Shown: positions 1 through 29,596 of the stretch, piece by piece
How the letters are laid out: each line of letters starts with the position of its first letter
How positions within the stretch are numbered: the stretch's first letter is position 1
Made by a program: the position numbers and the translations under genes
The notes under the pieces: model-generated
Database searches by the model: none
Told to the model about the DNA's origin: nothing
The model's input: the letters and a program-made list of their open reading frames with translations, nothing else
Source of the DNA: a virus
Virus genome (UHGV): UHGV-0100673
Length of the DNA: 29,596 nt
Reading direction: 5' to 3' (one strand)

Positions 1-69
1 AATACATTTACTTTCCTCTTTTGATGATCTTAAATGTCTTATTTTTCGTAATGTGTATAACAAGGAATA

Positions 70-588
70 GTGATGAAATTTAAAAAATGTCTTCTGCCTG
101 TGGTAATGTTAGCGTCATTCACTCTGGCAGGATGCCAGTCAAATGCTGATGATCATGCCGCCGATGTTTATCAAACCGATCAACTGAATACCAAACAAGA
201 AACTAAAACCGTTAATATTATTTCCATTCTTCCCGCAAAAGTTGCCGTAGACAACTCCCAAAATAAACGAAACGCACAAGCCTTCGGCGCGCTTATTGGT
301 GCAGTCGCTGGCGGTGTTATTGGCCACAACGTCGGGTCTGGCAGCAATTCCGGAACGACGGCAGGTGCAGTTGGCGGCGGAGCTGTTGGCGCGGCAGCGG
401 GTTCTATGGTGAATGATAAAACCTTAGTGGAAGGTGTTTCTCTAACGTATAAGGAAGGCACCAAAGTGTATACCTCCACCCAGGTGGGTAAAGAGTGCCA
501 GTTTACGACAGGTTTAGCCGTTGTTATTACCACGACGTATAACGAAACGCGTATTCAGCCAAATACCAAATGTCCTGAAAAGAGCTAA
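70..588 (+). CDS. yfgH: Outer-membrane lipoprotein with glycine-zipper segment (YfgH-like)
   Basis: Lipoprotein signal peptide with lipobox LAGC near the N-terminus; Gly/Ala-rich stretch GALIGAVAGGVIGHNVGSG...AVGGGAVGAAAGS typical of glycine-zipper lipoproteins; 172 aa matches E. coli YfgH length from memory; sits next to a yfgI-like gene. Confidence 0.7.
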   Translation: MMKFKKCLLPVVMLASFTLAGCQSNADDHAADVYQTDQLNTKQETKTVNIISILPAKVAVDNSQNKRNAQAFGALIGAVAGGVIGHNVGSGSNSGTTAGAVGGGAVGAAAGSMVNDKTLVEGVSLTYKEGTKVYTSTQVGKECQFTTGLAVVITTTYNETRIQPNTKCPEKS

Positions 589-603
589 TAATCAGGAGGA
601 GTC

Positions 604-1143
604 ATGAAGAAAGTTTTTCTTTGCGCCATCTTAGCTTCCTTAAGCTATCCGGCTATCGCCTCATCATTGCAGGATCAACTCTCTGCTGTCGCAGAAGCGG
701 AACAGCAAGGTAAAAATGAAGAGCAAAGGCAGCATGACGAATGGGTCGCGGAGCGCAACAGGGAAATCCAGCAAGAGAAGCAACGTCGCGCAAACGCCCA
801 GGCCGCCGCTAACAAAAGAGCGACAACGGCAGCGGCAAATAAGAAAGCTCGTCAGGATAAACTGGACGCCGAAGCCTCTGCGGACAAAAAACGCGATCAA
901 AGTTATCAAGATGAGCTACGCAGCTTAGAGATTCAGAAACAAAAACTGGCGCTGGCGAAAGAAGAAGCCCGCGTTAAGCGAGAAAACGAATTTATCGATC
1001 AGGAACTGAAGCACAAAGCTGCGCAAACCGATGTGGTGCAATCTGAAGCTGACGCAAACAGGAATATGACTGAGGGCGGTCGAGATCTGATGAAAAGCGT
1101 GGGCAAAGCAGAAGAGAACAAATCGGACAGCTGGTTTAATTAA
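604..1143 (+). CDS. yfgI: Secreted Lys/Glu/Ala/Gln-rich coiled-coil protein (YfgI-like)
   Basis: Signal peptide MKKVFLCAILASLSYPAIASS; strong SD AGGAGG 6 nt upstream; highly charged repetitive body; 179 aa and position after yfgH match the E. coli yfgH-yfgI arrangement from memory. Confidence 0.65.
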   Translation: MKKVFLCAILASLSYPAIASSLQDQLSAVAEAEQQGKNEEQRQHDEWVAERNREIQQEKQRRANAQAAANKRATTAAANKKARQDKLDAEASADKKRDQSYQDELRSLEIQKQKLALAKEEARVKRENEFIDQELKHKAAQTDVVQSEADANRNMTEGGRDLMKSVGKAEENKSDSWFN

Positions 1144-1181
1144 TCGATGTAAGTAACTTCAAGCCTATAATTCTTGAAGAT

Positions 1182-1214
1182 AAAAAACCCTCTGTAGTAA
1201 CAGAGGGTTTTGTT
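1182..1214. terminator. Bidirectional rho-independent terminator
   Basis: Perfect 7-bp stem CCCTCTG / CAGAGGG with 6-nt loop, flanked by an A-run on the 5' side and TTTTGTT on the 3' side, so it can terminate yfgI (+) and the convergent minus-strand transcripts. Confidence 0.7.
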
Positions 1215-1237
1215 CATTCATAGTGCAGGGATCAAAA

Positions 1238-1258
1238 TCATTCCCACTCAATTATTTA
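1238..1258 (-). other. guaA 3'-terminal remnant / candidate prophage attachment-site junction
   Basis: Minus strand reads ATA ATT GAG TGG GAA TGA (I-I-E-W-E-stop) with an in-frame stop just upstream, so only the terminal codons of a gene ending IEWE are present. GuaA ending in IEWE and lying convergent to yfgI are recalled, not verified. Confidence 0.4.
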
Positions 1259-1362
1259 CAGCACTCGTAACCAATTGACTGAAAACAAGTTTATGAAACG
1301 ATAAATTCTGCATACCGTTTTATATACCGTCACCGGGAAACAGTACCATGAAAAATACCATG

Positions 1363-1794
1363 CTACCTGGTCAGTTCATCGTACTGCCTTTCGCATACCC
1401 TTCCGGCTTCAGCTGCCCGGTCAGCGTATTCTGCCAGTTGTCGGTTTCGTTCGAGAGATTTTTCGAACACGTCGGTAAGCAAAATTCCGGTGTCTGCGGC
1501 TGACGACCCAGCGCCGACAGTGGCGTTATACTGCCTGAGCTGCTCACGGATGGCAACGAGCTGCTGCTGCAGCCGGCCAGCGCGAGCGGCAGCATCAAGA
1601 GCATCATTGCGCGCCTGGTCGATCCTCTGCTGCGCCTCTCGTTCATTGGTTGCTTTCTCCTGTTCGTCATGTTGACGGGCTTTATCATCTTCTGCTTTGC
1701 GGTCTGCCTTCGCCTGCGCATACCCGGCGTCGTACTGCCTGTCACCGTGAATATTCCAGGCTACAACGCCGCCGGCTACCAGAGCAGCAAGCAT
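1363..1794 (-). CDS. Rz-like i-spanin
   Basis: N-terminal hydrophobic segment LAALVAGGVVAW then charged Ala/Gln/Arg-rich coiled-coil body; last gene of the lysis cassette; contains an embedded lipoprotein ORF in another frame. Confidence 0.75.
   Translation of the reverse strand: MLAALVAGGVVAWNIHGDRQYDAGYAQAKADRKAEDDKARQHDEQEKATNEREAQQRIDQARNDALDAAARAGRLQQQLVAIREQLRQYNATVGAGSSAADTGILLTDVFEKSLERNRQLAEYADRAAEAGRVCERQYDELTR
1371..1607 (-). CDS. Rz1-like o-spanin (embedded in Rz, alternate frame)
   Basis: Internal start MMLLMLPLALAGCSSSS gives a lipoprotein signal with lipobox LAGC, followed by a Pro/Ser-rich short mature part; entirely within the Rz ORF in a different frame. Start at 1607 or 1604. 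Confidence 0.7.
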   Translation of the reverse strand: MMLLMLPLALAGCSSSSLPSVSSSGSITPLSALGRQPQTPEFCLPTCSKNLSNETDNWQNTLTGQLKPEGYAKGSTMN

Positions 1795-1841
1795 CTACAC
1801 GATAAGCAACTGTTTCCAGTATGCTTTCACGAATGCCGTGA

Positions 1842-2471
1842 TCATGATGCCAGCACCTTCTTGGCCGACAGGTAACGCACACGGCGATCGTCGATGCCAT
1901 TCTGGCCGCCATTGATGATCTGCGTGACGCGCATCAGGTCGTCGGTGTACTTCAGGCATCCATATTTCACGAAGTACCACGCCGCGCTCCGCGCTGCATA
2001 CTCGTCCTGCGCCAGCAGTTCCGGCTGCTTAACCAGGTCCACCTTCATACCGTTGCCGCAGTCACGATAGTTGTTCAGCCCGGTGATCTGGATAAGCCCT
2101 CGTCCGCGGTAAAACCAGCCGTCGGTCGGCCCGTTATTCCCCATGCGTTTGCTGTACACCAGATTGGCAATGGCCCGCTGCCTCTCCAGTGGCAACGATG
2201 GTTCACCCTGCCGGCGCCCGAGGGAATTAGCCTGGCCCTGCGTCAGTCGCCCGGCACGGACGAAACCAGCCAGCCCCGCCACGCTGTAATTGAAGCTCTC
2301 AACGAGCTGGGTAAAGCCAGTGCTTTCATGCCCGGCCTGGGCAATAAACATCGCCTGATCCAGCGGCTTGATGATGCCAAACTCTTTCATGGCCGCCACG
2401 ATGTGCGGATGCCAGCGTGTGGCCAGCGCCAGGCTAACGCCGGCAGCTTTCTGAAACTCGTTAATGTCCAT
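1842..2471 (-). CDS. Endolysin, glycoside hydrolase family 19 (chitinase-like lysozyme)
   Basis: Motifs AQAGHESTGF and YRGRGLIQITGLNNY resemble the GH19 catalytic region; directly downstream of the holin-like genes with an overlapping start. Confidence 0.8.
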   Translation of the reverse strand: MDINEFQKAAGVSLALATRWHPHIVAAMKEFGIIKPLDQAMFIAQAGHESTGFTQLVESFNYSVAGLAGFVRAGRLTQGQANSLGRRQGEPSLPLERQRAIANLVYSKRMGNNGPTDGWFYRGRGLIQITGLNNYRDCGNGMKVDLVKQPELLAQDEYAARSAAWYFVKYGCLKYTDDLMRVTQIINGGQNGIDDRRVRYLSAKKVLAS

Positions 2472-2766
2472 GTTGCGACCTCGATATCTTGAAGATTTGC
2501 ACGACGTTGCCGCGCGTCTTCAGCACCGCGGCGAACATCACAGCATTGATAACGACCTCAGAAAGATCTGCGGTCATGGGGAAGTGGTACAGGTATGAGT
2601 ACGCGGTGCGCAGCGGGATGCTGGCCGCCGCCACGATGAGGAAATAGGCTATCCACCCGCCCCAGCGGCGGTGGCGCGATCCGTTGCGCTGGAAGAACAT
2701 CACCCTCAGCGCTATCCCGCCGCAGATGAGGGCATTAGCGATCAGCAGCAGATCATGGCCTGTCAT
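2461..2766 (-). CDS. Holin/antiholin-like small membrane protein
   Basis: 101 aa with at least two hydrophobic helices; overlaps the upstream membrane protein and the downstream endolysin, i.e. a coupled lysis cassette. Confidence 0.55.
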   Translation of the reverse strand: MTGHDLLLIANALICGGIALRVMFFQRNGSRHRRWGGWIAYFLIVAAASIPLRTAYSYLYHFPMTADLSEVVINAVMFAAVLKTRGNVVQIFKISRSQHGH

Positions 2767-3157
2767 CGTCTTTTCCTCCCGGGATTAAATCGCGCGGATT
2801 GTCAGAGCGGTGATACAGCCATATCCCGACCCGCACCGCGACAATTGCCGCAACGAACGCGCCGGCGGAGTAGACAATGCCCCGCTCGAACGAGTCCTGT
2901 GTGATGGTGGGGATCATGCTGGCAACGCCGATAAGGATTGATGCTGTGGGTTTGTAGAAGAGAAGACCGCAGAGAAAGCTGAGTAGCGCCAGGAGAACGC
3001 GGCGCTTGGCCGGATACTCAACAGCAGAGGTAACAAAAATTACCGCCCCGGCCAGCGATCCCAGCGCCACTTCAGGAGGTACGCCGGCGATAACTGCCGC
3101 CAGCGCACCGTAGCTAAGCCCATGATTTATTGTATCAGCGGTTAGCGATGCAGACAT
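2753..3157 (-). CDS. Holin (multi-pass membrane protein)
   Basis: Three or four predicted TM segments and a charged C-terminal tail (DNPRDLIPGGKDDDRP); first gene of the lysis cassette. Start placed at ATG 3157 (GGTGG 5 nt upstream) rather than GTG 3166. Confidence 0.6.
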   Translation of the reverse strand: MSASLTADTINHGLSYGALAAVIAGVPPEVALGSLAGAVIFVTSAVEYPAKRRVLLALLSFLCGLLFYKPTASILIGVASMIPTITQDSFERGIVYSAGAFVAAIVAVRVGIWLYHRSDNPRDLIPGGKDDDRP

Positions 3158-3276
3158 GATGACCACCGTTTACTATGCATGATGAACCTCCTTAGTTTGG
3201 TAAGTTCATCATACACAACAAACCATATTTGAATAAACGGTAACAGTAATTTATGCCAGTATAAACCTTGCCACAA

Positions 3277-3510
3277 TTATTCAAATAACACTTTTGCGGC
3301 AGTGGCTTTTTCTATTGCCTCATTCAGAATTGTTTGGTTTTCTGTTAACTCGCTGGCACTAAAGTATCTGATGAGAAGCTGATAATTGAGAACGCTGTCG
3401 CCAATAAAATCCATTGCCTGCGCTGTCAGATTCGTATCCATCCCCAGCAAATTCATTAAGGACAATACAATCTGTTCTTTTTCTGTCAGTTGATTCATTT
3501 CGCCTGGCAT
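3277..3510 (-). CDS. Hypothetical small acidic protein
   Basis: 77-aa ORF 18 nt downstream of the tailspike gene on the same strand; no recognisable motif. Confidence 0.4.
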   Translation of the reverse strand: MPGEMNQLTEKEQIVLSLMNLLGMDTNLTAQAMDFIGDSVLNYQLLIRYFSASELTENQTILNEAIEKATAAKVLFE

Positions 3511-3528
3511 GATTGATTTCCTGTTGTA

Positions 3529-5418
3529 TTAGTTAGTTGAAGAGTGGCCGCATAGTTTGGCATTTAGTCCGACATTACATTCGGACAAAGCCACGCCGCT
3601 GATGTTGATGATTCGAACGTACGCCTGCGTTTTCGCGCTGTTGATATAAACCTGAACAGCCACAACAGGCATTGACCCTGCGTATCCTACTGGCGTCACG
3701 TCCAGTGTGTAGTTCGTCCAGTCAGCAATAGAAATGCCAAACAGTGTCGTCACATCTTTTTCAGAATACCCGCCGGCACTTATTGGCCCCCACGCGACAG
3801 CTGAGGATGTGGTATGGAATTTCACACCACCGTCGAGGTTTACCCTGTTTTTTGCTTTTCCGTTGCCCGTACCCAAATACAGCCGCCTGGAATATGTGTC
3901 ACCAAAGTCATCAACACCCCACGGCGTTACAGATGCTGAAACCTGATGAATATATGTCCAGCTACCGTTCTGCGTAGTTTTTCTGCGTACTATAGGGGCA
4001 TTCCCTGAAGCAAAAATAGAATAGGTTGTAGCATCTGTAATGCTAAGCCCCGTTACTGAATCAAAAATTCTGACACCACAATTCCACTTATCGACTCCGT
4101 TACGTAGACGCTGAACGCGAATGCCATCAGCCCCAGATGATGTGGATAGATCTCCAACCCCAGCGATGTAACAGCCAACATAAGTACCGTTACCCACGAT
4201 GCCATCAATATTACAATCAATCTCAACCCCGTAAACCTCGTCTCCGGGTTGCAGATTATGGGCGTTAGTTAACAGGTTCATTGCCCACAATTTCTGCCGT
4301 TCACAGTTAAACGATTCTATCGCAGCCATCAGAGCGACGAACGGCTCATAATTCGGCCCGCTGGACAGCGTGTCATGGACAGCCATTTCAACAGCCATAG
4401 TCTGGTGCTTTACCGACGTTCCATCGATATTCACAGCGCTATATTGTTTTGTTCTGAACGTAGTGCCTGATATTTTGTGGTTCGGGTGCGTTGTTAGTCT
4501 CGGCAGAAAATTGGTATTCGTGACTGTAATTCCCGGGGAAAAAATAACAGTACACGGCTCCGAACGATCAAATTCTATCGCACTGGTTAGAGTGACATTG
4601 GTATCAAAAGTGATGTTACTGGACTCATCAAAAGCAGCCTGCACAGCATCCTGATCGGACAGCCCCTGATTTTTGTAATAACTGATCGCAACAAGAGGTT
4701 TATTACCCAACTTTGCGACCAGGGAAGTCCCTTCTTCTGATGCCAACTCAATCATCACATCAGCCGCAGAACCTGACTCAGGCAATACCGCTATCGGATT
4801 ACCGGTATCGTTGAATGCCAGTATTTTTTTCCTGCGACCTGAGATGCCAGGAAGCATTCCTACTTCTGACTCAGGAACCCTCAGCGTCCGCTTAAAGTTA
4901 TTGTCTGAATGAGAAATGGCGCCATGATAGAGATTGTCAGCATACCCCTTCGTGGCCGCATCCTGCGCCTGTGACGGGTCACGCAAGTTACGAATGCGGT
5001 TGTTGAGTGCGTCGTAATAGTTAGCGATGAACGACGGCTTGCGCAGCGCCAGGCGGAGAAAGCTGAAACACTGCTGGATAAGCATGGTCAACTTGTCGAA
5101 CGCATCCTCATGCACCTCTGCGAAAAATTTACCCTGGTTACGGAGGTCAGTATCCTGGGTAACTGGCAGGTCACGCGAGATAGAGATTTGCCATCCGTTG
5201 GCCAGCGGTGACATCAGCACTACATTCCCACCAGAATAAGTACCAGCCCCAGTAACTGAGTAATCGGTATCCAGAGTCAGCACCGTAATATTTTCGTTAA
5301 GGTCAGCGACCTGGACGGTGAGATCTGACTTCTTGAAGATGCGGAATGTATACGGAAATGATGTCGTAACGCCGTTACCTGTGTATTCGTTGTGGTCAAC
5401 TTCGGTTGAGACCGTCAT
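3529..5418 (-). CDS. Tailspike / tail fibre protein
   Basis: 629 aa; N-terminal pattern EYTGNGVTTSFPYTF...VLTLDTDY resembles the conserved particle-binding domain of T7 gp17-type fibres and podovirus tailspikes; remainder is Gly/Thr/Asn/Ser-rich, consistent with a beta-helix receptor-binding body. Confidence 0.75.
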   Translation of the reverse strand: MTVSTEVDHNEYTGNGVTTSFPYTFRIFKKSDLTVQVADLNENITVLTLDTDYSVTGAGTYSGGNVVLMSPLANGWQISISRDLPVTQDTDLRNQGKFFAEVHEDAFDKLTMLIQQCFSFLRLALRKPSFIANYYDALNNRIRNLRDPSQAQDAATKGYADNLYHGAISHSDNNFKRTLRVPESEVGMLPGISGRRKKILAFNDTGNPIAVLPESGSAADVMIELASEEGTSLVAKLGNKPLVAISYYKNQGLSDQDAVQAAFDESSNITFDTNVTLTSAIEFDRSEPCTVIFSPGITVTNTNFLPRLTTHPNHKISGTTFRTKQYSAVNIDGTSVKHQTMAVEMAVHDTLSSGPNYEPFVALMAAIESFNCERQKLWAMNLLTNAHNLQPGDEVYGVEIDCNIDGIVGNGTYVGCYIAGVGDLSTSSGADGIRVQRLRNGVDKWNCGVRIFDSVTGLSITDATTYSIFASGNAPIVRRKTTQNGSWTYIHQVSASVTPWGVDDFGDTYSRRLYLGTGNGKAKNRVNLDGGVKFHTTSSAVAWGPISAGGYSEKDVTTLFGISIADWTNYTLDVTPVGYAGSMPVVAVQVYINSAKTQAYVRIINISGVALSECNVGLNAKLCGHSSTN

Positions 5419-5521
5419 GTTAAATCTCCAGATAGTCGCAGCACCCGTTGCGCCGCATATCCGGTTATTTTATTACCTGAAAAACCACATATGGATAGAT
5501 AGACTGTGAATACGAACAGAT

Positions 5522-5538
5522 ATTACCTTTCAGGTAAT
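5522..5538. promoter_or_regulatory. Palindromic operator-like site ATTACC-TTTCA-GGTAAT
   Basis: Perfect 6-bp inverted arms with 5-bp spacer, read directly; same core as four other sites in the window. Confidence 0.5.
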
Positions 5539-5574
5539 TTGCAAAACGTGCTGGATAGCAAACAAATTATTTGA

Positions 5575-5594
5575 TACTGTATAAATATACAGTT
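5575..5594. promoter_or_regulatory. LexA (SOS) box
   Basis: TACTGTATAAATATACAGTT contains CTGT-N8-ACAG with an AT-rich spacer, a very close match to the LexA consensus, about 20 nt upstream of the ATG at 5614. Confidence 0.75.
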
Positions 5595-5613
5595 ATTGCA
5601 TGGAGAAGATAAG

Positions 5614-5871
5614 ATGCAGCAGTATCACTATCCACTGGAAGACGGATTTACCGAAAGGATTCACACGCCGGGAGGCGTCAGGTCACTGGTGGAGGGATCG
5701 CACTTGATGAAATTACTCCGGGATCTCGATAAGGATGGATTTAATGTCGATGGCCCACTTGCCGAACTGACTGCACTGATTAACTACGTCACCAGCTCAC
5801 AGATGTCTATGCAGGATCTGCAAACACATCTCGACTATTGTGCCGAACAATTACGAAAACAAACCAGATAA
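5614..5871 (+). CDS. Small SOS-controlled antirepressor-like protein (homologous to the C-terminal domain of the adjacent BRO-N protein)
   Basis: ATG 5614 with SD GGAG 6 nt upstream (the ORF track's 5596 start is TTG). GVRSLVEGSHLMKLLRDLDKDGFNVDGPLAELTALINYV...DLQTHLDY aligns by eye with SGVLGLTENSLLMNLLNQLQEDGHDVSGAAAELTTMFCYI...DIQTHAEY at the C-terminus of the 6187..6882 product. Confidence 0.65.
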   Translation: MQQYHYPLEDGFTERIHTPGGVRSLVEGSHLMKLLRDLDKDGFNVDGPLAELTALINYVTSSQMSMQDLQTHLDYCAEQLRKQTR

Positions 5872-5902
5872 GGTTTGCAATTACCAAATGGAGTGCTTAT
5901 AT

Positions 5903-5919
5903 TTACCTTTGCGGTAAAT
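5903..5919. promoter_or_regulatory. Palindromic operator-like site variant TTTACC-TTTGC-GGTAAA
   Basis: Same TTACC-N5-GGTAA core as the other four sites. Confidence 0.4.
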
Positions 5920-6009
5920 TTACATCGCACTCCTCTTGTGCCATAGTAATCGGGCACTGGCAAAATCCAGTGCCGGGATTGGCGTCCCGGATTACTAAAA
6001 GGTGCATTC

Positions 6010-6029
6010 ACCGCGCAAGCGGTTTTTTT
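6010..6029 (+). terminator. Short intrinsic terminator-like hairpin
   Basis: ACCGC-GCAA-GCGGT stem-loop followed by a 7-T run; downstream of the small gene and of a structured element at 5945..5996. Confidence 0.4.
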
Positions 6030-6186
6030 ATACGTATAGCACGGCCACATTCGTATTATGGTGGGCTGTGTGGGGGCACCGAAAGGTGCGCCGGGTCCTT
6101 TTAGCCGGTTACGCCAACCCTGCACAGCTCACCACCAACCGATTGGCGTCGGTAGTGGTGATTAACCAGACTAAAAGGTAACCACT

Positions 6187-6882
6187 ATGACAGCTACAAA
6201 AAGCACGTCCATTTTTTCTTTCGAATCCCAAGCCGATATACGAGTAATCGTCATTAATGGTGAGCCATGGTTTATCGCTTCAGATGTTTGTCGGGCTATA
6301 GGCATAGCAAACCATCGAGATGCTGTTCGAAAACTTGATGATGATGAGAAGGGCGTCGCTTCAACCGACACCCCTGGCGGTGAGCAAGAATCGATCATCA
6401 TCTCCGAGTCAGGCCTCTACACACTGATCCTCCGCTGCCGCGACGCAGTGACACCAGGCACTATCCCCTACCGCTTTCGTAAATGGGTTACAGGTGAGGT
6501 TCTTCCTCAGATCCGCTGCACCGGAAGTTACATTAAAAACTCGCTCCCGCAGGAAGAACGCATAAAGATGGTTGCCGACCAGGTAGCCAACGCCACAGCA
6601 TCAGCAGTGATGCAGGCGATGAAGATAGAGAACAAAACCTACAGTGCCCCACTGAAGCCCGGCTACCGCAGCCTGATTCATTCGCCGTCTGGTGTTCTCG
6701 GCCTGACGGAGAACTCACTGCTGATGAATCTGCTGAACCAGTTACAGGAAGACGGGCACGACGTATCGGGCGCGGCGGCGGAGCTGACCACCATGTTCTG
6801 CTACATCGTCGGTGTGAGCAAATGCCTGCGTGATATCCAGACGCACGCGGAGTACATCAACGACAAAGCAGGGTTCTTCTGA
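6187..6882 (+). CDS. BRO-N domain phage antirepressor
   Basis: N-terminal region ...IRVIVINGEPWFIASDVCRAIGI...ESGLYTLILRC...FRKWVTGEVLPQIR matches the BRO-N domain pattern; C-terminal about 60 aa homologous to the small upstream protein. Confidence 0.75.
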   Translation: MTATKSTSIFSFESQADIRVIVINGEPWFIASDVCRAIGIANHRDAVRKLDDDEKGVASTDTPGGEQESIIISESGLYTLILRCRDAVTPGTIPYRFRKWVTGEVLPQIRCTGSYIKNSLPQEERIKMVADQVANATASAVMQAMKIENKTYSAPLKPGYRSLIHSPSGVLGLTENSLLMNLLNQLQEDGHDVSGAAAELTTMFCYIVGVSKCLRDIQTHAEYINDKAGFF

Positions 6883-6953
6883 CGGGCGGCGGCACAGGGA
6901 TGTGCCTTTAAATAATTCTGTACAGATTGCAGACTGGGGGTGAATAGCGTACT

Positions 6954-6970
6954 ATTACCTTAAAGGTAAA
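6954..6970. promoter_or_regulatory. Palindromic operator-like site ATTACC-TTAAA-GGTAAA
   Basis: TTACC-N5-GGTAA core about 45 nt upstream of the ATG at 7012. Confidence 0.45.
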
Positions 6971-7011
6971 CCTGTTTTTATTTTATACCTGTAACTTACC
7001 GGAGATTAAAG

Positions 7012-7338
7012 ATGACAAAACTTGGATTCGTGATGAGAGGTCCGGTAAGAAGCGGAACTCATGCAAAGCGTAGCAAGAGTCGTATTTTTACTGGTAAGGT
7101 TGTAGCACGTAAATCAGCTATTGGCTCGTTCCATAGTGAAAATGCGGCATTGCGCCATATTTTTATCAGCACAAAGCCAAGAGCATCCGCTGATGTGCAT
7201 ACAATGACTATTCCTATCACAAAGAATATAAAGCGGATAAAAAAGCTCTCATCTGCAGAATCAAAAGAGATATCTTTCCGCCAGCTTAACTCATTAGAAA
7301 CGCATATGAAGGAAGAGGAATTCGATGTTTTTGAGTGA
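7012..7338 (+). CDS. Hypothetical basic protein, first gene of a two-gene overlapping module (candidate antitoxin/partner)
   Basis: SD GGAG 7 nt upstream of ATG; 108 aa, Lys/Arg-rich with acidic C-terminal tail EEEFDVFE; 3' end overlaps the next gene by 14 nt. Confidence 0.5.
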   Translation: MTKLGFVMRGPVRSGTHAKRSKSRIFTGKVVARKSAIGSFHSENAALRHIFISTKPRASADVHTMTIPITKNIKRIKKLSSAESKEISFRQLNSLETHMKEEEFDVFE

Positions 7339-7837
7339 GTATAGCGGGAAGGTTATACCTACTGGTGAGTTTAAAACTGATGACTTTCTGATTTCGCTAA
7401 AAGATGCTTTTAAACAACACTGGCGTCATGGTCATCATCCTGATCTGGGAAAAGATACTCTTTTTGAAAGACCAGACGAAGTATTAGGTTTCCATCTCAG
7501 AAAGGTTCATGTCAATATTGGTGAATATGCATCATATTCATACTCATGTACTGAACAGTGTTGGGATGAGTGGTCATATGGATTGATTGATGAACAAGGA
7601 AATTACAGGCCAAAACCAACCAGTAACGCATATCTCATATATGCAGTCAATGAAATAAGAGATGCAGCCTTACTAGCTTATTGGGACCCGCCCGCACACA
7701 CCAAAGCTAACGCAAAAGTTTGGATGGATTCCGTATTGAATTTCACAAAATTATTTCATGAACGAACGAATACAGCTCCACTTAGTAGAAATGTTTATCC
7801 GTGGGATTATTCGTACAAATCCAAAAAGCCTGCATAG
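7325..7837 (+). CDS. Candidate YafO-family toxin-like protein (tentative)
   Basis: Start ATG 7325 lies inside the upstream gene with SD AGGAAGAGGA ahead of it. Blocks LGKDTLFE...HLRKVHV and AYLIYAVNEIRDAALLAYWDPPAH resemble, from memory, the conserved FGRDALYD...VAHIHL and HLVYCQG...AWLLIAILKPEPH blocks of E. coli YafO. No search was run. Confidence 0.45.
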   Translation: MFLSEYSGKVIPTGEFKTDDFLISLKDAFKQHWRHGHHPDLGKDTLFERPDEVLGFHLRKVHVNIGEYASYSYSCTEQCWDEWSYGLIDEQGNYRPKPTSNAYLIYAVNEIRDAALLAYWDPPAHTKANAKVWMDSVLNFTKLFHERTNTAPLSRNVYPWDYSYKSKKPA

Positions 7838-7918
7838 TAGTTTTTTATGGACGAAACAAAAGTCAGTGCTACACTCATTGACGCCACATTGAAGTGGCTT
7901 ATAGATGGAAATTTCACA

Positions 7919-8080
7919 ATGAAAAAAGCATTTGCTGCACTGTTCGTTTTGTTGTCTCTGGTAGCTTCAACTCAGGCCTTTGCCGGTCGTTGTCAGCACG
8001 ACAGCGATACTGCCGCTGACGGCTCCCGCTGCGGTGGGCGTTCTGCGGATTCCCGCCCGGGTGGCGGTGGCATTCGTTAA
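7919..8080 (+). CDS. Small secreted Cys-containing peptide
   Basis: Internal start MKKAFAALFVLLSLVASTQAFA is a canonical signal peptide; mature part about 31 aa, Gly/Ser/Asp/Arg-rich with two Cys. The longer ORF from 7847 adds 24 non-signal residues. Confidence 0.45.
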   Translation: MKKAFAALFVLLSLVASTQAFAGRCQHDSDTAADGSRCGGRSADSRPGGGGIR

Positions 8081-8086
8081 AAACAA

Positions 8087-8102
8087 GGCCGCGAAAGCGG
8101 CC
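8087..8102. terminator. GC hairpin, likely intrinsic terminator for the minus-strand operon
   Basis: GGCCGC-GAAA-GCGGCC perfect stem; on the minus strand it is followed by TTGTTTTT, immediately after the stop of the 8112..8408 gene. Confidence 0.6.
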
Positions 8103-8111
8103 TGTGACATG

Positions 8112-8408
8112 TCACGTTCCTTTTCTGAATGATAGCCGTTCGAAAAATGATGACATTCCACCGCAGACAATAGCAAAGATGATCCCACCAAAGAAGAGAA
8201 GGCCAGCCTGCCACCACTCCCACCGCCATACATCCACAGCGCCAATCATACCAACAATCGCTCCAACAAACGGAATATAACTCACGACAAAAGCAACGGG
8301 AGCTGCAATTACCCAGTGCACCCCCCACCATGATTCAAGCCCAGCCATAATTGCTGCCAACTGAAAAAGACCAACGACGATATAAACAATGAATCCTATA
8401 GCTTGCAT
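8112..8408 (-). CDS. Small multi-pass inner-membrane protein
   Basis: 98 aa, almost entirely hydrophobic helices with Trp-rich loops; SD AGGTGA upstream; last gene of the minus-strand structural operon. Confidence 0.55.
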   Translation of the reverse strand: MQAIGFIVYIVVGLFQLAAIMAGLESWWGVHWVIAAPVAFVVSYIPFVGAIVGMIGAVDVWRWEWWQAGLLFFGGIIFAIVCGGMSSFFERLSFRKGT

Positions 8409-8603
8409 GTAGTCACCTATTTACCCATTAAAAATCAGAGGCCTCCCCTCAATAAGGCTTGCAACAAGAACTACTCCCTGCACAACAAAGATGAACCAGC
8501 AAATAGCTTGAGTCTGAGGGTTAAGAAAATATTTGTAGCGGTCAATAAATAACAATCCACCAGAAATTATCACACTCAAAATAATTAAAAACACAACACT
8601 TCC

Positions 8604-11078
8604 TTATTGCGGAGTGACATCCTGAGGTCGCCACCAGTATGTCTGGTTAAACTCTTTCTTCGAACGTTGCTCCATTTTACGCAAATAGCCTGGTGAAAAA
8701 TACTCCTGCATCTGGTTAAAGATCATGTGATCGAGAGCCGCCTTCAAGTACCAGAGATTCGCACCAGGCATCAAACCTTTCCCCAGCTTCACCAGATCAC
8801 CACCAGTCTGCTCACTCTTCCCTTCCACAGCATTTAACGGTATGCCCTGAGCAATCTTCACTACGTCATCAACCAGACCAGCTACCGGGCCAAGCATCGA
8901 CGCCAGCGCGCCGCTTCCGTACCTAGTGTGATCTGACAATAAAAAGTCACCATAAAGGCCAAGACCACCACCTTTCAGTAGAGCACCAAGCCAGAATTTT
9001 GCGGCATCTTCTCCTGTCATCTCTCGAGGATTACGACCAGACGCAAGGTCGTTAAGTTGTTGCGACAAAGCGCCAAGAATGGTCGTACTGGCAATAAACG
9101 TCGCAATATATGCCGCACGCCCACCAGCAGACGGCATACCCATAGCGCGTGACCAGTGACGCATAACAACCGAGATAGGGAACGATTTAAACAGGAAAAC
9201 ACTTCTCGTTAATTCACCTTTCCATGTTCCACGCTGAATACCAGAACCGGTTATCAGTTGCTCACGTGCTCCCGGTGTAATAACAGCCATATCAACTTCT
9301 TCAGTTACGGCACCGAGCAGTTTACGCATTGCCTCAAATTTCACGCGTTCAGGCTCACCAAGATGTTTAACTGCTGAATCAGGGATACGCATAATGCTTT
9401 CCGGTGTCAGCATCGTATTATTACCGTTACCCCAGTCCTCCTGTTGCGCCAGCTTCCATACGCTCCAGTCTGTGTCAGTAATCCCTTTGCTTTTCAGGAT
9501 ACGAAAATCAGAGTCATCGAGGCTACGAAGGTCTGGTGTTCGTGACACTACTTCTCCCAGGCTTCCCATCATGGTTACGCCATAGGCGCGCTTGTGCGCA
9601 TCTGACCATGCTGTAAGCCCACTGGCACGCATTACCGCCGTTGCCGCCCAACGAGACACTGACGGCCCCATATTATCCATCGCCCAGCGGTTAACGCTGC
9701 CAAGTAGAGATTCCATCGCCAGACCAGCGCGGCGCGCCCGCGCAAGTTCTGTACGGTTCGTTGGGTCCATAGCTTCAAGCTGGTTGCGGAATAACTGGTT
9801 CATTGGAAGGTTGGTAACCTTCGCAGACAGATACATGGTTCCAAGATCAGAGAACGATGACAGCAACGCGGATCCGAGTCTGCTGGCAACCAGCCAGTTG
9901 CGGATATTGTCAGACCATCGCGCGATGTGCGGATTCGCTACAGGCTGTGTCTTTCCGGAAATAAAGTTGTACAGATTCTCTGTGTTGTTCGCCAGCCGCT
10001 CGACTTTACCGGTTTTACTCGGGTTAGCGGTTGCCGTTTCTGCCTTCACCTGATCAAGAAGAGAGCGGAAAACATGATCGGGGTTTGGGCCATATGTTTC
10101 CACCAGTGCAATATCTTTACTGATACCTTCCAGGTGACCGACCATGATTTCCCATAGAGAGCGATCGCCATAAAGTTGCTGATATTGCAGATAGGAATCT
10201 GCATCTTTGAAATGTATCTGTCGTGATGCATTACCACGGTTAGCACGTGCGCCGGAAATTCGCATTCCGGTATCAGTAAGCTTATTCAGCCCACCAGTAG
10301 CGATCGTGTTATAAGCCTCTCCAAGAAATGCAGACAACTCGGCATCGTTCATCAGTTGTCCATCGGCTCGGATATAATATTTGCGATCCAGCTTACCTAT
10401 AACATCGCTAACCCACTTATCCTTTGATACCGCCCCAACCTTTTCCATAGAATGATGTTGAGGGATCCCCCAGTTTTCGAGATAGCCAATGTCCCCACCA
10501 GCATCATTAAACCGGCGGCGCAGCAGCTCTGTAACTTCTCTCCACGCCTTAGCACCTTTTCTTGCTTTAGCATTGCCAGTATTTTGCCCCCGCATTTCAT
10601 ATACCAGGTCACGTACGCCCGCTTCATCTTCAAACAGACCAAAAAAGCGAGGATCAACTGCTTCGAATGCCTCCTGCAATTGACTCAATGCATAATCACG
10701 GGTGGCTTTTGTTCTGGATTCAACAGAGAGGAAATTAGATTTACCGTCTGCATTAAAAGCTATAGTACGGTTAAGAGCGCCAAGTTTCCCATCAGCCCCT
10801 TGATAGCTATTGATAAATTTATCCAATCTCTGACGCGCGGCTATAGTGAGAGCCACACGACGTTTCTTTAATGCCGCTTCTCGCTGTAATTCTTCAGATG
10901 CCAATTGTGCTGCTCGATATAGCCGCTCTGATTCGGAAAGTTGTCGCCACGACATCGGGTCATCACGAGCAATGGAGCGCATATTTCGATAAATGCGGTC
11001 TTCAATGTTCTGTATTTCTCGCGCCGTTAACGTGCGCTGCGCCGCCTGCTGGACCGCTTGTATACATTCCTGTCTCAT
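8604..11078 (-). CDS. Internal virion / ejection protein (gp16-like position)
   Basis: 824-aa ORF in the run of large proteins between the tail tube genes and the end of the structural operon; call is positional. Confidence 0.55.
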   Translation of the reverse strand: MRQECIQAVQQAAQRTLTAREIQNIEDRIYRNMRSIARDDPMSWRQLSESERLYRAAQLASEELQREAALKKRRVALTIAARQRLDKFINSYQGADGKLGALNRTIAFNADGKSNFLSVESRTKATRDYALSQLQEAFEAVDPRFFGLFEDEAGVRDLVYEMRGQNTGNAKARKGAKAWREVTELLRRRFNDAGGDIGYLENWGIPQHHSMEKVGAVSKDKWVSDVIGKLDRKYYIRADGQLMNDAELSAFLGEAYNTIATGGLNKLTDTGMRISGARANRGNASRQIHFKDADSYLQYQQLYGDRSLWEIMVGHLEGISKDIALVETYGPNPDHVFRSLLDQVKAETATANPSKTGKVERLANNTENLYNFISGKTQPVANPHIARWSDNIRNWLVASRLGSALLSSFSDLGTMYLSAKVTNLPMNQLFRNQLEAMDPTNRTELARARRAGLAMESLLGSVNRWAMDNMGPSVSRWAATAVMRASGLTAWSDAHKRAYGVTMMGSLGEVVSRTPDLRSLDDSDFRILKSKGITDTDWSVWKLAQQEDWGNGNNTMLTPESIMRIPDSAVKHLGEPERVKFEAMRKLLGAVTEEVDMAVITPGAREQLITGSGIQRGTWKGELTRSVFLFKSFPISVVMRHWSRAMGMPSAGGRAAYIATFIASTTILGALSQQLNDLASGRNPREMTGEDAAKFWLGALLKGGGLGLYGDFLLSDHTRYGSGALASMLGPVAGLVDDVVKIAQGIPLNAVEGKSEQTGGDLVKLGKGLMPGANLWYLKAALDHMIFNQMQEYFSPGYLRKMEQRSKKEFNQTYWWRPQDVTPQ

Positions 11079-11083
11079 TTAAT

Positions 11084-12886
11084 TTAACCTCTCAAGAAAC
11101 ACGCCACAGCGACATCAAACAGGCTGGAATCCTGTATTGCCTGCTCACTTTCCCTGTTCGCTTCATCCAGTACTTCACGCGCGCTGCGCGATTGTGGATT
11201 ACCATCATCATCCAGCACGGTGATTATCATGTCAGGTGATTCAAGCAGCGAGTCTTCAGCTATGCGCAGATCAATATCTCCTGCCTGATCTGACATCATT
11301 TTTTGTTCTGCCTGTTGCAATATTTTATCAGGCTCAAAAGGAGCTACTTCGTCTGGCGTCCTGACCTCTGCTGTTTTATAGAATGAAACAGCCTGAGCAT
11401 TAAGTTCACTTTCTGCCTGCTGTCTCCGAGCCAGTTCTGCTCGAGCTTCAAAAAACTGACCGCCAGGCTCGTGCGGTGCCAACGCGTTACGGGAAAATTC
11501 CAGGCGTTCTTGTGCCTGCCGGATTCGTTGATCAATATCGCGAAGTCTGGCCTGTTTATCTGATCGAGCACGAGACAAAGCTTTACCGCTACCGGTTGGC
11601 TCTTCTGCAAGAATTTGTGCACGCTGTTCAGTGAGATTTTCAATAATTCGTTGGCTATTAGCGATTTCCGACTGGTAAACCTGTCTATCGCCACGCGGCA
11701 AAAGCTGCGCGGCCTGTTCTTCAAGCAACCGATTTTCTATAGCGCGCGCCGTTACTCCATCATCTACAGATGACAGAGCCTCATTAACTGCCTGAGACAG
11801 CAGACTCTTGCGCCCAGGAATTTCACTGAAAGATGCAGACTCAACAATGCTGGCAACGTCTACAGGTCTCCCCTGGCTAACATCAGACATGGCTTTTCGC
11901 AGAGCCTGAATGTGAGAATTGCGCGAAAGCACGTTGATCGGCACGCCGGGAGCAATATCAATTTCAGCATGATGAGCGGCATTCGCCGCCAGTGCAGCAT
12001 CGACATCAACTGGTGAAAAATTTGGTGCGCTTGTAGACTCGCCGCGAGAGTTAATAAATCTGCCGACACCACCAAACGCCACTCCAAGAACAGCATCAAT
12101 AGCAATTGCCTGTCGATCCAACACATCATACTGATTAGCCATTTCGCTATAGCCACCATCACGAAGCGTTTTTGCAGTAAGCCCACGCTGTGCCATACCG
12201 AACGCAATATTTGTACCTGCGGCATAGGCAATATCTGGCGTTGCACGTACTGCTGTTGCTGCGGCGCGTCGCACTGAACTTTCACCCGTCCGCGCAAGCT
12301 GAGCCGCCACACCTTCCGCCAGCGCACCACCAGCACGTAACCCGAGGCTCATAGGGATCAGTGTTCCGGCACCAGCAGTAATACCCTGCACTAATCCCGC
12401 TTCCTGCGCCGTCCTGAAATCAACACCCTGTGCTGTCAGCCGTTCAAACTCAGAAAAACCCTGTAGCGAAGTTACCGCCGCAGCACCTCCGACCGGACCA
12501 CCGAGCGTTGTACCGACAACAGCCTGCCCGCCCATATCGAACAACCCATAAAGGACCTGCCCGGCGGTTCCGGTTGTCGCGGCATCAGGCGTCAGCCGCT
12601 TAACCTGCTGCTCTGCTAGTTTTCTCTGCTCGGCAATGTATGAAACTGAAGTGTCATTGAGCGAGGTGTTTTCGTTAACAAACTGAGCAATCGGGGATAC
12701 GATTTTATCCATCCCTGCCCAGAGCAACTGATCTGGCTTTGCCACCAGCCCGGAGTACAAACCAGACAATGCCGCTCCTACAGCATTGTCGAAAAAACCA
12801 ACATCGCTGTTAAAGCCAACTGGATTTGATGCTGCTTCGTCAAGCTGCTGATTCTGGTTTACTGGATTAAGGCCAAAGTAACTCAT
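11084..12886 (-). CDS. Internal virion protein, Ala/Gly-rich
   Basis: 600 aa; start overlaps the stop of the upstream gene (ATGA-type coupling); long Gly/Ala-rich segments and a charged coiled-coil C-terminal part. Confidence 0.55.
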   Translation of the reverse strand: MSYFGLNPVNQNQQLDEAASNPVGFNSDVGFFDNAVGAALSGLYSGLVAKPDQLLWAGMDKIVSPIAQFVNENTSLNDTSVSYIAEQRKLAEQQVKRLTPDAATTGTAGQVLYGLFDMGGQAVVGTTLGGPVGGAAAVTSLQGFSEFERLTAQGVDFRTAQEAGLVQGITAGAGTLIPMSLGLRAGGALAEGVAAQLARTGESSVRRAAATAVRATPDIAYAAGTNIAFGMAQRGLTAKTLRDGGYSEMANQYDVLDRQAIAIDAVLGVAFGGVGRFINSRGESTSAPNFSPVDVDAALAANAAHHAEIDIAPGVPINVLSRNSHIQALRKAMSDVSQGRPVDVASIVESASFSEIPGRKSLLSQAVNEALSSVDDGVTARAIENRLLEEQAAQLLPRGDRQVYQSEIANSQRIIENLTEQRAQILAEEPTGSGKALSRARSDKQARLRDIDQRIRQAQERLEFSRNALAPHEPGGQFFEARAELARRQQAESELNAQAVSFYKTAEVRTPDEVAPFEPDKILQQAEQKMMSDQAGDIDLRIAEDSLLESPDMIITVLDDDGNPQSRSAREVLDEANRESEQAIQDSSLFDVAVACFLRG

Positions 12887-15396
12887 TGCGGAATATCTCC
12901 GGAGAATCTCTGACGCTTCTGTGTCAGATCAAGAACAACGGGAGAACCATCATCTTTTAGCAGATAACCAGTACCAAGTTTCACCAGGTACTGACTATCG
13001 CCGTAACTTTGCAAACCATACTGACCAGGCGGTGTTTTTATCCCTGTGCCAACAACTTGTTCATTCCAAGCCTGATTAACCTGCTTATCGAATTGCTCTG
13101 CAGACATTCCCCACGGCAAAAGAACATTCCCCATTCCGTTATAGTCATGCACGCCACCTGTAGCTACGTTAACAGCCTGTTTCCAGATATCATTGTCAAT
13201 TTCGCCTGATACCACGCCTTTTTTCGCCATCACACCAGCGTAATAGTCCTTTGCGATCTCGTATGCCATTGATGCCCCCTGAGCATCACCAGCAAATGCA
13301 TCCTTCACCATGTCAGAAAACTCAAGGCGAAGATCAGCATCTTTAGGCATCGGAATACCTTTCGCGTCATCAGTACCTTTACGAGCCGCCGCGCCAGCAA
13401 GAATTGTCTGCGCAGCGGTTTCTGGAGACACGGAAACATCAGGATTAAACCAGTTTTTTTCTGCCAAAATACCACCTGGCTTATCCATCAGTATCCCGGC
13501 AACGGCAGCAGATGGAGCGTTGGCACTGATCTGCTGTAGTGCTGACATATACACCTGCCCACCACCAGTGCTCTGCCTGATGGTATCGAGATATGCTGCC
13601 TGTTGGGAAACGGGCGCATCACGAAAGAAAACACCGATCTGATTGGCCTCGTCTTTGGAAAAGAACGTCAGTGGAGTGCCATATGACTTAGCAAGGTCAC
13701 TGACCTGAGCAGCACGCAAGGCAACGCTCTGTCCAAAGTTATCCTTATTGCTCATGTCGATAGGCTTTGCCTGTCCGGCGGCAAGAGAGAACTGTACAGG
13801 ATCAGCCTGTCGCTGCTTTATCACCTGACTTGCAGCCGACACAACGTTGTCATAAAGAGCGGCTCGTGCCGCATAACCCTCCCCTGTCTCACCAGTATCC
13901 GGGCGTAATTGCTCAACATATGCTGTAATGCTGCTTGTCGGCATGTTGCGGAAAGAGCCTATATACTGTCCGGCGATTTGCGTATTTCTGAACTCGGTAT
14001 ATCGCAGGTTTCCTTCTCTTACTCCATAAGCTGCAATAAAATCAGCCTCACCAGGTGGGTTAGGAAATTCAACGCCACGCATATACGCAGCTGTCGCATC
14101 GCGAACCTGGCTGTCAATCATCGTTTTATATTCAGCCTGCTGCTGCCGACGCAGTTGATCCGCCTGTCGCATAAAACTTGCCTGCGCCTCAGGAGATGCC
14201 GCATCGAATGCTGCATTACCGGTATAGCGTTTGGTGTTGGTTGGAATTGTTGATAAACCAAGTGCTGCACTGACACCAGCAGTTAACTGCTGATCACTGT
14301 ATGGCTGGCTACCGTTCTCATGATGGATAATGGCTGCACAAAGCGCCTTCAGGGTATCAGGATTAGATGCATCGAGAGGCTCATCAGCAGAAACGCCAAG
14401 TTGTTCGCACACTGCTTTGATATACGACATAGTGTCATTTTTATCAGCAGGCGGTGCCCAGCGATTAATTATCTCGCTGACGGTATCAATACCCTGCCTC
14501 TGATACGACATCAGGTTCCGCCCTAATGCACGAATCCCGTGTTCAGGTGTTTCGAATTTAGCAAATCGACCATCATCACCGGTCTGGCCTACCCACGGAT
14601 TAGTTTTGCTGTATTCGAGATTTCCTGGGTTATTGTTGCGTATGCCACGGGCACGCTCGGAAGAGTCACTATCTGCTACAGCACGGCGAGCTCCAGCAGC
14701 AGTATCACTTAACTCGCCATTACTTTGGATGAATGCGGTCGCATTGTTTGCCGACCACTGGGACAATGCAGCATCAGCAACCTTCTCTTTAAACTCGATT
14801 TTCTTGGCCTGGATTTGCTCGTTGCTCCAGCCATGTGCAACACCGTACTCCTCAATTTGCTGGAAAGTTTGCTTGTTAGCCAATACGTATGCGGCGTTGT
14901 CGCCATACAATGCTGCGGCATTTTTACCATTGTTCAGCAGTGTCGCCTGAAACTGGCCTTCTTCGTAGGCATTAATTTGCCCTATCTCGTGTCGCCCGGC
15001 CTGCGTAGTGAACTGAATGCGCTGCTGCTGCGCCTGCTGCATGAAAGCATTACGAGCCTGTTCATCCGGCAGCGACATAGCAAGTTGTTCGACCTGAGCA
15101 TCAAACTGCTGCGTATACTCATGGCCTTTTCCAATAGCATTTTTCCCTTTCAGGTTAAGCAATCCTGTTTCAGGATTATTCAGCAGATCGCTGCTTATCT
15201 GACTGAGGTTAAGAGATGCCTCCTGAGCCAGAGCGATATTGGCACGCTGTTTTGCCTGCCCCAAAACATCAATTGCCTCTGTCCCTGCCCGAACAAAAGC
15301 ATCACCAATACCTTGCTGAGAAAACGTCTGCAAGCCTGCTGACTGAACTCCACGACTCTCAACCTGACGTCCGGATACTGTTGGTACGACTGGCAT
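12883..15396 (-). CDS. Internal virion protein (gp15-like position)
   Basis: Start placed at internal ATG 15396, which overlaps the upstream stop by 1 nt and has SD GGAGG; the ORF-track start at 15471 would overlap the upstream gene by 75 nt. Contains a segment RNNNPGNLEY...IINRWAPP of unknown function. Confidence 0.55.
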   Translation of the reverse strand: MPVVPTVSGRQVESRGVQSAGLQTFSQQGIGDAFVRAGTEAIDVLGQAKQRANIALAQEASLNLSQISSDLLNNPETGLLNLKGKNAIGKGHEYTQQFDAQVEQLAMSLPDEQARNAFMQQAQQQRIQFTTQAGRHEIGQINAYEEGQFQATLLNNGKNAAALYGDNAAYVLANKQTFQQIEEYGVAHGWSNEQIQAKKIEFKEKVADAALSQWSANNATAFIQSNGELSDTAAGARRAVADSDSSERARGIRNNNPGNLEYSKTNPWVGQTGDDGRFAKFETPEHGIRALGRNLMSYQRQGIDTVSEIINRWAPPADKNDTMSYIKAVCEQLGVSADEPLDASNPDTLKALCAAIIHHENGSQPYSDQQLTAGVSAALGLSTIPTNTKRYTGNAAFDAASPEAQASFMRQADQLRRQQQAEYKTMIDSQVRDATAAYMRGVEFPNPPGEADFIAAYGVREGNLRYTEFRNTQIAGQYIGSFRNMPTSSITAYVEQLRPDTGETGEGYAARAALYDNVVSAASQVIKQRQADPVQFSLAAGQAKPIDMSNKDNFGQSVALRAAQVSDLAKSYGTPLTFFSKDEANQIGVFFRDAPVSQQAAYLDTIRQSTGGGQVYMSALQQISANAPSAAVAGILMDKPGGILAEKNWFNPDVSVSPETAAQTILAGAAARKGTDDAKGIPMPKDADLRLEFSDMVKDAFAGDAQGASMAYEIAKDYYAGVMAKKGVVSGEIDNDIWKQAVNVATGGVHDYNGMGNVLLPWGMSAEQFDKQVNQAWNEQVVGTGIKTPPGQYGLQSYGDSQYLVKLGTGYLLKDDGSPVVLDLTQKRQRFSGDIPQ

Positions 15397-15941
15397 TATA
15401 ATCCTCCGGGTAATCTGGTTCCTGCTGCTGCCCCGATTGGCGCAGGAGTGCTTTGAGTAAACGGACTCCACGTCCCACCAAACATCTGGTACGCACCGTA
15501 TGCCTTCAGAGGCGCAGTGAGTAATGTTGTTGCTGCTCCCACATTCCCCTGTTTACGGGCTGAACTGGCTTCTGCTTTATAGTTGGCAGCCTGAACCTGA
15601 TAACCGTAAGCCTCGCGTTGCGCGTTATTCACCGTCGTCAGCGAATCAAGAGCGCCAAACTGGGCAGTGTCGCCAAATATATCCAGCGCGTTACCTGTAG
15701 ATAAATCAGCGCCGGTAGCCCCCATTGTCGCCGCCTGTGTACCAAGCCGCTGTCGGGTCTCTCTGCGTCGTTGCTCAGCTTCAGCGTTACCTCTGTTTAT
15801 TGCATCATTTGCCTGAGCTGTGGCTATATCTGCGTTCGCTTCTGCAACCTTCGAGGCATACTTTCCCTGTTGGTACTGGGTGTATGCCTGAATGCCACTC
15901 ATGGCGAGCATTGCGCCACCAGCAATAACCGGATCGCACAT
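15396..15941 (-). CDS. Internal virion protein (gp14-like position)
   Basis: 181 aa, Ala/Gln/Thr-rich, translationally coupled to both neighbours. Confidence 0.5.
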   Translation of the reverse strand: MCDPVIAGGAMLAMSGIQAYTQYQQGKYASKVAEANADIATAQANDAINRGNAEAEQRRRETRQRLGTQAATMGATGADLSTGNALDIFGDTAQFGALDSLTTVNNAQREAYGYQVQAANYKAEASSARKQGNVGAATTLLTAPLKAYGAYQMFGGTWSPFTQSTPAPIGAAAGTRLPGGL

Positions 15942-16405
15942 TATTTTCTCTCCATGTGAAATCTGTGGAAATTAAGACCAAGAGCACCATAAGGCGCGGC
16001 TTCTTCAAGCCTGAATCCAAGCCAGTGCAGCCATGCTTTGGCAACATGGTTTCGCTCGTCGACGTAGTTTTCCAGGCGCGGATAAACTGCCAGCATCTGC
16101 TGCAATACAGGTCGGCAGTGGCGAAGAAATGTCTTCTGATATTTTTCAATACGGCTGGCCCCGACCAGCCAGGGCGTACCATTGCCACCGATCATTGACG
16201 CCGGAGATACGCCAAACATGGTTACCAGTTCTCCGTTCGCGAACCCTGACCAGGCCATAGTCGCAGTGCGAAGACCAACACGCAGCGCATCTTCGGTAGT
16301 CATCAGCGATACCGCATACAGTTCGTCAATATCAGCCTGACGAACATCCGGCAAAATCATCTGAAGATGCTCTTCGGTAGCGGGAATAATTTGAACGTCG
16401 ATCAT
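15941..16405 (-). CDS. Internal virion protein (gp13-like position)
   Basis: 154-aa ORF with start overlapping the upstream stop; positional call. Confidence 0.45.
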   Translation of the reverse strand: MIDVQIIPATEEHLQMILPDVRQADIDELYAVSLMTTEDALRVGLRTATMAWSGFANGELVTMFGVSPASMIGGNGTPWLVGASRIEKYQKTFLRHCRPVLQQMLAVYPRLENYVDERNHVAKAWLHWLGFRLEEAAPYGALGLNFHRFHMERK

Positions 16406-25334: not shown

Positions 25335-26225
25335 ATGCTTGACTTCATCCGTGACATTTACTCCTCTTTCCGCCAAGCATCTCTTGAGCGGGTGAAAAGC
25401 CCGTTCCTTGGGGCATTTGTTTTTTCCTGGCTTTGCTTTAATTGGCAGATGTTAGCAATTCTATTTTTTAGTTCTAAGGATATTGAAAAGCGCCTTGCTA
25501 TTATTAATGGCTCTTTCGGCATCGTCAGCTTTTTAATTGCGCCAATATGCACTACAGCATTGATAGTTATCCTTTTACCGCAAATTAATAAATTGATTAC
25601 AATAATACAAGATAAACCTAACTCAGACACAATTGAAATGAGCCTTGCATCTAAAATAAAGATCGCCGAACTGCAGCAACTATTAGCAGAAAATGAAGCA
25701 AGAAAGAAACTTGCTGATAAAAAAGAAGAACGCTTCATTGAAGAGAATATTATTTCAATAAAAAAAGACCATGAAAAAGCAATAGATAACCTTAAAGACA
25801 AAGAAAGCAAAATCTCAAATCTCACGGACACAATAACTGAACTTCAGAGCAAACTGGTTAAAGCTGAGGCCACTCTCAAAGTTGAACAGGAGTCAAGATC
25901 CCAAGTGCAGAATGAATTGATTATTGAAAAAGAGAACAAGCGGAAATTAGAAGACAACATTCTGCACCTTAATTTAAGTTTAAAAAAAAACCAATCAGAA
26001 TTGGCCATTGCAAAAGAAGCCTATGATAATACCTTGATGGCTTATAATGAACTTAACACAACATTAAAAAAAGCAGAAAGCTCAATAATAAACTTCAATG
26101 CTAACTTTCCTTTTTTAACTGACATAAATAACAGCACCCCAAATACATACTTAAAAATAAATAAAAATGCATGGGATCATTTAGTTAGTTTAAATTTAAG
26201 TCTAAAGGAGAAAATACAAAAATAA
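25335..26225 (+). CDS. Membrane-anchored coiled-coil protein, AT-rich accessory (moron) gene of unknown function
   Basis: 296 aa; two N-terminal hydrophobic helices (FLGAFVFSWLCFNWQMLAILFF and IVSFLIAPICTTALIVILLP) then about 200 aa of Lys/Glu/Leu/Asn-rich heptad-like sequence; codons dominated by A/T with frequent ATA and some AGA; opposite strand to the flanking terminase and portal genes. Confidence 0.65.
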   Translation: MLDFIRDIYSSFRQASLERVKSPFLGAFVFSWLCFNWQMLAILFFSSKDIEKRLAIINGSFGIVSFLIAPICTTALIVILLPQINKLITIIQDKPNSDTIEMSLASKIKIAELQQLLAENEARKKLADKKEERFIEENIISIKKDHEKAIDNLKDKESKISNLTDTITELQSKLVKAEATLKVEQESRSQVQNELIIEKENKRKLEDNILHLNLSLKKNQSELAIAKEAYDNTLMAYNELNTTLKKAESSIINFNANFPFLTDINNSTPNTYLKINKNAWDHLVSLNLSLKEKIQK

Positions 26226-26248
26226 ATAACCAATCCACTATGGCATAT

Positions 26249-27718
26249 TTACTCATACGGGTCATAATCTATTATAGCCCTGCCCTGCTGCTGCCGTGGG
26301 TCATTAGTTTTCTTGGCTACCGGGAACGCAAACGTCAGCAGTAGCGCATCGCCTTTACCAGGTGAACGCCCAAGTCGTTCTTTGATATCTTCCTTCGGTT
26401 CGATAACGATTTTACCGTCCACGCGAACTTTGTACTCTGCCGCAGACAGATCGTCCGCTGTTTCCTGGTCATCCAGCATCCCGCCCAACCTCAGCCATGT
26501 CTTGCATGAGTTGAACATCTCCCCGCGCTTGTTGAGCATCTGAGGGTCAGTAGACGCGCCGCCGAACGGAACAAGTTGCCAAGTACGCCCCCAGCCATCA
26601 CCGATTGACTTCAAACCGGTTCCGTAACCGAAGTCGATGAACACCGCGTCAGCCTGATACTGGTCTTCAAAGTCAGCGATACGCTTCGCCATAATCAGAT
26701 CGTCAGTGGTCTTGTTGCCAGTCCACAGCACCTTACTGTGCAGCCCCTGCCGCAGGTATATCACAGCGTCATCAACGCCGGAGTATGCCGGGTCAACGCC
26801 GATTATCACCGGAGCATGTGCCACCTGCGCAGCGGTTACCACCCGTTTCATTGCCTCGTCAGTAAGACCGGTAGGGATAAACTGCAATTCAGATGCATCA
26901 GGGAATATGCCACGCACACGGATTTTAACGAAGTCGCTGTCTTCCCCGTAGTCATCAACCCATTTCTGCAACTGATGTTTGTTAGTGCCTTCCACCGTCC
27001 GGCTGTCAATCTGCGCAGTTTTCCAGCGATGTTTATATTTGCGGAAACATTCGCGGAAACGTCCGGTGTTACGTGTAGGGTTTCCGAACGCCACCCAGAT
27101 AATCTCAGTGTCTTCGTCCGTAAGCGCACCCTCAGCAACTTCCCACACCAGATCCGCAATGTTCGACGCTTCATCGAATACCACGATGATGCGTTTGCGC
27201 TCGTTGTGTAGTCCGGCGAATGCCTCAGTGTTGTGCTCAGACCAGGGGATTGCGTCAGCTCGCCACCGCTTGTCGTGCCCAGGGTCATTGCTGTACATCG
27301 CGGTAGCGGTACAGGTAAACCAGTCTTTCGTGATAGCAAGGTTCGACCACTTGATAATTTCCGGCCAGGTCTTCGTTCGTAGCTGGTTGTCGGTGTTGGC
27401 GGTCACCACGACCTTACAATCCTCGCAAGTGGACATGCCCCAGTTGATCAACATTGAGATGAATGCTGATTTACCAATACCGTGGCCCGAAGCACGTGCC
27501 AGCATAAGCGGCTGATAGCGCGTCTCGGGATTCTGCAGGTGATCACGTATCTCTCGGAACGCATCGGCCTGCCACTGACGTGGGCCGGTAGCATGTGCCA
27601 GTTCAGTCCCCTCTTCCCCCCACGGGAACGCATAGAGGGCATAGCCAAGCGGATCGTGAGTGAACCCTGCAATATCCTCGATCAACTGCTCTTCAGGAGA
27701 TAACGCTGCATCTGTCAC
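26249..27718 (-). CDS. Terminase large subunit
   Basis: 489 aa; Walker-A-like segment GHGIGKSAF in the N-terminal half, acidic nuclease-type C-terminal half; start overlaps the stop of the upstream small-subunit gene. Confidence 0.85.
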   Translation of the reverse strand: MTDAALSPEEQLIEDIAGFTHDPLGYALYAFPWGEEGTELAHATGPRQWQADAFREIRDHLQNPETRYQPLMLARASGHGIGKSAFISMLINWGMSTCEDCKVVVTANTDNQLRTKTWPEIIKWSNLAITKDWFTCTATAMYSNDPGHDKRWRADAIPWSEHNTEAFAGLHNERKRIIVVFDEASNIADLVWEVAEGALTDEDTEIIWVAFGNPTRNTGRFRECFRKYKHRWKTAQIDSRTVEGTNKHQLQKWVDDYGEDSDFVKIRVRGIFPDASELQFIPTGLTDEAMKRVVTAAQVAHAPVIIGVDPAYSGVDDAVIYLRQGLHSKVLWTGNKTTDDLIMAKRIADFEDQYQADAVFIDFGYGTGLKSIGDGWGRTWQLVPFGGASTDPQMLNKRGEMFNSCKTWLRLGGMLDDQETADDLSAAEYKVRVDGKIVIEPKEDIKERLGRSPGKGDALLLTFAFPVAKKTNDPRQQQGRAIIDYDPYE

Positions 27719-28347
27719 TGATTGCCATCCTGACGTTCTTTGAGTCGCTTCCTGGCTGCTGCTATGCGATCAGCAATTGTCACATTCACATTAACATCCA
27801 GACGTTCTTTGAACGCGTTAACGTCGACGTGCTTACCGATGAGCTCGAGGTTTTTCACCTTGTCGGGCCATTTCACCTTCTTCAGGATATGCTCGACATC
27901 CTCAACAGAGAGATCCGCCTCGCCATTCTCTTTTTGCAGGGAAGCCTGGGTTGTCTTGATGGTAGCGATATCCATAGCACTGAGAGAGGTACGCCAGACC
28001 TTCGGCCATTCAGCGATCGGCTTCATCCCGCCGTCATCGTTCAGTATATCCAGCACGTCCATCTGGTCGATCTCCACCAGGCGCATGAGAACGTAATCAG
28101 CACTGACGCGCATTCGTTTGTTGCGCTCCTCCATCAACTCGGCAATCCGTTTTTGAATGCGTTCATCGCGCATCATGACACTGGCTTTAACTGCCGCTGT
28201 ATTTGGGGAGAATCCTGCGTTAATCGCTGCCTGAGTCTGGTTTTCAGGCGTTTTGATGTATGACTGGCAATAAGCCTCCTGCATTGCTGTTAGTGGCTTA
28301 AATTGCGTTGATTTGCGTTTATAGGTTTTAGGTTCAGCAGGCATCAT
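27715..28347 (-). CDS. Terminase small subunit
   Basis: Helix-turn-helix-like N-terminal region (LTAMQEAYCQSYIKTPENQTQAAINAGFSPNTAAV) and position immediately upstream of terL. Start set at ATG 28347 (MMPAEPK); the ORF-track start at 28425 is TTG and adds a low-complexity Thr/Ile/Val leader. Confidence 0.7.
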   Translation of the reverse strand: MMPAEPKTYKRKSTQFKPLTAMQEAYCQSYIKTPENQTQAAINAGFSPNTAAVKASVMMRDERIQKRIAELMEERNKRMRVSADYVLMRLVEIDQMDVLDILNDDGGMKPIAEWPKVWRTSLSAMDIATIKTTQASLQKENGEADLSVEDVEHILKKVKWPDKVKNLELIGKHVDVNAFKERLDVNVNVTIADRIAAARKRLKERQDGNQ

Positions 28348-28465
28348 AACCACCGTGGTAATAGTTACCGTTGTGGTAATAGTACCATGCAAAATAAAGC
28401 CGCCATAGTTGGCGGCAGTATTCAAAACCCGTCAAATTCATCATGCATAATCTACTCGTGACATG

Positions 28466-28813
28466 TCACACTATTAATTTCGTTTCATGCCAGCCTTTAG
28501 TCACCCAGCATTGCAAGTCACCATTACACGGACATGAATTAACTGGAACTCTCTCGCCGCACTTACCGCAACATTTTCTGCTGATCGATTTTATACGCCC
28601 GAGCACGCGTGCATCATCCTGGCGGATCAGTAACGCTATATACTCACCAAATTCGTAAGGCGCACGCCCGGGGCGACGCGTGGCACAGTTACGCTCCAGC
28701 ATTTCAATTTCCTGAGCATCAAGCACAATTTCCAGCTTACGCACACCAGATGCAGCTTGTCTGGCTCTCTGAGCGGCTTTGCGCTCTGCGGGGGATTTAG
28801 CCACGAATCGCAC
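28466..28813 (-). CDS. Hypothetical protein with C-terminal Cys cluster (possible zinc-binding)
   Basis: 115-aa ORF, GTG start as drawn; C-terminus contains CCGKCGERVPVNSCPCNGDLQC; basic N-terminal half. Confidence 0.4.
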   Translation of the reverse strand: MRFVAKSPAERKAAQRARQAASGVRKLEIVLDAQEIEMLERNCATRRPGRAPYEFGEYIALLIRQDDARVLGRIKSISRKCCGKCGERVPVNSCPCNGDLQCWVTKGWHETKLIV

Positions 28814-28918
28814 TCCACGCCAGATTGATTAATGACTCCCAGGCAATATAAACCCGGATACCAGCAGCCAGGCCGAAACCAATCACCATGGCATAAAGCA
28901 GAGCGTTGCACTTGTTCA

Positions 28919-29509
28919 TTACTTCACCTCCTGCGGCGGTTCTGGTAGCGGCATCCAGTGGGTTACCTCTTTGAGATACAGGTCTTCGCCACCACCGTCA
29001 TCCCAAGTGGGATTGCCATCATTAAACCAGTCGCCATATACGCCGACCTGAGTGTTGGGGATGTTTGGTGGGTAGTTGTTTTTAAAGTCAGCTGCTAACA
29101 CATAGCATTGTCGCTCTCCCATTTCTGGCATTCGCTCACTACAGCTTATCCAACCATCCGGAGTTACCGGAGTTGGTCCATCGAATTCGGGCATGTCAGG
29201 ACCTTTTCTGATAGCTTTAGCTAGCTCCAGCGGGTCATCGTAAAGCCAGTCGCCAGTTTGTGGGTGATTTGCTTCTGCAAGCTGCGCAGCCCATTCAAGA
29301 CCATCTTTTTGACCTTGGAGATAATCAAGTGGCAACTCTTCATGATTACTTGCAGGTTCGGCACTATCAGCTTCGCGCCGCTTCTGTAGCTCTGCTGCCA
29401 TTGCTCTCACGACTTCAACTGGTGCCCTTGCAGCAAACTCTATGTTGGTGATCAGCTCATTAAGATATTGCTCGCCTGGATACTGTTTCTTATCGGTTAT
29501 AGTGGTCAT
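28919..29509 (-). CDS. DUF551-like phage protein
   Basis: C-terminal motif THWMPLPEPP and surrounding Trp/Asp/Gly-rich region match DUF551-type phage proteins from memory; start set at internal ATG 29509, which has a perfect AAGGAG SD, rather than 29551. Confidence 0.55.
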   Translation of the reverse strand: MTTITDKKQYPGEQYLNELITNIEFAARAPVEVVRAMAAELQKRREADSAEPASNHEELPLDYLQGQKDGLEWAAQLAEANHPQTGDWLYDDPLELAKAIRKGPDMPEFDGPTPVTPDGWISCSERMPEMGERQCYVLAADFKNNYPPNIPNTQVGVYGDWFNDGNPTWDDGGGEDLYLKEVTHWMPLPEPPQEVK

Positions 29510-29596
29510 ATCACTCTCCTTTGATGCGAATGCCAGCGGTGCGGGAATCATTCCATCGCTTTACTTCTTCACGAATTACGTCAATGCATTCTTTCG

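Follow-up and report, generated by a model that had tools for sequence, protein, structure and literature searches.

The left attachment site of a phiV10/epsilon15-type prophage at the 3' end of guaA

Results

Host side of the junction

The window, i.e. the whole stretch of 29,596 nucleotides of virus genome UHGV-0100673 that was analysed here, begins with host genes and continues into phage genes. The features around the boundary are listed in Table 1. Over positions 1-1252 the window agrees at 100% identity with the unlysogenised E. coli H8, from yfgH through yfgI to the 3' end of guaA, and the homology with this uninterrupted locus breaks off exactly at 1252, after which phage DNA follows. 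This agrees with the initial annotation, which had proposed from the letters of the sequence a displaced guaA 3' end at a prophage junction and which is supported on all its main points. In H8, yfgH and yfgI are annotated, followed by guaA and guaB on the opposite strand, and thus the convergent arrangement of guaA and yfgI that had been assumed is seen in the uninterrupted locus. The guaA gene of H8 is 1578 nt long and ends with P-A-T-I-E-W-E-stop; window 1144-1252 corresponds to its native downstream flank together with the last four codons and the stop. When positions 1-1420 were searched by megablast, a match was found in 5,422 of 5,426 complete E. coli genomes, and in the large majority of the sampled rows it spans 1-1252 and then stops, with guaA lying beneath its end.

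A bidirectional terminator had been proposed after yfgI. The hairpin at this place folds on both strands, with -20.4 kcal/mol on the plus strand and -17.8 kcal/mol on the minus strand (z-scores -6.7 and -5.4); no shuffled sequence folded as well, and a consensus scan found it terminator-like on the minus strand. In H8 the identical hairpin is common to yfgI and guaA, while in the lysogen of the window it sits downstream of the phage lysis genes, not of guaA.

Table 1. Features of the guaA junction and its attachment sites
Feature	Position	Strand	Basis or sequence
yfgI (DUF5384), host gene left of the junction	604..1143	+	Pfam DUF5384, E=1e-60; annotated yfgI in matching E. coli records
Native bidirectional hairpin terminator common to yfgI and guaA	1184..1211		terminator scan, folding, identical in H8
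att core AATCATTCCCACTCAAT, 17 bp	1236..1252		same in attB, attP, attL and attR
guaA 3' remnant, codons I-E-W-E and stop	1238..1252	-	translation; identical to guaA end in H8 and PK6
Putative segment bounding strand exchange, TCCCACTCAAT, 11 bp	1242..1252		polymorphisms in two Klebsiella lysogens
Phage arm of attL (Rz-side arm of attP), non-coding	1253..1362		matches to phage attP regions
Direct repeats ATACCGTTTT (1312-1321) and ATACCGTCAC (1324-1333)	1312..1333	+	invariant in 7/7 aligned phages/prophages
Rz i-spanin gene (DUF2514), last phage gene	1363..1845	-	Pfam DUF2514, E=5e-38
Rz1 o-spanin, lipobox LALAGC, +1 frame within Rz	1371..1646	-	ORF listing; by analogy with epsilon15 and phiV10 Rz1 annotations
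attB	H8		...ggatcaaAATCATTCCCACTCAATggtagc...
attL	window		...ggatcaaAATCATTCCCACTCAATtatttaca...
attR	PK6		...agttgttAATCATTCCCACTCAATggtagc...
attP	phiV10		...agctgttAATCATTCCCACTCAATtatttacg...
Phage hairpin (outside the window)	L004 (PK6 attR, int-side arm) 7622-7650; L003 2408-2437; L005 1707-1739		

The displaced gene end and the att core

Read directly, the plus strand at 1231-1260 is atcaaaaTCATTCCCACTCAATtatttaca. On the minus strand, 1238-1258 is TAA, ATA ATT GAG TGG GAA TGA, which translates to a stop, I-I-E-W-E and a second stop (1238-1255 for I-I-E-W-E-stop), so the short string with a preceding in-frame stop is present as it had been described. Note that only I-E-W-E-stop is the guaA part of it; the first I (ATA, 1253-1255) and the TAA before it (1256-1258) are phage DNA and lie outside guaA. 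That IEWE is the C-terminus of GuaA, as the initial annotation had it, is borne out by the end of the H8 gene.

To define the att core, the window was compared with H8, with PK6 and, as a fourth source, with the phages epsilon15, phiV10 and SPN1S. It had been predicted to lie within 1215-1360, and it is found inside that interval, covering the last four guaA codons, the stop and 2 bp downstream. Its sequence is the exact reverse complement of a published core, attgagtgggaatgatt. For vB_EcoP_ZX5, this core and its attB, attL and attR were verified by PCR and Sanger sequencing, and the same attgagtgggaatgatt was stated to be the already proved attP of phiV10 and epsilon15 (PMC9782041). A literature search on guaA, prophage and yfgI found no further Enterobacteriaceae paper.

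Where in the core does the strand exchange take place? In E. coli, the 17 bp of phage and host are identical, so the displaced and the replacement end are indistinguishable by sequence. The cores of two Klebsiella pneumoniae lysogens are informative. At their attL, the remnant reads ggattacTCCCACTCAAT|tatttaca, corresponding to GAG TAA on the guaA strand, and it is contiguous with Klebsiella flanking genes; at their attR, guaA ends with cgttaatcatTCCCACTCAAT|cgttgctgg, corresponding to GAA TGA as in the phages. Thus, left of TCCCACTCAAT, attL has the host-type bases and attR those of the phage, and right of it the two are exchanged. Since the host and phage polymorphisms segregate in this way across the cores, both strand exchanges would fall within these 11 bp. 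The Klebsiella lysogens also show directly that the final codon and stop of their guaA come from the phage, confirming the replacement gene end that the initial annotation had supposed, with the host-type call resting on contiguity with host DNA. Two exact-pattern scans of genome contigs for the native unlysogenised Klebsiella guaA end (GAGTAA plus flank) gave no match.

Two other sequences were considered and rejected. A second copy of TTCCCACTCAAT, which holds the whole of the putative crossover segment, occurs at 18076-18090 with 13 of 15 bases matching. It sits inside the gene for an 823-aa tail protein (16405-18876, minus strand), is also present in PK6, has no arm repeats near it and is probably a chance resemblance. 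A possible inverted repeat around the epsilon15 core (TGTAAAT...ATTTACA), considered as a core-type site, is not kept in phiV10, SPN1S or PK6.

The phage arm

Positions 1253-1362 match 36 phage records, with 100% identity to a Klebsiella prophage record and 79-85% identity to epsilon15, phiV10, SPN1S, TL-2011b and ZX5. The matching stretch of epsilon15 and phiV10 lies between Rz and the integrase gene, and the core is likewise placed between these two genes in the attP regions of epsilon15, phiV10 and SPN1S. In the record of epsilon15 this interval, where the sequence is ...gtaaaTCATTCCCACTCAATtatttaca..., has annotated binding sites for integrase and for IHF as well as a rho-independent terminator. 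An alignment of seven attL/attP arms shows an invariant TATTTAC adjoining the core, then a variable middle, and an almost fully invariant block of 50 bases, TACCGTTTTATATACCGTCACCGG.AA.C.GTACCATGAAAAAT, right before the Rz stop.

In the int-side arm of epsilon15 and PK6 the 10-mer ATACCGTCAC appears again, and the epsilon15 record marks it as an integrase binding site; ATACCGT repeats are kept in both att arms. It is plausible, since the integrase has an arm-binding domain, that ATACCGTTTT and ATACCGTCAC are arm-type integrase binding sites.

Three records of Klebsiella pneumoniae prophages or phages are 98-100% identical to the Rz-side arm, whereas phiV10 and epsilon15 reach only 79-82%. While the arm is closest to Klebsiella, the structural genes are 98.5% identical to those of phiV10, which suggests that phages of Escherichia and Klebsiella have exchanged the lysis/att module in a mosaic manner.

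Lysis genes and prophage content

The initial annotation had named Rz as the last phage gene, ending at 1363; the DUF2514 gene has its stop codon beginning there. Codon 17 of this Rz is TAG (1795-1797, minus strand) versus TCG (Ser) in PK6, the sole difference in 483 nt. A stop at this codon would remove most of the N-terminal membrane anchor, and a restart at Met18 would leave the anchor too short, so the spanin may be inactive and efficient lysis defective, as judged from this codon.

The genes to the right of the junction encode Rz/Rz1, an endolysin of the GH19 family, two holins and a tailspike, as identified by Pfam. In the structural module (8600-24400) the identity is 98.5% with phiV10 and 98.4% with vB_EcoP_ZX5. 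From the phage-arm matches, the gene order and the identity of the structural module, the element is a phiV10/epsilon15-type prophage (genus Uetakevirus). The last base of the window still falls inside this element, near a DUF551 gene and the terminase genes, and its own attR, integrase and guaA would lie beyond 29596.

Several accessory genes were also observed. A phage-borne tRNA-Arg with anticodon tct is located at 25011-25087 (plus strand), and next to it is an ORF of 296 aa (25335-26225, plus strand), with the terminase and portal genes on the other strand. This ORF has no Pfam match and may be an accessory (moron) gene. An ORF of 170 aa (7325-7837, plus strand) has a weak Pfam match to a YafO-like toxin and is annotated YafO in relatives; it is overlapped by an upstream ORF of 108 aa without a family match. 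The two, spanning 7012-7837 on the plus strand, look like a toxin-antitoxin pair in an accessory region, and a BRO-N antirepressor-like gene (6187-6882) adjoins them.

The prophage of E. coli PK6

The prophage of E. coli PK6 differs from the window by one mismatch in 24,016 bases (99.996% identity), apart from two IS insertions in PK6, and PK6 is alone among the searched E. coli genomes in reaching at least 80% coverage of window 1150-9000. Its gene order is yfgI, Rz, structural genes, early genes, integrase, and then guaA-guaB. The repeat of the core beside an intact guaA that had been anticipated at the distal prophage end is seen here: the core AATCATTCCCACTCAAT stands at both prophage ends, and at attR a full-length guaA of 1578 nt adjoins the integrase gene. 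The integrase has the Pfam domains Arm-DNA-bind_3, Phage_int_M and Phage_integrase. A second core beside an integrase and an intact guaA was found in the two Klebsiella lysogens as well as in PK6.

The IS insertions of PK6 are ISKox3 and IS2, near the tailspike gene. Between 220 and 5382 there are 18 mismatches to PK6, including the nonsense change in Rz at 1796, and differences are seen in the visible host flank too; from 5581 onward the two prophages are virtually identical. As the host flank of the window matches H8 (100%) and differs from PK6, the same phage is found in different host backgrounds.

Discussion

What is the nature of the junction? The segment 1182-1362 is almost certainly the attL of a temperate podophage prophage of the phiV10/epsilon15 type (Uetakevirus), formed by site-specific recombination at the end of guaA. 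The recombinase would be a tyrosine integrase of the lambda/P4 type. The phage attP lies between Rz and int and carries the same 17 bp as the guaA target. Recombination would therefore give an intact guaA at attR, the distal junction next to int, whereas at attL a non-functional copy of the gene end would stay behind, flanked by the old host guaA/yfgI terminator and the Rz-side arm of the phage. A lambda-type reaction would make staggered cuts inside TCCCACTCAAT, whose exact positions we infer, and the integrase would bind the ATACCGT repeats. How attB, attP, attL and attR are related in sequence, and that the lysogens have an intact guaA, is directly observed.

One alternative is that the string I-E-W-E-stop arose by chance as a micro-ORF of an ordinary spacer between genes, without any integration. 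The string has just 15 nt, and a 13/15 match to it occurs even in the tail gene. However, the 1237 bases adjoining it match the native downstream flank of guaA at 100% identity, the phage-arm DNA begins at the very next base, and the same core stands at the other end of the prophage in PK6; the comparisons with H8 and PK6 already refute this explanation, to which we give practically no weight. It is only slightly less improbable that general recombination by RecA, or a deletion removing guaA, made the junction without an integrase. Nothing specific speaks for such an event, except that the window does not show guaA itself. Against it, the shared identity of 17 bp is too short for efficient RecA recombination, independent lysogens of E. 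coli and Klebsiella have the same breakpoints, the lysogens examined all carry a full-length guaA at attR, and integration at this core was demonstrated experimentally for vB_EcoP_ZX5 (PMC9782041).

A different question is whether the element is still mobile. The attL may be real while the prophage is a decayed remnant, truncated or otherwise unable to excise or to lyse the cell here. The nonsense codon in Rz, absent from the near-identical copy in PK6, would fit with decay, and the distal 10-12 kb with int and attR lies beyond the window. But the 28 kb within the window are collinear with PK6, with 1 mismatch in 24 kb and without IS elements or deletions, and the arm repeats of attL are intact. 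We therefore consider a remnant unlikely, though much less so than the two explanations above. Note that it bears on the present activity of the prophage and not on the nature of the junction.

The junction belongs to an att system already described. As in vB_EcoP_ZX5 (PMC9782041), the core corresponds to attgagtgggaatgatt, the target is the 3' end of E. coli guaA, and attP has the same position about 190 bp upstream of int. The structural genes of that phage are 98.4% identical to the window, but the tailspike and the accessory region differ, and its Rz-side arm matches only over 1268-1362 with 80.0% identity. The system also shares with phiV10 and epsilon15 the core, the order holin-endolysin-Rz/Rz1, attP and int, the conserved ATACCGT arm repeats and the hairpin terminator between core and int. 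In contrast to them, the window has a 629-aa tailspike that differs in its C-terminal part, and it lacks the serotype-conversion genes that epsilon15 has beside the lysis cassette; identity to the two phages in the Rz-side arm is no more than 79-82%.

A comparable case is the integration of phage 21 and e14 in the 3' end of icd, where attP duplicates the gene end, so that function is preserved while a displaced fragment remains at the second junction. The guaA system is similar in its phage-supplied gene end and in the displaced fragment at the opposite junction. The duplicated segment of icd is, however, about 165 bp and diverged, whereas that of guaA has only 15 coding nucleotides, which are identical in E. 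coli.

How widely is the site used? By blastn of window 1205-1362, at least 80% coverage, i.e. host flank plus phage arm, was obtained in 553 of 5,426 complete E. coli genomes (about 10%), a number which is approximate because a few matches begin at the core elsewhere in the genome (e.g. H89). The guaA 3' end is thus a common integration hotspot. Since the C-terminal IEWE of GuaA is conserved, the site is common to Escherichia, Salmonella and Klebsiella.

For annotation, which is the chief value of the result, the left prophage boundary is fixed exactly at 1252|1253, the IIEWE string is no gene, and an intact guaA is expected about 40 kb away from the junction. As the system described already has this core, this target, these arm repeats, this gene order and an integrase of this type, nothing here is surprising to a specialist, and the junction leaves the current understanding unchanged.

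There is a further question of what terminates guaA after integration. In the int-side arm of its attP, the phage carries a hairpin of its own, AAAAACCCTCTGTAAAAACAGAGGGTT, which is identical in 25 of 27 bases to the host hairpin (window 1182-1208) and has the same 8-bp stem, CCCTCTGT/ACAGAGGG. It folds at -15 to -16 kcal/mol and comes to lie about 45 nt past the guaA stop after integration. The local alignment of the two hairpins scores 44, against 15.8 +/- 2.2 for shuffled sequences, and 0 of 2000 shuffles reached 44, a statistic that overstates the significance as the two arms of a hairpin are not independent. In the 216 kb of sequence scanned, the exact stem pattern occurs only at guaA terminators and at the phage position. 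A coincidence in stem and flanks is unlikely; the resemblance suggests either that the attP arm came from a captured guaA flank or that there is selection for restoring the termination of guaA transcription. It is possible, though we would put it at somewhat less than an even chance, that the attP region is a captured guaA 3' flank and that the phage replaces the terminator of guaA as well as its last codons. At attR, guaA would run into the phage-borne hairpin, while at attL the lysis operon would run into the host hairpin (1211-1184). If this is true, the expression of guaBA would stay normal and int would be shielded from read-through, and the host hairpin would have been taken over as the terminator of the phage lysis operon.

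Follow-up and report, generated by a model that had tools for sequence, protein, structure and literature searches.

Where did the body of a prophage tailspike come from, which surface polysaccharide does it recognize, and what is the purpose of the small gene that follows it? These questions are raised by a locus in a 29,596-nucleotide stretch of viral DNA (UHGV virus genome UHGV-0100673, referred to as the window in the following), in which the gene for a tailspike is followed on the same strand by a gene for a small acidic protein and then by the lysis genes. We propose that the spike body and the small gene constitute a two-gene cassette imported from Klebsiella phages, that the probable target of the body is a capsule, and that the small gene serves the spike as an accessory; for this explanation as a whole, we consider the chances slightly better than even. 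The relevant features are the following:

3529..5418, minus strand: tailspike gene, 629 residues, ATG start
4741..5418, minus strand: N-terminal virion-anchor module of the tailspike, residues 1–226
3529..4740, minus strand: receptor-binding body of the tailspike, residues 227–629 plus the stop codon
3511..3528, minus strand: spacer of 18 nt from the stop codon of the spike gene to the start of the small gene, with an AGGAAA ribosome-binding site
3277..3510, minus strand: small DUF2560 gene, 77 residues, ATG start (alternative start at Met5, ATG at 3498)
1363..3166, minus strand: lysis cassette, directly downstream of the small gene, with the following four genes assigned by Pfam and PHROG
2753..3166, minus strand: holin_8
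2461..2766, minus strand: holin with three transmembrane segments (3TM holin)
1842..2471, minus strand: GH19 endolysin
1363..1794, minus strand: Rz/DUF2514 (Rz-like spanin)

Both the spike and the small open reading frame lie on the minus strand at the positions given in a first, sequence-only reading of this DNA, and both are real genes. Dozens of contigs from E. coli, Shigella and Klebsiella encode proteins identical or nearly identical to each of them, and the small gene additionally maintains a constant length of 76–77 residues across its relatives, with a dN/dS of 0.12–0.32; it is under purifying selection. In a pattern scan, no terminator-like site was found among the spike gene, the small gene and the holin gene. 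Given the short gap with its ribosome-binding site and the lack of such a site between them, the spike gene and the small gene probably share a transcript.

The element from which the window derives is an E. coli prophage of the phiV10/epsilon15-like type (Uetakevirus), inserted beside yfgI. Its structural arm (8.6–29.6 kb of the window) is 98% identical to phiV10 and relatives, its gene order agrees with the epsilon15 and phiV10 records, and its spike gene occupies the same slot as in other Uetakevirus genomes, flanked by the antirepressor interval on one side and by the lysis cassette on the other. The gap between the spike and the other virion genes, initially described as a 2.7-kb accessory island, does exist, but measures about 3.2 kb up to the next virion gene (8604..11078) and contains about 2.5 kb of plus-strand genes, which include a Bro-N antirepressor and a YafO-like pair. 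Since an equivalent interval is present in epsilon15 and phiV10, it is a conserved architectural feature and not a peculiarity of the window. On the other side of the spike, the DNA at 1182–3243 is 95.7% identical to the Klebsiella prophage ST512-KPC3phi13.3, as opposed to about 79% to phiV10, and the lysis cassette is part of this Klebsiella-like arm.

The spike itself is modular, and the expected combination of a conserved N-terminal anchor with a divergent body is borne out by homology. Over residues 1–235/240, it is 70–77% identical to the N-termini of epsilon15 gp20, phiV10 gp25 and their relatives; PHROG tail families match residues 1 to approximately 235, and 117 of the first 120 positions are the same as in a recombinantly produced K62 enzyme from a Klebsiella prophage. 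Among PDB sequences, residues 1–127 match the Dpo31/Dpo36 tailspike (E = 9e-25) and residues 135–239 the KN1 depolymerase (E = 6.5e-14). By contrast, the original description of the N-terminus as T7 gp17-like does not hold, as the Pfam family Phage_T7_tail (PF03906) reaches just 20.7 bits, below its cutoff of 25.2, and this within residues 135–161 only. Judged by its homologs, the anchor is really of the epsilon15 gp20/phiV10/Klebsiella-prophage type, and residues 1–226 are the conserved module with which this lineage fastens the spike to the tail. Some relatives of the body with other N-termini, such as P0169, pass the Phage_T7_tail threshold.

The body, on the other hand, is 85–98% identical to Klebsiella proteins, which bear PF18668, PF09008 or lambdoid N-termini. 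It is rare overall and common in Klebsiella pneumoniae prophages, and the DNA homology to such prophages covers exactly positions 3277–4740, i.e. the small gene and the body. The spike is very probably a chimera of a Uetakevirus anchor and an imported body, a confidence that applies to its identity as a spike and to its chimerism jointly. Residues 227–629 are a replaceable receptor-binding body, which entered this lineage from the gene pool of Klebsiella phages along with the gene that follows it. That receptor-binding domains are exchanged in a modular manner is well established, and the spike as such is ordinary; the window nevertheless offers a concrete case of a coliphage chassis (98% phiV10) that gained a Klebsiella spike, small gene and lysis arm.

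Homology searches with the body yielded no match in Pfam, NCBIfam or among PDB sequences, even when a profile of the body family was used. Likewise, hhalign comparisons of this profile gave probabilities of at most 1.3% against eight beta-helix spikes from the fetched loci and no relationship to E. coli WcaM, which holds the analogous position in the colanic-acid locus, and a pattern scan of genome contigs derived from the family alignment matched nothing relevant. A Pfam pectate-lyase match is seen in two distant family members only, where it is confined to the N-terminal cap motif. Structure prediction with AF2 was unusable for the full-length spike with 31 close homologs (pLDDT 43). For the body alone with 34 sequences, including distant ones, the pLDDT reached 60.7; this model is confident only at the N-terminal cap and the C-terminal sandwich, while body residues 94–233 remain unmodelled. 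Its best structural matches were to the Klebsiella depolymerase KP32gp38 (PDB 6tku, 9qrm), and a beta-helix with a C-terminal beta-sandwich is weakly favoured as the fold. The body family has an invariant cluster of glutamate and aspartate residues (E399, D401 and D423 of the spike), and the conserved acidic cluster G-D-E-x-Y-G-x-E-x-D-x-N-x-D is a candidate active site.

The target of the body can be approached through its distribution. Among 5426 complete E. coli genomes, the whole spike is found in one, PK6, which has a Klebsiella-type capsule locus (galF-wzi-wza-wzb-wzc-wbaP...wzy...wzx-gnd-rmlBADC-ugd). The type-specific part of this locus occurs in 19 of the 5426 genomes, including that of strain 2 HS-C, and the capsule loci of the two strains are 99.9% identical. 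We take strain 2 HS-C to represent E. coli HS, whose capsule locus has been typed as Klebsiella K47 and acts as a phage receptor (bioRxiv 10.64898/2026.05.19.726188). Furthermore, the K47-type locus of PK6 encodes WP_032330483.1, a protein with a twin-arginine signal that shares 41% identity with the body of the spike across 358 residues (E = 6e-100). Against a specificity for K47 in particular, IS elements have struck the spike gene as well as the capsule locus in PK6, and a body 66% identical to that of the window is present in K9PH25C2, a phage named for its K9 host. Given the rare K47-type locus in PK6 and the body homolog inside it, the O-antigen specificity that the sequence-only reading had thought probable is less likely than specificity for a capsule. 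On balance, we favour a Klebsiella-type group-1 capsule over an O-antigen as the target of the spike, with K47 as a best guess drawn from one genome. The body would bind, and probably cleave, this type of capsular polysaccharide, and would thereby give a coliphage chassis access to those uncommon E. coli strains that are coated with a Klebsiella capsule.

Two other readings of the body have to be weighed against this, both of which we consider unlikely. In one of them, it recognizes and cleaves an O-antigen, for example the O8/O9-type mannan that is common to E. coli and Klebsiella (O5/O3). This would fit the closest characterized relatives of the backbone, epsilon15 and phiV10, which use O-antigen and have O-antigen conversion genes in the slot downstream of the spike. 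It would also fit the O9-type wbd genes that adjoin the capsule locus in PK6 and are likewise carried by HS-type strains, and the affiliation of K9PH25C2 with the Queuovirinae, a member of which, phiHS1, has been reported to require O9 (bioRxiv 10.64898/2026.05.19.726188). However, the O9-type cluster of PK6 is cut short by IS1, the rare shared feature is the capsule locus, the cellular homolog of the body is encoded within the capsule locus and not in an O-antigen locus, and the slot in which O-antigen conversion genes usually lie contains none in the prophage of the window. The other reading regards the body as a non-enzymatic adhesin or a polysaccharide-modifying enzyme with a new fold, neither a depolymerase nor a beta-helix. 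Neither Pfam nor the PDB nor profile comparisons tie the body to beta-helix enzymes, and AF2 fails in the middle part of the body, both of which speak for such a protein, as do the receptor-binding proteins with uncharacterized folds, including the top predictor for KL47, and the non-depolymerase SGNH esterases that were described as common in Klebsiella prophages (PLoS Biol 2026, PMC13123978). A peptide search did not find the body in the supplements of that study and of DepoCatalog, so that its identity with the KL47 predictor of uncharacterized fold could not be established; PC1728, listed in the same study as a ‘likely’ KL47 predictor, is a different, pectin-lyase-like protein.

We now turn to the small gene. 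In an hmmscan search, its product matches the Pfam family DUF2560 (PF10834) with 22.8 bits, below the cutoff of 25 (E = 1e-4, residues 7–72 of the 72-position model), and it matches PHROG 571 with E = 1.3e-9. A database protein identical to it has been assigned to PF10834.15, and it can be aligned end to end with canonical DUF2560 members, which by full-length homology places it in this family. The protein is acidic (pI 4.2; 11 acidic and 4 basic residues) and soluble, with neither a membrane segment nor a signal peptide. Searches of PADLOC, NCBIfam and the PDB returned no match, DUF2560 was the sole match in Pfam, and the protein resembles none of the known chaperones of fibre assembly, no defence protein and no solved structure. 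The homology search suggested for this protein has thus provided a family, but one for which we found no functional information, and our search of the literature on DUF2560 and K9PH25C2 likewise yielded nothing functional.

The genomic context of the gene is more telling. The suggested linkage of the acidic 77-residue protein to the spike, directly after which it is encoded and before the lysis cassette, is genuine: pairs of body and DUF2560 gene recur across six distinct phage backbones, of which three appear to be virulent. The DUF2560 gene lies 11–18 nt downstream of the body in 12 loci, that is in the window and 11 others, which comprise PK6, another Uetakevirus contig, lambdoid prophage contigs, K9PH25C2 (Queuovirinae), HMGUkp5 (Ackermannviridae) and the siphovirus phi1_146003. 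In several unrelated backbones, the block of homology ends exactly at the stop codon of the small gene. In P2-like prophages and invertible lambdoid segments, the DUF2560 gene is found 0.3–2.7 kb downstream of the body, with cargo genes in between, such as an open reading frame of 82–97 residues or a defence-like protease with a trypsin fold. In Klebsiella lambdoid prophages, the pair resides within a Gin-like invertible segment with an adjoining resolvase/invertase gene; here, a 28-nt hix/gix-like inverted repeat is located exactly at the junction between anchor and body, and the alternative body has a small downstream gene of its own. No DUF2560 gene follows the body in a T7-like phage (body 67% identical), a P22-like prophage (58%) and a Vectrevirus (46%), and none accompanies the exported homolog in the capsule locus. 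The DUF2560 gene is inherited together with the body as a single cassette.

A role in lysis was considered for the small gene and rejected, as K9PH25C2, HMGUkp5 and phi1_146003 have no lysis genes nearby. The linkage within invertible segments and the presence across six backbones also rule out lysogenic conversion and indicate a role as a spike accessory. We put forward this role tentatively, as a reading that falls somewhat short of an even chance and in which the interaction with the spike is inferred. The DUF2560 protein would act in the cytoplasm late in infection as a body-specific accessory, for example in the folding, trimerization or maturation of the spike, and it would be useful to the spike, but not indispensable. 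A strict requirement for folding or trimerization is disfavoured by the T7-like, P22-like and Vectrevirus versions and by the capsule-locus homolog, all of which do without the gene. The notion of a tailspike chaperone, raised at the outset, accordingly survives as the best-fitting reading in view of the downstream position and co-inheritance of the gene, while the missing homology to chaperone families and the lineages without the gene speak against it.

The alternatives fare differently. It is quite conceivable, albeit rather doubtful, that the DUF2560 protein works independently of the spike, for instance in host takeover, in anti-defence or in some further late function, and that its gene hitchhikes at the 3' edge of a module that is often exchanged. 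Canonical DUF2560 genes are indeed located at a distance from spikes, between the lysis and terminase genes; the gene is missing from three spike lineages and does not accompany the homolog in the capsule locus; unrelated cargo can insert between it and the body; and mimics and inhibitors are typically small, acidic and soluble. A mere hitchhiker, however, is harder to reconcile with a homology block that stops precisely at the end of the small gene in several unrelated backbones, with a spacing of 11–18 nt that has been kept in compact genomes from three families considered to be virulent, and with the position of the gene in the Mu-like invertible segment, where it takes the place of the chaperone gene; nor did PADLOC recognize the protein. 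Far less probable, and effectively excluded, is the initial suggestion of a small lysogenic-conversion gene, i.e. a conversion or superinfection-exclusion gene in the slot of gp21/gp22 in epsilon15 and oac in phiV10. The gene does lie in the same interval between spike and lysis genes, but its acidic, soluble product has no membrane segment or signal peptide, it is encoded on the spike strand and apparently co-transcribed with the spike instead of being divergent with its own promoter, and it has been retained in Ackermannviridae, Queuovirinae and other phages without lysogeny genes in the regions examined, including three families regarded as virulent.

The linkage to spikes is a first functional lead for DUF2560, and if the protein aids spike folding, recombinant depolymerases of this kind that come out insoluble might be rescued by its co-expression. 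The body may likewise bear on the question why many prophage depolymerases evade annotation or fail in recombinant expression, and its homolog in the capsule locus offers a testable route to the substrate of a protein without Pfam or PDB matches. A bolder proposal, which we regard as improbable but worth stating, is that the body represents an undescribed family of capsule-degrading enzymes, captured from or shared with the Tat-exported enzyme of the K47 locus, and that the spike-linked DUF2560 proteins (~8.6 kDa) are new dedicated tailspike maturation factors, which move with the body among podo-, sipho- and myoviruses and via invertible segments. In any case, the window agrees with the recent finding that Klebsiella capsules are present on some E. 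coli strains and shield them from ordinary coliphages.

A comparison with known systems places these observations in context. With epsilon15 gp20 and phiV10 gp25, the spike of the window shares a homologous anchor and the position of its gene. The epsilon15 and phiV10 spikes, however, are O-antigen enzymes of 875–1070 residues with a beta-helix, their bodies are unrelated to that of the 629-residue protein, and their downstream slot is occupied by divergent O-antigen conversion genes and not by a DUF2560 gene on the same strand. With Klebsiella depolymerases of the KP32gp38 type, the spike likely has in common a plan of anchor, enzymatic body and C-terminal beta-sandwich; both draw on the same Klebsiella phage gene pool, and N-termini have been swapped in a modular manner in both. 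The phages phiHS2 and phiHS3, too, have Klebsiella-type spikes on other chassis, and their hosts are E. coli with a Klebsiella K47-like capsule. Their K47-specific spikes feature a K1-lyase-like insert and a C-terminal PF26986 domain (bioRxiv 10.64898/2026.05.19.726188), whereas the spike of the window has no PF26986 match, resides on a Uetakevirus chassis and is K47-specific by inference.

For the small protein, the closest comparison is with canonical DUF2560 members from enterobacterial lambdoid and HK97-like prophages. These are 32–44% identical to it, share the invariant residues M5, T9, Q13, I14, L16, D38, L41, L45, A65 and F76, and resemble it in size, acidity and late-operon context, but are encoded between the lysis cassette and HNH/terminase genes, away from spikes; in one such prophage, the spike body was not found in the part of the record examined. 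Finally, the G segment of Mu and the C segment of P1 (S-U/S'-U'), in which the C-terminus of a fibre inverts along with the assembly chaperone cognate to it, provide a parallel to the Klebsiella segment. The window differs from these systems in that it has no invertase, and in its relatives cargo genes can part the body from the DUF2560 gene. The Mu U/Tfa chaperones have no homology to DUF2560 and are twice its size. What Mu, P1 and the Klebsiella segment have in common is an invertible C-terminal part of the fibre or spike that is accompanied by its own downstream gene.

The 629-aa spike and the 77-aa ORF directly 3' of it lie exactly where the sequence-only reading had placed them, and are followed by the lysis cassette:

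3529-5418, minus strand, spike, 629 aa (ORF call)
3277-3510, minus strand, small ORF, 77 aa (ORF call)
3' of the small ORF, minus strand as the spike, lysis cassette: two holins, a GH19 endolysin and an Rz-like spanin

An 18-nt gap separates the spike from the small ORF, whose ATG is preceded by an AGGAAA ribosome-binding site, and a pattern scan from the spike through the small ORF to the first holin detected no terminator-like sites. The host genes yfgI and yfgH, which lie past the lysis cassette, identify the window as the right end of a prophage integrated beside yfgI, as in Escherichia coli PK6. At 8.6-29.6 kb, it shares ~98% identity with phiV10 and its Uetakevirus relatives from E. coli, and it has its gene order in common with epsilon15 and phiV10: virion proteins, antirepressor interval, spike, variable slot and lysis cassette. 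The proposed 'accessory island' therefore does stand between the spike and the remaining virion genes, but is a conserved feature of the genus and not specific to this window. Here, the antirepressor interval holds a Bro-N antirepressor and a YafO-like pair. Two overlapping plus-strand ORFs in this interval (7012-7837; 108 aa and 170 aa), which are missing from the corresponding interval of phiV10, may constitute a toxin-antitoxin pair; in PK6, RefSeq lists the 170-aa protein as a YafO-family type II toxin, with a sub-threshold Pfam YafO match (19.7 bits vs 25). Further along, a low-GC patch (25000-26500; 0.37-0.41 vs ~0.51 elsewhere) contains a 296-aa ORF (25335-26225, plus strand) that runs opposite to the surrounding minus-strand genes, has no Pfam match and is probably a moron.

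The anchor of the spike (residues 1 to ~226) is 60-77% identical to the N-termini of epsilon15 gp20, phiV10 gp25 and relatives from Salmonella, Enterobacter and Klebsiella. Residues 1-127 match the N-terminal region of the solved depolymerase tailspike Dpo31/Dpo36, residues 135-239 that of the solved KN1 depolymerase, and residues 1-120 agree in 117 of 120 positions with the N-terminus of the Klebsiella prophage enzyme 0367_12 (K62-listed, PMC13123978 supplement). To call this N-terminus 'T7 gp17-like' is an overstatement, as the Pfam T7 tail-fibre domain yields just a sub-threshold match over 27 residues. By its anchor and its position, we place the spike in the Uetakevirus tailspike family.

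The body (residues 227-629), by contrast, is unrelated to the spike bodies of epsilon15 and phiV10. Hundreds of prophage proteins from Klebsiella and Raoultella share 85-98% identity with it and carry quite different N-termini (PF18668, the PF09008 head-binding domain or a lambdoid side-fibre type). Identity is 62-66% with the spikes of three phages of Klebsiella, K9PH25C2 (Queuovirinae), HMGUkp5 (Ackermannviridae) and phi1_146003. The earlier view of a modular tailspike with a conserved anchor and a divergent body is thus borne out, and at the sequence level the spike is a chimera of a Uetakevirus-type anchor and a Klebsiella-type body. The DNA block common to the window and Klebsiella prophages (3277 to 4740) comprises exactly the small gene and the body; the lysis cassette (1182-3243) is 95.7% identical to that of the Klebsiella Uetakevirus-like prophage ST512-KPC3phi13.3 and ~79% to that of phiV10. 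As both are Klebsiella-like, the element can be described as a phiV10-type chassis with a Klebsiella-type right arm, and the whole of this arm, beyond the spike body alone, appears to be of Klebsiella-phage origin. Modular spike exchange, Klebsiella and E. coli phages included, has already been described; the two new leads are a capsule-locus homologue of the body and a DUF2560-spike cassette.

No described depolymerase family accommodates the body. When 1.84 billion representative proteins were scanned exhaustively with HMMER, only 18 clusters reached E <= 0.001, and searches of Pfam, NCBIfam and PDB sequences, profile search included, returned no relatives. A full-length structure model failed (pLDDT 43); a body-only model (pLDDT 60.7) is confident only in an N-terminal cap (body residues 14-90) and a C-terminal beta-sandwich (~305-400). 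Its best Foldseek match is the Klebsiella capsule depolymerase KP32gp38 (E 3e-3, ~96 columns), and two distant family members match a pectate-lyase cap motif in Pfam; a profile-profile comparison with eight beta-helix spikes and WcaM revealed no relationship. A beta-helix followed by a C-terminal sandwich is a plausible fold. The family shares an invariant acidic cluster, G-D-E-x-Y-G-x-E-x-D-x-N-x-D plus G-D, which includes E399, D401 and D423 of the spike and is the obvious candidate for the active site.

Among 5426 complete E. coli genomes, the whole spike occurs in PK6 alone, where its gene is broken by IS2 near the 5' end, with ISKox3 adjoining (prophage locus L001, 8198-10897). The capsule locus of PK6 is of the Klebsiella group-1 type (galF-wzi-wza-wzb-wzc-wbaP-...-wzy-...-wzx-gnd-rmlBADC-ugd), and after it comes an O9-type wbd cluster that is truncated. 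While wzi is found in 577 of the 5426 genomes, the type-specific part of this locus is found in only 19, strain 2 HS-C among them. The PK6 locus (L043) carries two IS1 copies (14081-14778, 28129-28826), a frameshifted cpsACP and a split wzx; phage spike and presumed receptor locus are both decaying in this strain. Within the K47-type locus, tblastn across all loci compared detected a homologue of the spike body (41% identity, 358 residues, E 6e-100), encoded between a glycosyltransferase gene and wzx:

5900-7177 of the 2 HS-C capsule locus (L052), intact homologue WP_032330483.1, 425 aa
26366-27666 of the PK6 capsule locus (L043), frameshifted homologue

WP_032330483.1 has a twin-arginine signal (MTITRRKFLGF), no Pfam or NCBIfam assignment and no detected relation to WcaM. 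It is common for a polysaccharide locus to encode an exported enzyme whose substrate is the polysaccharide made by that locus. The homology of the body to a capsule-locus protein, in a host that has this same locus, suggests that the spike targets the capsule, as judged from one genome. The capsule locus of E. coli HS, which we assume 2 HS-C to represent, has been typed as Klebsiella K47, and this capsule is the receptor for phages with Klebsiella-like spikes; about ten E. coli and Shigella strains combine K47 with an O-locus deletion (bioRxiv 10.64898/2026.05.19.726188). Two points count against K47 specificity of the present spike: the different domain described for the published K47 spikes, and a 66%-identical body in a phage whose name refers to a K9 host.

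The homology search proposed for the 77-aa protein, which is acidic as noted (pI 4.2) and has no hydrophobic segment, leads to DUF2560 (PF10834). It scores just under the threshold in the Pfam copy used, but a database protein of the same sequence is placed in the family; it matches PHROG 571, and its alignment with canonical members runs over the full length. The gene belongs to DUF2560, within which it defines a spike-linked subgroup. The databases searched give no function for DUF2560. The gene has a dN/dS of 0.12-0.32, indicative of purifying selection. An MxGEM N-terminus is kept throughout the subgroup; canonical proteins begin at the residue aligned with Met5, and the ATG at 3498 is a possible alternative start (3498-3510).

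Genes for close relatives of this protein (51-100% identical) always follow this spike body. They lie 11-18 nt after it in the window and PK6, on a second Uetakevirus contig and several prophage contigs, and in K9PH25C2, HMGUkp5 and phi1_146003. In P2-like prophages and in the invertible segments of lambdoid prophages, cargo genes are inserted between the two and the distance is 0.3-2.7 kb. In some Klebsiella prophages, an 82-97-aa ORF lies between the two genes (L034 3528-4929; L013 4620-4913; L044 3686-3937), sometimes joined by a 230-aa trypsin-fold protease with RT-Protease_XI and LmuA as best PADLOC matches; this insert looks like defence cargo. The pairing spans six unrelated backbones, three of them in families regarded as virulent, which excludes the lysogenic-conversion role once considered for the small ORF. 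The other suggestion, a chaperone, gains from this linkage to the body, and we tentatively read the protein as a spike accessory. A passenger with a function unrelated to the spike is nearly as likely a reading; it accords with canonical DUF2560 genes (32-44% identical), which are located between lysis and HNH/terminase genes, and the available part of one such prophage record revealed no spike body of this kind. Three lineages lack the gene after the spike: a T7-like phage, whose body is 67% identical, a P22-like prophage (58% identical) and a Vectrevirus (46% identical). Together with the canonical genes by the terminase, they argue against a strict chaperone role.

The pairing recurs in Klebsiella lambdoid prophages, where one half of a ~4.9 kb invertible segment consists of the body and the DUF2560 gene; this segment is seen in both orientations among genomes:

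1870-7840 of prophage locus L034 (also L032-L041; Klebsiella pneumoniae chromosomes), region with the invertible tail-fibre segment, which adjoins a Resolvase+HTH_7 invertase gene

A 28-nt hix/gix-like inverted repeat, TTCGCTCAAACCTGGGTTCAGGCGAAGG, occurs at L034 2279-2306 and 7218-7245, exactly where the constant part of the fibre gene (anchor) meets the variable part (body). In the window, the 5' edge of the body (4735-4745; ...GGCATCAGAAGAAGGGAC) is no more than a few bases away from the right half of this crossover site (L034 2279-2306; ...GGGTTCAGGCGAAGGGAC), so that one and the same linker acts as the swap point in both the window spike and the Klebsiella segment. The other arm of the segment encodes a 509-aa alternative body with its own, unrelated 88-89-aa downstream gene. 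This pairing of each body with a small gene mirrors the arrangement in Mu and P1, where every variable end of the fibre has a chaperone of its own.

Follow-up and report, generated by a model that had tools for sequence, protein, structure and literature searches.

The locus at positions 5575-6882 of the stretch of DNA analysed here (29,596 nt in all, hereafter the window) raises the question of why an 85-aa and a 231-aa protein that share a domain should be encoded side by side, and what controls each of them. Our answer is that the locus is very probably the induction module of an epsilon15/phiV10-like temperate podophage, with two antirepressors that have one repressor-binding domain and separate controls. 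The stretch as a whole belongs to an E. coli prophage of the Uetakevirus (epsilon15/phiV10-like) type, of which it is the late region; the locus is 95.6% identical to that of phiV10 and 98.5% identical to that of ZX5, and among 5426 complete E. coli genomes about 240 carry it near full length. A preliminary description had placed it beside tail genes and away from any immunity region, and this stands: the divergent neighbour of the small gene is a tail-fibre gene (3529-5418, minus strand), and no immunity gene was found within the window. Since rep lies outside the window, we infer the cognate repressor from the near-identical phages phiV10 and ZX5. The earlier reading was essentially right, but the mechanism it proposed had already been published, and it contained neither the isrK and C4 RNAs in the spacer nor the operators of the phage repressor at both promoters.

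Judged by a homology that runs over its full length, the 85-aa product (ORF85) is an SPC32H-type small antirepressor, Ant, and we refer to its gene as ant1 (5614-5871, plus strand; ATG at 5614, with a GGAG Shine-Dalgarno sequence at 5602-5605). In phmmer, residues 2-84 match the PDB chain 5d50_E with E=4e-47; in tblastn, the protein is 88% identical over 83 aa to the product of 'ant' in SPC32H and SPC32N, the GenBank homologue being annotated ant; and phrog_450, the family to which we assign this SPC32H Ant orthologue, is matched with E=9e-48. The matched chain was deposited as 'Anti-repressor protein' in 5D50, which is the SPC32H Rep-Ant complex. According to papers citing the SPC32H work, Ant forms a tetramer, which engages two dimers of Rep and disrupts the Rep tetramer. 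If Ant1 acts like its SPC32H homologue, it would attach to the non-cleavable HTH repressor Rep and take apart the tetramer that binds DNA, with induction of the prophage as the result. In most records the small ant gene is labelled 'hypothetical'.

The second gene, ant2 (6187-6882, plus strand), begins 315 nt downstream of ant1, close to the 300 bp given in the preliminary description, and encodes a 231-aa candidate antirepressor made up of a BRO-N and an Ant-like domain. The BRO-N domain (residues 17-107; 6235-6507, plus strand) matches Pfam PF02498 with 76.6 bits against a cut-off of 25.6 (E=2e-21). The Ant-like domain (residues 150-226; 6634-6864, plus strand) matches 5d50_E with E=1e-13 and covers residues 3-79 of the 86 residues of Ant. 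The small protein had been said to align with the C-terminal part of the larger one, and our pairwise comparison bears this out: residues 2-75 of ORF85 align with residues 150-223 of Ant2 at 42% identity, without gaps (E=7e-16). Eighteen columns are invariant across small Ants and BRO-N C-terminal domains alike. Ant2 matches both phrog_450 and phrog_1760, and PHROG families of this architecture are annotated as anti-repressors. The C-terminal domain of Ant2 is a true paralogue of Ant1. The AlphaFold2 model of Ant2, built from a 23-sequence alignment, had a mean pLDDT of 50.6, too poor to judge the fold, and NCBIfam gave no match for ORF85, Ant2, the leader ORFs or the cargo genes.

The repressor on which these proteins would act probably belongs to the same family as that of SPC32H, a type with two HTH regions and a C-terminal domain for tetramerisation and Ant binding. 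The Rep of phiV10 (gp40) is homologous to SPC32H Rep (5d50_A, E=4e-42), with only 42% identity between the two; it contains HTH domains only, and a domain search of gp40 found no S24 peptidase domain. ZX5 has the same repressor sequence as phiV10 (PMC9782041). The motif TTACC-N5-GGTAA, annotated as a repressor binding site in the GenBank record of epsilon15 and present in clusters on either side of the rep gene of both SPC32H and phiV10, has seven matches in the window against 0.47 expected. Three of these we designate Rep operators. O1, TTACCTTTCAGGTAA (5523-5537, unstranded, as are the other two), lies between the tail-fibre gene and ant1, 38 nt upstream of the LexA box, and is invariant in nine phages. 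O2, TTACCTTTGCGGTAA (5903-5917), abuts the -35 element of the isrK promoter. O3, TTACCTTAAAGGTAA (6955-6969), is found upstream of the 108-aa/170-aa cargo genes, for which PADLOC returned nothing significant; an equivalent site is present in ZX5, L014 and L016. The placement of O2 is fixed: its first nucleotide lies exactly 51 nt ahead of isrK position 1, in the window as well as in each of the eight loci with the cassette that were checked for both elements (L001, L002, L006, L010, L011, L014, L016 and L017), and this spacing holds even where the flanks have diverged or the cassette has the opposite orientation to ant1. Rep presumably binds at these sites in the present phage too. O2 lies upstream of the -35 element and not over the start site, an unusual place for simple occlusion.

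The 'spacer' between ant1 and the BRO-N gene contains a riboregulator of the P1 immI/Gifsy-1 type. A predicted promoter (5919-5947, plus strand; TTTACA, 17 nt, TGnCATAGT; start near 5954), whose -35 and extended -10 elements are invariant in five phages, would drive an operon made up of isrK and its terminator, C4, the short leader ORF and ant2, the -35 element of the promoter abutting the Rep operator. The promoter scan also listed a second promoter-like site (TTGCAA at 5875, TATATT at 5903), whose start would fall inside O2. Between ant1 and isrK, the hairpin at 5890-5933 with UCUUGUG after it could be a weak terminator. The isrK RNA (RF01394; 5954-6029, plus strand) scores 77.6 bits in Rfam against a gathering score of 50 and ends in an intrinsic terminator found by the terminator scan (6010-6029, plus strand); the C4 antisense RNA (RF01695; 6054-6139, plus strand) scores 79.2 bits against 45. 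The two thus follow each other in order, on the same strand and both above the Rfam gathering score, which is the arrangement of a c4/isrK operon. By the same search the c4-a1b1 family (RF03163) is below threshold in the window and above it in Gifsy-1. Neither isrK nor C4 is annotated in any Uetakevirus record examined.

The short elements through which these RNAs would act, all on the plus strand, can be read off directly. C4 carries b' (CCUUUUAG, 6097-6104) in a hairpin loop and a' (ACGCCAA, 6111-6117). Complementary to a' are the isrK decoy site a1 (UUGGCGU, 5979-5985) and the target a2 on the ant2 leader (UUGGCGU, 6143-6149); complementary to b' are the decoy b1 (CUAAAAGG, 5995-6002) and the target b2 (the same CUAAAAGG, 6171-6178), which covers the ant2 Shine-Dalgarno sequence, the ATG at 6187 coming 8 nt after b2. 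These matches, at 5979/6143 and 5995/6171, are perfect over 7-8 nt. They also covary: three variants of a' and three of b' are accompanied by matching changes in the downstream a2/b2 in six of six loci, and the isrK copies match the C4 variants at a1 in six of six loci and at b1 in four of six. The single-stranded a' and b' of C4 would pair with a2 and b2 just upstream of ant2, and since b2 is the ant2 Shine-Dalgarno sequence, C4 would keep ant2 from being translated, in the manner of c4 in P1 immI. The isrK decoys a1 and b1 could counteract this block, as shown for IsrK of Gifsy-1. The 35-aa leader ORF (MVGCVGAPKG...; 6058-6165, plus strand) is a homologue of Gifsy-1 orf45 in position and sequence, and its stop lies 21 nt before the ant2 ATG; in Tyrion and the Klebsiella phages it is only 15 aa long. 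Because its length is not conserved, translational coupling of the orf45 type may not apply.

The isrK-C4-ant2 cassette, together with ant1, always occupies the same genomic slot, and every place examined in which it was found is in a Uetakevirus-type prophage; it is absent at this site from epsilon15, SPC32H, BUCT554 and BUCT711. In three loci of the Klebsiella type (L017-L019) the cassette is convergent to ant1 and still has an operator, an isrK and a C4 of its own. These loci rule out a general need for transcription to reach isrK from the ant1 promoter by read-through.

The identity between Ant1 and Ant2 is only 42%, so that Ant2 may have another repressor as its partner, or the domain common to the two may be there chiefly for oligomerisation. 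In the first case, Ant2 would be an anti-immunity or trans-acting factor directed not against the phage's own Rep but against that of a heteroimmune Uetakevirus or of a co-resident prophage, its divergent Ant-like domain conferring another specificity, as in the cross-acting Gifsy/Fels antirepressors. The divergence between Ant1 and the C-terminal domain of Ant2 is as expected under this explanation, as is that between the Reps of SPC32H and phiV10, from whose 42% identity it follows that several specificities exist; the cassette is optional at the site, the annotators of phiV10 labelled the protein 'anti-immunity', and trans-acting antirepressors are documented (PMC3121763). We nevertheless consider this explanation rather unlikely. 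The ZX5 protein ORF4, which is near-identical to Ant2, reduced lysogens from 1e9 to 1e6, about 1000-fold, when overexpressed, and altered ZX5's own lysogeny and repressor transcript (PMC9782041). Moreover, the cassette carries an operator of the phage's own Rep at a fixed position, and wherever examined it accompanies ant1.

The second alternative is that the common domain is mainly an oligomerisation module and the BRO-N protein a DNA-binding regulator or host-takeover factor, in which case homology to Ant1 would not imply repressor binding. Ant is indeed described as a tetramer in papers citing the SPC32H work, the biochemistry of BRO-N domains is unsettled, with the ZX5 authors calling them possible DNA-binding proteins, and the ZX5 evidence consists of overexpression of a GST fusion only (PMC9782041). 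However, the alignment takes in the whole Ant chain (3-79 of 86) and not a subdomain of it, the 18 invariant columns run through small Ants and BRO-N C-terminal domains, and the PHROG families of this architecture carry the anti-repressor annotation. In P1, likewise, a C4-type module precedes an antirepressor gene. The same order, C4/isrK and then the antirepressor gene, has experimental backing in Gifsy-1 (PMC4825925). We regard this second explanation as improbable, and prefer to see in Ant2 a second antirepressor that would bind the same Rep as Ant1.

As to the control of ant1, the LexA box TACTGTATAAATATACAGTT (5575-5594, unstranded), with its CTGT-ATAAATAT-ACAG core at 5577-5592, shares 18 of its 20 positions with the consensus TACTGT(AT)4ACAGTA. 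Between it and the ATG lie 19 nt, in line with the near-consensus box about 20 nt upstream of the ORF in the preliminary description, and the weight-matrix scoring suggested there finds it to be the sole strong site of the window. A matrix trained on 23 E. coli LexA sites gives it 27.5 bits, more than the maximum of 26.7 among the training sites; the next best 20-mer of the window reaches 11.7 and the best of 200 shuffles 21.2. The box is conserved in nine phages from four host genera while its flanks diverge; it is kept in the Escherichia, Salmonella and Enterobacter phages, and one half-site is weakened in the Klebsiella phages. In further E. coli contigs it occurs once each, about 21 nt before the 85-aa gene. 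Over the 209-nt upstream region, the sole difference between SPC32H and SPC32N is a C>A substitution within the ACAG half-site of the orthologous box, which fits the mutation that Kim and Ryu reportedly described in 2013 as making Ant constitutive. In SPC32H, ant is reportedly under LexA control. A second CTGT-N8-ACAG at 5504-5519 was rejected as fortuitous; its 10.7 bits are at the level of shuffled sequence, and it is not conserved in phiV10 or SPC32H.

A conserved block, TGCTGGATAG (5549-5558, plus strand), near-invariant in the phage alignment, is a candidate for the ant1 -35 region, and the ant1 promoter may consist of TGGATA, 17 nt and the TACTGT inside the LexA box. The promoter scan found no strong sigma-70 consensus promoter at the box. 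On this arrangement the ant1 promoter and a near-consensus LexA box would overlap, and LexA would bind to the box in this phage. That the palindrome is fortuitous or bound by another factor, with ORF85 not SOS-regulated here, might be argued from the lack of a clear sigma-70 consensus promoter at the box and from the Rep operator 38 nt upstream, which could be the real control, but it is hardly credible for a site that outscores all training sites and all 200 shuffles, is conserved between diverging flanks, and is exactly where the natural variant SPC32N differs from SPC32H.

Control of ant1 by LexA would mean that DNA damage removes LexA and Ant1 is made. The earlier proposal that a LexA-controlled antirepressor takes the place of RecA-mediated repressor cleavage is supported by the near-orthology of Ant1 to SPC32H Ant, the orthologous box and the repressor type, which lacks S24. 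The preliminary description also suggested that the pair may act in trans on co-resident prophages. It is also possible, and we put it forward tentatively, that the ant1 and isrK-C4-ant2 arms form a coupled protein-plus-RNA positive-feedback latch. Under this hypothesis, LexA cleavage would yield Ant1, Ant1 would inactivate Rep, and the Rep-operator-controlled isrK promoter would be derepressed; accumulating IsrK, acting as an a1/b1 decoy, would titrate C4 or remodel the leader so that Ant2 is translated, and Ant2 would keep Rep off after the SOS signal has decayed. If this were the case, induction would be irreversible. Because only a weak hairpin separates them, ant1 transcripts may run into isrK, which, if true, would give the anti-antisense RNA a direct connection with the SOS signal.

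The literature searchable to us contained no account of a single locus in which paralogous antirepressor domains are controlled by LexA and by antisense RNA. The discovery is incremental, since characterised precedents exist for each component. The route from LexA through a small Ant to a non-cleavable Rep of the SPC32H type would be the standard induction switch of phiV10-like prophages, many of which also possess another antirepressor that contains this domain and is preceded by a riboregulator of the P1/Gifsy type. The locus would thus be a compact natural system for studying how SOS, master-repressor and antisense-RNA inputs come together in the lysis-lysogeny decision. The annotation of the small ant gene, isrK and C4 is corrected accordingly.

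The precedents differ in which part of the module they share. Tum of phage 186, AntC of N15 and GfoA, GftA and GfhA of the Gifsy phages are small LexA-repressed antirepressors with genes outside the immunity region, acting on non-cleavable repressors (PMC3121763). Their logic is the same as that of ant1; the protein families are apparently different. For the RNA arm, the isrK-orf45-anrP mechanism of Gifsy-1 is the closest parallel (Hershko-Shalev et al. 2016, PMC4825925). Gifsy-1 has isrK and a C4-type RNA (STnc1160), both above the Rfam thresholds, arranged as in the window and followed by an antirepressor gene; a', a1 and a2 are identical to those of the window (ACGCCAA/UUGGCGU), and orf45 is homologous to the leader ORF. 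In contrast, AnrP has no BLASTP similarity to Ant2, so that the RNA module is common and the protein cargo different; Gifsy-1 lacks a TTACC-N5-GGTAA operator, and the orf45 stop overlaps the anrP start (ATGA), whereas the leader of the window stops 21 nt before the ATG. Its LexA-controlled antirepressor is encoded elsewhere, after dinI, and the candidate ORF is unrelated to Ant1; ORF85 gave no alignment with the 73-aa ORF downstream of the Gifsy-1 dinI homologue (the inferred gfoA). Ant2 as an AnrP homologue and Ant1 as a GfoA homologue were both rejected, as neither pair aligns.

The immI region of P1 encodes an antirepressor and is under the phage's master repressor, the operators of which occur at many places in the genome. 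In P1 and P7, according to what is reported from the work of Schuster and Citron, immI consists of the c4 antisense RNA, icd and ant1/2, c4 being processed from the transcript that it controls; the a' and b' loops of c4 are said to pair with a1/b1 upstream and a2/b2 downstream, with b2 over the ribosome-binding site. P1 is not known to have a LexA-controlled paralogue next door, unlike the window, and its b2 covers the ribosome-binding site of icd, so that ant is affected indirectly, whereas b2 in the window is the antirepressor gene's own Shine-Dalgarno sequence. For the protein arm, the closest relative is SPC32H, whose Ant/Rep antirepression was reportedly described by Kim and Ryu in 2013 (J Virol 87:11775) and Kim et al. 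in 2016 (PNAS 113:E2480), with the structures PDB 5D4Z and 5D50. As in the window, ant of SPC32H is divergent from a tail-spike gene and has the same LexA box and the same upstream Rep operator; the repressor is of the same non-cleavable HTH family, although it shares no more than 42% identity with the Rep of the phiV10 group. In SPC32H and epsilon15 the small ant stands alone and is followed by a terminator, whereas the window adds to it the isrK-C4 cassette, with its BRO-N protein fused to an Ant-like domain, and the cargo genes.

The window covers the structural and late genes of an E. coli prophage or phage of the epsilon15/phiV10-like Uetakevirus type; apart from the locus described here, it is filled by genes for terminase, portal, capsid, injection proteins, tail fibre and lysis. 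The locus (5420-7010) shares 95-98% identity with phiV10, TL-2011b, vB_EcoP_ZX5 and related phages; of 5426 complete E. coli genomes, 242 contain it at almost full length. The preliminary description correctly placed it far from the immunity region and next to tail genes: no immunity gene lies within the window, and in phiV10 the repressor gene is located about 11.5 kb from the locus.

The small gene, ant1 (5614-5871; 85 aa), is preceded by a Shine-Dalgarno GGAG at 5602-5605, and for its product the PDB gives one match, 5d50 chain E, named "Anti-repressor protein" (E=4e-47). It is 88% identical (tblastn) to ant of the Salmonella phages SPC32H and SPC32N; in SPC32H the gene is placed as it is here, divergent from the tail-spike gene and adjoining injection-protein genes. 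Judged by every criterion that sequence can test, Ant1 belongs to the Ant family of SPC32H. A near-consensus LexA box had been noticed before this ORF, and the palindrome CTGT-ATAAATAT-ACAG is indeed present at 5577-5592 (20-mer 5575-5594). With a position weight matrix from 23 E. coli LexA sites it scores 27.5 bits, above every training site; the next-best 20-mer in the window reaches 11.7 bits and the maximum over 200 shuffles was 21.2. Nine phages from Escherichia, Salmonella, Enterobacter and Klebsiella keep the box between diverging flanks (ATGT replaces CTGT in the Klebsiella phages), and further E. coli contigs have a single strict copy per locus, about 21 nt upstream of the small gene. 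Another CTGT-N8-ACAG palindrome (CTGTGAATACGAACAG, 5504-5519), 73 nt upstream of the real box, scores 10.7 bits, which is chance level, is not conserved, being absent from phiV10 and SPC32H, and is probably fortuitous.

In 2013 Kim and Ryu reportedly found that Rep, the HTH repressor of SPC32H, is uncleaved on SOS induction, that Ant is repressed by LexA, and that SPC32N is lytic owing to a point mutation in the LexA box. The reported mutation is borne out by the sequences: within the 209 nt upstream, a single base separates SPC32H from SPC32N, a C>A in the ACAG half-site of a box that aligns with that of the window. The repressor of the phiV10 type is a homologue of SPC32H Rep (42% identity; 5d50_A, E=4e-42), with HTH domains present and the S24 peptidase domain absent. 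The orthology of Ant, the conservation of the box and the S24-less repressor together support the mechanism proposed in the preliminary description, namely a LexA-controlled antirepressor instead of RecA-mediated repressor cleavage. This core mechanism is already published for the close orthologue; in papers citing the SPC32H work, Rep is described as a tetrameric repressor and Ant, also tetrameric, as binding two Rep dimers and breaking up the Rep tetramer.

The second protein, Ant2 (ant2, 6187-6882; 231 aa), has its Bro-N domain at residues 17-107. Pairwise alignment with Ant1 gives 42% identity over 74 ungapped residues (BLASTP, E=7e-16), which upholds the homology first noticed between the small protein and the C-terminal part of the BRO-N protein, and residues 150-226 align with almost the whole of SPC32H Ant (3-79 of 86; E=1e-13). 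An alignment of small Ants with the C-terminal domains of BRO-N proteins has 18 invariant columns. The segment DGHDVSGAAAE in the small Ants of two Klebsiella loci (1595-1852 in both L009 and L010) is identical in the BRO-N C-terminal domains (6634-6864 in the window), whereas the small Ants of E. coli and Salmonella have DGFNVDGPLAE; the shared segment suggests exchange or recombination between the two paralogues. In ZX5, whose locus is 98.5% identical to that of the window, overexpression of the protein lowered lysogens from 1e9 to 1e6 and repressor mRNA by 75%, in a study with no mention of LexA or the small gene (PMC9782041). Enterobacteriaceae commonly encode proteins of the Ant2 type (4656 matches), and their slot was the same in every place examined: a Uetakevirus-type prophage with the 85/86-aa gene, isrK and C4. 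The cassette of isrK, C4, leader ORF and ant2 is optional, as epsilon15, SPC32H, BUCT554 and BUCT711 carry ant1 only. The phiV10 annotation (19551-20230, gp23/gp22) divides the BRO-N region into a 194-aa gene and, after it, a separate 29-aa ORF, although the DNA shares 95.6% identity with the window; a frameshift may have truncated the Ant-like domain in this reference.

The spacer before ant2 encodes, on the plus strand, isrK (RF01394, 5954-6029; 77.6 bits), which ends in a strong intrinsic terminator (6010-6029), and a C4 antisense RNA (RF01695, 6054-6139; 79.2 bits), both well over the Rfam gathering score. The exposed C4 element a' (ACGCCAA, 6111-6117) has exact complements, UUGGCGU, in an isrK loop (a1, 5979-5985) and before ant2 (a2, 6143-6149). 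Likewise, the exposed element b' (CCUUUUAG, 6097-6104) is exactly complementary to CUAAAAGG in isrK (b1, 5995-6002) and at b2 (6171-6178), which is the ant2 Shine-Dalgarno, 8 nt before the ATG. Six loci (window, phiV10, Tyrion, Kp4865-1, ST512-KPC3phi13.3 and Gifsy-1) contain three variants of a' (ACGCCAA, AGACCAA, GUCUCAA) and three of b' (CCUUUUAG, CCUUUGUAG, CGGUGAU); matching changes are found at a2/b2 and at isrK a1 in all six, and at b1 in four. This covariation supports the pairing of C4 with its targets. A 35-aa leader ORF (6058-6165), homologous to Gifsy-1 orf45, starts at an AUG inside C4; Tyrion and the Klebsiella phages have a version of only 15 aa, so that translational coupling of the orf45 type may not be general here. 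The conserved feature is the predicted pairing by which C4 would directly occlude the ant2 Shine-Dalgarno.

The motif TTACC-N5-GGTAA occurs seven times in the window versus 0.47 expected, including copies at 5523 (upstream of ant1), 5903 and 6955. It lies on either side of rep in phiV10 and, as two triplets, in SPC32H, and the copy upstream of epsilon15 gp19 is annotated in GenBank as a repressor binding site. Five phages share an unchanged isrK promoter (TTTACA-17 nt-TGnCATAGT, 5919-5947), whose -35 directly adjoins the operator. In all cassette-bearing loci checked, those with cassettes convergent to ant1 included, the operator begins at a constant 51 nt upstream of isrK, and the motif was not found in Gifsy-1; the cassette is thus predicted to be wired to the phage's own repressor. 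Around the operator palindrome at 5903-5917 lies a compound plus-strand hairpin (5890-5933; GGAGUGC...GCACUCC, then UCUUGUG), within a 101-nt stretch (5860-5960) with a folding z of -4.0; its phiV10 counterpart, as read from the alignment, is a perfect 18 bp. The hairpin may weakly terminate ant1 transcripts or be no more than a reflection of the operator palindrome.

Rep-operator palindromes, among them those at 6955-6969, 24674-24688, 25288-25302 and 28365-28379, precede several transcription units beyond the immunity region (in the window, and genome-wide in L003 and phiV10); genes for terminase, portal, tail fibre and cargo are among their neighbours in the window and related phages. These putative operators suggest that Rep directly represses late and accessory operons. 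A Rep-operator palindrome also flanks each of two plus-strand insertions, a tRNA-Arg(TCT) (25011-25087) and a 296-aa hypothetical protein (phrog_13369; 25335-26225), which sit between the portal and terminase operons and on the other strand from them. Behind the operator at 6955-6969 is an overlapping plus-strand pair of 108 aa (7012-7338) and 170 aa (7325-7837), assigned to phrog_5933 and phrog_1651. The 170-aa protein has a sub-threshold YafO-toxin match (E=9.5e-4), nothing was returned for the pair by PADLOC or NCBIfam, and it may be toxin-antitoxin or defence cargo. Three Klebsiella-type loci have a 120-aa/170-aa pair, similar to this one in size, directly downstream of the small ant. In an E. 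coli relative (L014), the same slot continues beyond ant1 and the isrK-C4-ant2 cassette with a P22-type immI module (7677-9407), made up of a sar antisense RNA (RF00262), an antirepressor of the P22_AR_N type and a protein with an Arc domain; this relative thus has three antirepressor systems side by side.

We infer two regulatory arms, the first from what is known for the orthologue. Cleavage of LexA would allow Ant1 to be made, Rep tetramers would be disassembled, and the prophage would be induced. Anatomy, covariation and precedent suggest the second arm, in which, in the lysogen, Rep would hold down the isrK promoter and C4 would block translation of any ant2 message. Loss of Rep, or its absence on fresh infection, would let the operon be transcribed; most transcripts would end at the isrK terminator and yield IsrK, and read-through would carry C4 and ant2. 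IsrK with its a1/b1 decoys could then relieve the C4 block, as Gifsy-1 IsrK was shown to do (PMC4825925). Ant2 may serve as a latch that reinforces induction, may tune the lysis-lysogeny decision on infection, or may target other Rep types.

What appears to be new is a modest architectural twist, a LexA-controlled Ant adjoining an antisense-RNA-gated, putatively Rep-operator-controlled BRO-N fusion of the same domain; we found no description of this arrangement in the searchable literature. The logic of the LexA arm is that of Tum, AntC and GfoA (PMC3121763), although Ant1 is unrelated in sequence to the Gifsy-1 candidate for GfoA. The RNA module is of the c4/isrK class, shared with Gifsy-1, whose isrK is matched by the Rfam family for the a1b1 element but whose AnrP is unrelated to Ant2. 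The layout of a'/b', a1/b1 and a2/b2 is that of P1 c4, and the scattered Rep palindromes of these phages resemble the dispersed C1 operators of P1.

Follow-up and report, generated by a model that had tools for sequence, protein, structure and literature searches.

A known prophage RNA switch, IsrK plus a P1-type C4 antisense RNA, ahead of the antirepressor gene of a phiV10-like Escherichia coli prophage

Why should some 250 nucleotides of highly structured sequence separate two genes in a phage genome? The question arises in the virus genome UHGV-0100673, a stretch of 29,596 nucleotides called the window below. The spacer concerned (positions 5935-6186, plus strand) lies between an ORF at 5614-5871 and a 231-aa ORF at 6187-6882. 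An initial annotation, made from the sequence alone, had listed a series of hairpins there and proposed a prophage small RNA, an attenuator or a riboregulatory leader controlling read-through into the downstream BRO-N gene. The answer is a prophage RNA switch of a known kind: IsrK and a P1-type C4 antisense RNA occupy the spacer, placed before an antirepressor gene. The window represents an E. coli prophage, a podovirus of the phiV10/epsilon15-like group (Uetakevirus), with 98.8% identity to vB_EcoP_ZX5 and 95.7% to phiV10. The phiV10 record carries a single annotation in this region, a 'putative rho-independent terminator' at the position of the IsrK terminator.

All hairpins of the initial annotation were found at the coordinates given for them (Table 1). 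When positions 5905-6200 were folded as RNA, we obtained -120.4 kcal/mol versus -91.6 +/- 4.9 kcal/mol for dinucleotide-preserving shuffles (z -5.9), and none of 200 shuffles folded as well. On the plus strand, z was -4.9 for 5935-6032 and -5.9 for 6054-6139. An RNA from the minus strand was considered and rejected: the reverse complement of 6054-6139 folds worse (z -2.1), and all Rfam matches are on the plus strand. The leader structure is real, strand-specific and beyond chance.

The whole window was scanned against Rfam 15 at curated (gathering) thresholds, and separately in a permissive scan. Within the spacer, the IsrK small RNA and the C4 antisense RNA were both matched over their full length, so that the family assignment bears out the proposal of a regulatory RNA leader for the BRO-N gene. 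The minimum free energy (MFE) structure of the first element fits the IsrK family fold, which consists of two 5' hairpins, a linker and a Rho-independent terminator, and that of the second is identical to the Rfam C4 structure. The first three hairpins of the initial annotation, together with its terminator, fall in IsrK. A transcript of 60-100 nt ending near 6029 had been anticipated, and the isrK match, 76 nt long and ending in that very terminator, predicts just such an RNA. The initial annotation was right as to regulatory RNA but did not recognize that 6054-6139 belongs to an antisense RNA of its own, long known from other phages. In the permissive scan, positions 5941-5993 also matched c4-a1b1 (RF03163; a1 and b1 are targets of C4) with 45.1 bits and an E-value of 2e-10, that is, 1.6 bits short of the gathering score of 46.7. 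From upstream to downstream, the order is isrK, C4 and then the BRO-N antirepressor gene. No tRNA or tmRNA is present inside 5935-6186; the only tRNA of the window is a phage-borne tRNA-Arg (anticodon TCT) at 25011-25087 on the plus strand.

Table 1. Position of RNA elements, pairing sites, promoter-like and operator-like sites and genes in the window
Feature	Position	Strand	Basis and remarks
Small ORF, 85 aa	5614-5871	+	PHROG 450; copy of antirepressor C-domain
Distal promoter-like site, TTGCAA-17-TATATT	5875-5903	+	Consensus scan, 9/12 matches; predicted
Operator-like palindrome, TTACCTTTGCGGTAA	5903-5917		One of 7 TTACC-N5-GGTAA sites
TTACC-N5-GGTAA sites	5523-5537, 5903-5917, 6955-6969, 24674-24688, 25288-25302, 28347-28361, 28365-28379
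Proximal promoter-like site, TTTACA-17-(TG)CATAGT	5919-5947	+	Consensus scan; likely PisrK
Enclosing stem, AGTAATC/GATTACT	5945-5951/5990-5996	+	Sequence check; conservation lacking
Hairpin, GGCACTGG/CCAGTGCC	5953-5974	+	Sequence check
IsrK sRNA (RF01394)	5954-6029	+	77.6 bits, gathering score 50; model 1-77
IsrK hairpin 1	5954-5960/5967-5973	+	Both-side changes at 6/7 pairs
IsrK hairpin 2	5974-5978/5985-5989	+	100% paired
Hairpin, GGGA...TCCC	5975-5988	+	Sequence check
a1, UUGGCGU	5979-5985	+	Loop of IsrK hairpin 2; exact complement of a'
b1, CUAAAAGG	5995-6002	+	IsrK linker; exact complement of b'
IsrK intrinsic terminator, ACCGC-GCAA-GCGGU + U run	6010-6029	+	Scan and fold; sequence check
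C4 antisense RNA (RF01695)	6054-6139	+	79.2 bits, gathering score 45; model 1-87
35-codon ORF in C4	6058-6165	+	Positional equivalent of Gifsy-1 orf45; conserved protein unlikely
C4 basal stem, 17 bp	6059-6075/6118-6134	+	9 pairs with both-side changes
C4 hairpin 1, GCACC-GAAA-GGTGC	6076-6089	+	5/5 pairs with both-side changes; sequence check
C4 hairpin 2	6090-6109	+	Part of the RF01695 match
b', CCUUUUAG	6097-6104	+	Variable loop of C4 hairpin 2; specificity determinant
a', ACGCCAA	6111-6117	+	Single-stranded C4 junction; complementary to a1 and a2
Small hairpin, CCGA-UUGGCG-UCGG	6139-6152	+	Presents a2; 96% paired, 4/4 pairs with both-side changes
a2, UUGGCGU	6143-6149	+	Loop of small hairpin
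b2, CUAAAAGG	6171-6178	+	Overlaps Shine-Dalgarno (AAGG); exact complement of b'
BRO-N antirepressor gene, 231 aa	6187-6882	+	Pfam Bro-N 2.3e-21; PHROG 130 'anti-repressor Ant' 9.8e-62

What ties the two RNAs to each other and to the gene is a set of short complementary sites. Sites a1 and a2 are identical and are both the reverse complement of a' (7 nt), just as b1 and b2 are both the reverse complement of b' (8 nt). One copy of each target is thus found in IsrK, and the other downstream of C4, where the AAGG Shine-Dalgarno sequence inside b2 lies 8 nt before the ATG at 6187. The a2 hairpin contains GATTGGCGTC, a 10-nt direct repeat of positions 5977-5986. The spacing is 16 nt from a1 to b1 and 28 nt from a2 to b2.

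To collect homologues, IMG/VR was searched for exact matches to a pattern taken from the conserved junction of C4, which returned 120 loci, about 70 of them true C4 loci. We aligned one representative per hairpin-2 loop with MAFFT, that is, 31 loop classes (alignment A1), in which the layout is kept from the -10 element of the IsrK promoter through to the start codon. In loci sampled for an Rfam search, C4 was present in 17 of 17 and isrK directly upstream in 13 of 17. Structural pairing across the 31 divergent homologues amounts to 87.7% of cells; shuffles reach 73.4% and slid controls 35-47%. Changes on both sides of a pair occur in 198 cells where 62 are expected. Covariation is seen in 26 pairs and is strong for hairpin 1 of IsrK, the basal stem and hairpin 1 of C4, and the hairpin that presents a2. 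The low score of the terminator helix (27.6% paired) is due to misalignment by MAFFT: when each sequence is folded singly, all 31 representatives form a GC hairpin with a T run immediately behind it, their stem sequences differing. The enclosing stem of the initial annotation does exist in the window but is not conserved, with 45% paired cells versus 37% in shuffles and 30-41% in slid controls. It is partly upstream of the likely 5' end of IsrK, and we rejected it as a functional element since covariation does not support it.

GC-rich palindromes may of course arise by chance in an intergenic spacer and have no function; intergenic hairpins are common, but nothing further speaks for this reading. 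Set against it are z-scores of about -5 to -6, two Rfam matches about 30 bits above threshold, covariation in 26 pairs, and the distribution of the module. Of 5426 complete E. coli genomes, 835 contain the isrK-C4 stretch, among them PK6 (NZ_CP042588) with 100% and APEC O1 (NC_008563) with 98.8% identity. The core of the stretch (window positions 5960-6162) recurs in about 280 phage records at 70-79% identity, including many Stx phages, the SfV 'immunity region', cdtI and APSE phages. Chance has practically no probability left as an explanation and is already refuted.

The pairing sites show a second layer of covariation. The C4 hairpin-2 loop has 31 different sequences among these related loci. 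An exact complement of the loop, at least 7 nt long, is found downstream, at the homologous place, in 87% of own pairings but in 2% of the non-own ones; upstream, within a narrow window, the corresponding figures are 52% and 1.4%. Duplex energies follow the same trend: b'-b1 averages -12.8 kcal/mol with the own partner versus -6.7 with others (own best in 20 of 31 classes), and b'-b2 -14.5 versus -8.0 kcal/mol (own best in 18 of 31). The b' loop and both of its targets change together over the 31 classes. Site a' exists in four versions (ACGCCAA, TCGCCAA, GTTCCAA and CTGTCAA), each with matching a1 and a2, and an exact a' complement both upstream and downstream is present in 69 of 70 loci. In most loci, b2 ends 7-12 nt ahead of the start codon. 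Duplexes with b1 are on average slightly weaker than those with b2, which fits a competitor that is effective when in excess. Family membership, folds, exact complementarities and covariation are in this sense direct observations.

These data also bear on a purely cis-acting leader or attenuator, in which the hairpins would set read-through and mRNA stability with no trans-acting small RNA involved. A conserved intrinsic terminator does lie inside the leader, and the whole leader folds stably. However, such a device leaves unexplained the covariation of a variable loop of 8-10 nt with two remote sites, of which one is a Shine-Dalgarno sequence. Moreover, in Salmonella both IsrK and STnc1160, an RNA of the size of C4, occur as discrete species (PMC4825925, PMC7067206), and P1 c4 is trans-acting according to the P1 record and a review (PMC12197685). 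We consider a cis-only leader highly improbable.

Several related loci depart from the basic layout. Two IMG/VR contigs, L070 (modules at about 4113 and 7372) and L040, each carry two isrK-C4 modules with differing b' loops; one phage can therefore hold two antirepressor switches of different specificity. Six others (L030, L037, L045, L053, L100 and L116) carry about 45 nt of additional sequence, starting CACCCATTTTTTGGGCG, downstream of the IsrK terminator and ahead of C4 (columns about 117-160 of alignment A1). Other RNA families were also encountered on related viral contigs: a type II hammerhead ribozyme at 13962-14024 of L067 (76.8 bits) and an int-alpA RNA at 5981-6049 of L022 (62.3 bits).

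Upstream of the RNAs, a consensus scan predicts two tandem promoters. The -10 element of the proximal site aligns in A1 with the TATATT/TATTAT -10 elements of the homologues and precedes the start of the Rfam isrK match by 7 nt; the same distance separates the -10 from the published +1 in Gifsy-1 (numbering derived from PMC4825925). The -10 of the distal site adjoins the operator-like palindrome. This palindrome belongs to a set of TTACC-N5-GGTAA sites, of which the window has seven, versus 0.47 expected. At the sites starting at 5903, 6955 and 24674, a -10 hexamer spaced 17 nt from an upstream TTGCAA, TTGCAG or TTGACA shares sequence with the left half of the palindrome. Judged by its sequence, the set looks like dispersed operators for one repressor, comparable to the C1 operators of P1, and the tandem promoters with their palindrome are predicted to resemble the operator-controlled promoter and second downstream promoter of P1. 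We looked for a CI-like repressor beside the operator pair at 28347/28365 and rejected the candidate, as the ORF there encodes a small terminase subunit.

The genes flanking the spacer are related to each other. Compared with the last 74 residues of the BRO-N antirepressor, the upstream 85-aa ORF shows 42% identity (E 7e-16), and it amounts to a free-standing antirepressor C-domain behind a predicted operator-bearing promoter of its own; it is possibly a modulator or a second antirepressor. Further downstream, two plus-strand ORFs (7012-7338 and 7325-7837) overlap by 14 nt behind a predicted operator-controlled promoter. Both belong to PHROGs of unknown function, and the second has a weak Pfam match to the YafO toxin (19.7 bits, below the cut-off of 25). 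This pair is possibly a toxin-antitoxin-like moron.

The closest functional precedent is the immI region of phages P1 and P7 (c4, icd-ant; RF01695, RF03163). Its order is the same as in the window: promoter(s) and operator, a1, b1, a hairpin with a T run, C4, a2 and b2. In the P1 record, a C1 operator and two promoters are followed by a1, b1, the 77-nt c4, and a2 and b2 just before icd. The fold of C4, the location of a' in the junction and of b' in the hairpin-2 loop, and the nature of the regulated gene, an antirepressor, are all shared. The spacing is nearly so, with 14 nt between a1 and b1 in P1 versus 16 here, and 29 nt between a2 and b2 versus 28 here. The 77-nt length is predicted here as well: the conserved edges of C4, AU|GG on the 5' side and ...CACCACC on the 3' side, align with the ends of the annotated 77-nt P1 c4, so that the mature C4 of the window would span 6060-6136. 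The pairing sequences themselves differ. In P1, a1 and a2 (UUGACAG) pair with the C4 junction (a', CUGUCAA), and b1 and b2 (GUUAGUG...) with the hairpin-2 loop (b', CACUAAC). Likewise, the upstream part of the P1 region scores only as c4-a1b1, whereas that of the window scores as isrK, and the host phage is P1 rather than a phiV10/epsilon15-like podovirus. Finally, no icd-like gene is present between C4 and the antirepressor gene in the window, where BRO-N starts 48 nt after the Rfam C4 match. Genes found 3' of the modules in other loci encode Bro-N, ORF6N+P22_AR_C, Rha or small proteins clustering with P1 icd. Since icd is also missing from family members that carry a Bro-N, ORF6N or Rha gene, we regard it as a feature of the P1 subtype that does not define the family.

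Taken together, the region is very probably the RNA control module of an antirepressor operon of the P1 immI or Gifsy-1 isrK-orf45-anrP kind. The following steps of processing, repression and de-repression are modelled on these homologous systems. The proximal promoter would drive transcription from about 5954, or the operator-controlled promoter from a point further upstream, and most transcripts would end at the terminator to give a 76-nt IsrK. Read-through transcripts would carry C4, to be processed as in P1; RNase P is reported to cut P1 C4 from its precursor (Hartmann et al. 1995). Sites a' and b' of C4 would then pair with a2 and b2. As b2 is the ribosome-binding site of the antirepressor gene, the antirepressor would remain untranslated and lysogeny would be kept. 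IsrK has the same sites in the form of a1 and b1 and so could pair with C4, or with the C4 segment of the mRNA; by competing for C4 it would relieve repression. The most likely reading is that C4 covers the ribosome-binding site of the antirepressor gene and that IsrK works against this. Accepting this, the initial annotation overlooked the main control step, which would be base pairing that hides the ribosome-binding site and not attenuation alone. Because C4 directly precedes BRO-N in the absence of icd, the Rho-dependent polarity step of P1 need not apply. In MFE folds, we also observed pairing of UAGUGGU (about 6153-6159) with ACCACUA (about 6182-6188), a local hairpin that would enclose b2 and the start codon; it may add to occlusion of the ribosome-binding site and could contribute on its own.

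The best studied relative is the isrK-orf45(STnc1160)-anrP-isrJ region of the Salmonella prophage Gifsy-1 (Hershko-Shalev et al. 2016, PMC4825925). On the minus strand of the Gifsy-1 locus (L123), we found isrK at 34240-34316 and C4 at 34131-34214, plus c4-a1b1, ahead of anrP, in the same order and with the same spacing as here. The a1 (UUGGCGU) and a' (ACGCCAA) sequences are identical to those of the window; a -10 directly before hairpin 1, read-through of the terminator and an antirepressor gene downstream are common to both. As Gifsy-1 carries a C4 match ahead of anrP, 'orf45' and 'STnc1160' correspond to C4. The two loci differ in the hairpin-2 loop, UCGGUGAU in Gifsy-1, and hence in b specificity, and in the antirepressor domains (ORF6N+P22_AR_C versus Bro-N). 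The antQ gene upstream of the Gifsy-1 module is replaced here by the small antirepressor-C-domain ORF and a tailspike gene, and the Rfam scan of the window revealed no isrJ match after the BRO-N gene.

Experiments in Gifsy-1 detected both IsrK and an RNA from the C4 region, STnc1160 being a processed RNA of roughly 80 nt, and identified the read-through product of the IsrK terminator as the antirepressor mRNA (PMC4825925). Both are discrete RNAs in Salmonella, highly expressed in lysogens (PMC7067206). The read-through mRNA is translationally silent; when IsrK is provided in trans, translation of AnrP increases more than 100-fold and the prophage is induced (PMC4825925). Two pairs of compensatory mutants, G28A/C162U and G31A/C159U, were described in that study. 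With +1 set at position 34316 of L123, the changes fall on a1 positions 3 and 6 and on a' positions 5 and 2, which makes these mutants direct evidence for the a1-a' duplex in Gifsy-1.

The Gifsy-1 authors nevertheless reached a different model, since they attribute activation to translation of orf45 and translational coupling, not to titration of free C4, and found that extra STnc1160 failed to counteract IsrK (PMC4825925). Transposed to the window, their model would have the 35-codon ORF translated: the leader would hide the ribosome-binding site of this upstream ORF (uORF), IsrK would open it in trans, and ribosomes ending the uORF would unmask the BRO-N start and re-initiate there, with a free C4 repressor being inessential. 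An ATG-initiated ORF does occupy the homologous place, its stop lying 21 nt before the BRO-N ATG, whereas the 45-codon uORF of Gifsy-1 overlaps the anrP start. AUG and stop-codon mutations in orf45 cut IsrK-dependent AnrP translation (PMC4825925). Yet among homologues the uORF varies in length (14, 15, 27, 33-38, 44-45, 59-64 or more than 100 codons), the spacing between its stop and the next start is not kept, and 6 of 31 classes lack the AUG. The third codon position shows no excess of variation (0.69, 0.90 and 0.76 bits at positions 1, 2 and 3), and substitutions in this region are compensatory in RNA stems. The AUG itself is part of an AUGG that is conserved at the 5' boundary of C4; as the annotated mature P1 c4 begins with the G of that AUG, processing would destroy the codon. 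Furthermore, the uORF region scores as C4 RNA in Gifsy-1 itself, and a review citing the Gifsy-1 study states that the nucleotide sequence of orf45 is conserved and its amino-acid sequence is not (PMC12197685). We rejected a conserved small protein inside C4 on account of the variable length, the AUG absent from 6 of 31 classes and the lack of a codon-position signal.

The uORF model as a whole seems to us rather unlikely for this locus, the masking of the ribosome-binding site by C4 being the preferred reading. The two are not mutually exclusive, and translation of 6058-6165 could matter for coupling, by analogy with the Gifsy-1 mutants. In about 13 of the 31 loop classes (for example L005, L008, L016, L037 and L075), the AUG at the C4 edge is in frame with the downstream gene without an intervening stop. 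This could be due to chance in a GC-rich structured RNA or reflect an N-terminally extended product.

Two further systems complete the comparison. The APSE phages of Hamiltonella share both the architecture and the class of regulated gene with the window, at about 70% nucleotide identity. The APSE-7 record (LR794149) lists an isrK sRNA, a C4 sRNA and a'/b' antisense regions, with a BRO-N gene 55 nt downstream; its a' and b' labels are swapped relative to the P1 convention. Rouil et al. 2020 reported both RNAs in all APSE phages and a match of a'/b' to the region upstream of the BRO gene (PMC7313666). In phage P4, the CI RNA with seqA and seqC (clan CL00128) is likewise a processed leader RNA that pairs with sites upstream and downstream of itself, and the Gifsy-1 authors noted that IsrK resembles P4 seqA (PMC4825925). 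The outcome in P4 is different, however, as pairing leads to premature transcription termination of replication genes, not to masking of an antirepressor ribosome-binding site. The best match of the window within this clan is C4, not P4 CI.

The finding is thus real and functional but already known: the families are curated, their combination is publicly annotated and the mechanism comes from P1 and Gifsy-1. In the searchable literature, IsrK and P1 c4 are described separately, with two vocabularies for one architecture. A text search of the Gifsy-1 paper (PMC4825925) returned no mention of phage P1, antisense RNA C4 or RNase P, and a 2025 review handles IsrK and P1 c4 as unrelated (PMC12197685), while Rfam, where c4-a1b1 overlaps isrK, and the APSE annotation already juxtapose the pieces. 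One may go further and propose that IsrK and P1 c4 are one mechanism. IsrK would be the terminated a1/b1 leader, acting as a C4-titrating decoy or anti-antisense RNA, 'orf45/STnc1160' would be C4, and the b loops would form a code of antirepressor immunity. We see the case for this proposal as evenly balanced.

For annotation, the stretch deserves the labels isrK and C4; among the matches listed in RefSeq E. coli genomes, none has an annotated feature under the isrK-C4 match. For the locus itself nothing is new, and the sole wider point is that IsrK and P1 c4 share an architecture. The module would set whether the antirepressor is made and, through it, whether the prophage stays silent or is induced; the homologous switch of Gifsy-1 governs prophage induction and a toxic antiterminator. 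If the proposal of a single mechanism is true, the b loop and its two covarying targets, in at least 31 classes, would constitute an immunity-specificity code across enterobacterial prophages.

Follow-up and report, generated by a model that had tools for sequence, protein, structure and literature searches.

Does the pair of overlapping genes that follows an antirepressor-like gene in this prophage form a toxin-antitoxin module, and is its expression governed by an operator of its own or by one that belongs to the phage? The window (the whole stretch of DNA analysed, 29,596 nucleotides of the virus genome UHGV-0100673) is a phiV10/epsilon15-like (Uetakevirus) prophage of E. coli. An earlier note, made from the sequence alone, had proposed that it carries an undescribed toxin-antitoxin or phage-exclusion cassette consisting of a basic protein (gene 1), a YafO-like toxin (gene 2) and a secreted cysteine peptide, all sitting behind a TTACC-N5-GGTAA operator. 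Positions 6900-8450 are present at 100% identity in E. coli PK6 and at ~99% identity in about 40 further complete genomes; phiv142-3, TL-2011b and HEMP4 match just the flanks of this segment. The order on the + strand is a BRO-N/antirepressor-like gene, gene 1, gene 2, the gene of a 53-aa signal-peptide protein and a GC-rich hairpin, and the virion genes lie opposite to genes 1 and 2 on the - strand (8604-11078 and onward). The coordinates of these and associated features are listed in Table 1. The stem-loop behind the BRO-N/antirepressor-like gene, an equivalent of which is carried by related loci, closes the upstream gene and so marks the module as a separate transcription unit. At the other end, the phiV10 annotation has a terminator at the counterpart of the GC-rich hairpin.

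Table 1. Features of the gene pair and of the DNA on either side of it, in window coordinates.
Feature	Position	Strand	Basis
BRO-N/antirepressor-like gene	6187-6882	+	
Stem-loop GGCACAGGGATGTGCC, then TTTAAATAAT, ending the BRO-N/antirepressor gene	6891..6906	+	sequence reading
Putative sigma-70 promoter: -35 TTGCAG (6927-6932), 17-nt spacer, -10 TACTAT (6950-6955)	6927..6955	+	sequence reading
TTACC-N5-GGTAA palindrome TTACCTTAAAGGTAA, overlapping the predicted transcription start	6955..6969	.	
Variable cargo cassette, 870 bp, GC 0.39	6971..7840	+	homology break and GC
Gene 1, 108 aa, ATG start, putative antitoxin, phrog_5933	7012..7338	+	
Gene 2 Shine-Dalgarno GAGGA, within gene 1, 5 nt ahead of the gene 2 ATG	7315..7319	+	
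Gene 2, 170 aa, ATG start, long-form YafO-family toxin, RelE/ParE-superfamily fold	7325..7837	+	
53-aa signal-peptide protein, phrog_14503, MKKAFAALFVLLSLVASTQAFA / GRCQHDSDTAADGSRCGGRSADSRPGGGGIR	7919..8080	+	
GC-rich hairpin AGGCCGCGAAAGCGGCCT between convergent units, probable bidirectional terminator	8086..8103	.	called on - strand

The boundaries of the module were set by comparing the window with phiv142-3 and TL-2011b. Homology ends at 6970/6971, just past the operator, and restarts at 7841, so that the cargo immediately behind the operator differs from phage to phage. This slot is occupied by the gene 1-gene 2 pair in the window, by nothing in phiV10, by two tiny ORFs in phiv142-3, and in TL-2011b by a YafO-like pair with a 32% identical toxin and a partner of 59 aa. 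The GC content is 0.37-0.41 over 7000-8000, compared with 0.50 for the whole window and about 0.48-0.53 for the neighbouring genes. Positions 6971-7840 are an exchangeable cargo cassette in a Uetakevirus-type prophage, and the proposal that the module is AT-rich prophage cargo holds, given its GC content and the variation of the slot content among related phages. The 53-aa protein, with a signal-peptide-like N-terminus followed by 31 residues that include 2 Cys, has to be taken out of the module in which the earlier note had placed it. It is encoded by a backbone gene outside the cassette and, since relatives with other cargo in the slot also have it, it is not a cassette component. Its gene is probably the last one of the gene 1-gene 2 transcript.

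Within the RelE/ParE superfamily, gene 2 can be placed in the YafO family as a long-form member. Experiments have confirmed YafO as a toxin that cuts mRNA under translation (PMC2814082), and it figures among the BECR-fold RelE/ParE families (PMC11980606). The word 'undescribed' of the earlier note does not apply to the toxin, because RefSeq/PGAP already names WP_000479990.1, the gene 2 product, a 'type II toxin-antitoxin system YafO family toxin', and homologues with 66-82% identity in Enterobacter, Salmonella, Serratia and Raoultella bear the same RefSeq YafO name. A direct comparison of gene 2 with the Pfam YafO_toxin model (PF13957) gave 19.7 bits and an E value of 9.5e-4, under the gathering cut-off of 25 bits, with an alignment that covers profile positions 7-100 of 101; the NCBIfam models gave no match to gene 2. 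Since the earlier note had named the lack of a significant HMM hit to YafO or any toxin family, along with the lack of a growth defect, as grounds for giving up its reading, and since the direct Pfam score falls under the gathering cut-off, that reading escaped narrowly: the direct match to PF13957 falls short, while YafO homology stands by way of the relatives and the family profile. An exhaustive HMMER search of 1.84 billion representatives returned just 54 relatives of gene 2, and among the 41 that were aligned 26 match PF13957, with a best E value of 6.8e-23. When the profile of this 41-sequence family was compared with YafO of E. coli K-12 using hhalign, the match had a probability of 95.4% and an E value of 1.8e-8 over 108 columns, with the G-K/R-D, R-x-x-H and A-H blocks collinear between the two.

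Four residues are invariant in the gene 2 family (F29, G42, H62 and H125), six are nearly so (G36, D44, P50, W80, S100 and Y106), and K43 and R59 are also conserved. The two sequence blocks that had been quoted as recalling YafO are indeed the conserved core of this family, containing G42-K43-D44, R59, H62, Y106 and H125. In the alignment with K-12 YafO, H62 and H125 both fall on histidines, and they would likely serve as the acid/base pair of gene 2. Purifying selection on gene 2 is strong, with pN of 0.12-0.17 and pS of 0.62-0.84, the latter at or near saturation. The AlphaFold2 model built from the family alignment (pLDDT 95.7, pTM 0.90) has a RelE-like alpha/beta fold. Because neither the Foldseek search of this model against the PDB nor the search of viral structures in BFVD gave a significant match, we regard the evidence for a toxin fold as moderate, not overwhelming. 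Taken with the transitive HMM evidence and the profile-profile match to K-12 YafO, the RelE/HigB-like predicted fold bears out the view that gene 2 is YafO-like. In the literature on WP_000479990.1, on YafO family toxins and on Uetakevirus toxin-antitoxin systems we found no experimental characterisation of the gene 2 clade, and PADLOC-DB v2 contained no match at E values up to 1 for gene 1, gene 2, the 53-aa protein or the pair of TL-2011b.

The arrangement of the two genes is that of a coupled pair, as had been described: they overlap by 14 nt, and the GAGGA of gene 2 is seen inside gene 1. Gene 1 has a Shine-Dalgarno sequence, GGAG at 7001-7004, 7 nt ahead of its ATG. Beyond the window, an upstream partner followed by the toxin was found in all 39 of the related loci inspected (31 viral contigs and 8 genome or metagenome contigs). 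These pairs occur in several genera and in different contexts, namely epsilon15-like prophages, P22-like prophages (next to arc/ant and a tailspike gene) and integrase/AlpA loci. The 14-nt overlap recurs in close and mid-distance relatives, and among the pairs as a whole the overlap is 14, 4 or 26 nt, which is typical of coupled pairs. Partner identity across the loci drops to 16-50%. Toxins that are 43-49% identical are paired with partners that are only 16-20% identical or that have wholly different N-termini (113-183 aa), and the partner subfamilies parallel the toxin subfamilies. The pair thus shows what is looked for in a type II system: two small, adjacent, co-oriented and overlapping genes whose co-occurrence is conserved (39/39 loci).

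The family of gene 1 comprises ~22 clusters, all of them enterobacterial and all labelled "hypothetical". The protein has an overall pI of 10.6, which divides into a pI of 12.0 for residues 1-79 and 4.5 for residues 80-108. The ends of the family are nearly invariant (MTKLGFVMRG...KRRK.R at the N-terminus and S..ES.ELSFRMLNSLEDRMKEEEFD.FE at the C-terminus), and the middle is variable. In the AlphaFold2 model only the C-terminal helix 81-107, which carries the motif IKKLS..ES.E[IL]S...FD.FE, is confident (pLDDT 87-88, compared with 64 for the whole protein). A dN/dS of 0.29-0.56 points to purifying selection, weaker than that on gene 2, and is consistent with a real but fast-evolving coding gene; antitoxins typically evolve fast. 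Gene 1, whether searched alone or as a profile, matched nothing in Pfam, NCBIfam, PADLOC or the PDB, and Pfam was also blank for 10 relatives. As a control, K-12 YafN matched PF02604 in the same Pfam scan. The earlier description of the partner as a basic protein unlike the Phd/YefM-type YafN antitoxin was therefore confirmed by its pI and by the blank Pfam, NCBIfam and PDB searches set against the PF02604 match of YafN.

Two further ideas about gene 1 were tried and set aside. A ribbon of likeness between the tails of the partner (...EEEFDVFE) and of YafN (...DDDFNDFKE) gave a z of only 1.4 against shuffles in a Smith-Waterman comparison, and YafN scored -1.2 bits against the HMM of the partner's C-terminal motif, with 58% of shuffles as high. 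An RHH or AbrB-like DNA-binding domain found no profile support in Pfam, NCBIfam or the PDB, and the model is weak outside the C-terminal helix. Gene 1 has no recognisable DNA-binding fold. The combination of a near-neutral toxin (pI 6.4) and a basic partner is the reverse of the usual charge pattern.

What the partners do share is their end. Some 35 C-terminal residues keep the common motif in partners with divergent or different N-termini, and an HMM of this region (40 columns) picks up partners whose N-termini are unrelated, with 70 bits for locus L040, 17 for L043, 8.5 for L054 and 5.6 for TL-2011b; for each of these four, no more than 1 of 500 shuffles scored as high. The L054 partner sits with a PF13957-positive toxin. 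A motif shared by otherwise unrelated partners is the appearance expected of a toxin-binding module. These data suggest that gene 1 is probably the antitoxin of gene 2, and that its portable C-terminal helix is likely the toxin-neutralising element, to which exchangeable basic N-terminal regions would be joined. A modest novelty of this work is an unannotated antitoxin-like family that is defined by a short C-terminal motif.

We then asked what controls the pair. The -10 hexamer TACTAT of the putative promoter shares its last position with the first base of the palindrome, and a TAnnAT-like hexamer stands directly 5' of the palindrome in all divergent loci; a stricter consensus promoter scan did not call the promoter at 6927..6955. 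An activator-site geometry was considered for the palindrome and rejected, since a promoter downstream of it would leave no room for a Shine-Dalgarno sequence. The palindrome precedes the module in each of the divergent loci; its arms are conserved, its 5-nt spacer varies, and the earlier note had taken it for the module's operator. This assignment did not survive a count of its copies. The window contains 7 copies compared with 0.47 expected. Each of the seven marks the 5' side of a transcription unit, and two of them form a pair just ahead of the likely start of terS. In phiV10, a phage without the module, there are 14 copies compared with 0.70 expected: two in the region that separates the cI-like repressor gene from the divergent cro-like gene, two before the early-left operon, and the others preceding int, oac, BRO-N and further units. 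The PK6 prophage, whose module is identical, has the same palindrome pattern in its immunity region. Because it is repeated phage-wide and is present in phages that lack gene 1, the palindrome does not belong to the module alone. The simplest reading, judged from its position, is that it would be the operator of the phage cI-like repressor WP_000836290.1 and/or the cro-like protein. The placement of the cassette under a putative immunity operator is a second, likewise modest, point of novelty.

The reading that we consider probable is that of a type II pair in which the helix of gene 1 would block a YafO-type, translation-linked mRNA endonuclease. Free gene 2 product would cleave mRNA and halt translation, and the acidic C-terminal helix of gene 1 (81-107) would bind the toxin and block it. 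The exchangeable part would be the N-terminal 80 residues of gene 1, which are strongly basic, fast-evolving and predicted to be largely disordered. One copy of the phage-wide operator would lie over the start site of the promoter used by the operon, so that transcription of the cassette would probably be set by the immunity repressor and not by the antitoxin alone. More weakly, we infer that control by the prophage repressor may confine expression of the pair largely to conditions of derepression. Should the repressor sit on the operator in lysogens, the genes may not be expressed there, a state that would be hard to square with classical addiction or constitutive defence. Candidate roles for the pair are exclusion or abortive infection, stabilisation of the prophage, and a function in the lytic phase or after derepression.

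These expectations can be weighed against three other explanations. A classical, self-contained type II system would regulate itself, with the basic N-terminus of gene 1 binding TTACC-N5-GGTAA and repressing its own promoter, as YafN represses its own promoter at yafNO. In all divergent loci the palindrome, with its conserved arms and varying spacer, lies downstream of the predicted -10 and ahead of the start of gene 1, which would suit such a system, as would the very basic and nearly invariant N-terminus of the partner (MTKLGF...KRRK), the retention of a similar N-terminal motif along with the same palindrome in the L034-L039 subfamily, and the fact that in some loci (L006, L034 and L035) the palindrome is the sole copy within 5-8 kb. 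We nevertheless think autoregulation quite improbable, given the seven palindromes in the window and the 14 in phiV10, which has no gene 1, as well as those that lie between the repressor and cro-like genes and ahead of the early-left operon. In addition, phiv142-3 has the palindrome at the same slot yet carries different cargo, the homology among phages with different cargo includes the palindrome and breaks right after it, and TL-2011b and L040-L043 keep the palindrome despite the different N-termini of their partners. A pair that is tied to the phage operator could also be a tool for use after derepression, in which the RNase would be expressed together with the antirepressor region on induction or infection and would remodel or shut off translation of the host or of a competitor phage; gene 1 would then be a buffer of timing or dosage, and the pair would serve neither stabilisation nor defence. 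The operator overlies the transcription start, a position suited to repression, it is common to lytic and early units, including the region just ahead of terS and the early operons, and the cassette adjoins a BRO-N antirepressor-like gene that bears the same operator. However, near-consensus sites also occur at phiV10 oac and int, which are needed in lysogens, so the presence of a site is no proof of silencing, and the conserved two-gene layout with a labile-looking partner is that of an ordinary toxin-antitoxin pair. We consider this explanation unlikely, although less so than autoregulation.

In the last explanation, gene 1 would encode a cofactor, or else an unrelated nucleic-acid-binding protein of small size and basic charge, and gene 2 would be a non-toxic or degenerate YafO-like protein. 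No antitoxin family shows homology to gene 1, the C-terminus of gene 1 has no significant similarity to that of YafN, the gene 1 model is of low confidence (pLDDT 64) and gene 2 is sub-threshold in Pfam, all of which would be compatible with such a pair. It is hard to reconcile with the strict co-occurrence and start/stop overlap in all loci examined, with the strong purifying selection on gene 2 and the retention of its invariant histidines, or with a C-terminal motif common to otherwise unrelated partners, and we judge it very improbable. Returning to the type II pair with a blocking helix, it is tempting to speculate on a fuller version, in which a YafO-type RNase and a new class of antitoxin would form a repressor-gated pair that is silent in lysogens and fires on induction, antirepressor attack or infection of a naive cell. 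Such a pair could be a dead-man switch or a modulator of translation in the lytic phase, not a constitutive addiction or defence system, and the slot after the operator could be a general plug-in site of Uetakevirus-like phages. We offer this version as a tentative possibility, somewhat less doubtful than the phage tool.

If confirmed, the pair would provide a second, unannotated class of antitoxin for the YafO toxin family, and since the conserved part of this class would be a short C-terminal helix, it would offer a simple handle for finding more pairs. The "hypothetical protein" upstream of PGAP-named YafO toxins would then be the missing partner in ~0.7% of complete E. coli genomes, and likewise in prophages of Salmonella, Serratia, Klebsiella and Citrobacter. 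It would also exemplify, in a defined case, how toxin-antitoxin cargo can come directly under the immunity operator of a prophage, which bears on when prophage toxins are expressed. The gene pair does not overturn current understanding. The exchange of antitoxins among toxin families is well documented, and so is the carriage of toxin-antitoxin genes by prophages.

Among known systems, yafNO of K-12 is the natural point of comparison. The toxin is homologous to YafO (hhalign 95%), with collinear motifs and aligned histidines, and in both cases an antitoxin or antitoxin-like gene lies upstream of the toxin in one operon. The two systems differ in that gene 2 has 170 aa and YafO 132 aa, the gene 2 clade being extended at the C-terminus and having a Trp/Cys-containing insertion (~64-98) in which W80 and W83 are conserved. 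They also differ in the partner: that of gene 2 is basic and lacks a Phd/YefM domain, YafN is acidic and matches PF02604, and YafN does not carry the C-terminal motif. The gene pair is also located in a prophage cargo slot and not downstream of dinB, and its promoter has a putative phage immunity operator in place of a YafN/LexA site. The ribosome-dependent mRNA endonucleases HigB2, HigB, RelE, YafQ and YoeB, toxins of the RelE/ParE superfamily with a BECR fold, are more distant, with 6-17% identity to gene 2 over the ~100 of 170 residues that align, no significance in Foldseek, and catalytic residues that are not demonstrably equivalent to those of gene 2.

The other 'long YafO' pairs in Uetakevirus-like and P22-like prophages are also among the known systems closest to the gene pair. 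Of these, gp45/gp44 of TL-2011b occupies the same slot behind the same operator and combines its 32% identical toxin with an upstream partner that is again small and basic and carries the shared C-terminal motif; it differs in the unrelated N-terminus of that 59-aa partner and in an overlap of 26 nt. As to its setting, the cassette resembles prophage moron and superinfection-exclusion slots, in which AT-rich accessory genes that vary among otherwise collinear phages separate the antirepressor region from the virion genes. The immI-sieA region of P22 is, from the P22 gene order, a comparable slot, and in a P22-like prophage of Salmonella (locus L008) the module has the Arc/Ant genes and the tailspike gene as neighbours. 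What sets the gene pair apart from such morons is that it is apparently under the immunity operator of its phage, and not under an independent, constitutive moron promoter.

The TTACC-N5-GGTAA palindrome is strongly over-represented, and precedes nearly all transcription units, in the window, in phiV10 and in the PK6 prophage (14 copies in L050, the phiV10 locus, and eight in L051, the PK6 prophage locus). Copies are located, among other places, in the cI-like/cro-like intergenic region and at the early-left operon, int, oac, BRO-N and the start of terS. The palindrome looks like one putative operator type that wires the entire genome, accessory genes included, to a single regulator. Because one copy lies ahead of the tRNA-Arg(tct) gene and another ahead of the 296-aa ORF, these two genes are suggested to form an additional accessory unit, controlled in the same way as the other palindrome-bearing units. 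The product of this ORF, for which no Pfam match was found, has a hydrophobic N-terminal part and is otherwise rich in Lys and Glu.

Features of the window and of related loci (L-numbers)
Feature	Locus	Position	Strand	Remark
TTACC-N5-GGTAA	window	5523-5537, 5903-5917, 6955-6969, 24674-24688, 25288-25302, 28347-28361, 28365-28379
Cargo slot	window	6971-7840
Cargo slot	L002	3073-3844
Cargo slot	L003	3072-3725
Cargo slot	L049
Gene 1	window	7012-7338	+	basic partner, putative antitoxin
Gene 2	window	7325-7837	+	YafO-family toxin
53-aa protein	window	7919-8080	+	Sec-type signal peptide; phrog_14503 ('membrane associated protein')
tRNA-Arg(tct)	window	25011-25087	+	between terminase and portal genes
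296-aa ORF	window	25335-26225	+	between terminase and portal genes
Rap1a-family gene (PF18602)	L006	4557-4940	-	directly adjoins toxin-antitoxin pair
Rap1a-family gene (PF18602)	L007	4557-4940	-	directly adjoins toxin-antitoxin pair
Rap1a-family gene (PF18602)	L011	4554-4943	-	directly adjoins toxin-antitoxin pair
Rap1a-family gene (PF18602)	L012	4554-4808	-	directly adjoins toxin-antitoxin pair

Comparison of the window with three related loci delimited an exact cargo slot directly 3' of the operator. The window has its YafO-like pair there, TL-2011b has another, different YafO-like pair, and phiv142-3 has two tiny ORFs of 55 and 52 aa; in phiV10 the slot is empty. The phiv142-3 ORFs, neither of which had a Pfam match, could represent another small two-gene system. 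In several related loci the toxin-antitoxin pair is adjoined by a Rap1a-family gene, and this suggests that the region around the pair gathers conflict-related cargo; Pfam describes the family as 'Rap1a immunity proteins'. Rap1a proteins are type VI secretion immunity proteins. The gene for the 53-aa protein is kept in relatives irrespective of the upstream cargo. The mature part of its product comprises 31 aa, is rich in Gly, Asp and Arg and contains two Cys, and an alternative 77-aa reading that starts at 7847 matches phrog_3117.

Among homologues, synonymous divergence (pS) was lower for gene 1 (0.46-0.65) than for gene 2 (0.62-0.84), even though the gene 1 protein evolves much faster than the gene 2 protein. 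The lower value may reflect either recombination or constraint at the nucleotide level where gene 1 is conserved at its two ends, namely in the translation start region and in the overlap with the gene 2 SD and start.

The module is 100% identical between the window and E. coli PK6 (L001/L048). In PK6 the stretch that separates the lysis genes from the 86-aa gene contains transposase genes of ISKox3 and IS2, but in the window (compared over 3529-5600) a 629-aa tail-fibre ORF occupies this place. Hence the window represents the same prophage as that of PK6, from a different genome or in an uninterrupted version.

Follow-up and report, generated by a model that had tools for sequence, protein, structure and literature searches.

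What do two small hydrophobic genes do for a short-tailed phage when they stand between the last large gene of its ejection-protein operon and the terminator of that operon? The window analyzed here is the whole stretch of 29,596 nucleotides of the UHGV virus genome UHGV-0100673, and it is a Uetakevirus (epsilon15/phiV10-like) prophage of E. coli. In a megablast search, positions 7800-8700 matched the Uetakevirus phages HEMP4, phiv142-3, phiV10 and TL-2011b along with SPN1S relatives; segment 8081-8620 was found at 100% identity in a prophage of E. coli PK6 and, at a coverage of at least 80%, in 205 of 5,426 complete E. coli genomes. The minus strand carries, in this order, the gene of a T7-gp14-family core protein (15396..15941), genes for proteins of 862, 600 and 824 aa, the two small ORFs and the terminator. 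Beyond the terminator lies a plus-strand block comprising a gp19-like ORF, a Bro-N antirepressor, a 108-aa ORF, a YafO-like ORF and a small secreted protein, and past this block the tailspike gene and the lysis cassette are found on the minus strand again. The 824-aa product (8604..11078, minus strand) is an internal virion (ejection) protein, hereafter IVP-D, which matches phrog_684 (virion structural protein, E=0) and whose gene is the last large one in the ejection-protein operon. It is 99.4% identical to p20 of phiV10 and a homologue of epsilon15 gp17, which has been assigned as the homologue of T7 gp16 (IVP-D) (PMC4819975). In the PK6 prophage (L012, 3734..6433), IS2 and ISKox3 transposase genes replace the 5′ region of the tailspike gene, the rest being near-identical to the window; this copy is probably defective, though the cassette of the two small genes is intact.

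The first of the two genes had been suspected in the sequence-only reading, as an unannotated hydrophobic ORF of about 50 aa with a non-ATG start at about 8440..8600. Such an ORF exists and starts with GTG, but its coordinates are 8421..8594 (minus strand) and its product, a two-helix (hairpin) membrane protein, has 57 aa. The start lies 10 nt past the TAA of the 824-aa gene, and a Shine-Dalgarno sequence AAGGAAG (8599..8605, minus strand), which overlaps that stop codon, is predicted to serve the ORF via translational coupling. In diverged relatives the Shine-Dalgarno position of the family is occupied by TAAGGAGG or TAAGGGGG, the ribosome-binding site being stronger in the diverged members (TAAGGAGG), and the start codon, always at the same position, is GTG in 41 loci, TTG in 5 and ATG in none. 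The second gene (8112..8408, minus strand) follows after a gap of 12 nt and encodes a multi-helix membrane protein of 98 aa; it starts with ATG and is preceded by the Shine-Dalgarno sequence AGGTGA (8413..8418, minus strand), 4 nt before the start codon.

Comparison with the Klebsiella copies gave a dN/dS of 0.18 for the 57-aa ORF (18 of 35 differences at third codon positions) and of 0.036 for the 98-aa ORF (47 of 60), and ratios above 1 in the alternative two frames; codon 7 of the 57-aa gene encodes Ser in both aligned copies, as AGT in one and TCT in the other. The 57-aa family comprises 13 protein clusters, found exclusively in Enterobacteriaceae, in which the length is kept at 56-58 aa. 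Since dN/dS is low and reading-frame-specific, and both length and start of the 57-aa ORF are conserved, the two ORFs are more than chance; by these substitution patterns, they are identified as genuine protein-coding genes under purifying selection. The 57-aa ORF is absent from the PGAP annotation of E. coli PK6, despite the 100% identity over the segment, and the GenBank entry of Klebsiella phage BUCT711 omits it too; a few NCBI entries do carry it, as a 57-aa hypothetical protein. In phiv142-3 (L001, 6272..6628), GenBank has the 98-aa gene as a 118-aa protein starting from a TTG further upstream. Compared with the window, an insertion of 1 nt abolishes an in-frame stop there, so that the 118-aa call is probably over-extended, and it probably runs across the end of the unannotated 57-aa ORF.

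Both products are predicted to be small inner-membrane proteins. The 98-aa protein had been described at the outset as a multi-pass membrane protein, and this is supported by three hydrophobic blocks in its hydropathy profile and by an AF2 model with four helices (residues 2-28, 32-42, 46-59 and 65-97; pLDDT 88.5), of which helices 2 and 3 have merely 11 and 14 residues. Its C-terminus is the sole net-positive segment, suggesting that this end is cytoplasmic. The conserved core reads P46-x2-G-x3-G-x2-GA, then W61-x-W63-x-WWQA; among 42 diverse homologues P46 is invariant, while the glycine zipper G49-x3-G53-x2-G56 and W61-x-W63 are at least 90% conserved. AF2 models the 57-aa protein (pLDDT 76) as a hairpin made of helices 2-20 and 26-49, and a D-R-Y-K-Y turn is conserved in its family.

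The 98-aa protein matches PHROG 3075, a family with no assigned function, over its full length (residues 1-98 to profile positions 1-98 of 98, E=2.7e-52). Pfam and NCBIfam have no family for either protein, and neither matches any PADLOC-DB defence model at E up to 1; structure comparison returned no fold or structural neighbour for the 98-aa protein, and our literature search found no experiment on any member of the two families. In an exhaustive profile search, the 98-aa family extended to 704 cluster representatives at E≤1e-3 (242 at E≤1e-10) and, in contrast to PHROG 3075, this wider family reaches non-phage genomes and multidomain proteins. Some homologues are parts of larger proteins with RDD, MORN or unnamed membrane domains; these fusions were considered as a clue to function and pointed nowhere. 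Others occur in alphaproteobacterial genomes, next to resolvases or integrases or to ordinary metabolic genes, as in a Caulobacterales MAG where the homologue adjoins argD/argF-like genes. The presence of the domain in alphaproteobacterial chromosomes and its fusions to RDD and MORN domains suggest that its basic activity is not phage-specific.

Several of these distant settings show an arrangement of their own. In Microvirga (L014, 4989..6526) and in a metagenome contig (L115, 1923..3465), a homologue of 96-98 aa is followed by a protein of about 411-416 aa, which has a signal peptide in Microvirga; the two genes overlap by 4 nt in the former and lie 10 nt apart in the latter, and they represent a recurring two-gene unit outside phages. 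In two alphaproteobacterial loci (L017, 5304..5594, and L021, 5306..5617), the homologue is followed by a second hydrophobic protein of about 100 aa (…PYGYY…LR…), with resolvase or integrase genes nearby. Furthermore, an integrative island that encodes a primase (DUF927), SSB, AlpA and an integrase contains a 103-aa homologue, 63% identical (L112/L113, 5001..5312). An 872-aa SLT-domain protein precedes this homologue, with 360 nt between them that hold no called gene, and Abi_2 or SocA/Panacea genes lie nearby. The 98-aa family would thus travel on non-phage mobile elements with defence genes too.

Alignment of the window with phiV10, BUCT711 and phiv142-3 showed conserved flanks and a different intervening sequence. 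The 824-aa gene ends in one of these flanks, with TAAGGA, and the other consists of the palindrome GTGACATGTCAC and the terminator. This perfect 12-bp palindrome (8104..8115) contains the stop codon of the 98-aa gene, abuts the terminator stem, extending the predicted hairpin, and is kept in all four genomes whatever the slot holds; it appears to be the distal (recombination) boundary of an exchangeable slot. In phiV10 both window genes are absent and the slot contains an unrelated 46-aa two-helix gene (p21), and in epsilon15 a third unrelated gene, of 64 aa (gp18), is found. We surveyed the slot in 80 IMG/VR loci in which the C-terminus of IVP-D is 97-100% identical to that of the window. The pair of 57- and 98-aa genes was present in about 41 and therefore missing from about half of these near-identical loci; about 30 carried a gene of 46-48 aa, in 8 a small membrane ORF was accompanied by a 126-aa lipoprotein (LVGC lipobox, PHROG 3716), and 1 had the 126-aa lipoprotein alone, which makes at least four alleles of the slot. 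The gene immediately upstream of the 98-aa gene varies as well. Among 78 loci with a close 98-aa homologue it belongs to the 57-aa family in about 62, and in the remainder it encodes a signal-peptide protein of 123, 102 or 175 aa, a 103-aa two-helix protein or a 54-aa hairpin protein; in every case it is co-directional with the 98-aa gene and 4-13 nt away from it. In one diverged locus, L114, the place before the 98-aa gene is taken by a YecR-type lipoprotein, and Salmonella and Citrobacter prophages have a 58-aa gene, then a lipoprotein. All products of the slot are membrane proteins, lipoproteins or other envelope-targeted proteins.

Behind IVP-D, the series of co-directional genes invariably ends with the 98-aa gene in prophages of E. 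coli, Klebsiella, Serratia, Kosakonia and Salmonella, the last being a lineage with a different genome layout. The identity of the 98-aa protein to the window is discordant with that of IVP-D: phiV10 has an IVP-D 99.4% identical to that of the window and no 98-aa cassette, in L114 the values are 83% for IVP-D and 57% for the 98-aa protein, and in Salmonella, Kosakonia and Serratia they are 24-26% and 53-58%, respectively. This suggests that the 98-aa gene is a mobile cassette which keeps to this slot and, considered with its absence from phiV10, that it is neither a co-evolving partner of one ejection-protein allele nor needed for the virion. The two genes are not common to all phages sharing the ejection apparatus, both being absent from phiV10 and epsilon15, and comparison of gene content shows that they should be dispensable for an infectious virion. 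The initial proposal that these are accessory rather than virion-assembly genes is therefore borne out by phiV10, which has neither, and by the polymorphism of the slot among near-identical phages. The two genes, which occupy a variable slot, encode uncharacterized small membrane proteins of the phage accessory kind, and very probably they form an accessory envelope cassette and not a part of the virion.

As had also been noted from the letters, the 98-aa gene is the last one before a strong terminator. The intrinsic terminator of the ejection-protein operon (8076..8103, minus strand) consists of a stem-loop at 8086..8103, directly following the 98-aa gene, and of TGTTTTTAAC; the hairpin has a stem of 7 bp, 6 of them GC (AGGCCGC-TTTC-GCGGCCT), with TGTTTTT next to it on the minus strand, and the equivalent site in phiV10 is annotated as a terminator. 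No terminator was found between the 824-aa gene and the small ORFs, and a consensus scan of the minus strand at 8604-9400 gave no sigma-70-like promoter with at least 9 of 12 matches. The promoter candidates of a lenient scan, among them TGTGATAAT at 8566..8574, were rejected, having just 8 of 12 matches inside the AT-rich coding sequence of the 57-aa gene. In Kosakonia, Salmonella, Serratia and L114, the 98-aa homologue lies 1-35 nt behind the preceding gene. Because the 57- and 98-aa genes share the strand of the operon and are coupled to it, and because they lack a promoter for themselves, the simplest reading is that they would be co-transcribed with the late ejection-protein operon. This operonic setting and the lack of a promoter leave production in the lysogen, where exclusion pays most, unsupported. 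Classical morons have their own promoter and terminator; here a terminator (the hairpin with its T-run) is found directly downstream, and consensus scans detected no independent promoter directly upstream.

The plus-strand block ends at the other side of the same hairpin, with a convergent gene for a 53-aa signal-peptide protein (7919..8080, plus strand). This protein belongs to phrog_14503 (“membrane associated protein”, moron category), and its gene is called by PGAP in PK6; the ORF spans 7847..8080, with 7919 as the likely true start, and the product consists of the signal peptide MKKAFAALFVLLSLVASTQAFA and a Gly/Arg/Asp-rich tail of 31 residues. The gene is located beside the slot also in BUCT711. 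For plus-strand transcripts no T-run follows the shared hairpin, and read-through antisense to the 98-aa gene is therefore possible. Further away (7012..7837, plus strand), the 108-aa ORF overlaps by 14 nt a 170-aa ORF, in a region of low GC content (39-41%); the 170-aa product is a YafO-family type II toxin according to PGAP, its match to Pfam YafO_toxin being below the cut-off (19.7 vs 25 bits), and the two ORFs may form a toxin-antitoxin or abortive-infection pair. The epsilon15-gp19-like ORF of 91 aa (5596..5871, plus strand) matches phrog_450, as do the C-terminal residues 148-229 of the Bro-N antirepressor (6187..6882, plus strand), which implies that the same small domain occurs twice in the block.

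Regarding the function of the cassette, our best guess, to which we give roughly one chance in three, is superinfection exclusion, with genome entry being disturbed at the inner membrane. The 57- and 98-aa proteins would hinder the entry of incoming phage genomes at its inner-membrane step, in the manner of SieA, T4 Imm and HK97 gp15. Rather than a specific ejection-protein allele, the target of the 98-aa protein would be the membrane as such or a conserved component of the host membrane, which is the more likely because this protein is far better conserved than the adjacent ejection protein. HK97 gp15 and T4 Imm are small membrane exclusion proteins that act on DNA entry at the inner membrane; like the window proteins, they are small membrane proteins encoded near virion or ejection genes and dispensable for virion assembly. 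The location of the 103-aa island homologue next to Abi_2 and SocA/Panacea was counted in favor of exclusion, and the lack of similarity to SieA, the lack of a PADLOC match and the existence of non-phage homologues were counted against it.

By position, the closest analogue is sieA of P22. SieA is a protein of the inner membrane (162-164 aa, three transmembrane helices) which blocks DNA injection, with escape mutations mapping to the ejection proteins gp16 and gp20 (PMC10883804). Of 66 P22-like phages, 22 carry the sieA gene, in each case placed between gene 16 (the analogue of T7 gp16) and gene 9 (tailspike), and the protein occurs in three types less than 30% identical (PMC10883804). The 98-aa gene too sits between a gene-16-type ejection gene and the tailspike gene, and its distribution among relatives is likewise patchy and diverse. 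The precedent of temperate podoviruses invoked at the start thus holds for the position; it does not extend to strand, promoter or sequence. P22 sieA is on the opposite strand to gene 16 (convergent), has its own promoter and is expressed by the prophage, whereas the window genes are co-directional with the late operon and tightly packed, with gaps of 10 nt and 12 nt and no promoter found; the orientation of sieA/immI belongs in this window to the plus-strand block. SieA is also longer than the 98 aa of the window protein, an hhalign comparison between SieA and the 42-sequence profile of the 98-aa family gave a probability of 0.3% over 11 aligned columns, and the SieA motif FxRYPxEAxxFNK is absent from the 98-aa sequence. 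Exclusion is demonstrated for SieA, while the role of the 98-aa protein is putative.

The nearest counterparts by place are p21 (46 aa) of phiV10 and gp18 (64 aa) of epsilon15, annotated as putative integral membrane protein or hypothetical protein, which occupy the same slot, immediately behind the IVP-D homologue and ahead of the same terminator, and are two-helix hairpins like the 57-aa ORF. Homology to the 57-aa family was rejected, since hhalign detected no similarity for either of them; moreover, they fall into separate PHROGs (7892 and 29212), start with ATG in contrast to the GTG or TTG of the 57-aa family, and no second (98-aa) gene comes after them. A bolder form of the exclusion reading, which we consider improbable, makes the “WxWxWWQA” domain of the 98-aa protein a new, widespread inner-membrane class blocking podovirus genome ejection and the slot an arms-race locus, in which epsilon15-like prophages would shuffle numerous unrelated envelope proteins such as hairpins, four-helix proteins and lipoproteins as exclusion or counter-exclusion factors.

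Among the alternatives, the one that survives best, although unlikely, is that the genes are generic membrane cargo whose benefit (membrane stress tolerance, transport or toxin immunity, for example) has nothing to do with phage entry, and that the end of the operon before the terminator merely tolerates insertions. It would account for a family of 704 cluster representatives, some of them in non-phage chromosomal settings such as that of the Caulobacterales MAG, for the fusions to RDD, MORN or other membrane domains, and for the lack of a defence-family match in PADLOC-DB. It fits less well with five diverged enterobacterial prophage lineages that hold the gene in the identical place and orientation after IVP-D, though its history is discordant with that of the latter, and with the fact that all alternative alleles of the slot are likewise envelope proteins, a distribution more patterned than expected for passive cargo.

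Rather doubtful is the possibility that the two proteins are late-expressed lysis modulators (holin, antiholin or pinholin-like) tuning the timing of lysis, as co-transcription with late genes, the small multi-helix architecture and the conserved glycine zipper might indicate. The 98-aa protein has a weak Pfam match to Phage_holin_5_2 (E=0.012), but this reaches 16.3 bits where the cut-off is 29.2, and just one of 42 family members gives any match; a holin assignment (Phage_holin_5_2, Hol44) was therefore rejected, on a score below the gathering threshold and on inconsistency within the family. The phage has, in addition, a complete lysis cassette elsewhere, with two holin-family genes, an endolysin and an Rz-type spanin, members of the 98-aa family exist outside phages, and the alternative alleles of the slot are lipoproteins or periplasmic proteins and not holin-like. 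A spanin pair, composed of the lipoprotein and inner-membrane alleles, was also considered and dropped, the 98-aa protein having no periplasmic domain and an Rz-type spanin being already present.

It is less probable still that the proteins help the ejection machinery, either as low-copy virion components reaching the inner membrane or as chaperones keeping the hydrophobic IVP-D harmless until packaging. Translational coupling to IVP-D and constant adjacency to it would be in line with such a role, and small hydrophobic proteins are easily overlooked in virion proteomics. Nonetheless, phiV10 is infectious without the 57- and 98-aa genes while its IVP-D is 99.4% identical, the three small slot genes of the different phages are unrelated in sequence, and the genes do not diverge in step with IVP-D; the published model of ejection by three proteins, which has no small membrane component (PMC8954989), was also counted against it. 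Finally, O-antigen modification (serotype conversion), offered in the sequence-only reading beside exclusion, through a small O-antigen polymerase inhibitor or a GtrA-like flippase, is very improbable: the alpha-polymerase inhibitor gp22 of epsilon15 is also small, with 66 aa and two transmembrane helices, but hhalign gives it a probability of 0.15% against the 57-aa family, Pfam shows no GtrA, acyltransferase or Wzy-type match, and the conversion genes of epsilon15 and phiV10 adjoin the tailspike gene (in epsilon15 after it) and not this slot.

Independently of function, the slot is a clean case of a cassette-exchange hotspot restricted to envelope proteins, and a 57-aa gene with a conserved non-ATG start, usually missed by standard annotation, stands whatever its role. 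The module of 57- and 98-aa genes is common in E. coli, as its 205 occurrences indicate. The passage of DNA across the inner membrane is the least understood infection step in short-tailed phages; if these proteins do block it, they would offer a handle on what a gp16-type conduit needs in the host membrane, and they would account in part for why lysogens resist related therapeutic phages.
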